Positions 1 through 64,000 of a DNA stretch of 64,000 nucleotides are shown one piece after another (position 1 is the stretch's first letter; every line of letters starts with the position of its first letter). The translations under genes were made by a program, and so were the position numbers. The notes under the pieces are model-generated. The model saw nothing but the letters and a program-made list of their open reading frames with translations. It had not been told where the DNA came from and searched no databases. The stretch comes from Geosiphon pyriformis uo1. Taxonomy: Eukaryota; Fungi; Glomeromycota. The stretch covers positions 190,880 through 254,879 of the forward strand of contig JAAOMT010000647.1 of NCBI GenBank assembly GCA_016748015.1, written 5' to 3'.

Positions 1-266
1 TTTTATAAGCATTACCAAAATTTGGTACCAACAAGAAAAAAACAGAAACAATGCTTAGAAGAAATAAATACCAGATTATGTAACCACTGTTTGATTTTAT
101 GTGACTTCCAATATTGTAATGAGTGTGACCTCATTTACAATCTACCATCATATATAATCTACACAATTCTGGAGAAAAAGAAACCAATCAGCAGCTGTGC
201 ATTGGAATCAAAATCAATGTTTAATCCCAATTTAGACTTTGACAACAATGATGATGAAAACAATGG

Positions 267-1139
267 TGTTACTCATAAAAAGAGAACGGATATAGGAAAA
301 TAGTAGATCAATAAGAGAATAATAGGTAACATGTGAGCACATTGCTCAGCAATATCAGAAATTACGGCACATTGCTCAGCAATGTGAAGCAATATCAGAA
401 ATCACAACACATTGCTCAGTGATGTGGAGTGATGTTAGAAAATTAGGGCACATTGCTTAGCAATATGAGCATTGCTTAAAGAAATCATAACACATTGCTC
501 AGGAATGTAAGCAATCTCATAGAACATTAATTATGTATATATAGTGATAGTGTTAGAAGTAGAAAGAACAAAATTTTTTAGTTAGAGACCTTCCAGTTTA
601 AATTTGATCTAAACAATCTTCTACATTACAATATCAATAAAATAAATATTCACTATCTCAATTCACTCTCTATTATCAACACTCCATGTTGAAAAAAGTT
701 GATACTTAAACACACTAGAACAATAGCTCTTGATTATAGCTATTAACAGAATACTAATTTGTAAATGCCTTGGCTTATTATCTTTTCTTATTTTCTTTTA
801 TTTTTTTTTTGATTATTTTGTTGTGTTTACTAATTGATTAAAAAGATTAAGCACTGAATTACTGACATTAAGGATTGCCTGATAAAAGACCCTTGCAAGT
901 GGGCAGAACACATAAAAGACTTATGGATTACTTACCAGAGAATTGCTGGCCATCACGCCAAGAAAAAAATTGACAGAATTGTGATTCTGAAAAGCTATGA
1001 AAAAACAACTAGTGAATCTCTGCCATTATACAAAGAACTCAACAAAAACCTTCAGATACTACAAACATCTATATATTATTTGAGCACCAAGTTATGGATT
1101 TGTTATTTGATTTGAGACCCCAAATAATTACTTGTAACA
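267..1139 (+). repeat. 5' LTR of element B (U3 type alpha)
   Basis: TGTTAC...GTAACA termini, followed by the PBS; colinear with 31060-31935. Confidence 0.93.
337..516 (+). repeat. U3 tandem array of the palindromic CACATTGCT-N-AGCAATGTG motif, upstream of a TATA-like TATATATAG (~536-544)
   Basis: About 6 imperfect copies seen directly; same array in the B 3' LTR and in solo LTR 2056-3303. Confidence 0.85.
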
Positions 1140-1158
1140 TTTGGTACTTCCTGTGAGG
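1140..1158 (+). promoter_or_regulatory. Primer-binding site of element B
   Basis: TTTGGTACTTCCTGTGAGG directly after the LTR; family consensus TGGTGCTTCCTGTGAGG is complementary to a tRNA 3' end ending ...GCACCA. Confidence 0.85.
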
Positions 1159-2055
1159 TATAATCTTACAGAAAACCAGCACTAACAACACCCATCCAAA
1201 CAGTGGCAGAATCTGAAGAAACAGAGACAAATCATTTAGGATTTGTGAAATTCTTATTCCAACACTACTGTCAACATTTAGAATTAATCAACAATCACTT
1301 ATCAGCAGAATTAGTTTCAAGTTTTATGTTTACAAGAGAATCTTATATTTGCTAGAAGTACCAGTAGAAACTGACTCAGCCAGAAGAAACTTCTACAACA
1401 AATAAATTCAAAATACCAGCTTACCAACAAATTATAATTTCACAGCAATCCTTACTGAAATCAATAAAGAAATTGAAAGTTACACTCAACAAAAATATCT
1501 AATCACCTACGCAAACAAAGGCAAAGGAAAATTAGCAGTAATATCCCAAAGGATACAACCACCCACTTGGAAGAAAACCAGAGTTAAATTACCAACAAAC
1601 TTATCATACCACTATATACCTGGAAGTACTATCAACATCTCATCAATAGATGCATCCACATCAAACACGATATTAACATTTGGGCAACTCCTATTTCAAA
1701 GTAAACAAAAGAAAGCAGAATTACTAGGAATCTACAGCAATTATTTTGAAGGATTTAAATTGTGATCACCAATACCATCAGAATTCTGATCACCACCATC
1801 TCAACCAGATTTCGGAAATGTGAGTCTCTGAAAGATAACAGAATTAAAAGAAAAAAAAGAAGCTAAAAATTAAGAATTTACTTACCAGAACCCAATTCTA
1901 AAAAATCCAAACATCAAAACCCCAAACCTTCAAACTCAGCAAAATCTAAATTTAAAAAATCTGGAAATTGGAACTCCGAATATTCAAACACTGCCAAATC
2001 AGAACAATCAAAACCCCAAAACAATTAATCAGCAAAACTCACCTTCAGTAGTTAT

Positions 2056-3303
2056 TGTTACAAGTGATTATTTGGGGTCTTAAATCAAATAACAAACTTG
2101 TAACTTGGTGCTTAATTGATATATTGATGTTGGTAATATCTGAAAGTTGTTGGTATCTGAAGGTTTTGGGTTGAGTTCTTTGTATAATAGACAGAGATTC
2201 AATAGTTGTCTTTCTAGTAGTCTCCCAGAATTGCAATTCCATTGAATTTTTTTCTAAGCATAGTGGCTAATAATCTGGCAGAAATGCTCTTCTGGTAAGC
2301 TATCTGTTAATATATATATGTTATTACCCTTATTTATGGGTCTTTTACCAGACTATCCTTGACATCAATATCTCAGTGCTTAATTTTTTTAATCAATTAG
2401 TAAACAACAAAAAAAAATAAAATAAAGAAAAATAAAAGAAAATAAAAAAATAAAAAAAATAAAATAAGAAATAAGTGTCTTGTCAATAGCCATAATCAAG
2501 AGCTATTGTGCCAGCAGGTTAAGTAGTAGATAATTTCATTAATATGAAAGTGATTTCACTTCAAGTTATAATATTCTATCTTTTGAAGAAAGGGTATTTA
2601 ATAATTATGACTTATAAATCTAATTGACTCTGAGAGTCTTACTAACTCTCAGTCTTCTTAACTTTGAGCTTAATTGATTAATTTTCTAGCTTTTGATACT
2701 ATTGCTATATATACATAATTGATGTTCTACAAAATTGCTCATATTCTTGAGCAATGTGCTATGATTTCTTGAGCAATATGCCATGATTTCTGTTATTGCT
2801 TTTCATTGTTAAGCAATGTGTTTATGTGCTAAATACTATTCACTTATTGGTCTACTATTTTTCCTATATTTGTTTTCTTTTTATGAGTAACATTTGAAGG
2901 AAGGGTATTTAATAATTATAACCTGTGAGTCTAATTGACTCTAAGAGTCTTACTGACTCTCAGTCTTCTTAACTTTGAGCCTAATTGACTAATTTTCTAG
3001 TTTTTGATACTACTGTTATATATATATTATTGATGTTCTATAAGATTGCTCATATTCTTAAGCAATGTGCTATGATTTCTTTAGCAATGTTCACATTGTT
3101 GAGCAATGTGCTCTAATTTTCTAATATTGCTCCACATTGCTGAGCAATGTGCCATGCTTTCTGTCATTGCTCCACATTGCTAAGCAATATGTCATGATTT
3201 CTGTTATTGCTTTACATTGCTGAGCAATGTGTTTATATACTAAATACTATTCACTTATTGGTCTACTATTTTCCCTATATCTGTTTTTTTTTTATGAGTA
3301 ACA
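2056..3303 (-). mobile_element. Family-1 solo LTR with duplicated U3 (full LTR 2056-2892 plus an extra U3 copy 2893-3303), inserted in gag of B
   Basis: TGTTAC start at 2056; GTAACA ends at 2892 and 3303. Flanks TTAT/TTGT (TSD with one G>A). Host frame ..VVINQPP is restored on removal. Confidence 0.85.
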
Positions 3304-6300
3304 TTGTCATCAATCAACCACCAATTAAACCAATTATTGAACTAATCCAACAGCAGTCACTTCAACCACCCCAACAACCACAACAGCTGCTTCAACAGCC
3401 GCAACAACAATTACAACCACAACACCAACAACAACAACTAAACTTGGATCCAATGGTCTATGCTTCAATAGTGAAATTAGAAAAGTTTACCAGCAAAAAA
3501 AATGATGTCCAAATATGGCTCAATGATGTTAAAAAGACCATCATGGCCAATGGATGGAACAACACAAAAGCTCTCTAAGCCATCTCTTACTTTCTCCAGA
3601 ATACCACCAATTCATGATATCAAAGCTTGGTTAATAGGCCCCAAGATTTTGATGGCTTCAAGTGAACATTTCTGCAATATTTTGTAATAATAACAGTATT
3701 AATTGCCTGGCCAACACCTTTACCACAATCAAACAAGGAGAAACTGAAACAGTTACCACTTATTTGGGATGTTTCCACAGGAATTTGTGCCAAATTTAAG
3801 CAATCCAAGCCGACTATTTTACAGCATCACAGATTCTAAACCAATTTATTAGAGGCCTGTATAATAGTATCCTCCAATGCATATGTCTAATGCATCTAGC
3901 AGATCTTCAAGCTGCAGTTACAAACACCAGAGATTTTAAAGCAGCTGAACTTGAAGCTAACCATGCCCAAGCTGTAAATCTAGTGATAAATGGATTATTT
4001 GAATTGGATTCCAAATTGAAACAATTCAGTAATTCAATTAACCAGAAACTTAAAGAATACTTAGTTGACAATTGTGTAATTTATCAGCCACCCCAACAAT
4101 GTAACCATTTAAAAAACACAAATCATTTCCAAAATCAGTCGCATTTATTATCATTACTCAATCAGTTGTGACAGCCTGAGATGTATGTCTGTTACAACTG
4201 TGGTAAACAAGACCATATTTGAGCCAACTGTCATTTATATAATAACTCACAATCGGAAAATTAATATTAAAACCCCAATCGCAGATTTCCAGCTTCGAGT
4301 TATCAACCCAATCTGGCACCATATCAACTGACTTACCTGCCCATAATGCAACAGTTAATATATCAACCACCCATATATCAATCTCCAATTTATCAACTGC
4401 AGCCACCAGTAATATATTATCTACTGCAGCCACAAATAATTTATTAGACACCCGCAGTTTAAACACCACCATCAAACTCAGTTCAAATGACATTAAGAAA
4501 CCCTAGATCAAGAGTCACTCAAAACTGGAGATTGGTAATGGTTGTTTACCAACCAATTCCCAGTTCATCTAACCAGCCATTAGGATCACGACAGCAGAAT
4601 TCAAGAACCAGGTATACTCAAAACCTGAGTTCCCAACACTACTTAAGTCTCCTGGTTACTCCAGAAGACACCACACCCAATAACTCAGAGGCCAACCAAA
4701 AACAATCAACCACAAGCAACATACCTCCCGCCACCATCATGAAAGATGAGTCACTCACAGCTATATTTCCCTTTGAAATAGAAAAACCAACAGAAACTCC
4801 TTTGTTTAGTAAAGCCACACTTGAGGAAAAACTCATCACGACAATGTACACTGATGCCAAAATTAATGGCCATTCCATCAAACTGATCCTAGATAGTGGA
4901 TCAGCTGGCAGTATTATCACAAAACAACTTATGGACCAATTAGGTTGCCGAGTTGATCAAGCTGCCAGTACAAGGATAATTACCACTGATGGAGCCACCA
5001 AAACCCCAATTGGTGAAATAAATGCCCTACCCATTGAAGTCAATGGCATCATCATATTAATTAAAGTACTAGTCATGAAGGCCACTTAATACCAAGCATT
5101 TGTTGGCAATGATTGGCTGTCCAAAATTAATGCAACCCTTGACTGAACTACCCAAGAACTTCAACTTAGCCAAAATGGATAACACACACAAGTACTGGCC
5201 ATGTGTAGTTACTTCAAACCCATCACCATGCTATTAGCACCACTTATCAAATTCGAGAAAGAAGAAGAGAAACCTACCTGGAAAGTGTACCAGGTTTGCT
5301 GGGCTGATGCTGACCACAACAAGCTGCAGTTAATACCATCATGGGATAACAATAGAAAAGGGAAACAAAAGGAAAAACTTACCTGGAATGCCAACTATGT
5401 ATGGAGAACTGACAATAACTTAGAAGAATTAGCAACTTGGAAGTGGAAAAAAATTGACAAAAGAAAAGAAAAAAAGAAGAAAAAAGAACCAAAATCCTCT
5501 GGTGCCACTAATTATAATTTCTATACTACATTCCAACAATCCACTTATCACTGCCCAAAACTAATGTGCATTAATTGCAGCAAGAAATTGTTGTTAATGG
5601 GTGCTTGCTGTGGCAACGATGAGAAGTACACTTCGGCAACCAAATTTTACTGTTACCCATGTGTTATTGAACACTTTGAGAGACCAAAATGAATTGGAAA
5701 ATGGGACAATGAACCCTGCTTGGCCTGCAAAAAGACTCTCCTCAATAAAAAAATGTGGAACAACATCCCTGAAAGAAGAAGAATGTGCGATGAATTATGT
5801 TAGTACATGATTCTCATAAATGACTGAGTGAGAAAAGAAACACTCATAAATGTCATCTGGAGACAAGCAGTTAAATGTTTGAATGAATGTCCACATGACG
5901 ATGATGAAATCTGGCAAATAGCACTCACCAAAATTGAAGAAGCATTACCAGAAGAAATAAAAACAATTAAAAACAACTCATCTGAACCCATAGAACTCAA
6001 CTGAAACACAGAACCAGTCATAAATTTACTGGACTCAAAACAATTTCACAAACATTACCAGGAACTGACATCCACTAGAGAGGAGCAAAAGCAATAGTTA
6101 AAAGAAATCAACACTCGACTATGTGACTATTGTTTAATTCCATGTGACTTTTAGTATTGTAATGAGTGTGACCTTATTTACAATCCACCACCACACATGA
6201 TCTACACAATCCCAAAAAAAAATGAACCAATGAGCAGCTGTACATCTGAATCAGAATTGACTTTCAATTCCGATTTAAACTCCAATAATGACAATGACAA

Positions 6301-7819
6301 AAATAACAGTTCTAGCTCTATTCAAATTGGCAATAAAAATATCAACGATCTGAACTCCAATTCAAACTCTGAAATATCTATTGCCCTTCCTGACCTTTCC
6401 AAAGAGCAGGAACTCAAATGGTATAATGACAATGATAAAAGGTATCATGCCAGAACAGACACATAATATTAATGCAAGGTTTGATCTAAGATATCCAAGA
6501 AAAAAAGCCATAAAATTGGAACCACATTTGCATACATGTATTAATCTCAAAATAGCACTGGAAATTCCAGCAACAACAATGGTTCAATTAGCATTTAGAA
6601 GTAGCTTAGCAAAAAAAGGAATTAACATCAAAAGAAGAATAATTGATGCAGAATATGTGAGAAATATTATTGCTATGCTACAAAACAATTCAGAAAAAGC
6701 CTATATTATAGAACCAAATGAAAAAATAACACAGACAATATTCTTACCTCTGATGAAAATAGCCCAGTTAGTTTTAGTGAAAAAAAAAGAAAAATTAGGG
6801 ATCACAGCTAAAAAAATACAGAAATTTAGATCAACAGGTAGAATAGATATACTAGTCAATATGACAAAAGAAAAAATTGTTGATAAAAGAAAAATTATCT
6901 CAAACCATCAACCAATTTCCATTCCATCATATGACCAGTATATGTTAGCTATAAAAAGAGAAATAAAAGATTGAGCTCAATTGTTTGAAACAAAAGCCAC
7001 TATTTGTGAATTAGGAGAGATTGGACTCACTAATCTCTACATATCAGCCAAAAGCCCCAAAAACATCAAAATTCCCATCTACAACACAACTGGAAAGGTT
7101 ATCAAAATACCAAAGAGAACTATTATTGGATATTTAACTATTAAAGTTGAAGATCAACCACCAAACCACATTCCAGATTTTCTACAACTGTGTGGATACG
7201 TGGATATTACATTACAAACAATCTACAGATAAGAAGAATGTTATCTGCTCCAGCCAGAACAATTAGAACAAATGAATTTGGGAAACTTAGACCCACTTCA
7301 ACAAATGCAACTTAAGATGTTACTCAATAATTTCAATGACATCTTTGCAAGTGAAAATGAATTTGGCAGAACTGGCATAATTCAGCATCAAATCAAGACT
7401 GGAGATACAATGCAATAAAACAAAGAGCATACAGAATACCACCAGCCAGCCATGAAATTATTTGTCAAGAGATCAATCAAATGCTTGACAATAGGCTAAT
7501 TCAGCCATCAATGAGCCCATAATCATTACCAATGATACTGGTCTATAAGAAAAATGGGAAAATCCATTTTTGTGTAGATTACCGAAAACTGAATAGAGTA
7601 ACAAAAAGAAACAGCTACCCAACTCCAAAAATTCAAGAGCTGTTCAACGCTTTCAGTGGAAAGAAATAGTTTTCAATATTGGATCTAAACAGTGGCTACT
7701 AGCAAGTAGCCATAAAGCCAAAAGATAAAGAGAAAATGGCTTTCACAACACAAAAAGAGAATTTCGAATTCAAAGTAATGCCATTTGGCTTAATGAATGC
7801 TCCAGCAATATTTCAAAGG

Positions 7820-8657
7820 TGTTACAGATGATTATTTCTGCTGTTGAATTAAATAACAAACCTGTAACCTGGTGCTCAAAAGCTACTTCCATTGATGATG
7901 TTCTGTAAGTGTTGTATCTGAAGGTTTTGATGGAGTCTTTTGTATAATAAACAGAGATTCAATAATTGTTTTATCCATAGCTTCCCAGACTCACAAGTCT
8001 GTTAATTCTTTTCTTGGCTTAATGGTTGGCAATCCTTTAATAAGTAATCTGTATTTTCTGTATGTATTCTACTCATTTGCAGGGGTCTTTTACCAGCCAA
8101 TCCTTGACGTCAGTAATCAGTGCTTTTAATCAATTAGTTAGTACCCAATACAAAATCATAGAAAATAAAGAAAATAAAGAAATCTAAAGAAATAAGCCAA
8201 AGCAATTTGCAGATTAGTATCCCATCAATAGCCATAATTAAGAGCTATTGTTTCAGCATGGTTTTAAGTATTAATTACTATCAACATGAAGTGCTGATAG
8301 TGAGGAGTGGATTGAGATATGAAATAATTATTTATTTGAGGATTGTGTTTCTGGGCTAAGGATTCTGTCATATCGATTCTCTTTTTTCTGTTTTTAACAC
8401 TACTGCTATATATACATAATTGAGATTCCTTAATTCCTCAATTCTTCACAACAGGAATCCTGGAATTCCTGGAATTCTGCAATTTCTTTGAGAGGAATTC
8501 TGCAATTCTGGAATCCTGCAATTTTTTGTCGGGAAATCCTGAAATTCTTGGAATTCTGCAATTCCTGAGAGGAATCTTGGAATTCCACATTTACTATGCC
8601 TACTTCTGATTGGCTAATAATTATGCTAATATATTTCTTATATTTTTATGAGTAACA
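7820..8657 (-). repeat. 3' LTR of element C
   Basis: Colinear with 17073-17911; preceded on the minus strand by PPT AAAAGGAGGGAATAA. Confidence 0.93.
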
Positions 8658-8670
8658 TTATTCCCTCCTT

Positions 8671-9330
8671 TTAATATTGAGCTTTGTTGAAATCCAACTC
8701 ATTTAACTCTCTCTCTTAAAGTATTTTTTGGATTTCGTTTTCAAGAATTACTTGTGTTATTTGGGTCTGTAATTTTTCAAATTGAGCATTGATGATTTTT
8801 TCCAATTAATTACTGGTAACCATATCCATTGCTTTGTTGAGCAATATTTCTGGTCTATCCTGAAATGCTGTGTGTATTTGGTATATGGCTCGGGCCTGTG
8901 TGGATAAGTTGTTCTTTCCCACAAAATGTTCTAATTGTTGTAGTATTCTTTTGTCAAATAATCGCTTTGTCTTATCCATATATAGATTTTGGATATTTAT
9001 GTGTTGTCTCAAGTAAAAATAACAATAGTTTTGTGGAAATTGTTGTATCCATTAATTCCAAGTTTCTTTAGTCAACTCTTGATATAGTGACTCTTTTGTC
9101 AACTCTTTTATTGCTAATTTTACTTTTGCCATGATTTTGTCCACAGTATTTTCAGTTTTCTTCTGTGTTCTGAGTTGCAATGTCTTTCTAGTATTTTAAT
9201 ATCGAATAGTTTGTTGATTGATTGTAATCTCCATTTTATGGTGTTGGATTAATTGAAAGAGTTGTTGTGCTAGTGAGTAAATGTTGTTTGTAATTTCTAT
9301 TTTTCTGATATTTCTTGTCATGTCTACCAT
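8671..9330 (-). pseudogene. Element C ORF3, unknown 219-aa protein
   Basis: ATG at 9330 to TAA at 8671 overlapping the PPT. Same 660-nt length as the F copy. Internal nonsense codons. Confidence 0.75.
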
Positions 9331-9354
9331 GTCTTTATATATTCTTTTGATGGA

Positions 9355-10737
9355 TCAATTTAACATGTTGTTGTCGATAATAACGATTGGTTCCAGATTT
9401 TGTGAAATCTTATCTGGTTAGACTAATATTCTCTGTACTCCTAATTGTGGAATATTACTGATAGATGGTAGTGTGATGTTGTGATATGATTTCAGTCAAT
9501 CTCTATGTGCTGCTTTGGTTAAAATTTTGTTATCCAATCTCAATTTGTAAGCTCCATTTTCTAGAATTTCTTCTATGTGAAATGGTCTATCCCATTTGAG
9601 ATCAAATTTTCCGCTCCATTGTTTTTCCGCTTTAGTACAATGTAGTAATATTTTGTCTCCAATCTTAAATTCAACTGGTTTGTCTGGTAGTTAACTATTA
9701 TGTCTTTCTTTCTGTTTTTTTTGTGACTTTTGAATATTATCAGCTGCTCTTCTTTATTTGTTTTCTAGTGTTTCCATTAAGTGATATGTTCTTCTCAGCA
9801 ATGTTTTTCAAAAATTTTCTTCTGTTATTGGTTCAGCTGGATATGTATTAATTTCTCTCTCTACTAGTAATGTTGTTGTTCTCCCATATACTAATTCAAA
9901 TGGTGTTGCTTGTGTAGTATCTTGTTTCATTATCTGATAAGCAAATAGTACTGATGGTATGAACAAATCTCAATTGTTTTGGTTTTCTTGGCTGAACTTA
10001 GCTATTGCTTCACACAATGTTTTGTTGAATCTTTCTACTAATCCATTGGTTTGTGGATGGTATGGTGATGATAATGGTCTCTTGATTCCAAATCTTTGGC
10101 TCAATTCTGTTAATGTTCTGTTCACAAAATGAGTTTCTTGGTCTGATAATAATTTTTTTGGACATCTATGTCAACAAATCAAATCCTGATGAACGAATTT
10201 GGCAATGGATTCTGCATCTGCTCTTTGAATTACTTTCACCTCTGGCCATTTAGTAAGATAGTCCATAGCTACTGCTATGTATCTGTTTCTTCTGCTGGTA
10301 ATTGTTAATGGTCCGACTAAATCAATTCCAATATAGTCGAATGGTTGTCCCACTTTGATTGGTCTTAATGGTTCACTGGGTCTTGTTCCTCCTTTTCGCT
10401 GACAAGCATCACAATTTTGAACATATTAAATGATGTTTGGGTACATTGATGGCCAATAATATCTCTTTCTGGTTCTTTCTATGATTGCTTCTTTGTGAAA
10501 ATGTCCTGCTGTTAGATTTGAGTGCATGTTGAATAATATTGTCTCTTTTTCTGGCTCTGTAATTACTCTGGTTGGTTGATCTGAATTCCTTCTATTTTTT
10601 TGATAAAGAATATTTTGGTGAGTGATAAAATATTTTGATTGTTGTTTGATACTCTTTCGTTCCATTTGAGATAAATTTTCCTTGAACTGTTAAGTGTTTA
10701 TATAATGTTTCAATTGTTGATATTTTTATATGTTCAT
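9355..10737 (-). pseudogene. Element C ORF2 integrase (HHCC, DDE, GPY/F)
   Basis: MHSNLTAGHF..RYYWP..CDAC, GIDLVG, SDQ, GLVERFN. Length 1383 nt. Confidence 0.9.
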
Positions 10738-10800
10738 CTTTTGTTGTATTTTTCCATTGGTATTGTTCTGGTTTTGTTATATTTTTGGGTTGAAATGTTC

Positions 10801-13800
10801 TTAGATTTGTTTCATTTGCAATAAACCATCCGCATTTCTATTGTTTTTTTCTTTTTTATAATGTATAGTATAATTATATGGTGCGAATGCCATTTTTCAT
10901 CTTGAATGTCTTCTATCTCCAAATTCTTGTTTTTGAAGTGATGTTAATTCTTTGTGATCTGTGTACATCTCAAACTTCTGACTCAAGTATTCTTTCCATT
11001 TTATAACTGCCCAGTATATTGCTAAGTGTTCTTGTTCCAGTGTTCCATAGTTTTTTTTGGCTGGTATTAAACCTCTGCTAGCATATGCTACTGGATGTTC
11101 TCTGTCGTCTGGTCCTCTCTAAGATAGTACTGCTTTTAATGCTTGGCTGGATGCATCAGTGGTAATGATGAATGGTTTGCTGTAATCTGGATAGATCAGT
11201 ACTGGAGCTTGGATGAGCTTTCTTTTCAAAATATCAAAAGCTTCTTGTTGACTTTCTGTTCATTCATATTTTGTATTTTTGTTTTGCAGTTGGTTGAGTG
11301 GCTGTGCTATTTTGGAGAAGTTCTTGATAAAACATTGATAGTAGCTGGCAAATCCCAAGAATGATTTCAGTTCTGTCATATTGGTCGGCACTGGAAAGTT
11401 CTTTACTATCTCTATTTTCTCTGGATCCATTTTGATGCCATTTTTACTGACTATGTGTCCCAAGAATTTTAGTTCTGTCTTGCCAAAGAAGCACTTTGTT
11501 GTATTTAATTTTAGTCCTGCTCTTCTTAGTTTTTCAAACACTTGTTAAAGATGATGAAGATGATCATCAAACGTTTTTGAGAATACATTGGTGTTGTCCA
11601 AGTATATAACTACTGATTTCCACAATAAGCCAGTATAAACGATTTCCATTAGTCATTGGAAAGTTGCTGGGACATTGGTTAAGCTAAATGGCATCACTTC
11701 AAATTCAAAATTCTCTTCTTCAATAGTAAATGCCATTTTCTCTTTGTCAACTGGATTCATGGCAACTTGCTAGTAACCACTGTCCAAATTTAATGTGGAG
11801 AACCATTTGTTCCTACTGAAAGCATTGAATAATTTCTGTATTCATGGAGTTGGATAACTGTCTCCACAAGTTACACTATTGAGTTTTCTGTAGTCTACAC
11901 AAAATTGGATTTTTCTATTCTTCTTATGGATGAGTATCACTGGTGACAACCATGGGCTCATTGATGGTTGAATTAGCCCATTGTTAAGCATTCTGTTTAT
12001 CTCTTGATGAATGATTTCATGGCTGGCTGGTAGCACTTTGTATGCTCTTTGTTTGATTGGTATTGCATCTTCAGTCTTGATCTAATGCTGAATAATATCA
12101 GTTTGGCCAAACTCATTTTCGTTGGCAAAGATGTTGTTGAAATTGTTGAGTAACATCTTGAGCTGTATACATTGAAGTGGATCTAAGTTTCCCATGTTTA
12201 TTTGTTTCAATTGTTCTGGTTGGAGCAAATAACATTTGTCTCATCCATAGATTGTTTGTGATGTGATGTCAACATATCCACAAAGTTGTGGAAAGTCTGG
12301 AATGGGATTTGGTTCTATTTCTGTGGTTAAATATCTAATGGTGGTTCCTTCTGGTATGTTGATGACATTGTCAGTGTTGTTGTAGATGAGAATTTTTATG
12401 CTGCTATAGCTTTTGGCTGGTATGTGGAGATTGATCAACCCAATCTCTCCTGATTCACAAAGGTTTGCTTCAGCTTCAAAAATCTGTCCTTGCTCCTTTT
12501 CCTTCCTTTCTATTGCTAGTATGTACTGGCTATATGGTGGAATAGAAATAGCTTGACCAGTTGAGATAATTTCTCCTTAGCCAACAATTTCTGCCTCTGC
12601 CATATTAACAGGTACTTCTATTTTACCCATTGATCTAAATCCTTGTATTCCTCTTGCTGTTATCCCTAATTCCTCTCTATTTCCCACTAATACTAACTGC
12701 ACTATTTTCACCAGAGGCAGAAATATTGCCTGTGCTATTTTTTCATTTGGCTCTATTATATAGGCCTTTTCAGAGTCGTTTTGTAGCATAGCAATGATAT
12801 TTCCCATGTATTCCACATTAATTATTCCTCTTCTGATGTTTATCTATCTTTTTGCTAAATTACTTCTAGATGCTAATTGAACCATTGTTGTTGCTGGAAT
12901 TTTTAAAGCTACTTTCAGATCAATGCAAGTGCATGAATGTGGTTCCAATTTGATGGCATCTTTTCCTGGGTATCTCAGATCAAACTCTGCATCAGTATCA
13001 TGCACGCATTCTGGCATGATATCTTCCCCCTTGTCACTATACTATTTCAACTCCTGCTCCTTGGAGAGATCTGGTAGTGCAATATATTGTTCATAGTTTG
13101 TATCAAAGTTTGGATCTGAGTTGGAATCATTGTTGTTGTTATTGCCATTTTGAATGGAGCTCAAACCATTGTTGTTGTCATCATTGTTGGAGTTTGAATC
13201 GGAATCAAGTGGTGATTCCAATTCTGATGTGCAGCTACTGATTGGTTCTTTCTTTTCGGGAATCATGTAGATTATGCGTGGTGGTGGATTGTAGATGAGC
13301 TCACACTCATTACAATATTAGAAGTTACATGGAATCAAACAGTAATCACATAATTGAGTGTTTAGCTGTGCTAAACGTTCTTCTTGTTCTTCTCTTGTGA
13401 GTGCTAGTCGCTGATAGTGTTCGTGAAATTTTTTTGGGTCATCTTCAACATTGTCAAAGACATCGAATGTTTGGACATATTCTGGTTCTGGCAGTGATAG
13501 TGGGTTGTCCTTAATTTCTCTCAGCTCTTCTGTTGTAGCACCTTTGGACATAGCATATGCCATTCTCCAGATCTCATCTTCATCATGTAGATATTTTTCC
13601 AGGTGTCTTAATGCTCGCTTCCAGATATCATTAATTGGAGTTCCCTTTCGTACCCATTCATTGATCAAGATCGTGTATTAATATGTTTTGTCGCATGCTC
13701 TCCCTCTTCCAGAATTGTCTTTCCACATTCCTTCATCCAAAAGAGTTTCTCCACAGGCTAGACACAAGGTACTGTCCCATTTTTCTATTTTTGGCAGTCA

Positions 13801-16800
13801 TTCATCACATTCAAAGATGCATGGGTGACAGTAGTATTCAGTTGCTGTCGTCCATTCTTTGTCTTTACTACAGCATGTGCCTATTGTTAACAATTTTTTA
13901 CCACAACTAACGCATACTAGTTTGGGTTGACAGTATTCTGTTTGTGGTGGCATAGAGTATGGAATATGAGCTGAATTGGTGCTTGGTGGTTGGTCGTCTT
14001 CCTTTTCTTTCTCTTTTCCCTTTTTTTCTCAGATTCACTTGGCAGTTGATTTGCTTAGTTTGTCCTTATTCCATGCTTCTAGGTTTGGCTTCCAGGTAAG
14101 TTCTTCTTCTTTCTTCTTTTCCTTGTCATTCTATGAGAGTATGGGTGGTACATTGTGATCAGCATTGGCCCAGGAGACTTGAAAAGCTTTCCAGATCAGC
14201 TTTTTTTCTTCCTCCAGCTTTATCAATGGTTCCTCTCTTGAAGAAACCTTGAAGTGGCCACACGTGGCTGGCACACGTGTGTGTTGACCATTGCCACTTA
14301 GTTGGAGCTCTTGCATTGTTCAGTTCAGAACAGTGTTGGTTTTGGACAGCCAGTTATTACCAATTAGAGCTTGGTATTGGGTGGCTTTCATCACCAAAAC
14401 TTTGATGAAAGTGATGATGCCATTAATTTCAAATGGAAAGTCATCTATCTTGCCAATTGGGGTTTTAGTCACTCCATCAGCAGTGATTATACAAGCACTA
14501 GCAGCCCAATCAACTCGGCAACCTAATTGGTCCATGAGTTGTTGTGTGATGATGCTGCCTGCTGAACTGCTATCAAGGATGAGTTTGATCAGATGTCCAT
14601 CTACTTTCACATCAGTGTACATCACTGTGATGGGTTTTTCCTTGAGAGTGGCTCCACTGAATAATGGTAATCAGGATTGTCCCTCCAGTTCAAAAGGAAA
14701 AATGGCTGCTAATAATTCGTCATTGGTGACCGTTGCTGGTGGAATGTTGTTAGTAAGTGTTGTCTGTTGGTTTGATTCCAAGTTGCTAGATGTGGCGTCT
14801 TCTGGAGTAATCAGAAAACTTAAATAATTTTGGGAATTCGGGTGTTGGGTGGTACTGGTATCTGAATTCTGAGAACAGAATCCTGAGCTTTAGTGAGAGG
14901 AACTAGGAATCATTTGATGAACAACCATCACCAATCTCCAATTTTGAGCAATTCTGGGTCTCAGGTTTCTTGATGTCATCATAGCTGAGTTTTGGAGTGG
15001 TGTTTGGATTGATAATTGAGACTGATAAATTATTTGGGGCTGTGGCTGATAAATCACTGGAGGCTACTGTCAATAAATTGCTGGTGGCTGCAGTTGATAA
15101 ACTGGGGTTTGATCTACTGGCGGTTGATAGATTGGTTGCTGCGTCATTGGCAGGTAAGTATTTTGATATTGGTCTTGATCTTGATTTGGATAATGATTTG
15201 GAGTTTGGAACCAGCGATCGGGGTTTTTGTATTGATTTCCTAATCATTGGTTGCTATAAGTATGGCAATTAACTCGAATATGGCCTTGTTTACCACAGTT
15301 TTGGTAGACACGTGTTTCTGGCTGTCATGGTGAACTAGGTGCTGTTGAGGATGATGAACATGATTGATTTTGAAAATGATTCATGTTTTCTGAATTATGG
15401 CGTCATTGTGGTGTTTGATATATGGCATGATTGTCAGCTAAGTATCCTTTCAATCTCTTATTAATTGATTTACTGAACTTCTCCAATTTGGAATCCAATT
15501 CAGATGATCTGTTTATTACTAGATTAACAGCTTGGACATGGTTAGTCTCTGACTCAGCAGATTCAAAATCTCTGGCATGTGTAACTGCATCTTGAAGGGT
15601 GCCTGGGTGCAATGGATGTACATGTTGCAAGATGCTGCTGTGCAGGCCACGGATAAACTGATTGAGTATCTGTGATGCTGTGAAATAGTTGGTGTCAATT
15701 GCTTGAATTTGACGCAGATTTTGATAGAAGCATCTCAGATAAGTGGTGACGGCTTCCGTTTCTTCTTGTTTCATGGTAGTGAACATGTTGATTAGGCAAT
15801 TGATACTGTTATTGTTGCTGAAGTATCTTAGGAATTCCACCTTGAAGGCATTGAAATCTTGTGATTTATTAATCAAACTCTGGTACCATGAATTGGCAGT
15901 ATTTTTGAGAAAGTAGAGAATAGCTTGTATTGCACGAGCGTCATTTCATCTGTTGGCTGTGATGGCCTTTTCTATATCATTCAGTCATACTTGAGCATCG
16001 TCCTCTTTGCCGGTAAAGTTGTCAAGTCTTGCAATTGGCACATAGGCCATTGGATCTAAGTTGAATGGTTGTGGTGGCTGTTGCTGAAGTTGTTGAAAAG
16101 ATAATGGTTGTTGGGGTGATACTTAAGGTGGTTAAATTGGCTCACCAATTGGCTCAATTGGTGGTTGATTAATGATGATAACTGGAGGTAGGTTTTGCTG
16201 ATGAATTAACTCAGGGTTTTGATTTCTTTGATTTGGCAGGGTTCGAATATTTGGAGTTTCGATTTCCAAATTTTCTAAATGTTGTTGAGTTTGAATGTTT
16301 GGGTTTTCTAGGATTGGGTTTTGGTAATTAAATTTCTGATCCTCGTCTTTTTCTTCTTCTGATTCAGTAATTTCTCAGGAACTGATGGTTCCAAAATCTG
16401 GCTGATGAGGTGGTGATCGAAATCCTGATGGTGTTGGCAATTTTGATTTAAATCCTTCAAAATAATTGCCATATGCTTCTAATAGTTTGTTTTTCTTTTG
16501 TTTACTCTAAAACATGATTCTTGCTAGTGGTGTCTTTGTACTGGTAGATGCATCTGCTGATGCGATGTTGATGGTACTTCTGGGCGTGTAATAGTATGAT
16601 GGATATATCAAAGATTTGATTCTTTGTTTCTTTCAGTTAGGAACTTGTATTCCTTTGGGTGTTACTGCTGGTGTTTGTAGTTTTCCTTTGCTCTTGTCCT
16701 AATAAGTAATAGAGAATGTCTTTTGTGTATATCTTTCAATTTCTTGGTTGATTTCTCTGATAATAGGTGTAAAGCTGTGATTTCTTGGTAAGTTGGTGTG

Positions 16801-17040
16801 TTGGATTAGTTCCGAATAGAAATTTTCTCTTGCTAATTCAATGTCAACTGGTCTTCCTAGGAAATTGGTGATTCTTTTGTTGACGTAGAAGTTGAAAGCT
16901 GATTCTGCTGGGTAATGGTTGTTGTTTTGGCCTAACTGCTGGCTGTACTGTTGAAATAAGAATTTTGCGAATCCTAAATGGTTTGTCCCTATTATTTCTG
17001 ATTCTGCTACTTTTGGTTTGGTGTTGTTAGTGCTGGTTCT
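10801..17040 (-). pseudogene. Element C ORF1 gag-PR-Cys-rich-dUTPase-RT-RNaseH
   Basis: ORF fragments 15403-15876 (capsid), 14320-14625 (protease), 13318-13668 (Cys-rich), 12577-12816 (dUTPase), 11842-12036 and 11260-11541 (RT). Confidence 0.9.
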
Positions 17041-17072
17041 CTGTAAGATTATACCTCACAGGAAGCACCAAA

Positions 17073-17911
17073 TGTTATAGGTGATTATTTCTGCTGTTGA
17101 ATTAAATAACAAACCCGTAACTTGGTGCTCAAAAGCTACTTCTGTTGATAATATTCTGTAAGTGTTGTATCTGAAAGGTTTTGATGGAGTCTTTTGTATA
17201 ATAGACAGAGATTCAATAGTTGTTTTATCCATAGCTTCCCAGACTCACAAGTCTGTCAATTTTTTTCTTGGCTTGGTGGCCGGCAATCCTCTGGTAAGTA
17301 ATCCATATCTTCTGTATGTGTCCTACCCACTCACAGGAGTCTTTTACCAGGCAATCCTTGACATCAGTAATCAGCGCTTTTAATTAATTGGTTAGTACCC
17401 AATACAAAATCATAGAAAATAAAGAAAATAAAAAAATCTAAAGAAATAAGCCAAGGCGATTTGCAAATTAGTATCCCATCAATAGCCATGATCAAGAGCT
17501 ATTGTTCCAGCGTGGTTTTAAGTATCAATTACTATCAACATGAAGTGCTAATAGTGAGGAGTAGATTGAGATATAAAATAATTATTTATTTGAGAATTGT
17601 GTTTCTGAGTTAAGGATTCTGTCATATCGATTCTGTTTTTTCTGTTTCTAATATTACTACTATATATACATAATTGAGATTTCTCAATTCCTCAATTCTT
17701 CATGACAGGAATTCTGAAATTCCTGGAATCCTGTAATTCCTTTGAGAGAAATTCTGGAATTCTGGAATCCTGCAATTCTTCATTGGAGAATCCTCAAATT
17801 TCTGGAATTTTGCAATTCCTGAAAGGAATCCTGGAATTCCACATTTACTATGCCTACTTCTGATTGGCTAATAATTATGCTAATATATTTCCTATATTTC
17901 TATGAGTAACA
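17073..17911 (-). repeat. 5' LTR of element C (U3 type beta)
   Basis: Followed on the minus strand by PBS TTTGGTGCTTCCTGTGAGG (17054-17072). Confidence 0.93.
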
Positions 17912-18830
17912 ACAGCTTATGGAAATTGTTTATACCAGACTGCTATGGAAATCAGTAATTGTGTACTTGGATGACACCAATGTGTTCTCAAAATCATTTG
18001 ATGATCATCTGCATTATTTCCAACAAGTATTTGAAAGACTCAAAAGAGCCGGATTGAAACTAAATACAACTAAGTATTTCTTTGAAAAAACTGAACTCAA
18101 GTTTTTGGGACATGTTGTAAACAAAGATAGTATTAAAACAGATCCAGATAAGATTGCAATAGTAAAGAACTTTCTAGTACCAACCAATTTGACAGAATTA
18201 AGAGCATTTTTGGGATTTGCAGGCAATTATCAATGTTTTATCAAGGAGTTTTCTAAACTGGCTCAGCCACTTCATCATTTACAAACTAAGAATGTCAAGT
18301 ATGAATGAACAGAAGCTCAAAAAAAAGCATTCAATATACTGAGACAAAAGCTTATTCAAGCTGCAGTGTTGATGTATTCAGATCACAGCAAACTATTCAT
18401 TATCATCACCGATGCATCAAGTCAAGCATTGGGGGCAGTACTATCACAAAAAGGACCAGATGAAAGAAAGCATCCAGTAGCTTATGTCAATAGAAGCTTA
18501 AGTCCAGTTGAAAAAAACTATGAAACTCCAGCACTGGAACACTTAGCCATCTATTGGGCTATTACCAAATGGAAAAAATACTTGAGTTAAAAGTTTGATA
18601 TATATACTGATTACAAAGAATCAACTTCAATCTAAAAGCAAAAATTTGGAGACGATCATCATACAAGATAGAAAATAGCACTATCACCATATACATTTAC
18701 AGTACATTATAAAAAGGGAAAAGACAATAGAAATGCTGATAGTTTGTCGTAAATGAGACAAATCTAGAATGTTTTAACTCAAAAATATAACAAAAGACTC
18801 AAATAATTAAAGACAAAAATATAACAAAAG

Positions 18831-20213
18831 ATAAACACACAAAAATACTAACAACTCTAGCATTATATAAATACTCAATTATTCAAAGAGAAATTATCTC
18901 AAAAAAAACAAAATAACATAAAACAGCAATTAAAATATTTTATCAACCACCAAAATATACTTTACTGGAAAAACAGAAAGAATTCAGATAAACCAACCAG
19001 AGTAATCACAGAACCAGAAAAAGAGACAATATTATTTAACATGCACTCAGATCCAACAGCAGGACATTTTCATAAAGAAACAACCATGAAAAAAACCAAA
19101 AAAAGATACTATTGGCCATCAATGTATCTAGACATCATCTAATATGTTCAGAATTGTGATGTTTGTCAGAGAAAAAGAAGAACAAGACTAAATGAACCAT
19201 TAAGACCAATCAAAGTGGGACAACCATTTGATCGAATTGGAATTGACTTAGTCAGACCATTAACAGTTATCAGCAGAGACAACAGATATATTGCAGTAGC
19301 CATAGACTATTTTACTAAATGGCCAGAAGCAAAAGCCATTCAAAGAGCAAATGCAGAATCAGTGGCCAAATTTGTTTACCAAAATTTAATCTGTCAATAT
19401 GGATGTTCAAAAAAATTATTATCAGATCAAGGAACTTATTTTGTGAATAGAACATTAGCAAAATTAAGTCAAAGATTTGGAATCAAAAGACCATTATCAT
19501 TGTCATACCATCCACAAATGAATAGATTAGTTAAAAGATTTAACAGAACATTGTGTGAAGCAATTGCCAAGATCAGTTAAAAAAACCAGGATGAATGGAA
19601 TTTGTTTATACCATCAGTACTATTTGTTTATCGAACAATAAAACAAGATACCACACAAGCAACACTATTTGAATTGGTATACAGTAGAACAGCAACATTA
19701 TCAGTTGAGATAGAAGTCAACACTTATTCAACAGAACCAATAACTAAAGACAATTTTCAGAAAACATTGTTGAGAAAAACATATGACTTAATGGAAACAC
19801 TAAAAAACAAATGGCAAAAAGCAGTTAATAACATTCAAAAGTCACAAGAGAAACAAAAAGAAAGACACAATAACCAACTATCAGATAAACCAATTAAATT
19901 CAAGATTGGAGACAAAGTACTTTTATATTATACTAAAGCAGAAAAACAATAAAGTGGAAAATTTGATCCCAAATGGGATGGACTATTTCACATAGAAGAA
20001 ATTCTTGGAAATAGAGCTTATAAATTAAGATGGGACAACAAAATTTTAGCCAAAGCAGCACATGATGATCAACTGAAACCATATCACCATATAGTATTAC
20101 CATTCACTAGTAATATTCCACAATTAAGAGTACAGAGAATACTAGTCCAACCAGATGAAATTTCATAAGACCTGAAACCAATCATAATCATTAAACCAGA
20201 CACGTAAAATTGA
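18831..20213 (+). pseudogene. Element B ORF2 integrase
   Basis: MHSDPTAGHF, GIDLVRP, SDQGTYF, KWDGLF. Length 1383 nt; start codon mutated to ATA. Confidence 0.88.
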
Positions 20214-20772
20214 ACAATAAAAAGAGTATATAAAAGACACAATATACGTGACAAAAGCAAACAAGAAAAATAGAAATACCAGATCATATTTACATCATAG
20301 CTCAACAATTATTCCAGGCCTTAAGTTAACAATCTTTAAACATAAAAATTATTGTTAACAACCAAACAATTTGCTATCAAAACACCAAAAAAAAGACAAA
20401 AAATACACCATATCAATATTTACCAAAGAATGATAAAAACTGGTTAGATAACATAATAGAAAAAGTAAAGAACACTTTTGGAAAAATATCTATTATGGTG
20501 CCAACAGAAGAACTTACAAAAGAGAATTAGAAGCAATAGACAGAACAACTTCCAATATCATACTGCTACTACCAATTAAGTCGAAAGTTGAATATTTGGG
20601 AGTTGTATATTGACAAATCCAAGAGAATATTCAACCAAAACATAATACAACAAATTGAAAAATTTATCGGAAAGAAAATGACACTACATGTGAGAACAAT
20701 TTACCATCTACACAGCATATTTCAGAACTATCCAAAATTACTGTTACATTCCAACATGGAAACCATAACTAT

Positions 20773-21658
20773 TGTTACTCATAAAAATATAGGAAATATA
20801 TTAGCATGATTATTAGCCAATCAGAAGTAGGCGTAGTAAATGTGGAATTTCAGGATTCCTCTTAGAAATTGCAGGATTCCAGGAATTTTAGAATTCCCTG
20901 ACGAGGAATTACAGGATTCCAGAATTCCAGGATTCCTCTCAAAAGAATCGCAGAATTCCAGGAATTTCAGGATTCCTGTCATGAAGAATCGAGGAATTGA
21001 GGAATCTCAATTATGTATATATAGCAGTAGTGTTAGAAACAGAAAAAACAGAATTGATACGACAGAATCCTTAGCCCAGAAACACAATTATCAAATAAAT
21101 AATGATTTCATATCTCAATCCACTCCTCACTATCAACACTTCATGTTGATAGTAATTGATACTTAACCATGCTAAAACAATAGCTCTTGATCATGGCTAT
21201 TGACAGGATACTAATCTGCAAATCACCTTGGCTTATTTTTTTTATTTCATTTTCTTTTCTTTCTTTTCTTTTCTTTTTTTTCTTTGTGTTGTTTTGTTGT
21301 TGTATACTAATTGATTAAAAGATTAAGCACTGAGTTATTAATGTCAAGAATAGCCTGGTAAAAGACCCAGAAATAAGGGTAGAATTTTATATATTATCAG
21401 ATAACTTACCAGAAAGGCACAACTGCCAGACTAAATCTGGCCACCATGCTGAGAAAAAAATTGGAAAAACTCTTGGAAAGATACATCTACTATCGACACT
21501 ATTGAATCTCTGTTTATTATACAAAGAACTTAACCCAAAACCTTCAGATATCAAAACCTTCAGATTACCAATACCAATATCCACATTAAGATAGCTTTTG
21601 GAGCACCAAGTTACAGGTTTGTTATTTAATTTCACAGCAGAAATAATCACCTGTAACA
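20773..21658 (+). repeat. 5' LTR of element D (CCAAT box AGCCAATCAG ~20815, GGAATTCC-type repeat array 20844-21005, TATA ~21016)
   Basis: TGTTAC..GTAACA termini; motifs seen directly. Confidence 0.93.
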
Positions 21659-21690
21659 TTTGGTGCTTCCTGTGAGGTATAATCCTACAG

Positions 21691-24600
21691 AGAACCAGCA
21701 CCAACAATACCAAACCAAAAGTGACAGAATCAGAAAATATAGGAGCAAACCATTTAGAATTCACAAAATTCTTATTTCAACACTATTGTCAATACTTGGG
21801 ATTAAACCACAATCATATATCCACCGAATCAGTTTTCAATTTCTACATCAATGAAAAGATTTCCTTTTTATTAGGAACACCAGTGAATACTGAATCAGCA
21901 AGAGAAACTTTCTATAGGGAATTAATTCAAAACACCAACCTACCAACAAATCATAATTTTGCATCCATCATCACTAAGAACAACAAAGAAATTGAACATC
22001 ACACTCAACAAAAATATCCAATTACATATGCTAGTAAAGGCAAGGGAAAATTACAAACACCAGCAGTAACACCCATAAAAATATAGCCACTTACTTAGAA
22101 GAAAAACAGAGTTGAATCCCCAAGCAACCCATCTACCACTATACACCTGGAAGCACCATCAACATATTATCAACAGATGCATTCTCATCAACTGTCACAT
22201 CAGTATTTAGACGATTCTCATTCCAAAGTAGACAAAGAGAGGAATTTAATTTGCGATCATCAACCCCATCAGGACTTCAATCACTACCACCTCCACCAGA
22301 TTTCGGAATCTTTGATCTGTGGGAAGCAGCGGAATCAGAAAAAGAGGAAGAAGAATCAGAGGATCAAGAATTCACTTATCAGCACCCGATCATTGAAAAC
22401 CCAGAAGTTGAAACCCCAAATTTTCAAACTCAGCAAAATCCAGATCTAGAAAATTAGGAAATCGAAACTCTGAATCATCAAAGGCAGAACAATCCAAACC
22501 CCAAATTAATTAATCAGCAAAACTTACTTCCAGTAATTGTCATTGATCAACTGCCAATTAATCCTATAGCCGAACTCATACAGCAGCCACTTCAACTACC
22601 ACCTCAACAACCAGTACAACAACAACTGTTTCAACAGCCACCACAACTACCTAACTTAGATCCAATGGCCTACACACCAATCACAAAACTTGACAACTTT
22701 ACTGGTGAAGAGGATGACACTCAAGTATGGCTGAATGATGTAGAAAAAGCCATCGCAACCAACAGATAAAATGATGCCTAAGCAATGCAAGCCATTCCCT
22801 ACTTTCTCAAGGATACTGCCGATTCATGGTACCAGAGCTTAATTAATAAACCACAAGATTTCAATGCCTTCAAAATGGAATTCCTAAGATACTTCAGCAA
22901 CAATAACAGTATCAATTGCCTAGTCAACACATTCACCACCATAAAACAAGGAGAAACAGAAGCCATCACCACTTACTTAGGACGCTTCCATTGAAATCTG
23001 TGCCAAATTCAAGCAATTGACGCCAACTATTTCACAGCACCACAGATACTCAATTATTTTATCCATGGCCTGTGCAGCAGCATCTTGCAACATGTATGTT
23101 CGTTGCATCCAGGCATCCTACAAGACGCAGTTACACACACTAGAGATTTTGAATCCATTGAGTCAGAGGTTAACCATGCCCAAGCCATTAATCTAGTAAT
23201 GAATGGATCATCTGAATTGGATTCCAAATTGGAGAAGTTTAGTAAATCAATTAATAAGAGATTGGAAGAATACTTAGCTGACAATCATGCCATTTATCAG
23301 TCTCCACAATGACACAATAATCAAAAAAACTCTAATCGTGCCCAAAATCAACCACGTTCATCTTCATCAACCAATTAAAAGTGGCAACAGGAAATGCGTA
23401 TCTGCCACTATTGTGGTAAACAAGAACATATCCAAATTGACTGTTGCCAGTGTTTAAATAACCAATGATCAGGAAATCAATAACAAAATCCCATTGCTGG
23501 TTTCAAACTCTGAATCAGTACCCAAATCAAAACCAATCCGCTTACCTACCAGTGACGTAGTCATCAGTCTATCAGTCTCTGGTGTATCAAGCTCCAATTT
23601 ATCAACCACAGCCACAAGTGATTTATCAACAACTGCAGCCACAAATAATTTATCAGTCTCAACCATCAATTCAAACACCACTCCAAAATTCAGCTACGAT
23701 GACATCAAGAAACCCAAGACCCAGAATTGCTCAAAATTGGAGATCAGCGATGATTGTTCATCAACCGATCCCCAGTTCCTCTCACCAAAGCTCAGAATTT
23801 CATTCTCGGAATTCGGGTACTGGCACCACCCAACACCCAAATTCCCAAAATTATTTAAGTCTCCTGGTTACTCCAGAAGACGCCACATTTAGCAACTTAG
23901 AATCAGACTAACAGACAACACTTACCAACAACATCTTACCAACAATGGTCACTAATAACAAATTATTAGCAGCCATCTTCTTTTTTGAACTGGAGGAACC
24001 ATCCTGATTACCATTATTCAGTGGAGCCGCCCTCAAAGAAAGATCCATCGCAGTGATGTACACTGATGCGAAAGTAGATAAACATCCAATCAAACTCATT
24101 CTTGATAGCAGTTCAGCAGGCAGCATCATCATGTGACAACTTATAGACCAATTAGGTCACCAAGTTGATTGGGCTGCTAGTGCTCATATAATCACTGCTA
24201 ACGGAGCGACTAAAACCCCAATTGGTGAGATAGATAACTTTCTATTTGAAGTCAATGGCATCATCACTCCTATCAAAGTCTTGGTGATGGAAGCCCCCCA
24301 ATATCAAGCTCTAGTTGGTAATGACTGGCTGTTCAAAACCAACATTATTCTGGACTGGATGATACAAAAGCTCCAACTAAGTGACAATGGTCAACACACA
24401 TATGTGCCAACTATGTGTGGCCACTTCAAGGTTCCTTTAAGAGAAAAACCATTGATAGAGCTGGAGGAAGAAAAGAAGCCTATCTGGAAAGCTTTTCAAG
24501 TCACTTGGACCAATGCTAATCACAATGAACTACCACCCATACTCTCATAGAATAACAAGGGAAAAAAGAAAGAAGAAGAACTTACCTGGAAGCCAAACCT

Positions 24601-27600
24601 AGAAGCATGGAGTGAGGATGAACTAAGTAAATCAACCACCAAGTGGACCTGGGAAGAAAAGTGAAAAGGGAAAAAAAAAGAAGACGACCAACCACCAAGC
24701 ACTAATTCAGCTCATATCCCATACTCTACACTGCCACAAACAGGATACTATCGACCCAAACTGGTATGTGTCAGTTGTAGTAAGAAATTGTCAACAATGG
24801 GCGCATGCTGTAGTAAGGACGAAGAATAGACAACAGCAACTGAATACTACTGTCGCCCATGCATCCTTGAATGTGATGGACAACTGCCAAAAATGGGAAA
24901 ATGGGACGGTATCTTGTGTCTAGCCTGTGGAAAGACTCTTTTGGATGAAGAAATGTGGAAAAACATTCCTGGAAGAGGGGAAGCATACAACAAAACATGC
25001 TAATACACGATCCTAATCAATGACTGGATATGAAAGGGAACTCCAATCAACAACGCCTGGAAGCAAACATTAAGGCGCCTAGAAGGATACCCACACAACA
25101 AAGATGAGATCTGGAGAATGGCATATGTTATGTCTGAAGGTGCTACAACAGAGAAGCTAAGAGAAATTAAGGACAACCCACTATCATTGCCAAAACCAGA
25201 ATACATCCAAATGTTTGACATCTTTGGCAACATTAAGGATGACCCAGAAGAGTTTCACGAACACTACCAGCGACTAGCATCCACAAGAAAAGAACAAGAA
25301 GAACATTTAGCACAGCTAAACACTCAATTATGTGACCACTGTTTGATTCTATGTGACTTCCAATATTGTAATGAGTGTAACCTTATCTATAATCCACCAC
25401 AATGCATAATCTACATGATTCCCAAAGAGAAAGAACCAATCAGCAGCTGCACATCAGAATTGGAATCACTGCTCAATTCTGATTCAAATTCTGACAATAA
25501 TGATAACAACAATGGTTTAAGCTCTGTTCAAAATAGCAATGACAATGACAATGATTCCAACTCAGATCCAAACTCCAATACAAACTATGAACAATATATT
25601 GTACTACCAAATCTTTTTAAGGAGCAGAAGTTGAATTGGTATAGTGACAAGAGGGAAGGTATCATGTCAGAACACACACATGATACTGATGCAGGGTTTG
25701 ATCTGAGATACCCAAAAAAAGATGCCATCAAATTAGAACCACATTCACACACCTGCATTGATCTGAAAGTAGCACTAGAAATTCTAACAACAACAATGGT
25801 TCAATTAGCATCTAGAAGTAGTTTAGCGAAAAGAGAGATTAATATAAGAGGAGGAATAATTGACATGGGATATGTAGAAAATATCATCACTATGCTACAA
25901 AATGACTCAGAAAAGACCTATATAATAGAACCCAACAAAAAGATAGCACAGACAATATTCTTGCCTCTGGTTAGAGTAGCTCAGTTAGTATCAGTAGGAA
26001 AGAAGGAGGAATTAGGAATAACAACAAGAGAAATACAGGGATTCGGGTCAACAGGTAGAATAGATGTACCAGTTAATATGGTGGAGAAAGAAATTATTGG
26101 CCAAGGAGAAATTATCTCAACCGGTCAAGCTATTTTCATTCCATTATATAGTCAGTACATACTAGCAATAGGAAGGAAAAAAAAGGAGCAAGGACAGATT
26201 TTTGAAGCTGAAGCAAACCTTTGTAAATCAGGAGAGATTGGGTTGATCAATCTCCACATACCAGCCAAAAGCTATAGTAGCATAAAAATTCTCATCTACA
26301 ACAATACTGGCAATGTCATCAACATACCAGAAGGAACCACCATCGGATATTTAACCACAGAAATAGAAGACCAACCACCAAATCCCATTCCAGACTTTCC
26401 ACAACTTTGTGAATATGTTGATATTACATTACAAACAATTTATGGATGAGACAAATGTTATTTGCTTCAACCAGAACAATTGGAACAAATGAACATGGGA
26501 AACTTAGATCCACTCCAATGTATGCAGCTCAAGATGTTACTCAACAATTTCAATGACATCTTTGCCAGCGAAAATGAGTTTGGCTGAACTGACATCATCT
26601 AGCATCAGATCAAAACTGGAGATGCAATGCCAATTAAACAAAAAGCATACAGAGTACCGCCAGCCAGCCACAAGATCATTTGTCAAGAGATAAACAGAAT
26701 GCTTAACAATGGGCTAATTCAACCATCAATGAGCCCATGGTTATCACCAGTAGTACTCATCTGTAAAAAGAATAGAAAAATCCAATTTTGTGTAGACTAC
26801 AGAAAACTCAATAGTGTAACTCGTGGAGACAGTTATCCAACTCCACAAATACAGGAATTATTTGATGCTTTTGGTGGGAACAAATGATTCTCAACATTAG
26901 ATTTGGACAGTGATTACTGGCAAGTAGCTATGAATCTGGTTGACAAAAAGAAGATGGCATTTACTACTAAAAAAGAGAATTTTGAATTTGAAGTGATGCC
27001 ATTTGACTTAACCAATGCTCCAGCAACTTTCTAATGGCTAATGAAAATCATTTATATTGACTTATTGTGGAAATCAGTAGTTGTATACTTGAACAACACC
27101 AATGTATTCTCAAAAATGTTTGATAATTATCTTCATTATCTTCAACAAGTGTTCAAAAGACTAAGAAGAGCAGGACTAAAATTAAATACAACAAAGTGCT
27201 TCTTTGGCAAAACAGAACTAAAATTCTTGGGACACATAGTCAGCAAAAATGGCATCAAAACGGATCCGGAGAAAATAGAGATAATAAAGAACTTTCAAGT
27301 ACTGACCAATATGACAGAACTGAAATCATTCTTGGGATTTGCCAGCTACTATCAACATTTTATCAAGAACTTCTCCAAGATAGTGCAGCCACTCAACCAA
27401 CTGCAAAACAAAAATACAAAATATGAATGGACAGAAAGTCAACAAAAAGCTTTTGATATTCTGAAAAAAAAGCTCATCCAAACTCCAGTACTGATCTATC
27501 CAGATCACAGCAAACTATTCATCATTACCACTGATGCATCCAGCCAAGCATTAGGAGCAGTACTATTTCAGAGAAGACCAGACGGCAGAGAACATCCAGT

Positions 27601-27889
27601 AGCATATGCCAGCAGAGGTTTAACACCAGCCAAAAAGAACTATGGAACACTGGAACAAGAACACTTAGCAATATACTGAGCAGTCATAAAATAGAAAAAA
27701 TACTTGAACCAGAAATTTGAGGTGTACACAGATCACAAAGGATTAACATCACTTCAAAAACAAGAATTTGGAGATGGAAGACAGTCAAGATAGAAAATGA
27801 CACTTGCACCATACAATTATACTATACATTATAAAAAAGAAAAAGACAATAGAAATACGGATGGTTTATTGTGAATGAGACAAATCTAA
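21691..27889 (+). pseudogene. Element D ORF1 gag-PR-Cys-rich-dUTPase-RT-RNaseH
   Basis: Capsid 22665-23312, Zn knuckle CHYCGKQEHIQIDC, protease LILDSSSAG, 443-aa ORF 25118-26449 with dUTPase, RT/RH 26627-27889. Confidence 0.92.
25660..26060 (+). pseudogene. dut: dUTPase domain within ORF1 of D (homologues in A, B, C, F and H)
   Basis: All five trimeric-dUTPase motifs in order: DAGFDL, ASRSSLA, GIIDMGY, KIAQ, REIQGFGSTG. Confidence 0.93.
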
Positions 27890-27952
27890 GAACATTTCAA
27901 CCCAAAAACATAACAAAACCAGAACAATACCAATGGAAAAATACAACAAAAG

Positions 27953-29335
27953 ATGAATATACAAAAATATCAACAATTACAACATTATATAAACACTCAA
28001 TAGTTCAAGGAGAATTTATCTCAAATGGAACAAAAGAGTATCAAACAACAATTAAAATATTTTATTACTCACTAAAATATACTTTATCAGAAAAATAGAA
28101 GGGATCTAGATCAACCAACCAGAGTAATTACAGAGCCAGAAAAAGAGACAATATTATTCAACATGCACTTAAATCCAACAGTAAGACATTTTCACAAAGA
28201 AGCAACCATGGAAAGAACCAAAAAGAGATACTATTGGCCATCAATATACCCAGACATTATTCAATATGTTCAAAATTGTGATGCTTGTCAGCAAAGAGAA
28301 GAAACAAGACCCAGTGAACCATTAAGACCAATCAAAGTGGGACAACTATTCAACCATATTGAAATTGATTTAGTTAGACCATTAACAATTACCAGCAGAG
28401 GAAACAGATACATAGCAGTAGCTATGGACTATCTCACTAAATAGCCAGAAGTGAAAGCAATTCAAAGAGTGAATGCAGAATCCGTTGCCGAATTCGTTCA
28501 TCAGGATTTGATTTGTCAACATGGATGTCCAAAAGAATTATTATCAGACCAAAGAACTTATTTTGTAAACAAAACATTAACAGAATTGAGCCAAAGATTC
28601 GGAATTAAGAGACCACTATCATTACCATACCATCCACAAACCAATGTATTAGTCGAAAGATTTAACAGAACATTGTGTGAAACAATAGCTAAACTCAGCC
28701 AAAAAAACCAGAATGATTGGGATTTGTTGATACCATCAGTACTATTTGCTTATCAGACAATGAAGCAAGATACTATACAAGCAACACTATTTGAATTGAT
28801 ATATGGTAGAACAGCAACACTACCAGTGGAAATAGAAGTCAGCACATACCCAACCAGACCAATAACAGAGGAGAATTTCAAAAATACATTGTTGAGAAGA
28901 ACATATGACTTAATGGAAACACTAGAAAACAAACAACAAAGAGCAGTTGATAACATACAAAAGTCACAAGACAAACAAAAAGAAAGACATAATAACCAAC
29001 TACCAGATAAACCAGTTGAATTCAGGATTGGAGACAAAGTATTACTATATTATACCAAATCGGAAAAACAATGGAGTAGAAAATTTGATCCCAAATAGAA
29101 TGGATCATTTCACATAGAAAAAATTCTAGGAAATGGAGCTTACAAATTAAGATTGGATAACAAAATTTTAACCAAAGCAGCACATGGAGATCAACTGAAA
29201 CCATATCACAACATCACACTACCATCTATTAGTAATATTTCACAATTAGGAGTACAGAGAATACTAGTCCAACCAAATAAGATTCCACGAGATCTAGAAC
29301 CAATCATTATTATTGACAACAACACATTAAATTAA
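27953..29335 (+). pseudogene. Element D ORF2 integrase
   Basis: ATG at 27953 (MNIQKYQQL). HHCC, IDLV, SDQ and VERFN motifs. Length 1383 nt. Confidence 0.9.
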
Positions 29336-29359
29336 TCCATCAAAAGAATATATAAAGAC

Positions 29360-30005
29360 ATGGTAGACGTGACAGGAAATATCAGAAAAATGGAAATTAC
29401 AGACAACATTTACTCACTAGCACAACAACTCTTTCAATTAATCCAACACTAGGAAATGGAGATTACAATCAATCAACAAACCATTCAATATCAAGATACT
29501 AAAAAGACATTGCAACTCAGAACACAGAAAAAACTGAAAATACTGTGGACAAAATCATGGCAAAAGTAAAATTAGCAATAAAAGAGTCGACAAAAGAGTC
29601 ACTATATCAAGAGTTGACTAAAGAAACTTGAAACTGGTGGATACAACAATTTCCACGAAACTATTGTTATTTTTACTTAGGATGACATGTAAATATCCAG
29701 AATCTATATATGGATAAGACAAAATGATTATTTGACAAAAGAATACTACAATAATTAGAACATTTTGTGGGAAAAAACAGGCCCAAGCCATATACCAAAT
29801 ACACACAGCATTTCAGGATAGACCAGAAATATTGCTCAACAAAGCAATGGATATGATTACCAGTAATCAATTGGGAAAAATCACCAATGCTCAATTTAAA
29901 GAATTACAGACCCAAATAACACAAGTAATTCTCGAAAACAAAATCCAGGAAATACTTCAAGAGGGGGAGTTAAATGAGTTGGATTTCAACAGAGCTCAAT
30001 ATTAA
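29360..30005 (+). pseudogene. Element D ORF3, unknown protein
   Basis: Homologous to 57322-57981; small deletions and stops. Confidence 0.72.
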
Positions 30006-30018
30006 AAAGAGGAAATAA

Positions 30019-30915
30019 TATTACTCATAAAAATATAAGAAATATATTAGCATGATTATTAGCCAATCAGAAGTAAGCATAGTAAATGTAGAATTCCAGG
30101 ATTCCTCTCAGGAATTGCAGGATTCCAGGAATTTCAGGATTCCCCGACAAAGAATTGCAGGATTCCAGAATTGCAGAATTCCTCTCAAAGGAATTGCAGA
30201 ATTCCAGGAAGGATTCCTGTTGTGAAGAATTGAAGAATTGAGGAATCTCAATAATGTATATATAGCAATAGTATTAGAAACAGAAAAAACAGAATTGATA
30301 TGACAGAATTCTTAGCCCAGAAACACAATCATCAAATAAATAATTATTTCATATCTCAATCCACTCCTTACTATCAACACTTCATGTTGATAGTAATTGA
30401 TACTTAACTACACTGAAACAATAGCTCTTGATTATGGCTATTGACAGGATACTAATCTACAAATTGCCTTGGCTTATTTTCTTTATTTCATTTTCTTTTC
30501 TTTCTTTTCTTTTCTTTTCTTTCTTTGTGTTGTTTTGTTGTTATATACTAATTGATTAAAAGATTAAGCACTGAGTTATTGACATCAAGGATAGTCTGGT
30601 AAAAGACCCAGAAATAAGGGTAGGATTTTATATATTATCAGATAGCTTACCAGAAGGGCATGACTGCCAGACTAAATCTGGCCACCACACTGAAAAAAAA
30701 ATTGGGAAAACTCTTGGAAAGATACATCTACTATTAACACTATTGAATCTCTGTCTGTTATACAAAGAACTCAACCCAAAACCTTCAGATATCAAAACCT
30801 TCAGATATTAAAACTTTCAGATTACCAATACCAACATCCACATCAAGATAGCTTTTGGAGCACCAAGTTACGGATTTGTTATTTAATTCCACAGCAAAAA
30901 TAATCACCTGTAATA
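30019..30915 (+). repeat. 3' LTR of element D
   Basis: Follows the PPT; colinear with 20773-21658. Confidence 0.93.
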
Positions 30916-31059
30916 CTATTAACCAATAGAGAAGAATGAACAACATACAAATAAAAAAAATAAGAAATAGAGTCAAACAAACAATACTGGAAAATAAAGT
31001 ATTAGAGCTAATTCAAAATGATGATTTCGACAGAGCTCAATATTAAAAGGAGAAGATAA

Positions 31060-31935
31060 TATTACTTATAAAAAGAAAACAGATATAAGAAAATAGTAGA
31101 CCAATAAGAAAATAGTAAGTAGCATATGAGCATATTGCTCAACAATGTCAGAAATCACAGCACATTGCTTAGCAATATGAAACAATATCAGAAGTCATGA
31201 CACATTGCTTAGCGATGTGGAGTGATGTTAGAAAATTAGGGCACATTGCTCAGCAATGTAAACATTGCTCAAAAAAATCATAGCACATTGCTCAAAAATA
31301 TGAGCAATCTTGTAAAACATCAATTATGTATATATAGCAATAGTATTAGAAGTAAAAAAAACAGAATCTTTTAGTTAGAGACCTTCTAGTTTAAATTTGA
31401 TCTAAACAATCTTCCACATTACAATATCAATAAAATAAATATTTATTATCTCAATCCACTCTCCATTATCAACACTCTATGTTGAAAAAAGTTAATACTT
31501 AAACACACTGGAACAATGACTCTTGATCACAGCTATTAATGGGATACTAACTTGCAAACGCCTTGGCTTATTGTCTTTTCCTATTTTTTTTTATTTTCTT
31601 TTCTTTGATTATTTTGTTGTGTTTACTAATTGATTAAAAAGATTAAGTGCTGAATTACTGACATCAAGGATTACCTGATAAAAGACCCCTGCAAGTGGAT
31701 AGAGCACGTAAAAGACTTATGGATTACTTACCAGAGGATTGCCAGCCACCATGCTGAGAAAAAAATTGACAGAATTGTGATTCTGAAAAGCTACAAAAAA
31801 ACAACTAGTGAATCTCTGCCATTATACAAAGAACTCAACAAAAACCTTTAAATACTACCAACATCTATATATCAATTGAGCACCAAGTTATGGGTTTGTT
31901 ATTTGATTTGAGACCCCAAATAATCACTTGTAACA
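31060..31935 (+). repeat. 3' LTR of element B
   Basis: Follows PPT AAAAGGAGAAGATAA; colinear with 267-1139. Confidence 0.93.
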
Positions 31936-31939
31936 ATGG

Positions 31940-34296
31940 TTCCAGCTCCATTCAAATAGCAATAATAATAATGATGATTCAAACTCTAATGCCAACTTCA
32001 AACAATATATCATGCTCCCTAATCTCTCTAAGAAGTAAGAACTCAAATGGTTCAGCAATAATGATGAAAGCATTATGCCAAAACATGTGCATGATACCAA
32101 TACAAGATTTGATCTGAAATATCCAGGAAAAAAAGCCATAAAATTGGAACCATATTTACACATCTATATTGATCTCAAAGTAACAATAGAAATTCCAATA
32201 ACAACAATGATTTAGCTAGCTTTTAGAAATAGTTTAGCAAAAAAAGGGATCAATATCAAAGAAGGAATAATTGATGCAGGATATGTGAAAAATATTATTA
32301 CAATGCTACAAAATGACTCAAAAAAGGTCTACATCATAGAGCCCAACAAAAAAATAGCACAGGCAATATTTCTGCCTCTGGTTAAAATAGCTCAGTTAAT
32401 ATCAGTGAGAAAAGGAGAAATTAGAGATTACAGCTAAAGAGATTAGTGAATTTAGATCCACAGAAAAAATAGATATACCAGTTAATATGGCAGAAGAAGA
32501 GATTATTGACAAAAGAAAAATTATCTCCACTCATCAACCAATCTCTATTTCACTATATGGCCAATATATATTAGCCATAGAAAAGAAAGTAAAGGATTAG
32601 GCCCAAATGTTTAAAGCAGAAACTAAAATTTGCAAATCAGGAAAGATTGGACTTACGAATTTGTACATATTAGCCAAAAGTCTAAAACACATAAAAATTC
32701 TCATTTACAACACAACTGGAGATGTTATCGAAATACCAAAATGAATCATTATCAGATATATAAGCACAGAAGTAGAAAATTAACTACCAAACACCATTCC
32801 AGATTTTCTACAGCTTTGCAGATATGTAAATATCACATCACAAACCATCTATAGATAAAACAAATGCTATTTGCTCCAATCAAAACAATTAGAACAAATG
32901 AACATAAAAAACTTAAACCCACTTCAACATATACAACTCAAAATGTTACTCAACAACTTCACCAACATTTTTGCAAGTAAAAATGAATTTGCCAGAACTG
33001 ACATAATCCAATACCAGATCAAGATGGGAGATGCAATGCCAATCAAACAAAAAGCATACTAAGTACTACTAGCAAGTCATGAAATCATCTAACAAGAGAT
33101 CAATTGGATGTTAAACAACAAGTTAATTCAACTATTAATGAGTTTATAGTTGTCACTAGTGGTATTAATCTGTAAAAAAATAGAAAAATCAGTTTTTGTG
33201 TGGATTACAGAAAGCTTAATAAAGTAACTTATGGAGACAGTTATTCAACTTTATGAATTCAGGAACTATTCGATACTTTCAGTAGGAACAAATGGTTTTC
33301 AACACTGAATTTAGACAGTGGTTATTGGCAAGAAGTCATGAATTCAGCTGACAAAAAAAAGACTGCATTCACAATAAGAGAAAGAAATTTTGAATTTGAA
33401 GTAATACTATTTGGCTTAATAAATACTCCAGCCATGTTCCAATAGCTAATAGAAATTATTTACACTGAACTACTATGGAAATCAGTAGTTGTGTACTTAG
33501 ATAACACCAATGTGTTTTCCAAGACATTTGATGATCATTTACACTATCTCCAACAAGTGTTTGAAAGACTAAGAAGAGCCAAATTAAAGTTAAATATGAC
33601 CAAGTGTTTCTTTGGAAAAACTGAACTCAAGTTCTTAGGACATATTATAAGCAAAGACAGTATCAAAACAGATCCAGACAAGATTGAAACTGTCAAGAAC
33701 TTTCTAGTACCAAATAATCTCACAAAACTAAGAGCATTCTTGGAATTTGCAGGGTACTATCACCACTTTATTCAGAACTTTTCAAAAATAGCTCAACCAC
33801 TCTACCAGCTTCAAGCCAAAAATGTGAAATACAAATAGACTGGAAAGCAACAAAAAGCTTTTAATATTTTGAGAAAAAAACTTATTCAAGCTCTAGTACT
33901 GATCTATTCAGATTACAACAAGCTATTTATCATCACAACTAATGCATCAGGTCAAGCATTGGGAGCAGTACTATTACAGAAAAAACTGGATGAAAGAAAA
34001 TGTCCAGTAGCTTATATCAGCTGAAGCTTAAGTCCAGCAGAAAAAAATTATAGAACACTAGTACTAGAACACTTAGCTATTTATTGAGCAGTTATAAAAT
34101 AGAAAGAATACTTAAGCCAGAAATTTGATATATACACTGATCACAAAGAATTGACATCAATCCAAAAACAAAAATTTGGAGATGACTGCCATACCAGATA
34201 GAAAATAGAACTTTTACCATTCAAATATATAGTACATTATAAAAAGGGAAAAAAAATGAAAATGCTGATGGTTTATTGTAGATAAAACAAATTTAA
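31940..34296 (+). pseudogene. Element A ORF1 3' part: dUTPase-RT-RNaseH (heavily decayed)
   Basis: RFDLKYP, IIDAGYV, YLDN, RAKLKLNMTKCFFG, TNASGQALGAVL. Confidence 0.85.
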
Positions 34297-34327
34297 GAAT
34301 ATTTCAACCCAAAAATATAACAAAAAG

Positions 34328-35707
34328 ATGAATACATAAAAATATTAACAACTCCAATATTATATAAATACCCAATTGTTCAAGGAGAAATTATTTCAAA
34401 AAAAACAAAACAACATCAAACAACAATCCAAATATTTTACCACTCACCAAAATATACTTTATTAAAAGAACAAAAGAAATCTAGATCAACTAATCAGAGT
34501 AATTACAGAATTAGAGAAAGAAACAATATTATTCAACATGCATTCCAATCTAACAACAGGACATTTTCACAAAAAAACAACTATAAAAAAAACTAGAAAG
34601 AGATACTATTGGCCATCAATATATCCAGACATTATTCAATATGTGCAAAATTGTGATGTTTATCAGAAAAGAGGAAGAACAAAACCAAGCAAACCACTAA
34701 GACCAATTAAGGTGAAACAACCATTTAATCACATTAGAATTGACTTAGTCAAACCATTAACAATTATCAGCAAAGATAACAGATATATTGTAGTAGCCAT
34801 GGATTATTTTACTAAGTAACCAGAAGCAAAACCCATTCAAAAAACAGATGCAAAATCCATTGCTGAATTCATTCACCAAGATTTGATTTGTTAACACAGA
34901 TGTTCAAAAGAATTACTATCCGACCAAAGAACTCACTTTGTAAATAGAATATTGGCAGAATTAAGCCAAAAATTTGAAATTAAATGACCATTATTATTAC
35001 CATATCATCCACAAACCAATAGCTTAGTCAAAAAATTCAATAGAACACTGTGTGAAGCAATCACTAAAATCAGTTAAAAAAACCAGAATGAATGAAACTT
35101 GTTTATACTATTAGTATTATTTGCTTATTGAACAATAAAGCAAGATACTATACAAGCAACACCATTTGAATTAGTATATGATAGAACAACAACACTATTA
35201 GTTAAAATAGAAATCAACACATACTCAACAGAACCAATAACAGAAGACAATTTTCAAGAAACATTATTAAGAAGAATGTATAACTTAATAGAAATCTTGA
35301 AAAACAAATGACAAAAAGTAGCTGACAACATTCAAAAGTCACAAACAAAACAAAAAAAATGGCATAATAACCAATTACCAAATAAACCAGTTAAATTCAA
35401 AATTGGAGACAAAGTACTTTTATATCATACCAAAGTGAAAAAACAATGGAATAGAAAATTTGACCCCAAATAGAATGGACCATTTTACATAGAAAAAATT
35501 CTAAAAAATAAAGCTTATAAATTAAGATGGGATAACAAAATATTAACCAAAGCAGTACATGGTAATTGACTAAAACTCTATCACAATATAGCACTATCTA
35601 TTAATAATATTCTACAATTGGAAGTACAGAAAATACTAGTTTAACCAGAAAAGATTTCACAAGATTTAGAACCAATAATAATCATTGACACAAACATATT
35701 AAATTAA
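34328..35707 (+). pseudogene. Element A ORF2 integrase
   Basis: MHSNLTTGHF..RYYWP; ORF fragment 34538-34819. Confidence 0.85.
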
Positions 35708-35758
35708 AACACTAGAACTTTATATAAAGAGTTGATATGTGACAAAGATATCAGAAAA

Positions 35759-36391
35759 ATGGAAATTACTAATAATATTTACACACTAGTGCAGCAACTC
35801 TTCCAACTGATTTAACAACAAAACATGAAAATTACAATTAACCAACAAACTATTCGATATAAAAATACAAAGAAAAAATATCAATTTGAAGTACAGAAAA
35901 AACCAGAAAACACCATTAACAAGATAATTACAAAAGTAAAATTAGCAATAGAAAGTCAACCAAAGGTTACATTATACCAAGAGTTAACCAAAAAAATTTG
36001 GAATTGGTGAATACAACAATTTTTAAGAAACTTTGGTTATTTCCACTTGGGACAACACCTGAATATTCAGAACTTATATACAGATAAAACAAAATGATTA
36101 TTTGACACAACAATATTACAACAACTTAAGCAATTTGTGGAAAAAAACAATCTAACAATATAAGCACAAGCCATATATCGATTACATATTGGATTTTAAG
36201 ACTGACCAGAGATATTACTCAATACAGTAATGGACACAGTTACTACAAATCAAATGGGAAAAATAACCAATGCCCAATTTAAAAAATTACAAATTAGAAT
36301 AACACAAGTAATTTTAGAAAAAGAAGTTCAAAAAATAATTCAAAATAGAAAGTTAGAAAAGTTAAGAGATTTTGACAAAGCTCAATCTTAA
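35759..36391 (+). pseudogene. Element A ORF3
   Basis: MEITNNIYTLVQQLFQ..KVKLAI..IWNW aligns with ORF3 of F. Confidence 0.7.
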
Positions 36392-36405
36392 AAAGAAGAA
36401 AATAA

Positions 36406-37253
36406 TATTACTTATAGAAGATAAAAAATATATTAGCATATAAATTAGCCAATTAGAAGTAGACATAGTAAAAATGTGGAATTTCAGAATTCCTCTTAGA
36501 GAAATTACAGGATTCCAAGAATTTTAGGATTCTCATATAAGGAATTGCAGGATTTCAGAATTCCAAAATTTTTTTTAAAAGAATTGCAAAATTCCAGAAA
36601 TTTCAAAATTTCTGGTGTAAAAAATTGAGGAATTGAGAAATTTCAATTATGTATATATAAGTAGTAACATTAGAAGCAGAAAAAACAAACCTCTTAAGTT
36701 TAAATTTTATCTAAGCAATCTTTCAAATCAATATCAATAAATAATTATTTGTTATCTCAATCTACCCTCTACTATTAATACTTCATGTTAATAGTAATGA
36801 ATACTTAACCACACTAAAACAATAGCTCTTGAATATGGCTATTAATGAGATACTAACTTGAATTGTCATGGCTTATTTTGTTTATTTTATTTTCTTTATT
36901 TTTTTTGTTGTTTACTAATTGATTAAAAATTAAGCACTGAATTATTGATGTTACAGATAGCCTGGTAAAAGACCCAGAGATAAGAGTAAAAATTATATAT
37001 TTTAACAGATAGCTTACCAGAAGGACATAACTACCAGAATAAACTGGCCACCAAGCTAAAGAAAAAAATTAGGAAACATATTACCAAAGACTTATATACT
37101 GTAAACATTAAATTTCTGTTCATTATACAAAGGACTCAACCCAAAACTTTCAGATTCAACAAAATCTTCAGATATTACCAATCATATTAGCAATTAAACT
37201 CCAAGTTATGAGTTTTTTATTTGTTTCAAGACTCCAAATAATCATCTGTAATA
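36406..37253 (+). repeat. 3' LTR of element A
   Basis: Follows a decayed PPT; beta-type U3; ends TGTAATA (decayed GTAACA). Confidence 0.88.
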
Positions 37254-38057
37254 GTGCAATTCAAGCTTCCATAGAAGACAGCTTTTTCTTGCAGTCTTTG
37301 CACCTGAGTAGTATATATAATAACTCTTGTTTGATATTAATCAAATAAGATCTTTCTTAGCCACTGGTTATTTTTTCTGTGGTGGTAGTTTCTTTAAATT
37401 TGTCTTTTTCTTTCTTTTTTCTCTTATTATTCCAAAAAAGTATTGGCAGCAACTTGTTGTAATCATTGTCAGTCCATGAAACTTGGTATGCTTCTTAGAT
37501 AGGTTTTTTTTTCTTGAATTCTATTAGCAATGTTGACATGGTAGTGATTTTAAAATGACCACAAGTTACTGGTACTTGTGTGTGTTGCCCATTTTAACTG
37601 AGTTGTAATTCTTGCATGGTCTAATTAAATACAGCATTAGTTTTGAACAGCCAGTTATTACCAACAAGAGCTTAGTATTAGGTGGCTTTTATTATTAATA
37701 CTTTGATGAGAATAGTAATACTATTGATTTTAAAAGAGAGGTTATTGATTTTGCTGATTGGCATTTTTATTGCTCTATTAGCAGTTATTATTCTGGTGCT
37801 GACAGCACAATTAACTTGATGATCTAATTGGTCCATAAGTTGTTGTGTAATAATGCTGCCTGCTAAACTGCTATTAAGAATTAGTTTAATAGAGTAGCCA
37901 TTAACTTTTATATTAGTGTACATGGGCATAATTGATTTGACATTAAGAGTGGCTTCACTAAATAGAGTTGTTATTGTTGGTTTTTTAAGTTCAAAAAAAA
38001 AAATGACTTCTAATGAGTTGTTATTGGTAATAGTTGCTGATGAAATATTGTTAATAA
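37254..38057 (-). pseudogene. Family-1-like element E fragment: end of gag, protease, start of the Cys-rich domain (host of A)
   Basis: KLILNSSLAGSIITQQLMDQL and CKDCKKKLSSM on the minus strand. Confidence 0.82.
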
Positions 38058-38999
38058 TGTTACCGGAGGTTTTTGATCTCTTTTCTTGAATGTTGTAAAT
38101 GTTAATTTGCTGTGAATTCACATTCTCAGAAAGTAGTTGGACCTCCAATAACTGAATTTATCTTCAAATTATCTTCTATAATTTGAACTGCTGGACTTAT
38201 AAGTAGAATAGCCAATTCTTTGCCAGTTACTTTGTGTAGTTATATTGTAATAAATATTAACTCTTTTCCAGGAATTGCTCTTCTAGAAGCTCACTAAAAA
38301 TGTGTAGTTACTTTGCTGAGAAAGTCAACTCTTCTACAGGAATCTTGTCTGTAGGCTACCCTAATAATTATAATAAAAAAAGAAAGAAAAATAAAAGAAA
38401 TGTAAAAGAAATAGAATTTTATCAAAGGAAACGTTTTCTATTCAGGCCTGGAGTCATTAACAGTTTATTGAAATTGGTAGCTAATTAATTTCAAAACAAT
38501 AGTTGTGTTGAGAAAATTTCAAGTATAATAATTTAAGGATTTGGTTTTCGAATATTTAATTTTTATTTGAATTTACAAAAGATGATTTGTTTCAATTAAG
38601 ATATCTAAAGTAGAATGCTATGGTAAGATACTATGAGAAGATACATTTTCTTGAAAAAAAAAGCTCCTCTTTTATACAACTTGTTGTAGTACTAGTCTTT
38701 GAACTTGCATTTTTCTCTTTGCTACAATTTGGGTGAACTAAAGATATATTTCGGCGAATTTACAAGTTATTTCACTGAGCTATTGATTTTTTTGGCGAAT
38801 TTTCATTAATTTCAGTGAATTTTGACTATGTTAAAAGGTTCAGGATATTGTGTAATTTGATCATCTTAATTTCTAAAGTACAAATCAGATTATTGATTGA
38901 GTAATGATATTTGATAATTTGATTAAATAATAAGTGATAATCAAATTAATAATAATATATGCTAATTAATAATAGGAATTTTTAAGGGTAATTTCATGC

Positions 39000-39867
39000 T
39001 GTTACTCATAGAAATATAGGAAATATATTAGCATAATTATTAGCCAATCAGAAGTAAGTATAATAAATGTGGAATTTCAGGATTCCTCTCAGGAATTGCA
39101 GGATTCCAGGAATTTCAGAATTCCCAATAAGGAATTGCAGGATTCCAGAATTCCAGAATTCCTCTCAAAGGAATTGCAGAATTCCAGGAATTCCAGGATT
39201 CCTGTCATGAAGAATTGAGGAATTGAGGAATCCCAATTATGTATATATAACAGTAGTGTTAGAAACAGAAAAGACAGAATCGATACCACAGAATCCTTAG
39301 CCAAGAAACAAAATTATCAAATAAATAATTATTCCATATTTCAATTCACTCTCCACTATCAACACTTTATGTTGATAGTAATTGATACTTAACCACACTG
39401 GAACAATAGCTCTTGATCATGGCTATTGATGGAATACTAATCTGCCAAACTGCCTGGGCTTATTTCTTTTCTTTCTTTATTTTCTTGTATTTTCTTTTCT
39501 TTATTTTATTTGATTTGATTGTTATGTATTCTAATTGATTAAAAGATTAAGCACTGAGTTATTGACGTCAAGGATAGCCTGGTAAAAGACCCAGAAATAA
39601 GGATAGGATTTTATATATTATCGGATAACTTACCAGAAGAACATGGCTGCCAGACTAAATCCAGCCACCATGCTGAGAAAAAAATTGGGAAAACAACTTA
39701 AAAATACAACTACTATCAACCTTATTGAATCTCTGTCCATTATACAAAGGACTCAACCAAAACCTTCAGATAACAATACCTTCAGAACATCATCAATGGA
39801 ACTAGCTTTGAGCACCAAGTTACAGGTTTGTTATTTAATTCAACAGCTGAAATAATCACCTGTAACA
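39000..39867 (+). repeat. 5' LTR of element F
   Basis: TGTTAC..GTAACA termini, CCAAT box, beta repeats, TATA ~39242; followed by the PBS. Confidence 0.93.
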
Positions 39868-42800
39868 TTTGGTGCTTTCTGTGAGGTATAATCCTACAGA
39901 GAACCAGCACCAACAACACCAAACCAAAAGTGACAGAATCAGAAACCATAGGAGCAAACCATTTAGGATTTGCGAAAGCCCTATTTCAACACTATTGTTA
40001 ACACTTGGGATTAAACCACAATCATATATCCGCCGAATCAGCCTTTAACTTCTATGTCAATAAAAAGATTTTCTCTTTGTTAGGAACACCAGTGAATACT
40101 GAATCAGCCAGGGAAACTTTCTACAGAGAATTAATTCAAAATACCAACCTGCCAACAAATCACAATTTTGCTTCTATCATTACTGAAATCAACAAAAAAA
40201 TTGAACATCACACCCAACAAAGATATCCAATTACTTATGCCAGTAAAGACAAAGGGAAACTACAAATACCAGCAGTAACACCCAAAAGGATACAACCACC
40301 CACTTAGAAGAAAACAAGAATTAAATTACCAACTGACCCATCCTATCACTACACACTGGGAAGCGCCATCAATATAACATTAGCAAGCGCGTCCATATCA
40401 AACGTAATATCAACATTCAGATAACTCCCATTCCAAAGTAAACAAAGGAAAACAGATCTATTAGGACTATACGGCGAATATTTTGAGAGATTTAAATCAC
40501 AATCATCAACCCCATCAGGAATTCAATCACTGCTGCCTCAACTGGACTTTGGAACTGCTACCCCATGGAAACTATTTGAAGAAGAAGAGGAAGAAGAATT
40601 GGAAGATCAAGAATTTACTTACCAAAACCCGATCACTGAAAGCCCGGAAGTTGAAACCCCGAATCTTCAAGCTCAGCAAAATTTAAATATAGAAAATTCA
40701 GAAATCAAAACTCCAAATCAACAAAGGCAGAACAATTCAAACCCCGAATTAATTAATCAGCAAAACTTACCTCCGGTAATCGTCATCAATCAACCGCCAA
40801 TTAATCCAGTAGCCGAATCCATACAGCAGCCATTTCAACTACCACCCCAACAACCAGAACAACAACAACAACTGTTTCAACAGCCACCACAACAACCCAA
40901 CTTAGATCCAATGACCTATGCACCAATCGCAAAACTTGACAACTTTACTAACGAAGAGGATAACACTCAGGTATAGCTGAATGATGTAGAAAAGGCCATT
41001 GCAGCCAATGGATGGAATAACGCTTAAGCAATGCAAGCTATTCCCTACTTTTTCAAGAATACTGCTAATTCATGGTACCAGAGCTTGATTAATAAACCAC
41101 AAGATTTTAATGCCTTCAAAGCAGAATTCCTAAGATACTTCAGCAACAATAACAGTATCAATCGCCTAGTCAACACATTCACCACCATAAAACAAGGAGA
41201 AACGGAAGCTGTTACCACTTACCTGGGATGCTTCCATTGAAATTTGTGCCAAATTCAAGCAATTGACGCCAACTATTTCACAGCACCACAGATACTCAAT
41301 CAGTTTATCCGTGGTCTGTGCAGCAGCATCTTGCAACATGTACGTCTGTTGCATCCAGGTACTCTTCAAGACACAGTTACACGCATCAGAAATTTTGAAT
41401 CTGCTGAGTCAGAGGCTAATCATGCCCAAGCCATTAATCTAGTAATGAATAGATCATCTGAATTGGATTCCAAATTGGAGAAGTTCAGTAAATCAATTAA
41501 TAAGAGATTAGAAGGATACTTAGCTGACAATCATGCCATTTATCAGTCTCTACAATGATGCAATAATCAAGGAAACTCTAATCGTGCCCAAAATCAACCA
41601 CATCCATCTTCATTGACCAATCAACAGTGGCAACAGAAAACGTGTATCTGCCACTATTGTGGTAAACAAGGACATATCCAAATTGACTGTTACCAGTGTC
41701 TAAATAACCAACAATCGGAAAATCAATATCAAAACCCCAATTGCCAGTTCTAAACTCCAAATCATTATCCAAATCAGAGTCAAGACCAATATCAAAATAA
41801 TTACCTGCCAATGATGCAGCAACCAATTTATCAACTGCCAGTATATCAACCTCTGATTTATCAGCCGCAGCCACAAGTAATATATCAACCACAGCCACCA
41901 ATCATCTATCAACTCCAACCAATTCAAATACTGCTCCAGAACCCAGCTCAAATGACATCAGGCAACCCTCGATCCAGAGTCACTCAAAACTGGAGATTGG
42001 CAATAGTTGTTCACCAACCGATCTCCAGTTCGCTAAACTCACCATCAGGATTACACATCTGGAATTTGGATACCAGTTGCATCCAAAACCCAAATTTCCA
42101 ACACTATTTAAGTCTTCTGGTTAACCCAGAAGACACCACATCCCACAACACGGAATTCAATCAGCATGTACTTTCCAACACAATTCCACCAGCAACCATC
42201 TCTAGCAACGAATCCCTAGCAGCTATCTTTCCTTTTGAACTCGAAGAAAACACACCGATACCGTTATTCAGTAGAGCTGTCCTCAAAGAGAAATCTATAA
42301 CAGTAATGTACATGGATGCCAGAGTTGATAGTCACCCCATCAAACTCATCCTAGATAGTGGATCAGCTGGCAGTATAATCACAAGACAACTTATAGATCA
42401 ATTAGGTCACCGAGTTGATCGAGCTGCCAGCACTAGAATCATCACTGCCAATGGCACCACAAAAACACCTATCAGTGAGATAGATGATTTCCTTATAGAA
42501 ATTAACAGCATCATAGTACCCATCAAAGTTCTAGTAATAGACGCCACCCAATACCAAGCCCTAGTCGGTAATGACTGGCTGTCCAAAACCAATGCTGTGT
42601 TTGATTGGATGACCCAAAAGTTAATACTCAGCCAGAATGGAAGACACACACGAGTACCAGCAATGTGTGGCCATTTCAAGGCTACCAACAACACGGTACC
42701 ACTAATTGACTTTAATAAAGAGAAACCGAAACCTACCTGAGAAGCCTACCAAGTGTCGTGGGCTGATGAAGAGCACAATGAACTGCCACCAATACTCCCC

Positions 42801-45463
42801 TGAGACAACAACAACAAGGAAAAAGGGAAACAAAAGGAAGAACTTACCTGGAAAACTAATGACCTGACATGAACCAACAACAATGAGAGTGAACTGACTT
42901 TAAGCTGGGAATGGGAAGAAGACAAAGAAAATAAAGGGAAAGGAAAAGAAAAAGAGACCACCTAAACCACCACCACTTATAACACCTACACTATACCACA
43001 ACGATCTACCTATTGTCAACCTAAGCTTATATGCATTAATTGCGGCAAGAAATTGTCATTAATAGGTGCATGCTGTGGGAACAATGAAAAATATTCAACG
43101 GCAACTAGGTTTTGTTGCCGCCCATGCATTCTTGAATGCTTTGGAAGACCAAAACGAGTAGGGAAATGAGACAACCAGCCATGCTTAGCTTGTGGAAAGA
43201 CTCTATTGGACGAAAGAATATGGCATGACATTCTTGGATGTGGAGGAATGTGCGACGTATTGTGTTAATACACAATTCTGATCAATGACTGGGTTAAAAA
43301 AAAAACACCAATTGAAGCTACTTGGCAAAGAGCAGTACAATGATTAGACAGTTGTCCACATAACGACGACAAAATTTGGAGAATGGCAACTGCAAAAATT
43401 AAAGGCGCATTGCCAGAAGAAATCTGAACAATTAAAAACAACTCACCAGAACCCATCGAGCTTGACTGGGATGCAGAGCCAGTCATAAATTTTCTGGAAC
43501 CAAAAGAGTTCTATGAATACTACCAAAACTTGGCACCCACTAGAGAAGAGCAAAAACAATGGCTAGCACAGTTAAATACAAGACTGTGTTGCCATTGTTT
43601 AATTCCCAGTGACTTTGAATATTGTGACAATTGTGACCTCATTTACAATTCACCACCATGCATGATCTACTCGATCCCTGAAAAAGAAAAACCAATCAGC
43701 AGCTGTGCATCGGAATCAGAATTGCTGATCAATTGCAATTCAGACTCCGACAATAACAACGAAAACACCAGTTTCAGCTCTGTTCAAAATGGCAATGATG
43801 ACGAAAATGATTCAAACTCAGATTCAAAACCTAATTTAAACTATGAACAATACATTGTATTACCAAATCTCTCCAAGAAACAAGAGTTGAAATGGTATAA
43901 TAACAATAGGGAAAGTATTATGCCAGAATGTGTGCATGATATGGATACAGAGTTTAATCTGAGATATCCAGGAAAAAATGCCATCAAATTGGAACCTCAT
44001 TCATTCACCTGCATTGATCTGAAAATAGCACTAGAAATTCCAGCAACAACTATGGTTCAATTAGCATCTAGGAGTAGTTTAGCAAAAAGAGGGATTAATA
44101 TAAGAGAAGGAATAATTGATGCAGAATATGTAGAAAATATCATCACAATGCTACAAAATGACTCAGAAAAGGCCTATATAATAAAACCCAATGAAAAGAT
44201 AGCACAGGCAATATTCCTGCCTCTGGTTAGAATAGCTCAGTTAGTATTAGTAGGAAAGAGGGAGGAATTAGGAATAACAGCGAGAGGAATACAAGGATTC
44301 AGATCAATGAGTAGAATAGATGTACCAGTTAATATAACAAAGAAAAAAATTGTTGGCCAAGGAGAAATTATCTCAACCAGTCAAGCTATTTCCATTCTAC
44401 CATATAGCCAGTACATGTTAGCAATAGAAAGGAAGGAAAAGAAGCAAGAACAGATTTTTGAAGCTGAAGCAAACTTTTGTGAATTAGGAGAGATTGGACT
44501 GATCAATCTCCACATACCAGCCAAAAGCTATAGCAGCATAAAAATTCCCATCTACAACAACACTGGCAATGTCATCAACATACCAGAAGGAACCACTATC
44601 AGATATTTAACCACAGAAATAGAAGACCAACCACCAAACCCCATTTCAGACTTTCCACAACTTTGTGAATATGTTGACATCATATTACAAACAATCTATG
44701 GACAAGATGAATGTTATTTGCTCCAACCAAAACAATTGGAACAAATAAACATGGGAAACTTAGATCCGCTTCAATGTATGCAGCTTAAAATGTTACTCAA
44801 CAATTTCAACAATATCTTTGCCAGCGAAAATGAGTTTGGCCAAACTGACATCATCCAGCATCAGATCAAGACTGGAGATGCAATGTCAATCAAACAAAGA
44901 GCATACAGAGTGCTGCCAGCCAGCCACGAGATCATTTGTCAAGAGATAAACAGAATGCTTGATAATAGGCTAATTCAACCATCAATAAGCTTATGGTCGT
45001 CACCAGTGATACTCATCCATAAGAAGAATGGAAAAATCTGGTTCTGTGTAGACTATAGGAAACTCAATAGTGTAACTCGTGGAGACAGTTATCTAACCCC
45101 ATGAATACAGAAATTATTTGATGCTTTCGGTGGGAACAAATGGTTCTCCACATTAGATTTGGACAGTAGTTACTAGCAAGTAGCCATGAATCCAGTTGAC
45201 AAAGAGAAGACAGCATTTACTACTAGAGAAGAGAATTTCGAATTTGAAGTGATGCCATTCAGCTTAACCAATGTCCCAGCAACTTTCCAACAGCTAATGG
45301 AAATCATTTATATTGGCTTATTGTGGAAATCAGTAGTTGTATATTTGGACAACACCAATGTATTCTCAAAGACGTTTGATGATCATTTTCATCATCTTCA
45401 ACAAGTGTTTGAAAGACTAAGAAGAGCAGAACTAAAGTTAAATGCAACAAACTACTTCTTTGG

Positions 45464-46437
45464 TGTTACTGAAGGTTTTTGGTCTCTTTTTTGTAATGTT
45501 ATTGATACTTATTTGCTGTGAATTCACGTTTTCTGGATGTGGTTAAACCTCCAGTAACTGAATTTTTAACTTCAAATTATCTCCTATAATTTGAACTTGC
45601 TGGGCTTATGAGTGGAATAACCAATTCCATGCCAGTTGCTTTATGTAGTTACGTTGTAGTAAACGTCAACTCTTTCCCAAGAATTGCTCATCTGGGAGCT
45701 CACTAAAAATGTGTAGTTACTTTGCTGTGAAAGTCAACTCTTCTATAGGAATCTCGTCTGTAGGCTACCCTAATGATTGTAATAAGAAAAGAAAAGAAAA
45801 ATAAAAGAAATGTAAAAAAAATAGGATTTTATCAAGAGAAACGTTTTCTATCCAGGCCTGGAGTCACTAACAGTCTACTGAAATTGGTAGCTAATCAATT
45901 TCAAAATGTTAGTTGGGTTTTTGGGGATTTTCCAAGTACAATAATTAAAGAATTTGGTTTTTCGAATTATTTGATATTTATTTCTTTTTGTGTGTATAGG
46001 AACATTTTTAAGAGATAAATCTAAAGTAAGATACATTTTCTCGAAGAGAGAAGCTCTTCTTTTATACAACTTGTCATAACACTATTCTATGAACTTGAAC
46101 TTTTGCTATTTTCTACAATTTTGCTGAACTAAAGATACATTTTGGCAAACTACAAGTTATTTCTGCAAACTATTAGATATTTTGGTGAACTATCAATTAT
46201 TTTGGTGAATTTCTATAAATTTCGGCAAACTTTTGAATGTTATATAGTTCGGATTAATCATCGCAATTAGGTTACATTTGTGTTGTGTACAATTTGGGTT
46301 ATTAATTAAATGATAATTTCGGACATTCTTTGCTAATGTAATAAGTGATAATTTGAAACAATAATATATGCTAATTAATGATAGGAATTATAAGATAGTT
46401 TTATGCTAAATAATATCTCTAATTTCATCTGGTAACA
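45464..46437 (-). repeat. 3' LTR of element H
   Basis: Colinear with 54191-55175. Confidence 0.93.
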
Positions 46438-46963
46438 TAACCTCCTCCTCAAAACTAAGCTCCGTCAAAGTCCAAGTACTGTCTGTTATTTCCAGATAAT
46501 AATCCAAAATTATTGAAGAAATTTGGTCTGAAAATTGTTGAAATTTCAGTTCTGTGAGCTTTCCAATGTATTGAATCTTTAAAGATTGAAAAATTCGGTT
46601 TTGTAGTACATTTTCACAGGTATGGAATAGGTCATAAAGTCTAAGAGCAGCTCTAAGCCTGTAGTGACTATTTGTTGATCCAGCTGTGGTCTTGAATTCA
46701 TTGTGGAGTTGTTTCTGAATAGCTTCTTTTGTGAGGTTTGCTGTTGTAAGTTCCAGTTTCCATTTGTAGAGTGTTTTTCCAATGTGAAAATATCTATAGA
46801 TTGGAGGATATTCAGTGTTTTCCTCATTGAGACACAGTTGAAGTTTTTGTTGAATTGTAGCATTTGGTGGAATACTAATCGGAGTGAGCATTAGGTTTTC
46901 TCTTAAAGCAAGCTTTAAAAGTTTTGGCAGGTAAATTCCAGTATAACTTCTTGTGTTCTTTTT
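46406..46963 (-). CDS. Element H ORF3, unknown protein; open from the N gap through the PPT into the 3' LTR
   Basis: 161-aa ORF 46406-46891; the frame stays open upstream to the gap. YRYFHIG, RAALRLYDLF and IGKLT motifs match family-1 ORF3. Confidence 0.65.
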   Translation of the reverse strand, partial: KKNTRSYTGIYLPKLLKLALRENLMLTPISIPPNATIQQKLQLCLNEENTEYPPIYRYFHIGKTLYKWKLELTTANLTKEAIQKQLHNEFKTTAGSTNSHYRLRAALRLYDLFHTCENVLQNRIFQSLKIQYIGKLTELKFQQFSDQISSIILDYYLEITDSTWTLTELSFEEEVMLPDEIRDII

Positions 46964-46965
46964 AT

Positions 46966-47011
46966 NNNNNNNNNNNNNNNNNNNNTTTCTTTTTTTTTTT
47001 TATTTTTTTTT

Positions 47012-47051
<40 letters not shown>
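46966..47051. other. Assembly gap (20 N, 46966-46985) next to a poly-T tract
   Basis: Seen directly. Confidence 0.95.
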
Positions 47052-47052
<1 letters not shown>

Positions 47053-47109
47053 TGATTTGTTTTTGTGAGATTGTTTCTAAATTATAAGAGAATAACTAAT
47101 AAAATTAAA

Positions 47110-48495
47110 TTAAGTATTTAGGTTGGAAGGTTGTTCAATGACAACTATTGGTTCTAAGTTTCAGGGAATATCTTCGGGACTGACCAAAAGGGAATGTGTA
47201 TCAATTTGTGGAATTAATGGTTCAAGATTGTTTCTGGAATGATAGTATTTCAAACGATCTCCATGTGCAACTTTTGCTAGGATTTTGTCATCAAGTCTTA
47301 GCTTGTATGATCCGTTGCTTAGGACTTCATGGATAAAAAATGGTCCATCTCATTTATTTTCAAATTTTCTACTCCATTGTTTTTTAGCTTTAGTTTTGTG
47401 TAAGAGAACTTTGTTTCCAATTTTGAATTTATTGGTGACTGAAGGCAATTTGTCATTATGCCGTTCTTTTTGTTGAGCTTGGAAGTGTTCAATATGGGTG
47501 GCTGCTATTCGTTGTTTTCCTTCTAATGTGCTAAGCAGAGTGTAGGCTCTTCGCTGAAGCATTTCTTGGAAATTGTTTTCATTGATCAGTTGTGCTGGGT
47601 ATGTTTCCACTATAAAACTAATTGGTAATGTTGCTGTCCTTCCATAAGTTAAATCAAATGGTGTGTGTTTCGTGGTATCTTGTTTTAATGTTCTATATGC
47701 TAGTAACACTGATGGAATAAAGAGATCCCATTCTTGCTCAAAATTGGTTGAGACTTTGGCTAATGACTCACACAATGTTCTGTTAAAATGTTCCACAAAT
47801 CCATTTGTTTGTGGATGGTAGGGTGAAGACAGAGGTCTTTTGACATTAAATCATTCACAAATTTCTTGTATCAGGTTGTTCACAAAGTGTGTTCTCTGAT
47901 CGGATAAAAGTTCAATTGGACATCCATGTTTACAAATGATGTTTTTGTAGATAAAATTTGCTACTGATTTTGCATCTGCTCGTTGAATGGCTCTGGCTTC
48001 AGGCCATTTAGTAAGATAGTCTACAGCTACTGCAATATAACAGTTTTCTTGAGTGGTAATAGATAGTGGTCTGACTAAATTGATACCAACTCTGTCAAAA
48101 AGCTGTCCAACTTTGATTGAATTTAAAGATTCTGTAGGGCAAGTTCCTCCTTTTCTTTGACAACTATTACAAGATTCGACATATTCGTAAATGTCTTTTT
48201 TCATTCGAGGCCAAAAGTAGTATTTTAGTGTTCTTTGGGTGGTGCTATCTTTTCCGAAGTGTGCTGATGAAGAATCTGAGTGCATATTGTATAAAATGGT
48301 CTCTTTTTCCTGTTCTTGTATTAATCTGAGTGGTTTGGTTGGGTTTTTGAAATTTCGATGATAGATAATATTGTTGTGTAGAAAATATTGTTTGGCTTGT
48401 TGTTGTAATTGATGTTTTTTGTCTGGGGATCAATCTGTTGGGATTGTTAATGTCTCCAAATATTGTTTGAGATTGTTGTAGTTTTCGGGGTTTAT
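47110..48495 (-). pseudogene. Element H ORF2 integrase
   Basis: MHSDSSSAHFG..YYFWP..CNSC, GINLVRP, SDQRTHF, DGPF. Length 1386 nt. Confidence 0.9.
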
Positions 48496-48544
48496 TGTTT
48501 GTTGTTTTAATGCTGTTAATTCAAATGGGTGTTGGTTTTGTTTT

Positions 48545-51500
48545 CTAATTTTGCCTCATTCTTGAAAGACAATCAACATTGGTGTGGAGTTTTCCTGATT
48601 TGTGATGTACGATATATTGGTAATTAACTAAAAATCTTGTCCATCGGGTTTGTTTTGCATTCAGCTGGGTGTTTTTGTTTTGAAGCCATTTAAGTCCAAT
48701 ATTATCAGTGATAATATTAAATTTTTTGGGTCTGAGGTAAAGGTTGAAGTGATGTAGGGTCCAGATTACTGCTGCGGTTTCTAATTCTGTTGTGGGGTAG
48801 TTTTTTTTGGCTGGCTTTAATGTTCTATTAGCATAAGCAATTACTTGCTTATTTCCATTGTCATCTAACTGTGATAGGATGGCACCAAAGACAGTATAAG
48901 AAGCGTTAGTTGCTAACCAGAATTGGTTGCTGAAATCTGGGTAGGCGAGGATTGGAGCTGTTGTGAGTTTTTTCTTAAGTATCTCGAAGGCATTTTGGTG
49001 TTCTTCTGTCCATTTGTATTCGACATTTTTAGTAGTGAGCTGGTTGAGGGGTTTTGCAATTTCTGAGAATTCTTTGATGAATTTTCAGTAATAGGATGCT
49101 AATCCAATAAATCCTCTTAATTCTGTGGTATTTCGTGAAGTCTTGAAATTCTTGACAGTACTGATTTTTCTGGGGTCTGGTTTAATTCCATCTTTGCTAA
49201 CAATGTGACCAAGAAAAGCTAAACTTGTTTTTCTGAAGTAGCATTTTTCAATGTTCAGTTTCAATCCTGCTTTCCGTAATTGTTAAAAAACTTCTCGCAG
49301 GTGAATTAAATGTAGCTCGAAAGATGATGAATAAACATCAGTGTCATCAAGATAAACTACTACTGATTTTCAAAGGAGGTCTTTGTAAACAACATCCATG
49401 AGTCTTTGGAATGTTGCTAGTGCATTGCATAATCTGAAAGACATTACATTAAATTTGTAATTTCTTCCTTGAGTAGTGAATGTTGTTTTGGAGTGGTCTT
49501 TGGGATCCATAGCAACTTGCCAGTATCCACTTTCTAAATCTAATGTTGAAAAGTATTTGGACTTTCCAAGGGCATCCAACATGTTATCAATTCGGGGAAG
49601 AGAATAGGCATCCTCAATGGTGACACTGTTGAGTTGTCAGTAATCAACACAAAATTATATCTTTCCATTTTTCTTTTTAACTAAGACCACAGATGAGGCC
49701 CATGGGCTCATTGATGATTGAATAAGCCCATTGTTAAGCATTCATTGTACTTCTTCTCAGATAAATTGGTGACTTTCTGGGGCAACTCAATAGGCTTGTT
49801 GTCGCCTTGGTTTGGCATTTCTTGTATAGATTTGGTGTTGAACCAAATCAGTTCTTCCTAAGTTATTGTTGTTTTCGGCAAAGATGTCAGTAAATTCTGC
49901 AATTAGCTCTTTGAGCTGGGTCTGTTGTTGTGGTTCAAGTTGTTCCATGTTAATTCGAGATAGTTTTTCTATGACAACATGGTAGTTTTCGAAGCTGGGA
50001 TTTGAGTTGGTTTTTGGTATTAAATGTCCAATAATTTCAGAGAAATCGGGAATTATTTGGGGTAATTTTTGTTGAAATATATTACTGTGAATAACTCCAA
50101 TTTCTAAATTATTTAATAAAATTATGGGGTAATTATTGGGGTTGTAAAAAGTAACTTGGACTTTCTTTGTTCCTTCTGGAATATAAATGTTTGGGATCAA
50201 AATATTATGTTCTAAGCAGACTTGTTCATTGGACTCAAAAATTTGTTGTGTGGTTGTTGGCTTTGAGCAGATGTAGATTTCCGGATATTCTCCAAAGGGT
50301 AAGATAGTAATCAGTTGTGGAAGTCTGAGAATCTGGTGGGATTCATTCTATGTGTTAAGAGCTATATTAATTGGAACTGTGAATCATCCAGTTGAACCAA
50401 AACCTTGGGTTCCTCTATCACTTTTTCCTAATTGTTCTCTTTGATTGACTAGTTGCAAACCCGAAATGTTGATTAAGGGTAGGTAAATAGCTTGGGCAAT
50501 TTTTTCAACATGTTCAATCTTGACTGGTTTGTCAGTTTCATTTTGAAGCATCACTGTTATGTCTCCAATATATCCAGCATTGATTATTCCTCTTCTGACA
50601 TTGATTTCTTTGCTTGCCAGAGAGGACCAGGAGGCGATTTGAACCATTGCTCTTGGCGGGATTTCAAGTGCAATTTTGAGGTTGATTTTTGTGTGAAATT
50701 TGGGTTTGAGAACAAGAGTATCCTTGCCTGAATATCTTAGGTCATATCCAGTATCAATTTCGTGTGCTTTTTCAGGTTTTATTCCTTGTCCATTGTTGTT
50801 GAAGTATTTAAGTTGTAAGGCAAGCTGATTTTCGATAAGGTAGATGGGTGTTGTTTCAATTTCTTCCGTTTTTTCAGGTTCTCCAAATTTAATTTCATTC
50901 TCATCATTTTCGCTGGGCAAGGGGATACTAAGAGCATAGCATTCAGGACACTATTGTTCATTGCAAGGCATAATGCATTCTTCACATAGTTTAATGTTCA
51001 TTTGCTCTAATCATTGAATTTAAGCTTTTTGGGTCGGGTAGGTGTAACTTGCAATTTGGTGGTAGACTTTTACTTCATCTTTGTAATCGAATCCAGCTAA
51101 TTCCATAGTGTATTCAATGTATTCTGCTTCCTTCATTTGACGGACATCTTCCTTGGTAGCTCCATTAATTAATGCCATTGCTAAGTCGAAAATCATCTTG
51201 GCATCATGAGGGTAGTGATAAAGTTTGTTGAGAGCACTGTTGTATGCTGCATTAAAAGGTGTTCCTCTTTTTACTTTTTCTGAAATTGATAAAACATATT
51301 GACAGGTCTGATCGCAGACGCCTCCTCTCATTGCTACATCAATCCAATTGCATTCTTTTGGTAGCATATCTCCACAAGTCAAACAAGAGATGTTGTCCCA
51401 TTTTCCGCTCTTTTTTATTAGATGGCCCCATTACTCTCTGTGGCAAGCCTTGCAATAATAACAAGTATAATTCTCATATTCTTCTTCAGGTAAAATGCAG

Positions 51501-54161
51501 GCTCCCATTAACGATAGTTTCTTGTGACAGTTCTTACATTTAAGGAGAATATAGGGGCATTGTTTCCTTGGTTCGGGTTTTGAGTAAGATATATTCCATC
51601 CAGAGGTTTCGGGTTTAGTGTGTGGGGTAAAATATTCTTGTTCTGTTTTATCGGCCCAGTTGGACGTTGATCCAAGAGCCATGAATGTTTCGATTATTGA
51701 TTTTTTTTCTTCTGGTTCAAATTTAAAAGCTGGGACTTTTTCAGAGCATTTGTTGAATATACCACAAATGACAGGTACCCGGGCATGTTGTCCTTGGTAG
51801 GAGATTGTTAACTCTTGTGTTTTCCAATTCAGATTAGCATTGGCTTTTTGAAGCCAATCATTTCTGACAAGAGCTTAGTACTGGGGTGCATCCATTACAA
51901 GAACTTTGACTGGAATGGTGATTCCATCAAGAGTAAACGGAAAATTGTCAATTTCTTCTACTGGAGTCTTTTTCATGCCATCAGCAGTAACGATTACTGT
52001 TTGAGCTGGTCAGTCGACATTTCTTTTCAACTGTTGCATTAACTGGTAGGTGATAATGCTTCCGGCGGATCCACTGTTTAGGATCAAGCGAATTGGCTTT
52101 CCTTCTACTTCAGCTTCTGTGTATATTGCAGTGATGGCTTTTTGCTCATTAGCCACTGCATTGCTAAGCAAGAATGGTGATTCATTTGCTCCAAATTCGA
52201 AAGGAAAGATATCAGAGAGATTGGCGTTTTCAGCAATTCAGGCTGGTGGAATAGTGATGTGGTTATGAGAAGGGTTTTGTTGTTGTTGTGCTGCAGCTCT
52301 ATCTTCCGAGAGTGCAGTATGGTGAAAATCTTGTTCTTCCAGCATTGTTAAATAACTGGGTTGAGTGTGGTAGTAGTTGGGTCTTGGTTGAGTGGTATTT
52401 TGGAGAACCAATTGGTTGTTCAAACTGATTCTACTGTTGTTTACTTGGTATCAGTTTTGTGGTGTAAATTGATTTTGTGTAATCAGTCTTTGAGTAAGTA
52501 CTTGATAATGTTGTGTGGGTGGTTGTTGGTATTGCTGTTGGATTGGTTGTGGGGCGGGCTGATAATAGTTATTTTGGTATTGGGGTCTTGGTGGATAGTA
52601 AGCTAGTGGTGATGGTTAATAATAAGATTGCTGTGGTGGAGAGTAACATTGATTACCCCTATTTTGTTGGTCTCGTTGTAGCTTTCTACAATCTCTTTTT
52701 CAGTGGCCAGAGATTCCACAGTAATGGCAATTCTGAGGCTGGTTATTGGAAAGTGGTGCAAAGTTATTTTGATTTTGTCTTTGGGGTGGTTGATATCTTT
52801 GTTGTTGTTGGTTGATAAAATAGTTTTCGACCTTCTTTGTGAGTTGGTCAATTTTTTTCTCAGCTGCTGAGCTGGTTTCTCCAATTGCCAAATTTACAAG
52901 TTTTGTATGATTGGTCTCTTTCATGGCCATTTTGTATCTTTTCGCATGCTGTATGACAGAGTTTAAATCTTCTGGCGCGTGTGGGTGAACTTTTTTAATT
53001 AGTTTATCTTTTAGACCAGCGATAAATTGATCCAAAATTTGAGCATCAGAATAATAATCGTTTGTCTCGAGTTGGCAAATCCATCTGAGAAGTTTGTTGA
53101 ATTTTCCAATATAAGTTATAACAGATTCGGAGGGTTCTTGTTTGATATTTCGAAAACAATTACAAAGAGTAATAGAGGTATTATTGTCAGTGAACTGTTC
53201 AAGGAAGGCTGCTTTGAAAGCATTCCAATCATTGAATGGGGCAGCCAGGGTTTCAAACCATTTTTCTGCTGTTCCTTTGAGAAAGTATGGAATTGTTCTT
53301 AACATTCTGGTGGCATTCCATCCATTTGCATCTCCGGCTTTAGTAACTTGGTTGAGCCATTCTTGAGGACTGGTCTCAATGTCTTCTCCATTAAAATCAG
53401 GGATTTTTGTGATGTATGTTGTTATTTCATCTTCTTCGTTTTCACTGTCTATTGATTCTTCTTCAGTTATTTCAGAGTTGTTTTTTTTGTTTGCTGCTGT
53501 CTCAGAGTGTTCACTTTGATTTTCAGCTAGAAAATCAAGGAGATTGGAACTAGTTTGAAGGGGTTTTTGTTGTCTGGTGGGACTTCTGAGTGATGTAAAA
53601 TCTTCTGGTCTTGCAAATCAATTCAAAGGTGAATTAGGTGTTTGTGCTTATGCAAGTAAAGCTGGAAAAGGTGTGATAGTAAGTGGAAGTTTTGAGCTGG
53701 TTCCTTGTTCAGGTGTTTGTAGATGTTTGAATGATTTTTTGGGAGTATTGGGTGTTGTGTGAACAGGTCGGTTATCTTTTTGTCTTTTGTTGCTACTGGT
53801 TTCAGGTTCAGATTCGAGTTCAAAGGCAAATTGTGCATTTGCAGAATATTTTTCTTTACAGAATCAAATGATATTATAATTGAGTTCCTCAAAATAAGTA
53901 GTGCAAGCTTCAGCACTAATGTTTTCTAATTCAGTGTTGGAATAGTGTAGTATGTTCTCAAGAAAATTTCTTTTAACTGTTGTAATGTTATAGTTCCTAA
54001 AGAGGTAGTTGTTGATTCAATTTTCGATGTATTAAAAAAGTGTTTTCTTAAAAGCTATGATTCCATCACATATTTCAAATTGTTGTTTACAGTGTGTATA
54101 AATCGATTGATAGTACTCTAAAGTTGTAATGTCTGGGGCGGTCACCACTTTGAATTTGTTG
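48545..54161 (-). pseudogene. Element H ORF1 gag-PR-Cys-rich-dUTPase-RT-RNaseH
   Basis: Capsid 52700-53305 ending in knuckle CHYCGISGH; protease LILNSGSAG; dUTPase DTGYDLR..RGTQGFGSTG (50384-50790); RT YLDD ~49345; RH ATNAS..GAIL. Confidence 0.92.
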
Positions 54162-54190
54162 CTGTGTTATTTCCATGGGAGAGCACCAAA

Positions 54191-55175
54191 TGTTACTGGA
54201 GGTTTTTGGTCTCTTTTCTGTAATGTTGTTGATACTTATTTGCTGTGAATTCACGTTTTCTGGATGTGGTTGAACCTCCAGTAACTGAATTTTTAACTTC
54301 AAATTATCTCCTATAATTTGAACTTGCTGGGCTTATAAGTGGAATGGCCAATTCTGTGCCAGTTGCTTTATATAGTTACATTGTAGTAAATGTCAACTCT
54401 TTCCCAGGAATTGCTCGTCTGGGAGCTCACTAAAAATGTATAGTTACTTTGCTGTGAAAGTCAACTCTTCTACAGGAATCTCGTCTGTAGGCTACCCTAA
54501 TGATTGTAATAAGAAAAGAAAAGAAAAATAAAAGAAATGTAAAAAAAATAGGATTTTATCAAGAGAAACGTTTTCTATCCAGGCCTGGAGTTACTAACAG
54601 TCTACTGAAATTGGTAGCTAATCAATTTCGAAATGTTAGTTGGGTTTTTGGGGATTTTCTAAGTACAATAATTAAAGAATTTGGTTTTTCAAATTATTTG
54701 ATATTTATTTCTTTTTGTGTATATAGGAACGTTTTTAAGAGATAAATCTAAAGTAAGATACATTTTCTCGAAAAGAGAAGCTCTTCTTTTATACAACTTG
54801 TCATAACACTATTCTATGAACTTGAACTTTTGCTATTTTCTACAATTTCACTGAACTAAAGATACATTTTGGCAAACTACAAGTTATTTCTGCAAACTAT
54901 TAGATATTTTGGTGAACTATCAATTATTTTGGCGAATTTCTATAAATTTCGGCAAACTTTTGAATGTTACATAGTTCAGGGTATTGCATGATTAATCATT
55001 GCAATTAGGTTACATTTGTGTTGTGTACAATTTGGGTTATTAATTAAATGATAATTTCAGACATTCTTTGCTAATGTAATAAGTGATAATTTGAAACGAT
55101 AATATATGCTAATTAATGATAGGAATTATAAGATAGTTTCATGCTAAATGATATCTCTAATTTTGTCTGGTAACA
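54191..55175 (-). repeat. 5' LTR of element H
   Basis: Followed by the PBS on the minus strand. Confidence 0.93.
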
Positions 55176-55914
55176 TCAGCAAGACAGAACTAAAATTTTT
55201 GGGACACATAGTCAGTAAAGATGGCATCAGAGAAAATAGAGATAGTAAAGAACTTTTCAGTGCTGACCAATATAACAGAACTGAAATCATTCTTGGGATT
55301 CACCAGCTACTATCATTGTTTTATCAAGAACTTTTCCAAGATAGCGCAGCCACTTAACCAACTGCAAAACAAAAATACGAAATATGAATGAACAGAAAGT
55401 CAACAAGAAGCTTTTAATATTCTGAGGAAAAAACTCATTCAAGCTCCAGTACTAATTTATTCAGATTACAGCAAACCATTCATCATCACCACTGATGCAT
55501 CTGGCCAAGCATTGGAAGCAGTATTATCTCAGAGAGGACCAGATGGTAGAGAACATCCAGTAGCATATGCCAGCAGAGGTTTAACACCAGCCGAAAAGAA
55601 CTATGGAACACCAGAAAAAGAACACTTAGCAATATACTGGTCAGTCATGAAATAGAAAGAATATTTGAGCCAGAAGTTTGAGGTGTACACAGATCACAAA
55701 GAATTAACATCACTTCAAAAACAAGAATTTGGAGATGGAAGACAGTCAAGATGGAAAATGACACTTGCACCATACAATTATACTATACATTACAAAAAAG
55801 GAAAAGACAATGGAAATGCTGATGGTTTATTGCAAATAAGACAAATCTAAGAACATTTCAACCCAAAAAATATAATAAAACCAGAACAATACCAATGGAA
55901 AAATACAACAAAAG

Positions 55915-57297
55915 ATGAACATACAAAAATATCAACAATTGCAACATTATCTAAACACTTAACAGTTCAAGGAGAATTTATCTCAAATGGAATGAAAAAG
56001 TATCAAACAACAATCAAAATATTTTATAACTCACCAAAATATACTTTATTGGAAAAATAGGAGGGATTCAGATCAACCAACCAGAGTAATTACAGAGTCA
56101 GAAAAAGAGACAATATTATTCAACATGCACTCAAATCCAACAGCAGGACATTTTTACAAAGAAGCAACCATGAAAAGAACCAGAAAAAGATACTATTGGT
56201 CATCAATGTATCCAGACATCATTTAATATGTTCAAAATTGTAATGCTTGTCAGTGAAGAGAAGGAACAAGACCCAGTGAACCATTAAGACCAATCAAAGT
56301 GGGACAACTATTTGACCATATTGGAATTGATTTAGTCAGACCATTAACAATCACCAGCAGAGGAAACAGATACATAGTGATAGCCATGGACTATCTCACT
56401 AAATGGCCAGAGACAAAAGCAATTCAAAGAGTGGATGCAGAATCCATTGCTGAATTCGTTCATCAGGATTTGATTTGTTGACATGGATGTTCAAAAGAAT
56501 TATTATCAGACCAAGGAACTCATTTTGTGAACAAAACATTAACAGAATTAAGCCAAAGATTCGAAATCAAGAGACTATTATCATCACCATACCATCCACA
56601 AACTAACAGATTAGTAGAAAGATTCAATAGAACACTGTGTAAAGCAATAGCTAAGCTCAGCCAAGAAAACCAGAACGATTGGAATTTGTTTATACCATCA
56701 GTACTCTTTGCTTATCGGACAATGAAACAAGATACTACACAAGCAACAACATTTGAATTAGTATATGAGAGAATGGCAACATTACCAGTAGAGAGAGAAA
56801 TTAATACATATCCAGTTGAACCAATAACAGAAGAAAATTTTCAAAAAACATTGCTGAGAAGAACATATAACTTAATGGAAACATTGGAAAACAAACAAAG
56901 AAGAGCAGCTGATAATATTCAAAAGTCACAAGAAAAACAGAAAGAAAGACACAATAGTCAACTATCTGACAAACCAGTTAAATTCAAGATTGGAGACAAA
57001 ATATTACTACATCATACCAAAGTGGAAAAACAATGGAGTGGAAAATTCGACCCCAAATGGGACGGACCATTTCACATAGAAGAAATTCTAGAAAATGGAG
57101 CTTACAAATTAAGATTGGATAACAAAATTTTAATTAAAGCAGCACATGGAGATCAACTGAAGCCATATCACAATATTACACTACTATCTACCAGTAATAT
57201 TCCACAATTAGGAGTACAGAGAATACTAGTATAACCAGATGAAATTCCACGAGATCTGGAACCAATTGTTATTATCAACAACAACAGGTTAAATTGA
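55915..57297 (+). pseudogene. Element F ORF2 integrase
   Basis: ATG at 55915. HHCC, GIDLV, SDQGTHF, VERFN, KWDGPFHI. Length 1383 nt. Confidence 0.92.
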
Positions 57298-57321
57298 TCA
57301 ATCAAAAGAATATATAAAGAC

Positions 57322-57981
57322 ATGATAGACGCGACAGGAAATATCAGAAAAATGAAAATTACAGACAACATTTACACACTAGCACAACAACTCTTTCAAT
57401 TAATCCAACATCAGGAAATGGTGATTACAATTAATCAACAAATCATTCAATATCAAGATACTAAAAAGACATTGCAACTCAAAACACTGAAGAAAACTGA
57501 AAATACGGTGGACAAAATCATGGCAAAAGTAAAATTAGCAATAAAAGAATCGACAAAAGAGTCACTATATCAAGAGTTGACTAAAGAAACTTGGAATTGG
57601 TGAATACAACAATTTCCACAAAACTATTGTTATTTTTACTTGGGACAACATGTAAATATCCAGAATCTATATACGGATAAAACAAAGCGATTATTCGACA
57701 AAAGAATACTACAACAATTAGAACATTTTTTGGGAAAGAACAACTTATCCACATAAGCCCGAACCATATACTCAATACACATAGCATTTCAGAATAAACC
57801 AGAAATATTGCTCAACAGAGCAATGGATATGGTTACCAGTAATCAATTGGAAAAAATCACCAATGCTCAATTTGAAGAATTACAGACCCAAATAACACAA
57901 ATAATTCTCGAAAACAAAATCCAGAAAATACTTCAAGAGAGGGAATTACATGAATTGGATTTTGATGGAGCTCAATATTAA
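57322..57981 (+). pseudogene. Element F ORF3, unknown 219-aa protein
   Basis: ATG at 57322 to TAA overlapping the PPT. Two internal stops explained by TGG>TGA and CAA>TAA. Confidence 0.78.
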
Positions 57982-57994
57982 AAGGAGGGAATAA

Positions 57995-58822
57995 TGTTAT
58001 TCATAGAAATATAGAAAATATATTAGCATAATTATTAGCCAATCAGAAGTAAGTGTAGTAAATGTGGAATTCCAGGAATCCTTTCAGAAATTGCAAGATT
58101 CTAGGAATTTCAGGATTCCCAATGAGGAATTGCAGGATTCCAGAATTCTAGGATTCCTGTCGTGAAGAATTGGGGAATTGAAGAATCCCAATTATGTATA
58201 TATAGTGGTAGTATTAGAAACAAAAAAGACAGAATCAATACCACAGAATTCTTAGCCAAGAAACAAAATTATCAAATAAATAATTATTTCATATCTCAAT
58301 TCACTCTTCACTATCAACACTTCATGTTGATAGTAATTGATACTTAACTATGCTGGAACAATAGCTCTTGATCACGGCTATTGACAGAATACTAATCTGC
58401 CAAACTGCCTGGGCTTATTTCTTTTCTTTCTTTATTTTCTTGTATTTTCTTTTCTTTATTTTATTTGATTTGATTGTTGTGTATACTAATTGATTAAAAG
58501 ATTAAGCACTGAGTTATTAACATTAAGGATAGCCTGGTAAAAGACCCAGAAATAAGGGTAGGATTTTATATATTATCAGATAGCTTATCAGCAGGGCACA
58601 ACTGCCAGACTAAATCTGGCCACCATGCTGAAAAAGAAATTGGGAAAACAACTTAAGAATACAACTACTATTAACCTTATTGAATCTCTGTTCATTATAC
58701 AAAGGACTCAACCAAAACCTTCAGATAACAATACCTTCAGAACATCATCAATGGAACTAGCTTTGAGCACCAAGTTACAGGTTTGTTATTTAATTCAACA
58801 GCCAAAATAATTACCTGTAACA
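57995..58822 (+). repeat. 3' LTR of element F
   Basis: Follows PPT AAAAGGAGGGAATAA; colinear with 39000-39867. Confidence 0.93.
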
Positions 58823-58856
58823 ATGCTAATTAATAGCTAAAATTCTACTGGTAACA

Positions 58857-60847
58857 ACATATAACTTAATAAAGACACTAAAAAACAAATGGTGAAAAGC
58901 AGCTGATAACATTCAAAAGTTACAAGAAAAACAAAAAGAACAACATGATAACCAACTGTCAAATAAACCAGTTGAATTTAAGATTGAAAACAAAGTACTC
59001 TTACATTATACCAAAGCAGAAAAACAATGGAGTAGAAAATTTGACCCCAAATAGGATGAACTATTTCACATAGAAGAAATTCTTGGAAATAGAGCTTATA
59101 AATTAAGATGAGACAACAAAATCTTGGCCAAAGCAGCATATGGTGATCAACTGAAACCATATTATTATATAGTATTATCACCTACCAATAATATTCTACA
59201 ACTAGGAATATAACAAATACTAGTCCAACCAAATGAAATTCCATAAGATCTGGAACCAACCATAATTATTGGACCAAACATATAAAATTGAATAATAAAA
59301 AAAGTATATAAAAACATAGTAAACATGATGAAAAACATCAGAAAAATGGAAATTATTGACAATATTCACTCATTGGCACAACAACTTTTCCAATTGATTT
59401 AACAACAAGAAATGGAAATCACAATCAAACAACAAACCATCAGATACACAAACACCAGAAAAAGACTATGGGATAAAGTACAGAGAAAAACAGAAAACAC
59501 TGTTGACAAAATAATTACAAAAGTGAAATTGGCAATAAAAGCACAACCAAAAATCATCTAATATCAAGAGTTGACTATAAAAACTTGGAATTGGTGAATA
59601 CAACAATTTTCAAGAAACTTTTATTACTTTTACTTAAAACAACACTTGAACATCCAGAGCTTATATATAGATAAAACAAAATAATTATTTAACACAACAA
59701 CATTGCAACAACTGGAACAATTTGTGGGAAAGAATAATTTGATCACACAAGCAAGAGCTATTTATTAGCTACACATTGGATTTCAAGATCAACCAGAAAT
59801 CTTACTTAACACAGAAATGAATACTGTTACTGTTAACCAAATGGGAAAAATAACTAACGCCCAATTTGAAAAATTACAGAACAAGATAACACAAGTAATT
59901 TTCAGAAAAAAAGTTCAAGAAATACTCAAAGACAAAGAATTAAAGTTAGAAGATTTAAGAGATCTTGATGGAGCTTAATATTAAAAGGAGAGAATAATGT
60001 TACTTATAGAATATAGAAAGTATATTAGCATATAAATTAGCCAATCAGAGGTAGATGTAGTAAATGTGGAATTCCAGGATTCTTCTTAAAGGAATTGCAA
60101 GATTCCAGGAATTTCAGAATTTTCATATGAGAAATTACAGGATTCCAGAATTTCAGAATTTCAGAATTTCTTTCAAAAGAATTCCAGAATTTATGGTATA
60201 AAAAATCAAGAAATTGAGAAATTTCAATTATGTATATATAGCAGTAGTGTTAGAAGTAAAAAAGACAGATCTTTCTATTTAGATTTAATTTAAACAATTT
60301 TCTAAATCAATAAAATAATTATTCACTATCTCAAATTCACTTTCTACTATCAACACTTTATGTTAATAGTAATTGATACTTAACTACACTAAAACAATAG
60401 TTCTTAATTATGGCTATTAATAGGATACTAACTTGTTATTGCATTTGCTTATTTTCTTTATCTTTTTTTTTATCTTTTTTTATTTTTCTTCCTTATTGTT
60501 GTGTTTACTAATTGATTGAGGATTAAGTGCTGAATTATTGACATCATAGATAGTCTGGTAAAAAACCCAGAAATAAGGGTAGAATTATATATATATTAAT
60601 GAATAGCTTACTAGAAAAGCATGACTATCAGATTAAACCAGCCACTATGCTGAAAACAAAAATTGGGAAAACTTTTGGAAAACCACAACAAACTACACTA
60701 TCATCAAATTTCTGTTCATTATACAAAGAACTCAACCAAAACCTTCAAATTACAAAACTTTTAGATTATTATCACTGCAAATAGCTATTGAGCACCAAGT
60801 TACAGGTTTGTTATTTATTCTAACACCTGAAATAATTATCTGTAACA
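58857..60847 (+). mobile_element. Family-1 element G, 3' remnant: integrase C-terminus, ORF3 (~59316-59984), PPT, 3' LTR 59998-60847
   Basis: TYNLIKTLKNK..AADNIQK..AYKLR; ORF3 homology; TGTTAC..GTAACA LTR. Confidence 0.88.
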
Positions 60848-61819
60848 ATGTAGAAGTTGAAGGCAAATTCTGTTAATAGTTGGTTGTTGATTAATTCTAA
60901 ATGTTAATAGTAGTATTAAAATAGGAATTTGGCAAATCCAAAATGGTTTGTTCCCTTTCTTTCTGATTCTGTCATTTTGGACTGATTGTTGTTGGTGCTG
61001 GTTCTCTGTAGAATTATATTTTACAGAGAGCACCAAATATTACAGTTGATTATTTGGGGTCTCAAATCAAATAACAAATCCATAACTTGGTACTTAATAG
61101 TGGATATGATTAGTGATATTTGAAGGTTTTGGTATCTGAAGGATTTGGTTAAGTTCTTTGTATAATAGACAGAGATTCAATATTTGTCTTCAATAGTCTT
61201 TCAGAATTGCAATTCTATCAATTTTTTTCTCAGCTTGGTGGCTAACAATCCTTTGATAAGTAATTCTTAATTTCAAGTATTTTACTCTCTTGCTTGGGGT
61301 TTTTTACCAAGCAATCCCTAACATCAATAATTAGTGCTTAATTTTTAATCAATTAGTATACAACAATAAACAGAAAATAAAAAAAAGAAAAGAAAATAAA
61401 AAAATTAAAGTCAAAGCAATTGATATTAGTATTCTGTCAATAGCCATAATCAAGAGCTATTGTTCCAGTATAGTTAAGTATGGGTTACTATTAACATGAA
61501 GTATTGATAGTAAACAATTGGATTAATATAATTAATAAGTATATTTATTAATAGTGTGAATGTATAGATACTAACTAGGAAGTAAAACTCAAATGTCTGT
61601 CTTTTTTGTTTCTAATGTTACCACTATATATACATAATTAAAATTCCTTAATTCTTTAATTCTTTACATCAAGAATCCTGCAATTCTTTATACAAGAATC
61701 CTATAATTCTGGAATTCTGCAATTTCTTTAAAAGAAATCTTGAAATTCCCTATTTACTATGTCTATGTCTAATTGGCTAATTTATATATTAATATAATTT
61801 TTATATTTTATAAATAACA
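60848..61819 (-). mobile_element. Family-1 element I 5' end: LTR 61038-61819, PBS, start of gag (probably the same copy as E)
   Basis: Minus-strand LTR, then TTTGGTGCTCTCTGT, then RTSTNNNQSK..NHFGFAK..FAFNFY. Confidence 0.85.
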
Positions 61820-64000
61820 CCACACAGCAAATACAGCACCTCAGGATAATTTCTGTTATATAATTTTCTTCTAACTGTTATAAATAACTGTTTATATACA
61901 GCTTTTATCAAATACATATACAGATTAGCCGATTTTTTATTAATAAACTCAGTAAGTATGTATAAGTTAGATTGTCAGACCTTTGTAGTAGCAATTTAAT
62001 CTATTTCTCTAATCAAAACACTCAAAACTATATTATAATTAGAACCAGCCTTCTAATGAGCACAACAAATTGACTGGTACAAATTATAAACAAAATAACA
62101 AGTGTTACCAGACACAGCTGTATTTTCAGTCACCAAAAATCATTTTTGAATTCCAATTAATAAAAAAAAAAAAGAAAAAATGGCTTTACCAATTATTATA
62201 TTAGCTTTAATATTACTTAGAACTTCTGAATGTTCTTTAACTTTTACTTACTTAACCAAAATGTTTTTATTCTTAATAAGATTAACCACATGTTTCTTTT
62301 TAATTCAACATTAATTGTAAAAATCAAGCACAGCAAACAAAGCTTTAGACATATACACATTAATTACAAATTGGCTGTCTAAATACAAAACCACAGTACA
62401 TAAAGATGGAACACACTTTAAAACCAAAGCAACAGTCTGTAACTTAGCCAAAGTAGAAAACAAAAATCCATTTACTCTAATCTTAATACTCATGTTTGCA
62501 GCCAAAAAGTAAGCAGCTGCTCTACTTACTATCTTAGCAGAACCAATACACTTTAAAAATCTATTCATATAGACTTTGATAAAATCAGACCAAATTTCCA
62601 GTAAATTACCATGCACATTAGAGAACTTTTTAGATTTCAAAACATCTAACATAAGTAATCCAAAAATTTCAGCAGATTTAACCTTCAAAAAAACATTTTT
62701 TCTCAAAAATCCAAATGTCAGCATAAATCAGCAAGACACAAAGCCTCTTAGATCCAACTTTTTTTACTGCCAAAACATTTTTTAGTTCATTATATTTTTT
62801 TTCTTGTTCAAAAGTCTGTCACTAAATACAACACTAAATCACTTCAAAAAAAATACAGAATTATAATACAAGAGTTGTTCTAAGATGTCAGATATCAGAA
62901 ATCTATCTGGTTTATAAAAATTATTAAGCAAATTGTTTGTTAAAGATAACTCATTTTCCAAAAAAATTTTTACCACTCCAGTCAAGAAATTATTTACTAA
63001 ACTAATACACAACTTGACAAAAAACTGTAAAAGATTCAAAGAAGACCACTTTAGAACCTGCAGATCCAAAAATCTATACTTAAATAGACACTCAAAAATG
63101 CTATAGATATTGGAAAAAAAAACCAATGAAGCCAACTTCTTTTTAGACTGTACTTGCTCAAAAAGTTTTAAATTATACAAAGATAGATGATGCAAAATCT
63201 TACTAAAAAAGTTGTGTAGTAAACCAGTCTTGGCTTTAAGACTTTTTTTAACTATCACATCTTATTTGTAACACATATCTGATAAAACAAAACTAAACTG
63301 CATCTAATAGCTAATTATAAGTTATAGGACAATTAAAACCAAGTAAAAAAATTGTTTATTCATAATAGCCTTCTTTAACACCACATTAGAAAAAAATTTG
63401 ACATTAACATAAGTTTGAATCAAGTTAAGCTTAGAGAGATTTTCAGTAGACAAAAAAATATCCAAGTATCTGTATAACTCACTCCTTTTAGCAATTAAAA
63501 TTGGCAAACTATTAATCAACAATAAAATTGTCTTAACACTTAAATTGATGAAAATAGCCACTGTTTTATTATTATTAATCAAAATATTATTAATATTAAA
63601 AAATTTACTAACAATATTCAAAATATACTGTGTAGAAACTTGACAACTACTAACCCAAATTGTGTCATCAACAAAGACACCAGCAGCTAAAAAAAAATTT
63701 TTTCTTTAACAGTTTTAACTCTGCCAGTCTTTGTTACAAACCTAGTATTAATATAATATCTACATAAGTGTTTATGTCTCTTTACTTTACACAAAAGTAG
63801 ATTATAGAAAATTCTTCAAAGAGACAGAAAAAAAATTTTACTCTGATCTAAACCATTATGTACTCTATAATTATTTGAGAATCCAAAACTTGTTATTATT
63901 TTGTTAATCTGATCCTTATGAATACTGCCAAAAAATCTGATAAACTGACTGCACATTTTAATGTAACACAAACTAGCTCTCAAATAATGCTAACTTACTG
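61820..64000 (-). mobile_element. Decayed non-LTR retrotransposon (LINE) with RT, RNase H and start of a C-terminal Cys domain
   Basis: GLDQ..RIFYNLLLC (~63790-63860), AAGVFVDDTIW (63655-63690), RNase H-like KVYMN..STLAKLQTVAL..YLDSQ (62311-62600), NYPEVLYLLCG at the junction. Confidence 0.8.

Follow-up and report, generated by a model that had tools for sequence, protein, structure and literature searches.

We found that a Ty3/Gypsy LTR retrotransposon of the fungus Geosiphon pyriformis very probably has a genuine and unusual architecture, in which integrase is a separate reading frame past a fixed stop codon and is followed by a conserved third gene. Within the window, by which we mean the whole stretch of 64,000 nucleotides that was analysed, copy C (20773-30915) is a dead fungal Ty3/Gypsy LTR retrotransposon. 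Its coordinates in the preliminary description proved exact: TGTTAC opens the element at 20773, the LTR closes at 30915, and the target duplication CTAT flanks it at both ends. Direct TG...CA LTRs, a PBS, a polypurine tract (PPT) and a target duplication, the hallmarks of the Metaviridae, are all present. The outer features of copy C and the other copies are as follows.

20773 to 21658, forward strand: 5' LTR of copy C, with TG...CA ends
21661 to 21677, forward strand: PBS of copy C, with a TGG start
30004 to 30018, forward strand: polypurine tract of copy C, directly adjoining the ORF3 stop
30019 to 30915, forward strand: 3' LTR of copy C, followed by the CTAT duplication
7820 to 17911, reverse strand: copy B, a second full-length family-1 copy with 84% identity to C
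39000 to 45463 and 55179 to 58822 (span 39000 to 58822), forward strand: copy F, interrupted by H, with duplication ATGC
45464 to 55175, reverse strand: copy H, of family 2, with the three-ORF layout of family 1
267 to 31935, forward strand: copy A, the oldest shell

Copy letters were assigned in this analysis and may not match those of the preliminary description. The two LTRs of copy C are mismatched at 67 of 881 columns; the U3 of the 5' LTR contains repeats of GGATTCC, and this LTR also has a TATA-like box at 21014 and a stretch of pyrimidines that runs into a branch-like motif and an AG near 21304. CTAT and ATGC are exact duplications; two others have decayed but would be consistent with a CGG core. 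In the host genome C-to-T decay is strong and CpG is depleted, with an observed/expected ratio of 0.23. Copies C, F, H and B share the Pfam order gag, protease, dUTPase, RT, RNase H, H2C2, rve and SH3, with H and C being 52% identical in RT-RNase H and in integrase and 21-24% identical in ORF3, which in H extends into the LTR. The earlier claim that the copies share one layout holds in part: B and C are whole, being the only copies with the layout in one piece, and H has the same layout, whereas F is interrupted by H, A by three insertions (B within RT, C within ORF3 and a solo LTR within the gag region), and for D and G only the 3' part is present.

The first reading frame runs from gag to RNase H and, in copy C, has two parts.

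21721 to 22664, forward strand: N-terminal extension of ORF1, about 315 codons, opening with GTG and without a Pfam family
22665 to 27889, forward strand: ORF1 from the capsid ATG, with a TAA stop at 27887-27889

ORF1 encodes, in order, gag (capsid and zinc knuckle), protease, a Cys-rich region, dUTPase, RT and RNase H. In copy C this frame is disrupted by numerous stops and, near 23492, by a frameshift. Nevertheless, ORF1 is a single frame, uninterrupted by frameshift over 1844 codons in F, 1843 in B and 1870 in H; no frameshift recurs in a second copy (copy C has two of its own), and indels common to several copies are multiples of 3. The dUTPase (PF00692) lies between protease and RT (E 1.5e-18 in C, 2.3e-18 in H). 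No Pfam match was found for the Cys-rich region, and in-frame Pfam scans of the leader and Cys-rich stretches of copy H gave no family apart from a weak zinc knuckle. The first codon of the leader is GTG in C, F, A and H, GTA in B, and ATG in one further copy. In each of five copies the leader carries 3 ATGs against the 7.6-11 expected from shuffles (0, 0, 20, 2 and 3 of 1000 shuffles, respectively, were as ATG-poor), while ATG density over the remainder of ORF1 is 22-25 per kb. This scarcity of ATGs points to a GUG start with leaky scanning as likely.

Integrase lies beyond the ORF1 stop.

27890 to 27952, forward strand: spacer from the RNase H stop to the integrase ATG of copy C, 63 nt, A/C-rich and non-coding
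27953 to 29335, forward strand: ORF2, integrase of copy C, 460 codons, with a YPYY-like N-terminus, H2C2, DDE core and SH3

The stop closing RNase H is present in all six window copies that cover the junction (family-1 C, B, F, A and D; family-2 H), and integrase begins 31-64 nt past it (49 in H). Across ten junctions, in the window and outside it, integrase starts with ATG at eight and with ATA in two decayed copies; the initiator Met falls in the same alignment column, and A occupies position -3 at all ten. The YPYY motif ahead of H2C2 was read by eye only. No chromodomain was found at the C-terminus, where the integrases of copy F and of a metagenome locus, L004, yielded only SH3_Tf2-1.

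Decay could in principle mimic this arrangement, with an ordinary fused pol whose linker had been hit by C-to-T changes and with ORF3 as a chance frame. Gln codons do often become stops in these copies: one integrase site is a stop in three of five copies, and one of 77 stop columns in ORF1 (C 25001) is a stop in four of four copies, this site being Gln in H and in two database proteins, so that sharing within the window is insufficient on its own. The integrase of copy C contains 4 internal stops; of the 25 alignment columns with a stop inside integrase, not one is a stop in all five copies. Against decay, positions 27887-27889 show no alternative letter at 4% or above among 638 contigs (bin depth 652,455). 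For at least five of the eight internal stops in the integrase and ORF3 of copy C, the sense letter accounts for 90-99% of depth, among the 40 of 256 rows listed. The contig sample is possibly the source of the assembly, and so covers more copies but does not represent an independent organism. The stop is also present in the near-intact locus L004, as well as in L016 and L022, and ORF3 shows purifying selection and full-length intact proteins (see below). Together these observations refute decay as the explanation, and we leave it practically no chance. The genome-wide contigs did not show an ordinary fused pol without ORF3, and a described clade with this layout did not turn up in the papers searched; the contigs keep the stop and L004 has the same layout.

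A related idea is that ribosomes read through the stop, leaving an integrase fused to an ordinary Pol at the protein level. Integrase is in frame with ORF1 in C, B and A, and L004 has a single in-frame stop followed by 8 sense codons ahead of the Met, an arrangement that taken by itself would permit readthrough. However, integrase is off frame in F, D and H; overall, four of the ten junctions are off frame and five of the remaining six contain extra in-frame stops. The 31-nt off-frame spacer of copy D is apparently the commonest genomic form, as judged from contig data (depth falls over 27918-27937, and there are loose ends and a skip of 32 nt), and the conserved Met with A at -3 likewise argues against readthrough. 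From its sequence, the junction largely refutes readthrough for Geosiphon, L016, L017 and L022, and we consider this explanation very improbable.

The layout extends beyond this genome, to L004, L016, L017 and L022, which upholds the earlier view of an old lineage. L004 is near-intact, with the RNase H stop, a 24-nt spacer, integrase and ORF3. The other outside loci have non-coding spacers of 102 nt (L016), 94 nt (L017, whose upstream ORF is counted in the spacer set and is putatively RNase H) and 117 nt (L022), giving a range of 24-117 nt over window and outside junctions. L022 has a split integrase but lacks space for an ORF3 ahead of the polypurine tract, and no dUTPase was seen in it; ORF3 is thus not universal within the lineage. 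Integrase is fused at the DNA level in seven distant Gypsy loci. In an integrase tree of 16 rows, built from fetched loci only and without named-clade reference elements, the nine split rows fall on one side of a branch with support of 100/100; the fused outgroup is distant (32-37% identity), and the tree is therefore silent on when or how often the split arose. Four of the 14 genome-collection loci (L026-L029), with junctions too decayed, were excluded from the count and the tree. A homolog search with the integrase N-terminus matched 0 of 20 candidates, and scanning viral contigs for the integrase, over 194 and 11 stretches, yielded no relative. An LTR-edge pattern gave 14 metagenome loci, 13 without any tblastn match; its one hit in viral contigs, a phage locus, was rejected as a chance match.

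The third gene follows integrase in the same orientation.

29349 to 29356, forward strand: TATATAAA box in the integrase-ORF3 spacer of copy C, a candidate internal promoter
29390 to 30005, forward strand: ORF3 of copy C, about 209 aa and mostly helical, broken by stops and two deletions

ORF3 is 209-239 aa long. It is frame-intact in B, D, F and G; the deletions in copy C (1 nt and 13 nt) are private, and in copy H the start falls in a poly-A run with a 20-base gap. The dN/dS ratio is 0.11-0.16 in five of six pairs and 0.46 in the closest pair, and ORF3 is kept by purifying selection. Two homolog searches gave matches in 219 of 275 and 118 of 196 candidates, with full-length intact proteins among them, and homology between family 1, family 2 and metagenome proteins is full-length. 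A remote member in L016 reached 12.0 bits; none of 971 scored shuffles exceeded 7.8. With conserved domain order, a single-frame ORF1, an integrase with its own aligned Met and a selected ORF3, the three conserved ORFs and the free-standing integrase of the preliminary description are both borne out.

The earlier placement of ORF3 outside recognised families also stands, as there was neither a Pfam match nor a fold match. A first structure model was poor (pLDDT 45.8); the second (P0266, pLDDT 75.1) had no match in PDB or BFVD at E 0.001 and none at Z 5 among 48,161 chains. Only residues 77-223 were well tested, so the lack of a match is insufficient to call the fold new. With regard to a helix-turn-helix domain, the best Z in the fold search was weak, at 4.2; ParB/Spo0J/KorB reached Z 3.2-4.0 (rmsd 3.0-5.4 over 59-93 residues), tied with unrelated rows. 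None of three ORF3 proteins is present in the ESM Atlas. ORF3 is not an env by the features examined: maximum 19-residue hydropathy is 0.27-1.29 in eight proteins, there are 1-3 Cys, the model is helical, and no env family matched. The pI ranges from 5.1 to 9.3.

Textbook LTR retrotransposons and retroviruses bring integrase into the particle within Pol. With integrase split off in a successful lineage, expression, dosage and packaging must be solved otherwise, and a separate integrase together with a third gene makes it likely that the proteins are made and packaged differently. We judge as evenly balanced a joint reading in which integrase is made by reinitiation past the fixed stop and ORF3 is a regulator expressed from a probable internal promoter. 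In this scheme translation of the full-length RNA would probably begin at a weak GUG, with leaky scanning taking some ribosomes on to the capsid AUG; a long and a short polyprotein, each spanning Gag to RNase H, would result without a Gag/Pol frameshift. Some terminating ribosomes would then scan the short unstructured spacer and start integrase, which would be scarce; on this step our judgement is equally divided. The free integrase would be packaged otherwise than as part of Pol.

Ribosomes rarely reinitiate once they have translated a long ORF, and to do so they require RNA signals or a protein factor (PMC3542737). The TURBS motif TGGGA was absent upstream of integrase at all ten junctions within 150 nt (139 nt for L017), and no conserved RNA structure was found at the junction. 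The ORF1 stop and integrase start never overlap, and five of ten junctions have an upstream ATG. Absence of TURBS and of overlap, spacers of up to 117 nt and upstream ATGs all argue against reinitiation. The missing TURBS and RNA structure, with both spacer length and frame free, would suit a subgenomic RNA for integrase, whether produced by splicing from the LTR leader or by initiation within RNase H, which we hold to be a real but somewhat less probable alternative. T-rich tracts leading to an AG 9-30 nt before the ATG, seen by eye in L016, L017 and L022, resemble splice acceptors, the LTRs of families 1 and 2 contain an intron-like acceptor, and foamy virus Pol, made from a spliced RNA, provides a precedent (PMC7828637). 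However, the spacers of the window copies and L004 are A/C-rich (71-92% A+C) without a pyrimidine tract, and that of L004 lacks any G and therefore any AG. A TATAAA near the RNase H end consists of Tyr-Lys codons and is absent in F and H, and integrase starts near the stop at all ten junctions. The GCTGAT codons at the end of RNase H were considered as a branch point, a reading that was rejected: codon bias explains them, and the L016 site is 1.1 kb from the start. If either reinitiation or the spliced alternative is true, free integrase would have to reach the particle through an interaction with Gag, RT or RNA.

A protein factor for reinitiation could be ORF3 itself, acting like the caulimovirus transactivator TAV from a short 3' RNA. 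Its position and apparent own promoter are as in TAV (PMC3542737), a cis signal for reinitiation was not found, and ORF3 accompanies the split integrase in families 1 and 2 of the window as well as in L004 and L016; but L022 has a split integrase without ORF3, and ORF3 has no sequence link to known families. We regard a TAV-like role as improbable.

Returning to the scheme of reinitiation with a regulatory ORF3, transcription of ORF3 would probably start from a TATA box located between integrase and ORF3. TATATAAA is present in all six family-1 spacers. The L004 spacer contains a TATA box and two copies of TGCCCT, which occurs four times in the LTR; each pattern arose in 0 of 2000 shuffles. 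Two short upstream ORFs in this 316-nt spacer disfavour scanning to ORF3. The main family-1 LTR repeat, GGATTCC, is missing from the family-1 spacer. If ORF3 does have its own promoter, the element is only partly multi-cistronic. ORF3 would act in trans, and its likeliest role, which we put forward tentatively, is that of a DNA-binding regulator of motifs common to LTR and promoter; its position and the weak fold matches are the basis for suggesting DNA binding, against which stand the spread of pI values and the missing GGATTCC in the family-1 spacer. Another accessory role, in anti-silencing, copy-number control or adapting integrase to the particle, seems rather unlikely. ORF3 is a soluble helical protein under selection despite C-to-T decay and CpG depletion, which would fit such a role; direct support is lacking, however, the motif shared by LTR and spacer in L004 better suits promoter binding, and L022 does without ORF3.

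The element resembles yeast Ty3 in its LTRs, PBS, PPT, Ty3-type capsid and PR-RT-RH-IN order, and Ty3 is the best solved-structure match of L004 RT-RNase H (E 6e-47 versus 2e-20 for the next). Unlike Ty3, it encodes integrase outside Pol and has a third ORF, a 4-bp target duplication and no chromodomain; the window families also lack a Gag/Pol frameshift. The preliminary description had called the lineage undescribed, which is right for the separate integrase within the literature searched and too broad for the rest. PosPlaTy3-5, Tuber Tmt1 and Phanerochaete elements likewise carry a dUTPase between PR and RT, and some fungal Gypsy elements ('add. ORF') carry extra ORFs of unknown function (PMC2864245, PMC6431247). 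In section 5 of PMC2864245 these fungal elements are mostly one fused ORF or gag plus pol, and no separate integrase is named there. The search covered papers rather than the element collections Repbase, GyDB and Dfam, and in it no Gypsy element with a separate integrase ORF appeared.

In Ginger1, too, a Gypsy-type integrase is encoded separately; it has a YPYY-like motif, H2C2, DDE and GPY/F, and the transposon has TGTTA ends and 4-bp duplications of the CCGG/ACGG type (PMC2836005). The likeness is one of description, and the Geosiphon element differs in being a full LTR retrotransposon, with direct repeats around gag-RT-IN, no TIRs and no OTU/Ulp1. Foamy viruses make an enzyme apart from Gag, package it separately, and have an internal promoter and the regulator Tas, but splice out the whole Pol with integrase inside; the Geosiphon element has no env (PMC7828637). 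Calici-, victori- and caulimoviruses have consecutive long ORFs on one RNA, caulimoviruses a 3' ORF expressed from a short RNA of its own, and RTBV a non-AUG start with leaky scanning (PMC3542737); the Geosiphon element differs in having no TURBS motif and no stop/start overlap, and no homology of ORF3 to TAV was seen. Tas, too, lies in a 3' position, and no link of ORF3 to it was seen. Retand/TRP28 elements have a conserved extra ORF between pol and the 3' LTR, proposed to encode a DNA-binding regulator, but these are plant elements with antisense extra ORFs, and ORF3 lacks a Pfam match (PMC11963269). The most encompassing picture would be an old, widespread fungal Gypsy lineage resembling complex retroviruses or pararetroviruses, in which GUG/AUG leaky scanning gives two Gag-Pol forms, integrase arises by ribosome restart and is packaged alone, a trans-activator of new fold comes from an internal promoter, and the solitary YPYY-type integrase gene, together with the 4-bp duplications, marks a halfway state between Gypsy and Ginger1; taken as a whole, we think this unlikely.

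How Ginger1 and Gypsy integrases are related is an open question to which a stand-alone integrase in an LTR element is relevant (PMC2836005); with its 24-nt junction, L004 makes integrase expression directly testable. LTR elements make up 41.2% of the G. pyriformis genome (PMC11952901). ORF3 corresponds to more than 300 'hypothetical protein' clusters in the two homolog searches, and its recognition would give cleaner gene catalogues and offers a new protein family.

The 64-kb window consists of nested, decayed LTR elements, in which older copies are the target of most insertions (B and C in A, H in F; 4-bp duplications). Copy C, the element under study, lies in ORF3 of the older copy A, and copy H, of family 2, lies in the RT of copy F.

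Features of the window referred to in the text
267–31935, copy A, a shell enclosing a solo LTR (2056–3303), copy B and copy C
20773–30915, copy C, with LTRs at 20773–21658 and 30019–30915 and a CTAT duplication
21661, primer-binding site of copy C; its polypurine tract (PPT) stands just before the 3' LTR
21721–22664 (C), 39930–40910 (F) and 53431–54148 minus (H), ORF1 leader, GTG-opening and ATG-poor
24760–25400 (C) and 50950–51570 minus (H), Cys-rich domain of ~300 residues between protease and dUTPase

Transitions dominate the LTR differences (64/67 in C, 75/79 in B, 55/58 in F and 35/35 in H). Throughout the window, C-to-T/G-to-A decay is seen in every neighbor context, CpG and non-CpG alike; CpG observed/expected is 0.23 in the window and 0.21 in L004, a near-intact metagenome relative.

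These elements are a Ty3/Gypsy variant whose gene layout truly departs from the standard, and from sequence we infer how they may be expressed. The preliminary description had proposed an undescribed three-ORF lineage, and its account of the layout held: Pfam places gag, protease, dUTPase, RT and RNase H in that order in ORF1, a stop follows the last RNase H motif within 5 codons in C, B, F, A, D and H, and the ORF3 frame is intact in four window copies. Family 1 and the divergent copy H share this layout, having in common the RNase H stop and alignable ORF3s. At the junction stop no other letter reached 4% among 638 contigs of a public DNA contig run, which may itself be the source of the assembly; of the internal stops of copy C, at least five of eight are read as a sense letter by 90–99% of depth (among 40 of 256 rows listed). 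Where an ordinary fused pol had been named as the refuting outcome, the contigs keep the RNase H stop and L004 is split.

Relatives outside the window share the free-standing integrase. A PPT–LTR edge pattern retrieved 14 metagenome loci, one of which (L004) is an element of this kind. Its RT–RNase H frame is open up to a TAA and separated by 24 nt from the integrase, which is 57% identical to that of copy H and interrupted by a single internal stop; its ORF3 is intact. An integrase scan of a genome collection gave 14 loci, of which four were unreadable and dropped; three close loci (47–54%) are split by non-coding spacers of 94–117 nt, and in seven distant loci (32–37%) the integrase is fused. 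At the ten split junctions the integrase starts align in a single column and have A at −3 in every case; they read ATG in eight and ATA in two (decayed copies). In the integrase tree, nine split rows stand on one side of a 100/100 branch and seven fused rows opposite, which, given a midpoint root and a distant outgroup, we take to show kinship and not the order of events.

The three ORFs are conserved. One long RNA would yield Gag to RNase H, and the chances are evenly balanced that some ribosomes would restart at the integrase across the unstructured spacer. Reinitiation after a long ORF normally requires a signal or factor, according to PMC3542737; TGGGA occurs in none of the ten split junctions, and no conserved RNA structure was found at the junction. 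A spliced or internal RNA of its own is a lesser, though real, possibility as the source of the integrase. Stop-codon readthrough is very unlikely; the spacer is off frame in four of the ten junctions, and five of the other six contain additional stops. By restart or from its own RNA, the integrase would have to enter the particle as a free protein, for which foamy virus Pol, packaged as a free protein (PMC7828637), offers a precedent. The long spacer of C, B and F (27932–27957 in the window) holds a 7-codon upstream ORF whose TGA overlaps the integrase ATG (ATGA); short-spacer junctions have no such ORF. In L022, one of the close split loci, an ATGA at the RNase H stop opens a 20-codon ORF.

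ORF3 starts after the integrase stop and extends to the PPT; in family 2 and L004 it continues into the LTR. Selection on it is as strict as on the integrase (dN/dS 0.11–0.16 in five of six pairs and 0.46 for a near-identical pair; integrase 0.21–0.40). The ORF3s of the two families align end to end, with 21% identity over 122 residues (E 2e-4). Its description as an unknown ORF was borne out: it has no Pfam family and no membrane segment, and its model, with a confident helical core (pLDDT >80 over residues 81–210), gave no clear match in structure searches. All 118 matches of the family-1 search and all 120 listed for family 2 are Geosiphon pyriformis proteins, the best being 86–93% identical; a profile search matched 115 proteins among 1.84 billion, and the ten looked up comprise six Geosiphon and four metagenome proteins. 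The close split locus L016 has a remote member (146 aa) in the same position; L022 has no ORF3 at the corresponding place. At least three further ORF3 types occur among Geosiphon proteins (P0262, P0267, P0294), many joined by gene predictors to unrelated exons; judged from these sequences, the ORF3-bearing lineage is diverse within the Geosiphon genome. In copy H the ORF3 start is replaced by a poly-A run and a 20-base gap (46966–47075), probably an assembly fault, because stored proteins of that family are ~55 residues longer there.

Our first choice for ORF3, held tentatively, is a DNA-binding regulator; an anti-silencing or adaptor role ranks second and is doubtful, and a TAV-like reinitiation factor third and improbable. 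ORF3 probably acts in trans and probably has its own promoter. All six family-1 copies carry TATATAAA in the 54-nt spacer upstream of ORF3, and in the corresponding 316-nt spacer of L004 a TATA box is accompanied by two copies of TGCCCT and by two short upstream ORFs. TGCCCT occurs four times in the L004 LTR; the spacer and LTR counts were each reached in 0/2000 shuffles, for a motif picked after being seen. The main LTR repeat of family 1 is absent from the family-1 spacer, which counts against a link between LTR and spacer motifs.

ORF1 reads as a single frame. In a five-copy alignment, indels common to several copies have lengths divisible by three, and every frameshift is private to one copy; F, B and H have 1843–1870 codons open in one frame, and these families therefore lack a Gag/Pol frameshift. 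Most of the 77 stop columns are found in one copy only, and one present in three copies is mixed TAG/TGA over a Trp. The stop at 25001–25003 of C, between protease and dUTPase, occurs in four of four family-1 copies and may be programmed in a subfamily; the site is Gln in copy H and in the stored proteins P0271 and P0283, and from window copies and stored proteins together we read it as a probable decay hot spot. The Cys-rich stretch in this interval, scanned in copy H, has no Pfam family.

The ORF1 frame opens 240–325 codons upstream of the capsid ATG, at GTG in C, F, A and H, GTA in B and ATG in one further copy. The leader contains three ATGs in each of five copies against 7.6–11 in shuffles, and every 900-nt segment of the remaining ORF1 has at least seven. 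This strong scarcity and the GTG opening are common to both families and would fit leaky scanning past a weak GUG start. Alternatively the start may be spliced in, and AG does stand before the TG. In both LTR types a long run of pyrimidines terminates in AG (21235–21325; 54500–54545 minus), accompanied in family 1 by a branch-like CTAAT; this may be an intron in the 5' leader. The gag of L016 has an ordinary ATG start.

The proposed novelty stood in part: the gene layout departs from the ordinary one, and a dUTPase between protease and RT and additional ORFs are already described in fungal Gypsy elements (PMC2864245; PMC6431247). In a survey of fungi integrase counts as the final part of pol (PMC3248453), and the portions available of AM-fungal transposon papers mention only Gypsy or LTR abundance. 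Searches of published papers turned up no Gypsy element in which integrase has its own ORF; Repbase, GyDB, Dfam and the Geosiphon genome paper lie outside that scope. Like the present integrase, the Ginger1 transposase (PMC2836005) is encoded by a lone gene, and both seem to have a YPYY-like start; the element also resembles Ginger1 in its TGTTA ends and 4-bp duplications.

Contigs L016–L029 carry eukaryotic Gypsy elements and are filed under bacterial genome bins, which are therefore contaminated. In L016 the RNase H has a long acidic, Cys/His-containing tail before its stop (1–1150), and the primer-binding site and gag of the next element come immediately after the 3' LTR (3050–4638); these are tandem copies sharing an LTR. 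In the window, a protease-region fragment is joined directly to a family-2-like LTR (37252–38999 minus), and decayed frames at 62300–63705 minus, with a weak RT match (E 0.0075) and unlike the Gypsy copies, are perhaps a LINE remnant.

Follow-up and report, generated by a model that had tools for sequence, protein, structure and literature searches.

Organization of the window and of element D

We analysed a 64,000-nucleotide stretch of contig JAAOMT010000647.1 of the fungus Geosiphon pyriformis (hereafter the window). The window is a nested stack of LTR retrotransposons, heavily C-to-T decayed, with a CpG observed/expected ratio of 0.23. The accessible part of one source gives LTR sequence as 41% of the G. 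pyriformis genome (PMC11952901), and for an open stretch of element D each of the best 120 homologues is a G. pyriformis gene model. Element D carries, in this order, LTR, gag, protease (PR), dUTPase, reverse transcriptase (RT) and RNase H (RH), then, beyond a break, integrase (IN), followed by a third ORF and the second LTR. Its features are:

20773..30915, + strand: element D, a full-length, decayed Ty3/gypsy LTR retrotransposon with a 4-bp target duplication
24065..24331, + strand: aspartic protease domain (Pfam PF13975; P0003 residues 437-525)
25667..26056, + strand: dUTPase domain between PR and RT (Pfam PF00692; P0003 residues 971-1100)
26516..27886, + strand: reverse transcriptase-RNase H (Pfam), with 8 decay stops
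27887..27889, + strand: conserved TAA closing RT-RH
27890..27952, + strand: A-rich, unstructured spacer of 63 nt, with a second in-frame stop at 27914
27953..29335, + strand: integrase cistron with its own ATG and 4 internal decay stops (H2C2 zinc finger, rve core, SH3)
29360..29362, + strand: ATG of the third ORF, 24 nt past the IN stop

The order PR-RT-RH-IN and the gypsy-type RT/RH are those of Ty3/gypsy elements; the usual in-frame position of IN within pol, which is not formally defining for that group, is not found here. Pfam recognized H2C2, rve and SH3 on IN, and nothing else. TG...CA LTR ends and a target duplication are present in elements D, C, F and H, the ends being partly decayed. 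The 4-bp duplications (20769-20772/30916-30919 for D, 7816-7819/17912-17915 for C, 45460-45463/55176-55179 for H and 38996-38999/58823-58826 for F) are compatible with decayed CG-centred sites, at n=4 and without statistics. The region between PR and RT (24500-26500) encodes about 700 residues with Cys-rich repeats and the dUTPase, and pieces of it account for hundreds of annotated hypothetical genes in Geosiphon. In element H a 20-base N gap follows a poly-A run downstream of IN (46966-46985).

The junction between RNase H and integrase in six copies

Six copies in the window retain the junction between RH and IN:

Copy D, + strand: TAA 27887, 63-nt spacer, ATG 27953, IN of 1383 nt
Copy F, 55848..57297, + strand: TAA 55848, 64-nt spacer, ATG 55915, IN of 1383 nt
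Copy A, 34294..35707, + strand: TAA 34294, 31-nt spacer, ATG 34328, IN of 1380 nt
Copy B, 18765..20213, + strand: TAG 18765, 63-nt spacer, ATA 18831, IN of 1383 nt
Copy C, 9355..10803, - strand: TAA 10803-10801, 63-nt spacer, ATG 10737, IN of 1383 nt
Copy H, 47110..48547, - strand: TAG 48547-48545, 49-nt spacer, ATA 48495, IN of 1386 nt

Copies D, F, C, A and B form one family of three subfamilies, in which D, F and C are about 90% alike and A and B are 75-83% alike to the rest. Copy H represents a second family, with 55-57% protein identity to D and with gag to RH in a single frame. The spacers of D, F, A and B consist of 58-60% A and are nearly unfolded according to folding predictions. The family-1 alignment contains 3 indel events in about 2 kb of coding sequence and 4 distinct ones in the 63-nt spacer, so that the spacer is under no frame constraint.

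When the coordinates were re-derived, stop, spacer and start of all six copies lay where an earlier note on this DNA had placed them, except that for C and H the note had given the low coordinate of the stop codon. Its statement that the spacer is not frame-conserved is borne out by the indels. Its claim of further stops in the spacer holds in the RH frame for five of the six copies, F being the exception, and in the IN frame for four of the six, not for A and H. The integrase "ORF" of 1380-1386 nt has the length claimed but is not open, each copy containing 4-13 internal decay stops.

The spacer of D holds an out-of-frame ATG at 27933, a site with CpG-type variation among copies. We considered this ATG of D, F and C as a relay uORF and dropped the idea because the base frequencies (46% and 21% of the depth with C or A at base 2 and 3) resemble those of a decaying CpG. 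Position 27887 is absent from the 40 of 284 variant rows listed for the contigs of run X1, as are some known decay stops; a narrower X1 comparison listed no variant at 27887-9, and the known variable sites 27868 and 27872 were unlisted as well.

The shared stop and decay

In so decayed a genome the RH stop might itself have arisen by C-to-T mutation of a CAA or CAG codon, or might stem from one dead master copied many times. Shared decay stops are indeed common among the family-1 copies, and when the five copies were aligned, decay to stop had affected 31 of 230 alignment cells at CAA codons and 21 of 50 at TGG codons. Yet across 680 aligned codons of RT-RH and IN there is not one at which all five copies have a stop, the most-shared control stops occurring in four of five, at two TGG codons, and copy H of the second family has its stop at the same place. 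These results uphold the argument of the earlier note that independent mutation of the same codon is unlikely. That argument excludes independent decay but was incomplete, as the stop of a single dead master could have been inherited by all six copies. This point is settled by intact relatives, which are split likewise: among the matches listed, 20 relatives without internal stops have the same break (see below). Decay is thereby refuted at the level of the lineage, and we regard it as an extremely improbable explanation.

A separate integrase in relatives

We considered 700 IN homologues of 253-807 aa. The best 120 of these measure 390-453 aa and have no listed RT domain, and the named fungal proteins among them are from Rhizophagus irregularis. 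A Met occupies the column of D's ATG in 103 of these best 120, the other 17 starting later, and 101 of the 120 have D, E or N as their second residue, which is the NatB acetylation pattern. Atlas neighbours of IN are Mucoromycota clusters of 392-451 aa. Among 200 longer homologues, only three score near the stand-alone INs; all three are gene models, from Cetraspora and Rhizophagus, in which conserved parts of RT-RH or IN are left out, and true RT-RH-IN fusions begin at about 35% identity.

Because the starts of the IN homologues are gene-caller calls, they were checked at the DNA level in soil metagenomes. An alignment of 53 stand-alone INs served as the query, a choice biased towards split forms, and counts over related loci overstate independence. 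We kept 80 of 269 loci among the matches listed; L085-L091, weak matches on long phage contigs, were left out. RT-RH lies upstream of IN in 36 of the 80 and IN before RT in 2, the order of Gmr1-like elements, while 42 lack an upstream RT-RH match and fall outside the following count. RH and IN are split at 30 of the 36 loci and fused at 6, and at 20 of the 30 split loci neither matched stretch contains a stop, although one of these, L048, has a frameshift in IN (all among the matches listed). Also among the matches listed, all 29 loci with an IN identity of at least 41% are split, and the six fused loci, at 34-37%, are the most distant relatives. Four full IMG/VR matches (27-32% identity) are all fused. 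The start is less certain at L009, L043, L045, L051 and L053, where we chose the ATG closest to the predicted position.

Quick maximum-likelihood trees of RT and IN, with moderate SH-aLRT support (80-94), agree with this picture. In the RT tree 27 of 28 split RTs fall on one branch (SH-aLRT 94), the exception, L058, being a fragment; in the IN tree 31 of 32 split INs do so (92), the exception being L079, and plant elements (Vitis, Ilex) adjoin the split group. An RT-RH query involving no selection on IN left 41 of 150 representatives usable, the rest being crowded by multi-RT gene models. Of these single-RT proteins, 28 are fused and 13 are without IN. Six of the 41 end 5-16 residues past RNase H, and some of them could be truncated. 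All six belong to the split branch (26 rows, support 84), which includes one fused protein, P0465, with a very short linker. In a smaller tree five of the six fall in the split branch (80), with P0465 outside. The simplest reading is a single origin of the split from a fused ancestor.

A sense codon at the RH stop followed by an open in-frame linker, which according to the earlier note would speak against a separate integrase, is absent in every close relative checked on DNA. The intact relatives, the trees and the conserved start all back its claim that IN is a cistron of its own and not a product of polyprotein cleavage, which we consider very probable. As judged from sequence comparison, this is a fungal Ty3/gypsy lineage in which the polymerase frame ends at RNase H and the integrase is a gene with its own start codon. 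The separate-IN organization is lineage-wide.

Other features of these loci deserve mention. L078, L052, L055 and L064 have gag-PR or unrelated sequence before IN and no RT match on the contig, and are possible RT-less derivatives. At L044 (252-2436) IN is preceded by two ORFs joined by ATGA overlaps, without RT; one of the two has an Mrr-like restriction endonuclease domain (PF13156, E 5e-9). C-terminal tails follow RNase H in L013, L014, L018 and L026 (235-314 aa) and in L037 (589 aa) and are in part Cys/His-rich; those of L013 and L037 gave no Pfam match. A third ORF lies past IN in L013:6633-7064, L014:5890-6333, L034:1557-2357, L037:8758-9450, L079:5960-6652 and in the window from 29360 onward. 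It overlaps IN in L034 and L079, begins 24 nt past the IN stop in D, and had no Pfam match in the three cases tested.

Recoding or splicing at the junction

If the RH stop were bypassed by programmed readthrough or frameshifting, an RT-RH-IN fusion would be produced. In copies A and H the open IN frame extends upstream past the RH stop (+1), and among the matches listed 3 of 30 loci are compatible with readthrough and 8 of 30 have the IN frame open to the stop. Moreover, junctions of the readthrough type appear to be used elsewhere in the lineage: four elements have a break between gag-PR and RT with an in-frame TGA-CTA and a stop-free linker, which serves as an internal control for recoding. 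These breaks (L019:3290-3341, L037:3358-3394, L004:870-1008 and L048:1585-1879) are candidate readthrough sites at an unusual PR|RT position, TGA-CTA being a type II readthrough motif in the available text of PMC3542737; as they resemble readthrough sites, we dropped them as extra cistrons. At RH|IN neither an in-frame stop-free continuation nor a C after the stop is the rule. Among the matches listed, C follows the stop at none of 30 loci, spacer lengths modulo 3 are distributed 11/8/11, and 19 of 30 loci fit neither readthrough nor frameshifting; copies D, C, B and F carry IN-frame stops within the spacer. The recoding signature present at PR|RT of these elements is missing at RH|IN, and we consider a fusion made in this way very unlikely. 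We judge similarly improbable an intron that removes the stop and joins RH to IN, for which the PR/RT intron of Ogre would be a precedent (PMC6317226, in the part available). All six copies do have a GT 23 nt before the stop, five have an AAG before the start, and some NCBI gene models join RH and IN. However, this GT is part of a conserved RH codon rather than a donor consensus, a splice from it to the AGs present would break the frame in D, F, C and A and keep it only in H, the joining models cut away conserved RH or IN sequence, and a fusion would not conserve the Met. The clean removal of the stops by an intron, named in the earlier note as contrary evidence, is thus not observed, as no shared in-frame intron fits the six copies at the level of sequence. 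Given that the signature of readthrough or frameshifting is absent at RH|IN and that no in-frame intron fits the six copies, IN begins at its own AUG.

From the RNase H stop to the integrase start

The spacers at the 30 split loci among the matches listed range from -14 to 727 nt. Stop and start overlap at 7 of the 30 junctions, three times as ATGA (L024, L027, L079) and once as TAATG; L009 and L051 contain spacer ORFs (relay) whose stops overlap the IN ATG. Among the matches listed the IN start is at most 100 nt from the stop at 23 of 30 loci, and at 10 of 30 it overlaps or is within 30 nt (the 7 overlaps and spacers of 24, 27 and 30 nt), the window copies having at least 31 nt. In the 20 spacers of at most 200 nt among these matches there are 8 upstream ATGs against 15.9 in dinucleotide shuffles (2/1000). 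A purine is present at -3 of 44 of 51 IN starts, compared with 149 of 252 internal ATGs (among the matches listed).

One subgroup has an additional feature. At 15 loci among the matches listed, a stem of 12 pairs, with a bulged A and an invariant bulge of 11 nt, is situated 0-30 nt ahead of the IN ATG (for example L013:5185-5238). In this structure, which was drawn from these same sequences, 96.4% of cells are paired and 7 of 12 pairs show compensatory change, with lower values in shuffled or slid controls. A covariance model added L067 and L008, in both cases before IN; the rest of the 349 kb searched, of which the window was a part, gave no further match. The stem loci are thus L007, L010, L012-L015, L018, L021, L022, L026, L029, L038, L041, L054, L059, L067 and L008. 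Seven loci, including 4 with the stem, gave no match in Rfam. The stem shows that in this subgroup selection acts on the RNA immediately ahead of the IN start. Another shared motif preceding the ATG, unmatched by the stem model, occurs at L071:1-50, L075:1-78 and L037:7390-7432.

The earlier note had proposed reinitiation, internal initiation or a subgenomic RNA without ranking them; the separate start that all three require stands, and we now place termination-reinitiation first, with a confidence that we would call even. According to this proposal the RH stop would be non-leaky and a minority of 40S subunits would stay on the RNA. These would cross the short, A-rich and AUG-poor spacer, or step back 1-14 nt in the overlap forms, and restart on the same RNA at the AUG with a purine at -3. 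Free integrase would then be less abundant than RT and would arise with no cleavage by the protease. Lacking a Gag tether, it would have to find the cDNA in another way, through binding to its own RNA or to the ends of finished cDNA. The ATGA and TAATG overlaps, the relay ORFs, the short spacers, the AUG depletion and the A at -3 point in this direction, and AUGA/UAAUG stop-restart is documented for fungal victoriviruses and SART1 (PMC10275272, PMC3542737 and PMC5972666, in the parts available). Other observations fit reinitiation less well. The window spacers of 31-64 nt exceed the roughly 20-30 nt tolerated by the TURBS type (accessible part of PMC10275272), and no UGGGA precedes the stop at any of the 30 loci among the matches listed or in any of the six copies. 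Folding z-scores show no general structure around the junction, and three spacers longer than 200 nt, with 27 ATGs against 26.5 expected among the matches listed, would be impassable to simple scanning. Start context and AUG depletion are also expected of a subgenomic RNA leader, the short stop-start distance may be a legacy of a fused ancestor like P0465, and reinitiation after long ORFs is described as rare without special signals in the available text of PMC5972666.

A subgenomic RNA as the template for IN, arising at an internal promoter or through a splice that joins the 5' LTR to an acceptor ahead of IN, is possible but rather improbable. Retroviral env is read from a spliced RNA. Such an RNA would account for the long, AUG-rich spacers (365-727 nt) along with the good start context, and some spacers are U- or pyrimidine-rich. 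Among the matches listed, a branch-plus-acceptor pattern is found in 10 of 14 motif-bearing loci against 6.0 in shuffles (11/300), these being related sequences, but in the motif-free loci it is found in 12 of 30 against 11.6, and 35 of 51 ATGs have a YAG within 40 nt, against 33.5 expected. An excess of the pattern over coding sequence (22 of 44 against 123 of 376 among the matches listed) was rejected, as it is gone against shuffles outside the motif subgroup. ATGA/TAATG overlaps and relay ORFs are not predicted by a subgenomic RNA. Internal ribosome entry on the full-length RNA, through the A-rich spacer or, in one subgroup, through a structured element before the AUG, seems to us unlikely. 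IRES activity of A-rich sequences is known from yeast work. Entry of this kind is independent of spacer length, and the covarying stem of the 15 loci would be a candidate element; however, neither the window nor most of the split loci among the matches listed have the stem, and stop/start overlaps are again not predicted. Different subgroups may use different routes, with termination-reinitiation remaining the reading that we prefer.

Implications

In the textbook view LTR elements deliver integrase within a Gag-tethered polyprotein. With a successful lineage that makes integrase separately, one may ask by what route ribosomes in a fungus gain access to a cistron that follows an ORF of 4-5 kb, and what brings free integrase to the cDNA of its own element. 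The junctions are a natural source of elements for reinitiation or internal entry, among them a small covarying RNA without Rfam match. The organization described here also bears on the relationship between Ginger1 transposons and gypsy integrases. It further calls for caution in using stand-alone rve genes as a Ginger marker in mycorrhizal genomes, where they may often belong to LTR elements. A bolder reading, which we find doubtful, is that this is an old, widespread and polycistronic LTR lineage of Glomeromycota/Mucoromycota whose bulged stem would be a new class of RNA element starting a free, untethered integrase, and whose CpG-targeting, YPYY-type gene would be a living intermediate between gypsy and Ginger1.

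A Ty3/gypsy organization with a separate IN is apparently undescribed so far. We found no description of such a lineage in the literature searched, including the available parts of PMC5751038, PMC5911963, PMC6431247, PMC6839031, PMC6631646 and bioRxiv 2021.03.30.436303; subscription papers, supplements or Repbase may hold one.

Comparison with known systems

These elements share with Ty3/gypsy elements (Metaviridae) the LTRs, gag and the order PR-RT-RH-IN, and the dUTPase between PR and RT is placed as in other fungal elements. Standard IN, however, is the last domain of the pol polyprotein, whereas here it is a separate cistron. Surveys of fungal and plant LTR elements place IN within pol (PMC3248453, PMC6317226), and in the two-ORF forms of plants the break follows GAG or GAG-PROT instead of RH (PMC6317226), as far as the available parts of these papers go. 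In Ogre/Tat elements the pol region is likewise broken by a non-coding stretch, but the Ogre break is a spliced intron that separates PR from RT (available part of PMC6317226). Gmr1-like elements are also Ty3/gypsy elements with a rearranged IN, which they keep in the polyprotein, and they form a separate branch in the RT and IN trees.

Ginger1 DNA transposons have a stand-alone gypsy-like integrase gene too (Bao et al. 2010, PMC2836005, accessible part). Its YPYY motif before the zinc finger can be set beside Y/F12-P19-F/Y37-Y/F45 in the best 120 of 700 homologues here, a comparison by text description, and the same source, in the part available, gives the motif for some gypsy lineages as well. 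The CG-centred 4-bp targets of Ginger1 (PMC2836005, available text) compare with compatible target duplications at four sites here. The elements of the window nevertheless have LTRs, gag and RT and no terminal inverted repeats, and their IN of about 420 aa is without a C-terminal OTU/Ulp1 domain (Pfam). Judged by the description of Ginger1, membership thus fails on the LTRs, the RT and the absent OTU/Ulp1 tail.

AUGA and UAAUG overlaps also occur in the victoriviruses and hypoviruses, RNA viruses of fungi, where they yield a separate, scarce enzyme (available part of PMC3542737). These viruses, and the TURBS of caliciviruses, differ in requiring near-zero spacing and an upstream pseudoknot or UGGGA motif, neither of which was found in the present elements. 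In LINE-1 and SART1 an enzyme ORF also stands behind a stop, with a UAAUG overlap in SART1 and a 63-nt spacer in LINE-1 according to the sources in part available; both are non-LTR elements in which the split separates ORF1 from the whole enzyme. The spacer of 63 nt shared with LINE-1 is probably a coincidence, as the spacers of the relatives span so wide a range. LINE-1 has been proposed to reinitiate across its spacer (PMC5972666, accessible text) and is the nearest precedent.

What the first reader, a model, noticed from the sequence alone, without database searches (positions are those of the whole stretch)
39826..39899. Constant 74-nt candidate intron that would excise the LTR end and the PBS
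Seen: donor-like CAG|GTTTGT in U5 and acceptor-like CTACAG| just after the PBS, exactly 74 nt apart in F (39826-39899), D (21617-21690), C (17041-17114), B (1098-1171) and I (61006-61079). The donor is decayed to AT in B and I. ORF1 is closed by a TGA inside the PBS and is open from the acceptor onward. In F the splice would fuse the LTR frame (..LALSTKLQ) in frame to RTSTNNTKPK... Family-2 H also has an in-frame stop followed by CACAG just after its PBS (54162-54169). Inference: spliced RNA would be a PBS-less mRNA and unspliced RNA the genome, separating translation from reverse transcription. Caveat: I could not find a conserved upstream start codon.
Basis: partly seen in the sequence, partly recalled or inferred. 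Interest (0 to 1): 0.75.

Follow-up and report, generated by a model that had tools for sequence, protein, structure and literature searches.

The report
GUG-started Gag in fungal retrotransposons
The proposed intron ends lie in and just past a conserved hairpin at the start of a fungal jumping gene, and its first protein likely begins not by splicing but at an unusual GUG start codon, with a kilobase nearly free of AUG codons that would let ribosomes also reach a second, normal start at the capsid.

Summary
The window is a nest of decayed Ty3/Gypsy LTR retrotransposons whose named protein relatives are all from the fungus Geosiphon pyriformis. The 74-nt GT..AG pair is there in 3 of 5 copies (AT..AG in 2), but the donor G is no better kept than an average G, and it sits inside a conserved 24-bp hairpin that pairs U5 with the LTR end and the primer binding site. 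The in-frame fusion is not conserved: the U5 side carries frameshifting indels and the acceptor-to-ORF1 spacing varies. No RNA run was listed, so splicing is untested. ORF1 has another likely start. Protein conservation begins at a GTG in an AAA-GTG-GC context, at the same position in two families only 19% identical. The next ~1 kb is coding but has about 3 ATG per kb against 22-25 downstream, and ends at a conserved ATG at the capsid. Best reading (0.65): GUG initiation gives an N-terminally extended Gag and leaky scanning gives a short capsid Gag, as in rice tungro bacilliform virus and PEG10. A 5'-UTR intron that removes the PBS remains possible (about 0.2). New variant of a known kind.

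The parts
39000..39867 (+). 5' LTR of element F (TG...CA), 93% identical to its 3' LTR at 57995-58822, 4-bp target duplication
39238..39325 (+). TATA-like box (39238-39251) and AATAAA (39320-39325); would place the RNA start about 580 nt before the LTR end (inferred)
39369..39392 (+). 7-codon upstream ORF, the only ATG fixed in the leader; contains a GT donor-like site at 39378
   Evidence: ATG, length and stop kept in 11 of 12 LTRs (the 12th is truncated here); GT in 9 of 12
   Evidence: TACTAA 11 of 12, AAG 12 of 12, tract 78-91% pyrimidine
39810..39836 (+). 5' arm of the U5/PBS hairpin: anti-PBS segment plus complement of the LTR end; holds the proposed donor (39826)
39837..39849 (+). hairpin loop, differs between subfamilies
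39850..39876 (+). 3' arm of the hairpin: LTR end and first bases of the PBS
39870..39887 (+). 18-nt primer binding site, complement ends in CCA like a tRNA 3' end; holds the in-frame TGA (39882-39884)
   Evidence: tRNA geometry recalled; isotype not found
39924..39935 (+). proposed non-AUG start: GTG at 39930 in CCAAAA-GTG-(G/A)CA; equivalents D 21721, B 1203, C 17010 (GTA), I 60975 (ATG)
39930..40910 (+). AUG-poor coding extension of gag: predicted five-helix domain (~100 aa) plus acidic and Q/P/N-rich linker
40911..40913 (+). first conserved in-frame ATG, at the start of the capsid (Retrotrans_gag/Ty3_capsid) region
54146..54290 (-). family-2 element H: 13-bp U5 inverted repeat with G|GT in its 5' arm, PBS (54188-54171), CACAG, and GTG at 54148 in TTCAAA-GTG-G
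53425..54148 (-). family-2 AUG-poor extension, homologous to that of family 1; capsid start codon ATA in H, Met in relatives

Best explanation
The 74-nt stretch covers most of a conserved U5/primer-binding-site hairpin of a fungal Ty3/Gypsy retrotransposon, and gag likely starts without splicing at a GUG codon 30 nt past the AG, with an AUG-poor kilobase that would let most ribosomes scan on to the AUG at the capsid. Shown: the hairpin complementarity, the non-coding indel pattern of U5, the coding pattern and ATG scarcity from the GTG on, the GTG and its A(-3)/G(+4) context in two families, the ATG at the capsid. Inferred: initiation at GUG, leaky scanning, two Gag forms (long, with a helical N-terminal domain; short, capsid only), and a role of the hairpin in priming. 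The GT is part of the arm that pairs with the ACC of the LTR end, and the TGA is likely fixed by the primer tRNA.
For: Hairpin: z -3.97, -5.33, -3.91, -1.47, -3.76 in F, D, C, B, I; 97% of 232 cells paired; purine/pyrimidine swaps 2 in 27 and 1 in 18 arm columns against 24 in 13 loop columns; family 2 has its own 13-bp U5 repeat. Start: near-invariant columns begin at K-V-A; the two families (19% identical, HHalign 92.7%, E 4e-7) align K-V-A on K-V-A; this Val column has V 111, M 1, I 0 of 116 and V 100, M 8, I 0 of 113, while all 9 other Val-majority columns show Ile, so the codon is GTG, the rarest Val codon in the window (13 of 106); window codons GTG in F, D, B, H, GTA in C, ATG in I. Frames upstream of it differ: 83, 15 and 5 of 120 models in three frames, three frames in family 2 (15, 6, 5). 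ATG: 3 in about 1 kb in each of F, D, C (Markov expectation 12.2, 11.4, 8.8) against 94-109 in the next 4.3 kb; 0 of 950 against 43 of 4217 triplet columns shared by all three; H 4 in 723 nt against 99 in 4300. Met 39 of 19,146 against 145 of 11,474 residues; capsid start M 61, I 14 of 75. Coding: 13 of 15 indels are multiples of 3; AlphaFold pLDDT 82 from residue 3.
Against: No transcript, ribosome or protein data. All copies are decayed and come from one host, so counts are not independent. The extra copies are computer gene models, whose upstream peptides may hold predicted splices or assembly indels. No compensatory pair changes within family 1 (covariation 0.092 against 0.096 shuffled). 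Third-position bias is modest (for example 32/26/52 in F against C). GTG may have been more common before decay than the 13 of 106 seen now. ATG scarcity would also fit a weak spliced AUG start. Both families do have a G|GT in the 5' arm and a CAG after the PBS, which the intron idea predicts.
Confidence: 0.65

Rival explanations
1. The 74-nt stretch is a real 5'-UTR intron. Splicing would remove the PBS and the 3' arm of the hairpin, giving a scannable, non-primable mRNA that still starts at GUG; the hairpin would hide the donor and keep some RNA unspliced as genome. This can coexist with the best explanation.
For: GT is the likely original state in both subfamilies; +5 G in 11 of 12 and +6 T in 12 of 12 LTRs; AG in 5 of 5; G|GT in 3 of 3 family-2 LTRs with CACAG 114 nt on in H; 9 of 84 gene models use this donor (predictions only).
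Against: Donor -3..+2 predicted at least 90% paired in F and D; no pyrimidine tract or CTAA-type branch motif in the 74 nt, unlike 39458-39551; GT and YAG expected by structure and chance; ORF1 does not need it.
Confidence: 0.2
2. A longer splice supplies an AUG: the donor inside the 7-codon uORF (39378) joins the AG at 39899 (522 nt), giving M-L-I fused in frame to ORF1 and also removing the PBS.
For: The uORF ATG is the only fixed ATG in the leader (11 of 12); the join is in frame for F, D, C, I; one gene model, P0012, reads exactly so; rice tungro bacilliform virus fuses a leader uORF to a distal ORF by splicing (PMC5902531 passage).
Against: Out of frame in B and in the 15 and 5 models with other spacing unless a different AG is used; must skip the stronger acceptor at 39551; family 2 has no fixed leader ATG except one near the presumed RNA start; does not explain the shared AAA-GTG-GC.
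Confidence: 0.09
3. One reading: the splice fuses a coding frame of the LTR in frame to ORF1.
For: In F and its 3' LTR that frame is open for about 60 codons and has ATGs.
Against: The frame is closed or shifted in the other LTRs; those ATG columns also show ACG/ACA/AAG, as expected from CpG decay; 9 of 65 U5 indels are multiples of 3.
Confidence: 0.03
4. The anti-PBS segment is a Tf1-like self-primer: an RNA starting at about 39810 folds onto the PBS and is cut to prime reverse transcription.
For: 8 pairs with the PBS continue straight into the U5 stem; chromoviruses prime from a 5' hairpin (PMC3601003 passage).
Against: The PBS is a full 18-nt tRNA-like site in both families; family 2 has no anti-PBS; TATA-like and AATAAA motifs put the RNA start about 500 nt further upstream.
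Confidence: 0.03

Closest known systems
Rice tungro bacilliform virus pregenomic RNA (PMC5902531; passages and section 10 read)
   Same: Reverse-transcribing element; short uORF and leader hairpin, then a non-AUG start (AUU, about 10% use), then about 900 nt without AUG to allow leaky scanning to the capsid polyprotein AUG.
   Different: A plant pararetrovirus with separate ORFs and a proven shunt; here an LTR retrotransposon, GUG, one in-frame extension of gag, and the uORF ends about 420 nt before the hairpin, not 7-8 nt.
PEG10 (PMC2800197; passages read)
   Same: Ty3/Gypsy-derived gag translated from an upstream in-frame non-AUG codon as well as from the AUG.
   Different: Domesticated mammalian gene; CUG; 34 aa extension against about 327 (family 1) and 241 (family 2) codons here.
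MLV glyco-Gag (PMC12789967; passage and a reference title naming the CUG start)
   Same: Long and short Gag from one ORF, the long one from a non-AUG codon.
   Different: Retrovirus; glycosylated cell-surface product. The extension here has no Pfam or fold match.
U5-IR stem of Rous sarcoma virus and the Tf1 priming structure (named in PMC3601003 passages; details recalled)
   Same: Hairpin made of U5 and sequence next to the LTR end, at the priming site.
   Different: Here the 5' arm also carries an 8-9 nt copy of the tRNA end that covers the PBS; priming appears tRNA-type.
Spliced gag RNAs of BARE1, EVD and copia (PMC3735527 abstract; PMC5580714 passages)
   Same: Splicing and separate RNA pools divide translation from reverse transcription.
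   Different: Ty1/Copia; introns lie after gag, around the protease, and do not remove the PBS; splicing was shown there and is untested here.

Membership tests
Ty3/Gypsy LTR retrotransposon | Direct LTRs with TG...CA ends and a target duplication | tested here: met
   (F and D: 4-bp duplication; C and H did not show one as computed)
Ty3/Gypsy LTR retrotransposon | gag, protease, RT, RNase H, then integrase | tested here: met
   (D: dUTPase 25034, RT/RNase H 27035, integrase 28445; Ty3_capsid in C and H)
Ty3/Gypsy LTR retrotransposon | PBS after the 5' LTR, purine tract before the 3' LTR | tested here: met
tRNA-primed element | PBS matches a host tRNA 3' end | tested here: inconclusive
   complement ends in CCA and looks like a T arm; no host genome; 3 metagenome hits were not tRNA genes
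Spliceosomal intron (74 nt) | GT...AG ends | tested here: met
   3 of 5 copies
Spliceosomal intron (74 nt) | Ends conserved beyond their neighbours | tested here: not met
   donor G 9 of 12, mean G 0.77; decayed copies make this a weak test
Spliceosomal intron (74 nt) | Branch point and pyrimidine tract | tested here: inconclusive
   none evident by eye; the host's intron consensus was not available
Spliceosomal intron (74 nt) | Junction reads | not testable with these tools
Non-AUG start with leaky scanning (RTBV/PEG10 type) | Conserved near-cognate codon in strong context at the edge of coding conservation | tested here: met
Non-AUG start with leaky scanning (RTBV/PEG10 type) | AUG scarcity in all frames up to a conserved downstream AUG | tested here: met
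Non-AUG start with leaky scanning (RTBV/PEG10 type) | Two products shown by mutation or profiling | not testable with these tools
   needs experiment
Pararetrovirus ribosome shunt | Short uORF ending 5-10 nt before the large stem | tested here: not met
   uORF ends at 39392, main hairpin starts at 39810; only a small local hairpin follows the uORF
Tf1-type self-priming | RNA 5' end complementary to the PBS | tested here: inconclusive
   complement present in family 1 only and far from the presumed RNA start; start not mapped

The most novel reading that the evidence does not exclude
These elements run a two-layer switch at the LTR/PBS junction: a hairpin that hides both the primer site and a splice donor decides between a primable genome and a spliced PBS-less mRNA, and that mRNA sets the ratio of a long Gag (new helical domain, GUG start) to a short capsid Gag (AUG start) by leaky scanning over a kilobase purged of AUG.
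Probability: 0.15. Interest if true: 0.8.

Novelty: new variant of a known kind. Interest (0 to 1): 0.52.

Why it matters
LTR elements cover 41.2% of the G. pyriformis genome (PMC11952901 passage), and these two families alone give hundreds of gene models (226 and 358 hits). If gag starts at GUG, predictors that demand ATG invent splices at exactly this junction, which is what the varied N-termini of those models look like. A GUG start with a kilobase AUG-free extension would be a pararetrovirus-like way for an autonomous LTR retrotransposon to set the ratio of two Gag forms, and it adds an unplaced helical domain ahead of the capsid. I saw no such case in the listings of ten literature searches, judged mostly by titles and abstract openings in an open-access library.

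Tried and rejected
RNA test: no RNA holder listed, so no reads were laid; this is no evidence either way. No host genome held, so copy counts rest on 12 family-1 LTRs, 3 family-2 LTRs and 240 gene-model proteins (the best 120 of 226 and 120 of 358). Related loci in metagenomes: 594 pattern hits, none confirmed. Primer tRNA: 3 pattern hits, 0 tRNA genes. Relatives in other species: 260 profile hits; 10 of 10 looked up were G. pyriformis, the rest not named. Pfam: nothing above cut-off for the N-terminal domain. First fold poor (pLDDT 41); second good but no clear match: Foldseek none at E<=0.001, VIA best Z 6.9, rmsd 3.4, 105 aligned; a retroviral matrix fold was not listed, which does not exclude it. 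Protein atlas could not read the sequence. Earlier findings: none. Covariation in the hairpin not above shuffles. Rejected: H's in-frame stop and H's PBS ATG as family traits (relatives read Q and CGG/ACG there); U5 ATGs other than 39369 as starts. Rows dropped: 4 and 7 models without the Val anchor; 45 and 15 without the capsid anchor; one 128-column gap where B is cut by an insertion. The family-2 Met count (50 of 23,358 against 227 of 15,538) is an upper bound, as the anchor put the capsid Met inside the extension in up to 43 models. PMC192114 not held; PMC7828637, PMC12273755 and PMC5009743 passages gave nothing that bears on the claim. No supplements were read.

Full report
Setting. Self-comparison shows nested repeats with 12 related LTR ends. 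Long frames carry Retrotrans_gag/Ty3_capsid, aspartyl protease, dUTPase, RT/RNase H and integrase in Ty3/Gypsy order. Elements F and D have paired LTRs (93% and 92.5%) with 4-bp target duplications. All 240 listed homologues of the two ORF1 N-termini, and 10 of 10 further ones looked up, are Geosiphon pyriformis gene models, so the host is very likely this fungus. All copies are broken by stops.

The observation. The 74-nt spacing is exact in 5 of 5 copies, with GT..AG in F, D, C and AT..AG in B, I. Partner LTRs suggest the AT is later decay. The donor G is kept in 9 of 12 LTRs, the mean for G columns being 0.77, whereas 17 of 27 columns around it are invariant. The bases before it vary as ACA 6, ACG 2, ATG 4, the pattern expected from CpG decay, so CAG| is probably not the original context. 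A YAG in 43 nt arises by chance 69% of the time. No RNA run was listed.

What the stretch is. It folds into a 24-bp hairpin: an anti-PBS segment, a complement of the LTR end and a third helix. Four of 5 copies give z of -3.8 to -5.3; 97% of 232 cells pair. The arms are the same in both subfamilies while the loop differs (purine/pyrimidine swaps 3 in 45 arm columns, 24 in 13 loop columns), and the conserved span runs well past what a donor needs. There is no compensatory covariation within the family. Family 2 has a different 13-bp repeat at the same place (z -2.46). The donor G pairs with the LTR end and is predicted buried. The PBS is 18 nt whose complement ends in CCA; its TGA falls where the T stem of a tRNA would pair (geometry recalled; the tRNA was not identified).

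The fusion does not hold. Lengths from four U5 anchors to the donor take all values mod 3, and LTR pairs share them. Only 9 of 65 U5 indels are multiples of 3, against 13 of 15 inside ORF1 (pairwise to F, not independent). The AG lies 30 nt before the first conserved residue in F, D, C, I and 31 in B. Of 120 family-1 models, 83, 15 and 5 read three different frames there, 13 others, 4 without anchor. In family 2, H's stop is Q in 11 of 120 models and three upstream frames occur.

A likely start at GUG. Conservation starts abruptly at K-V-A. The two families are remote homologues (92.7%, E 4e-7, 19% identity) and align K-V-A on K-V-A. That Val never decays to Ile (0 of 229) but does to Met (9 of 229), unlike all 9 other Val columns, which identifies the codon as GTG; the window has GTG in 4 of 6 copies, GTA in one, ATG in one. 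The residue before is K in 104 of 111 and 92 of 100, the one after mostly A, giving A at -3 and G at +4, the favoured initiation context (recalled). From there to the capsid, F, D and C each have 3 ATG in about 1 kb against 22-25 per kb further on; none is shared by all three, against 43 of 4217 downstream (for F, Poisson p 0.002 against a dinucleotide expectation of 12.2). H agrees (4 in 723 nt, 10.5 expected). Met is 39 of 19,146 residues in the extension and 145 of 11,474 after it; the capsid start is M in 61 and I in 14 of 75 models. The extension is coding, and its first 100 residues are predicted as five helices (pLDDT 82) without a family or fold match.

The leader. Of 22 U5 columns with an ATG in any copy, only 39369 is fixed (11 of 12); it opens a 7-codon uORF of constant length. 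Splicing from 39378 to 39551 would shorten the uORF to four codons in F; splicing from 39378 to 39899 would put its AUG in frame with ORF1 in the 30-nt copies, as model P0012 does. Neither is tested.

Mechanism (0.65). Inferred: ribosomes pass the short uORF and the hairpin (about -26 kcal/mol), a minority start at GUG to make long Gag, the rest scan the AUG-poor kilobase to the capsid AUG. The hairpin likely serves priming, as U5 stems do in retroviruses (named in PMC3601003). A PBS-removing 5'-UTR intron (0.2) can be added to this model but is not needed.

Comparison. It would work like rice tungro bacilliform virus (AUU start after the leader stem, 900 nt without AUG; PMC5902531) and PEG10 (CUG plus AUG; PMC2800197); it is not a member of either. 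The shunt geometry is not met. Known spliced retrotransposon RNAs (BARE1, EVD) cut after gag. Verdict: real sequence feature, intron unproven and fusion wrong, with a better-supported non-AUG start beside it; new variant of a known kind, interest 0.52.

Noticed in passing
window 39458-39551 and the 11 other family-1 LTRs: Pyrimidine tract + TACTAA + AAG inside U5, followed by an in-frame stop for the uORF; a second TACTAA at 39435. Family 2 has a similar tract ending in CATTAG.
   Followed up: partly
window 39369-39392: 7-codon uORF with start, length and stop kept in 11 LTRs while inner codons change between subfamilies.
   Followed up: partly
window 39405-39426: Small hairpin AATAGC...GCTATT just after the uORF.
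   Followed up: no
window 25034-26449, 43428-45104, 50384-50950, 6354-6974: dUTPase domain between the protease and RT in both families, with a weak Spumavirus-protease-like hit after it (E 0.008 and 0.0007), hinting at a second protease-like domain.
   Followed up: no
window 39070-39245: U3 built of near-palindromic GGAATTCC/GAATTGCAGGATTCC repeats with copy-number differences between LTRs.
   Followed up: no
whole window: Almost all 64 kb is LTR element, nested several deep (H in F; C in D; D and others in B); mutations are mostly C to T and G to A, strongest at CpG.
   Followed up: partly
P0050, P0023: Public gene models fuse this ORF1 N-terminus to Argonaute or RRM domains; probably prediction artefacts.
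   Followed up: no
window 46966-46985: Run of 20 N (assembly gap) inside element H.
   Followed up: no
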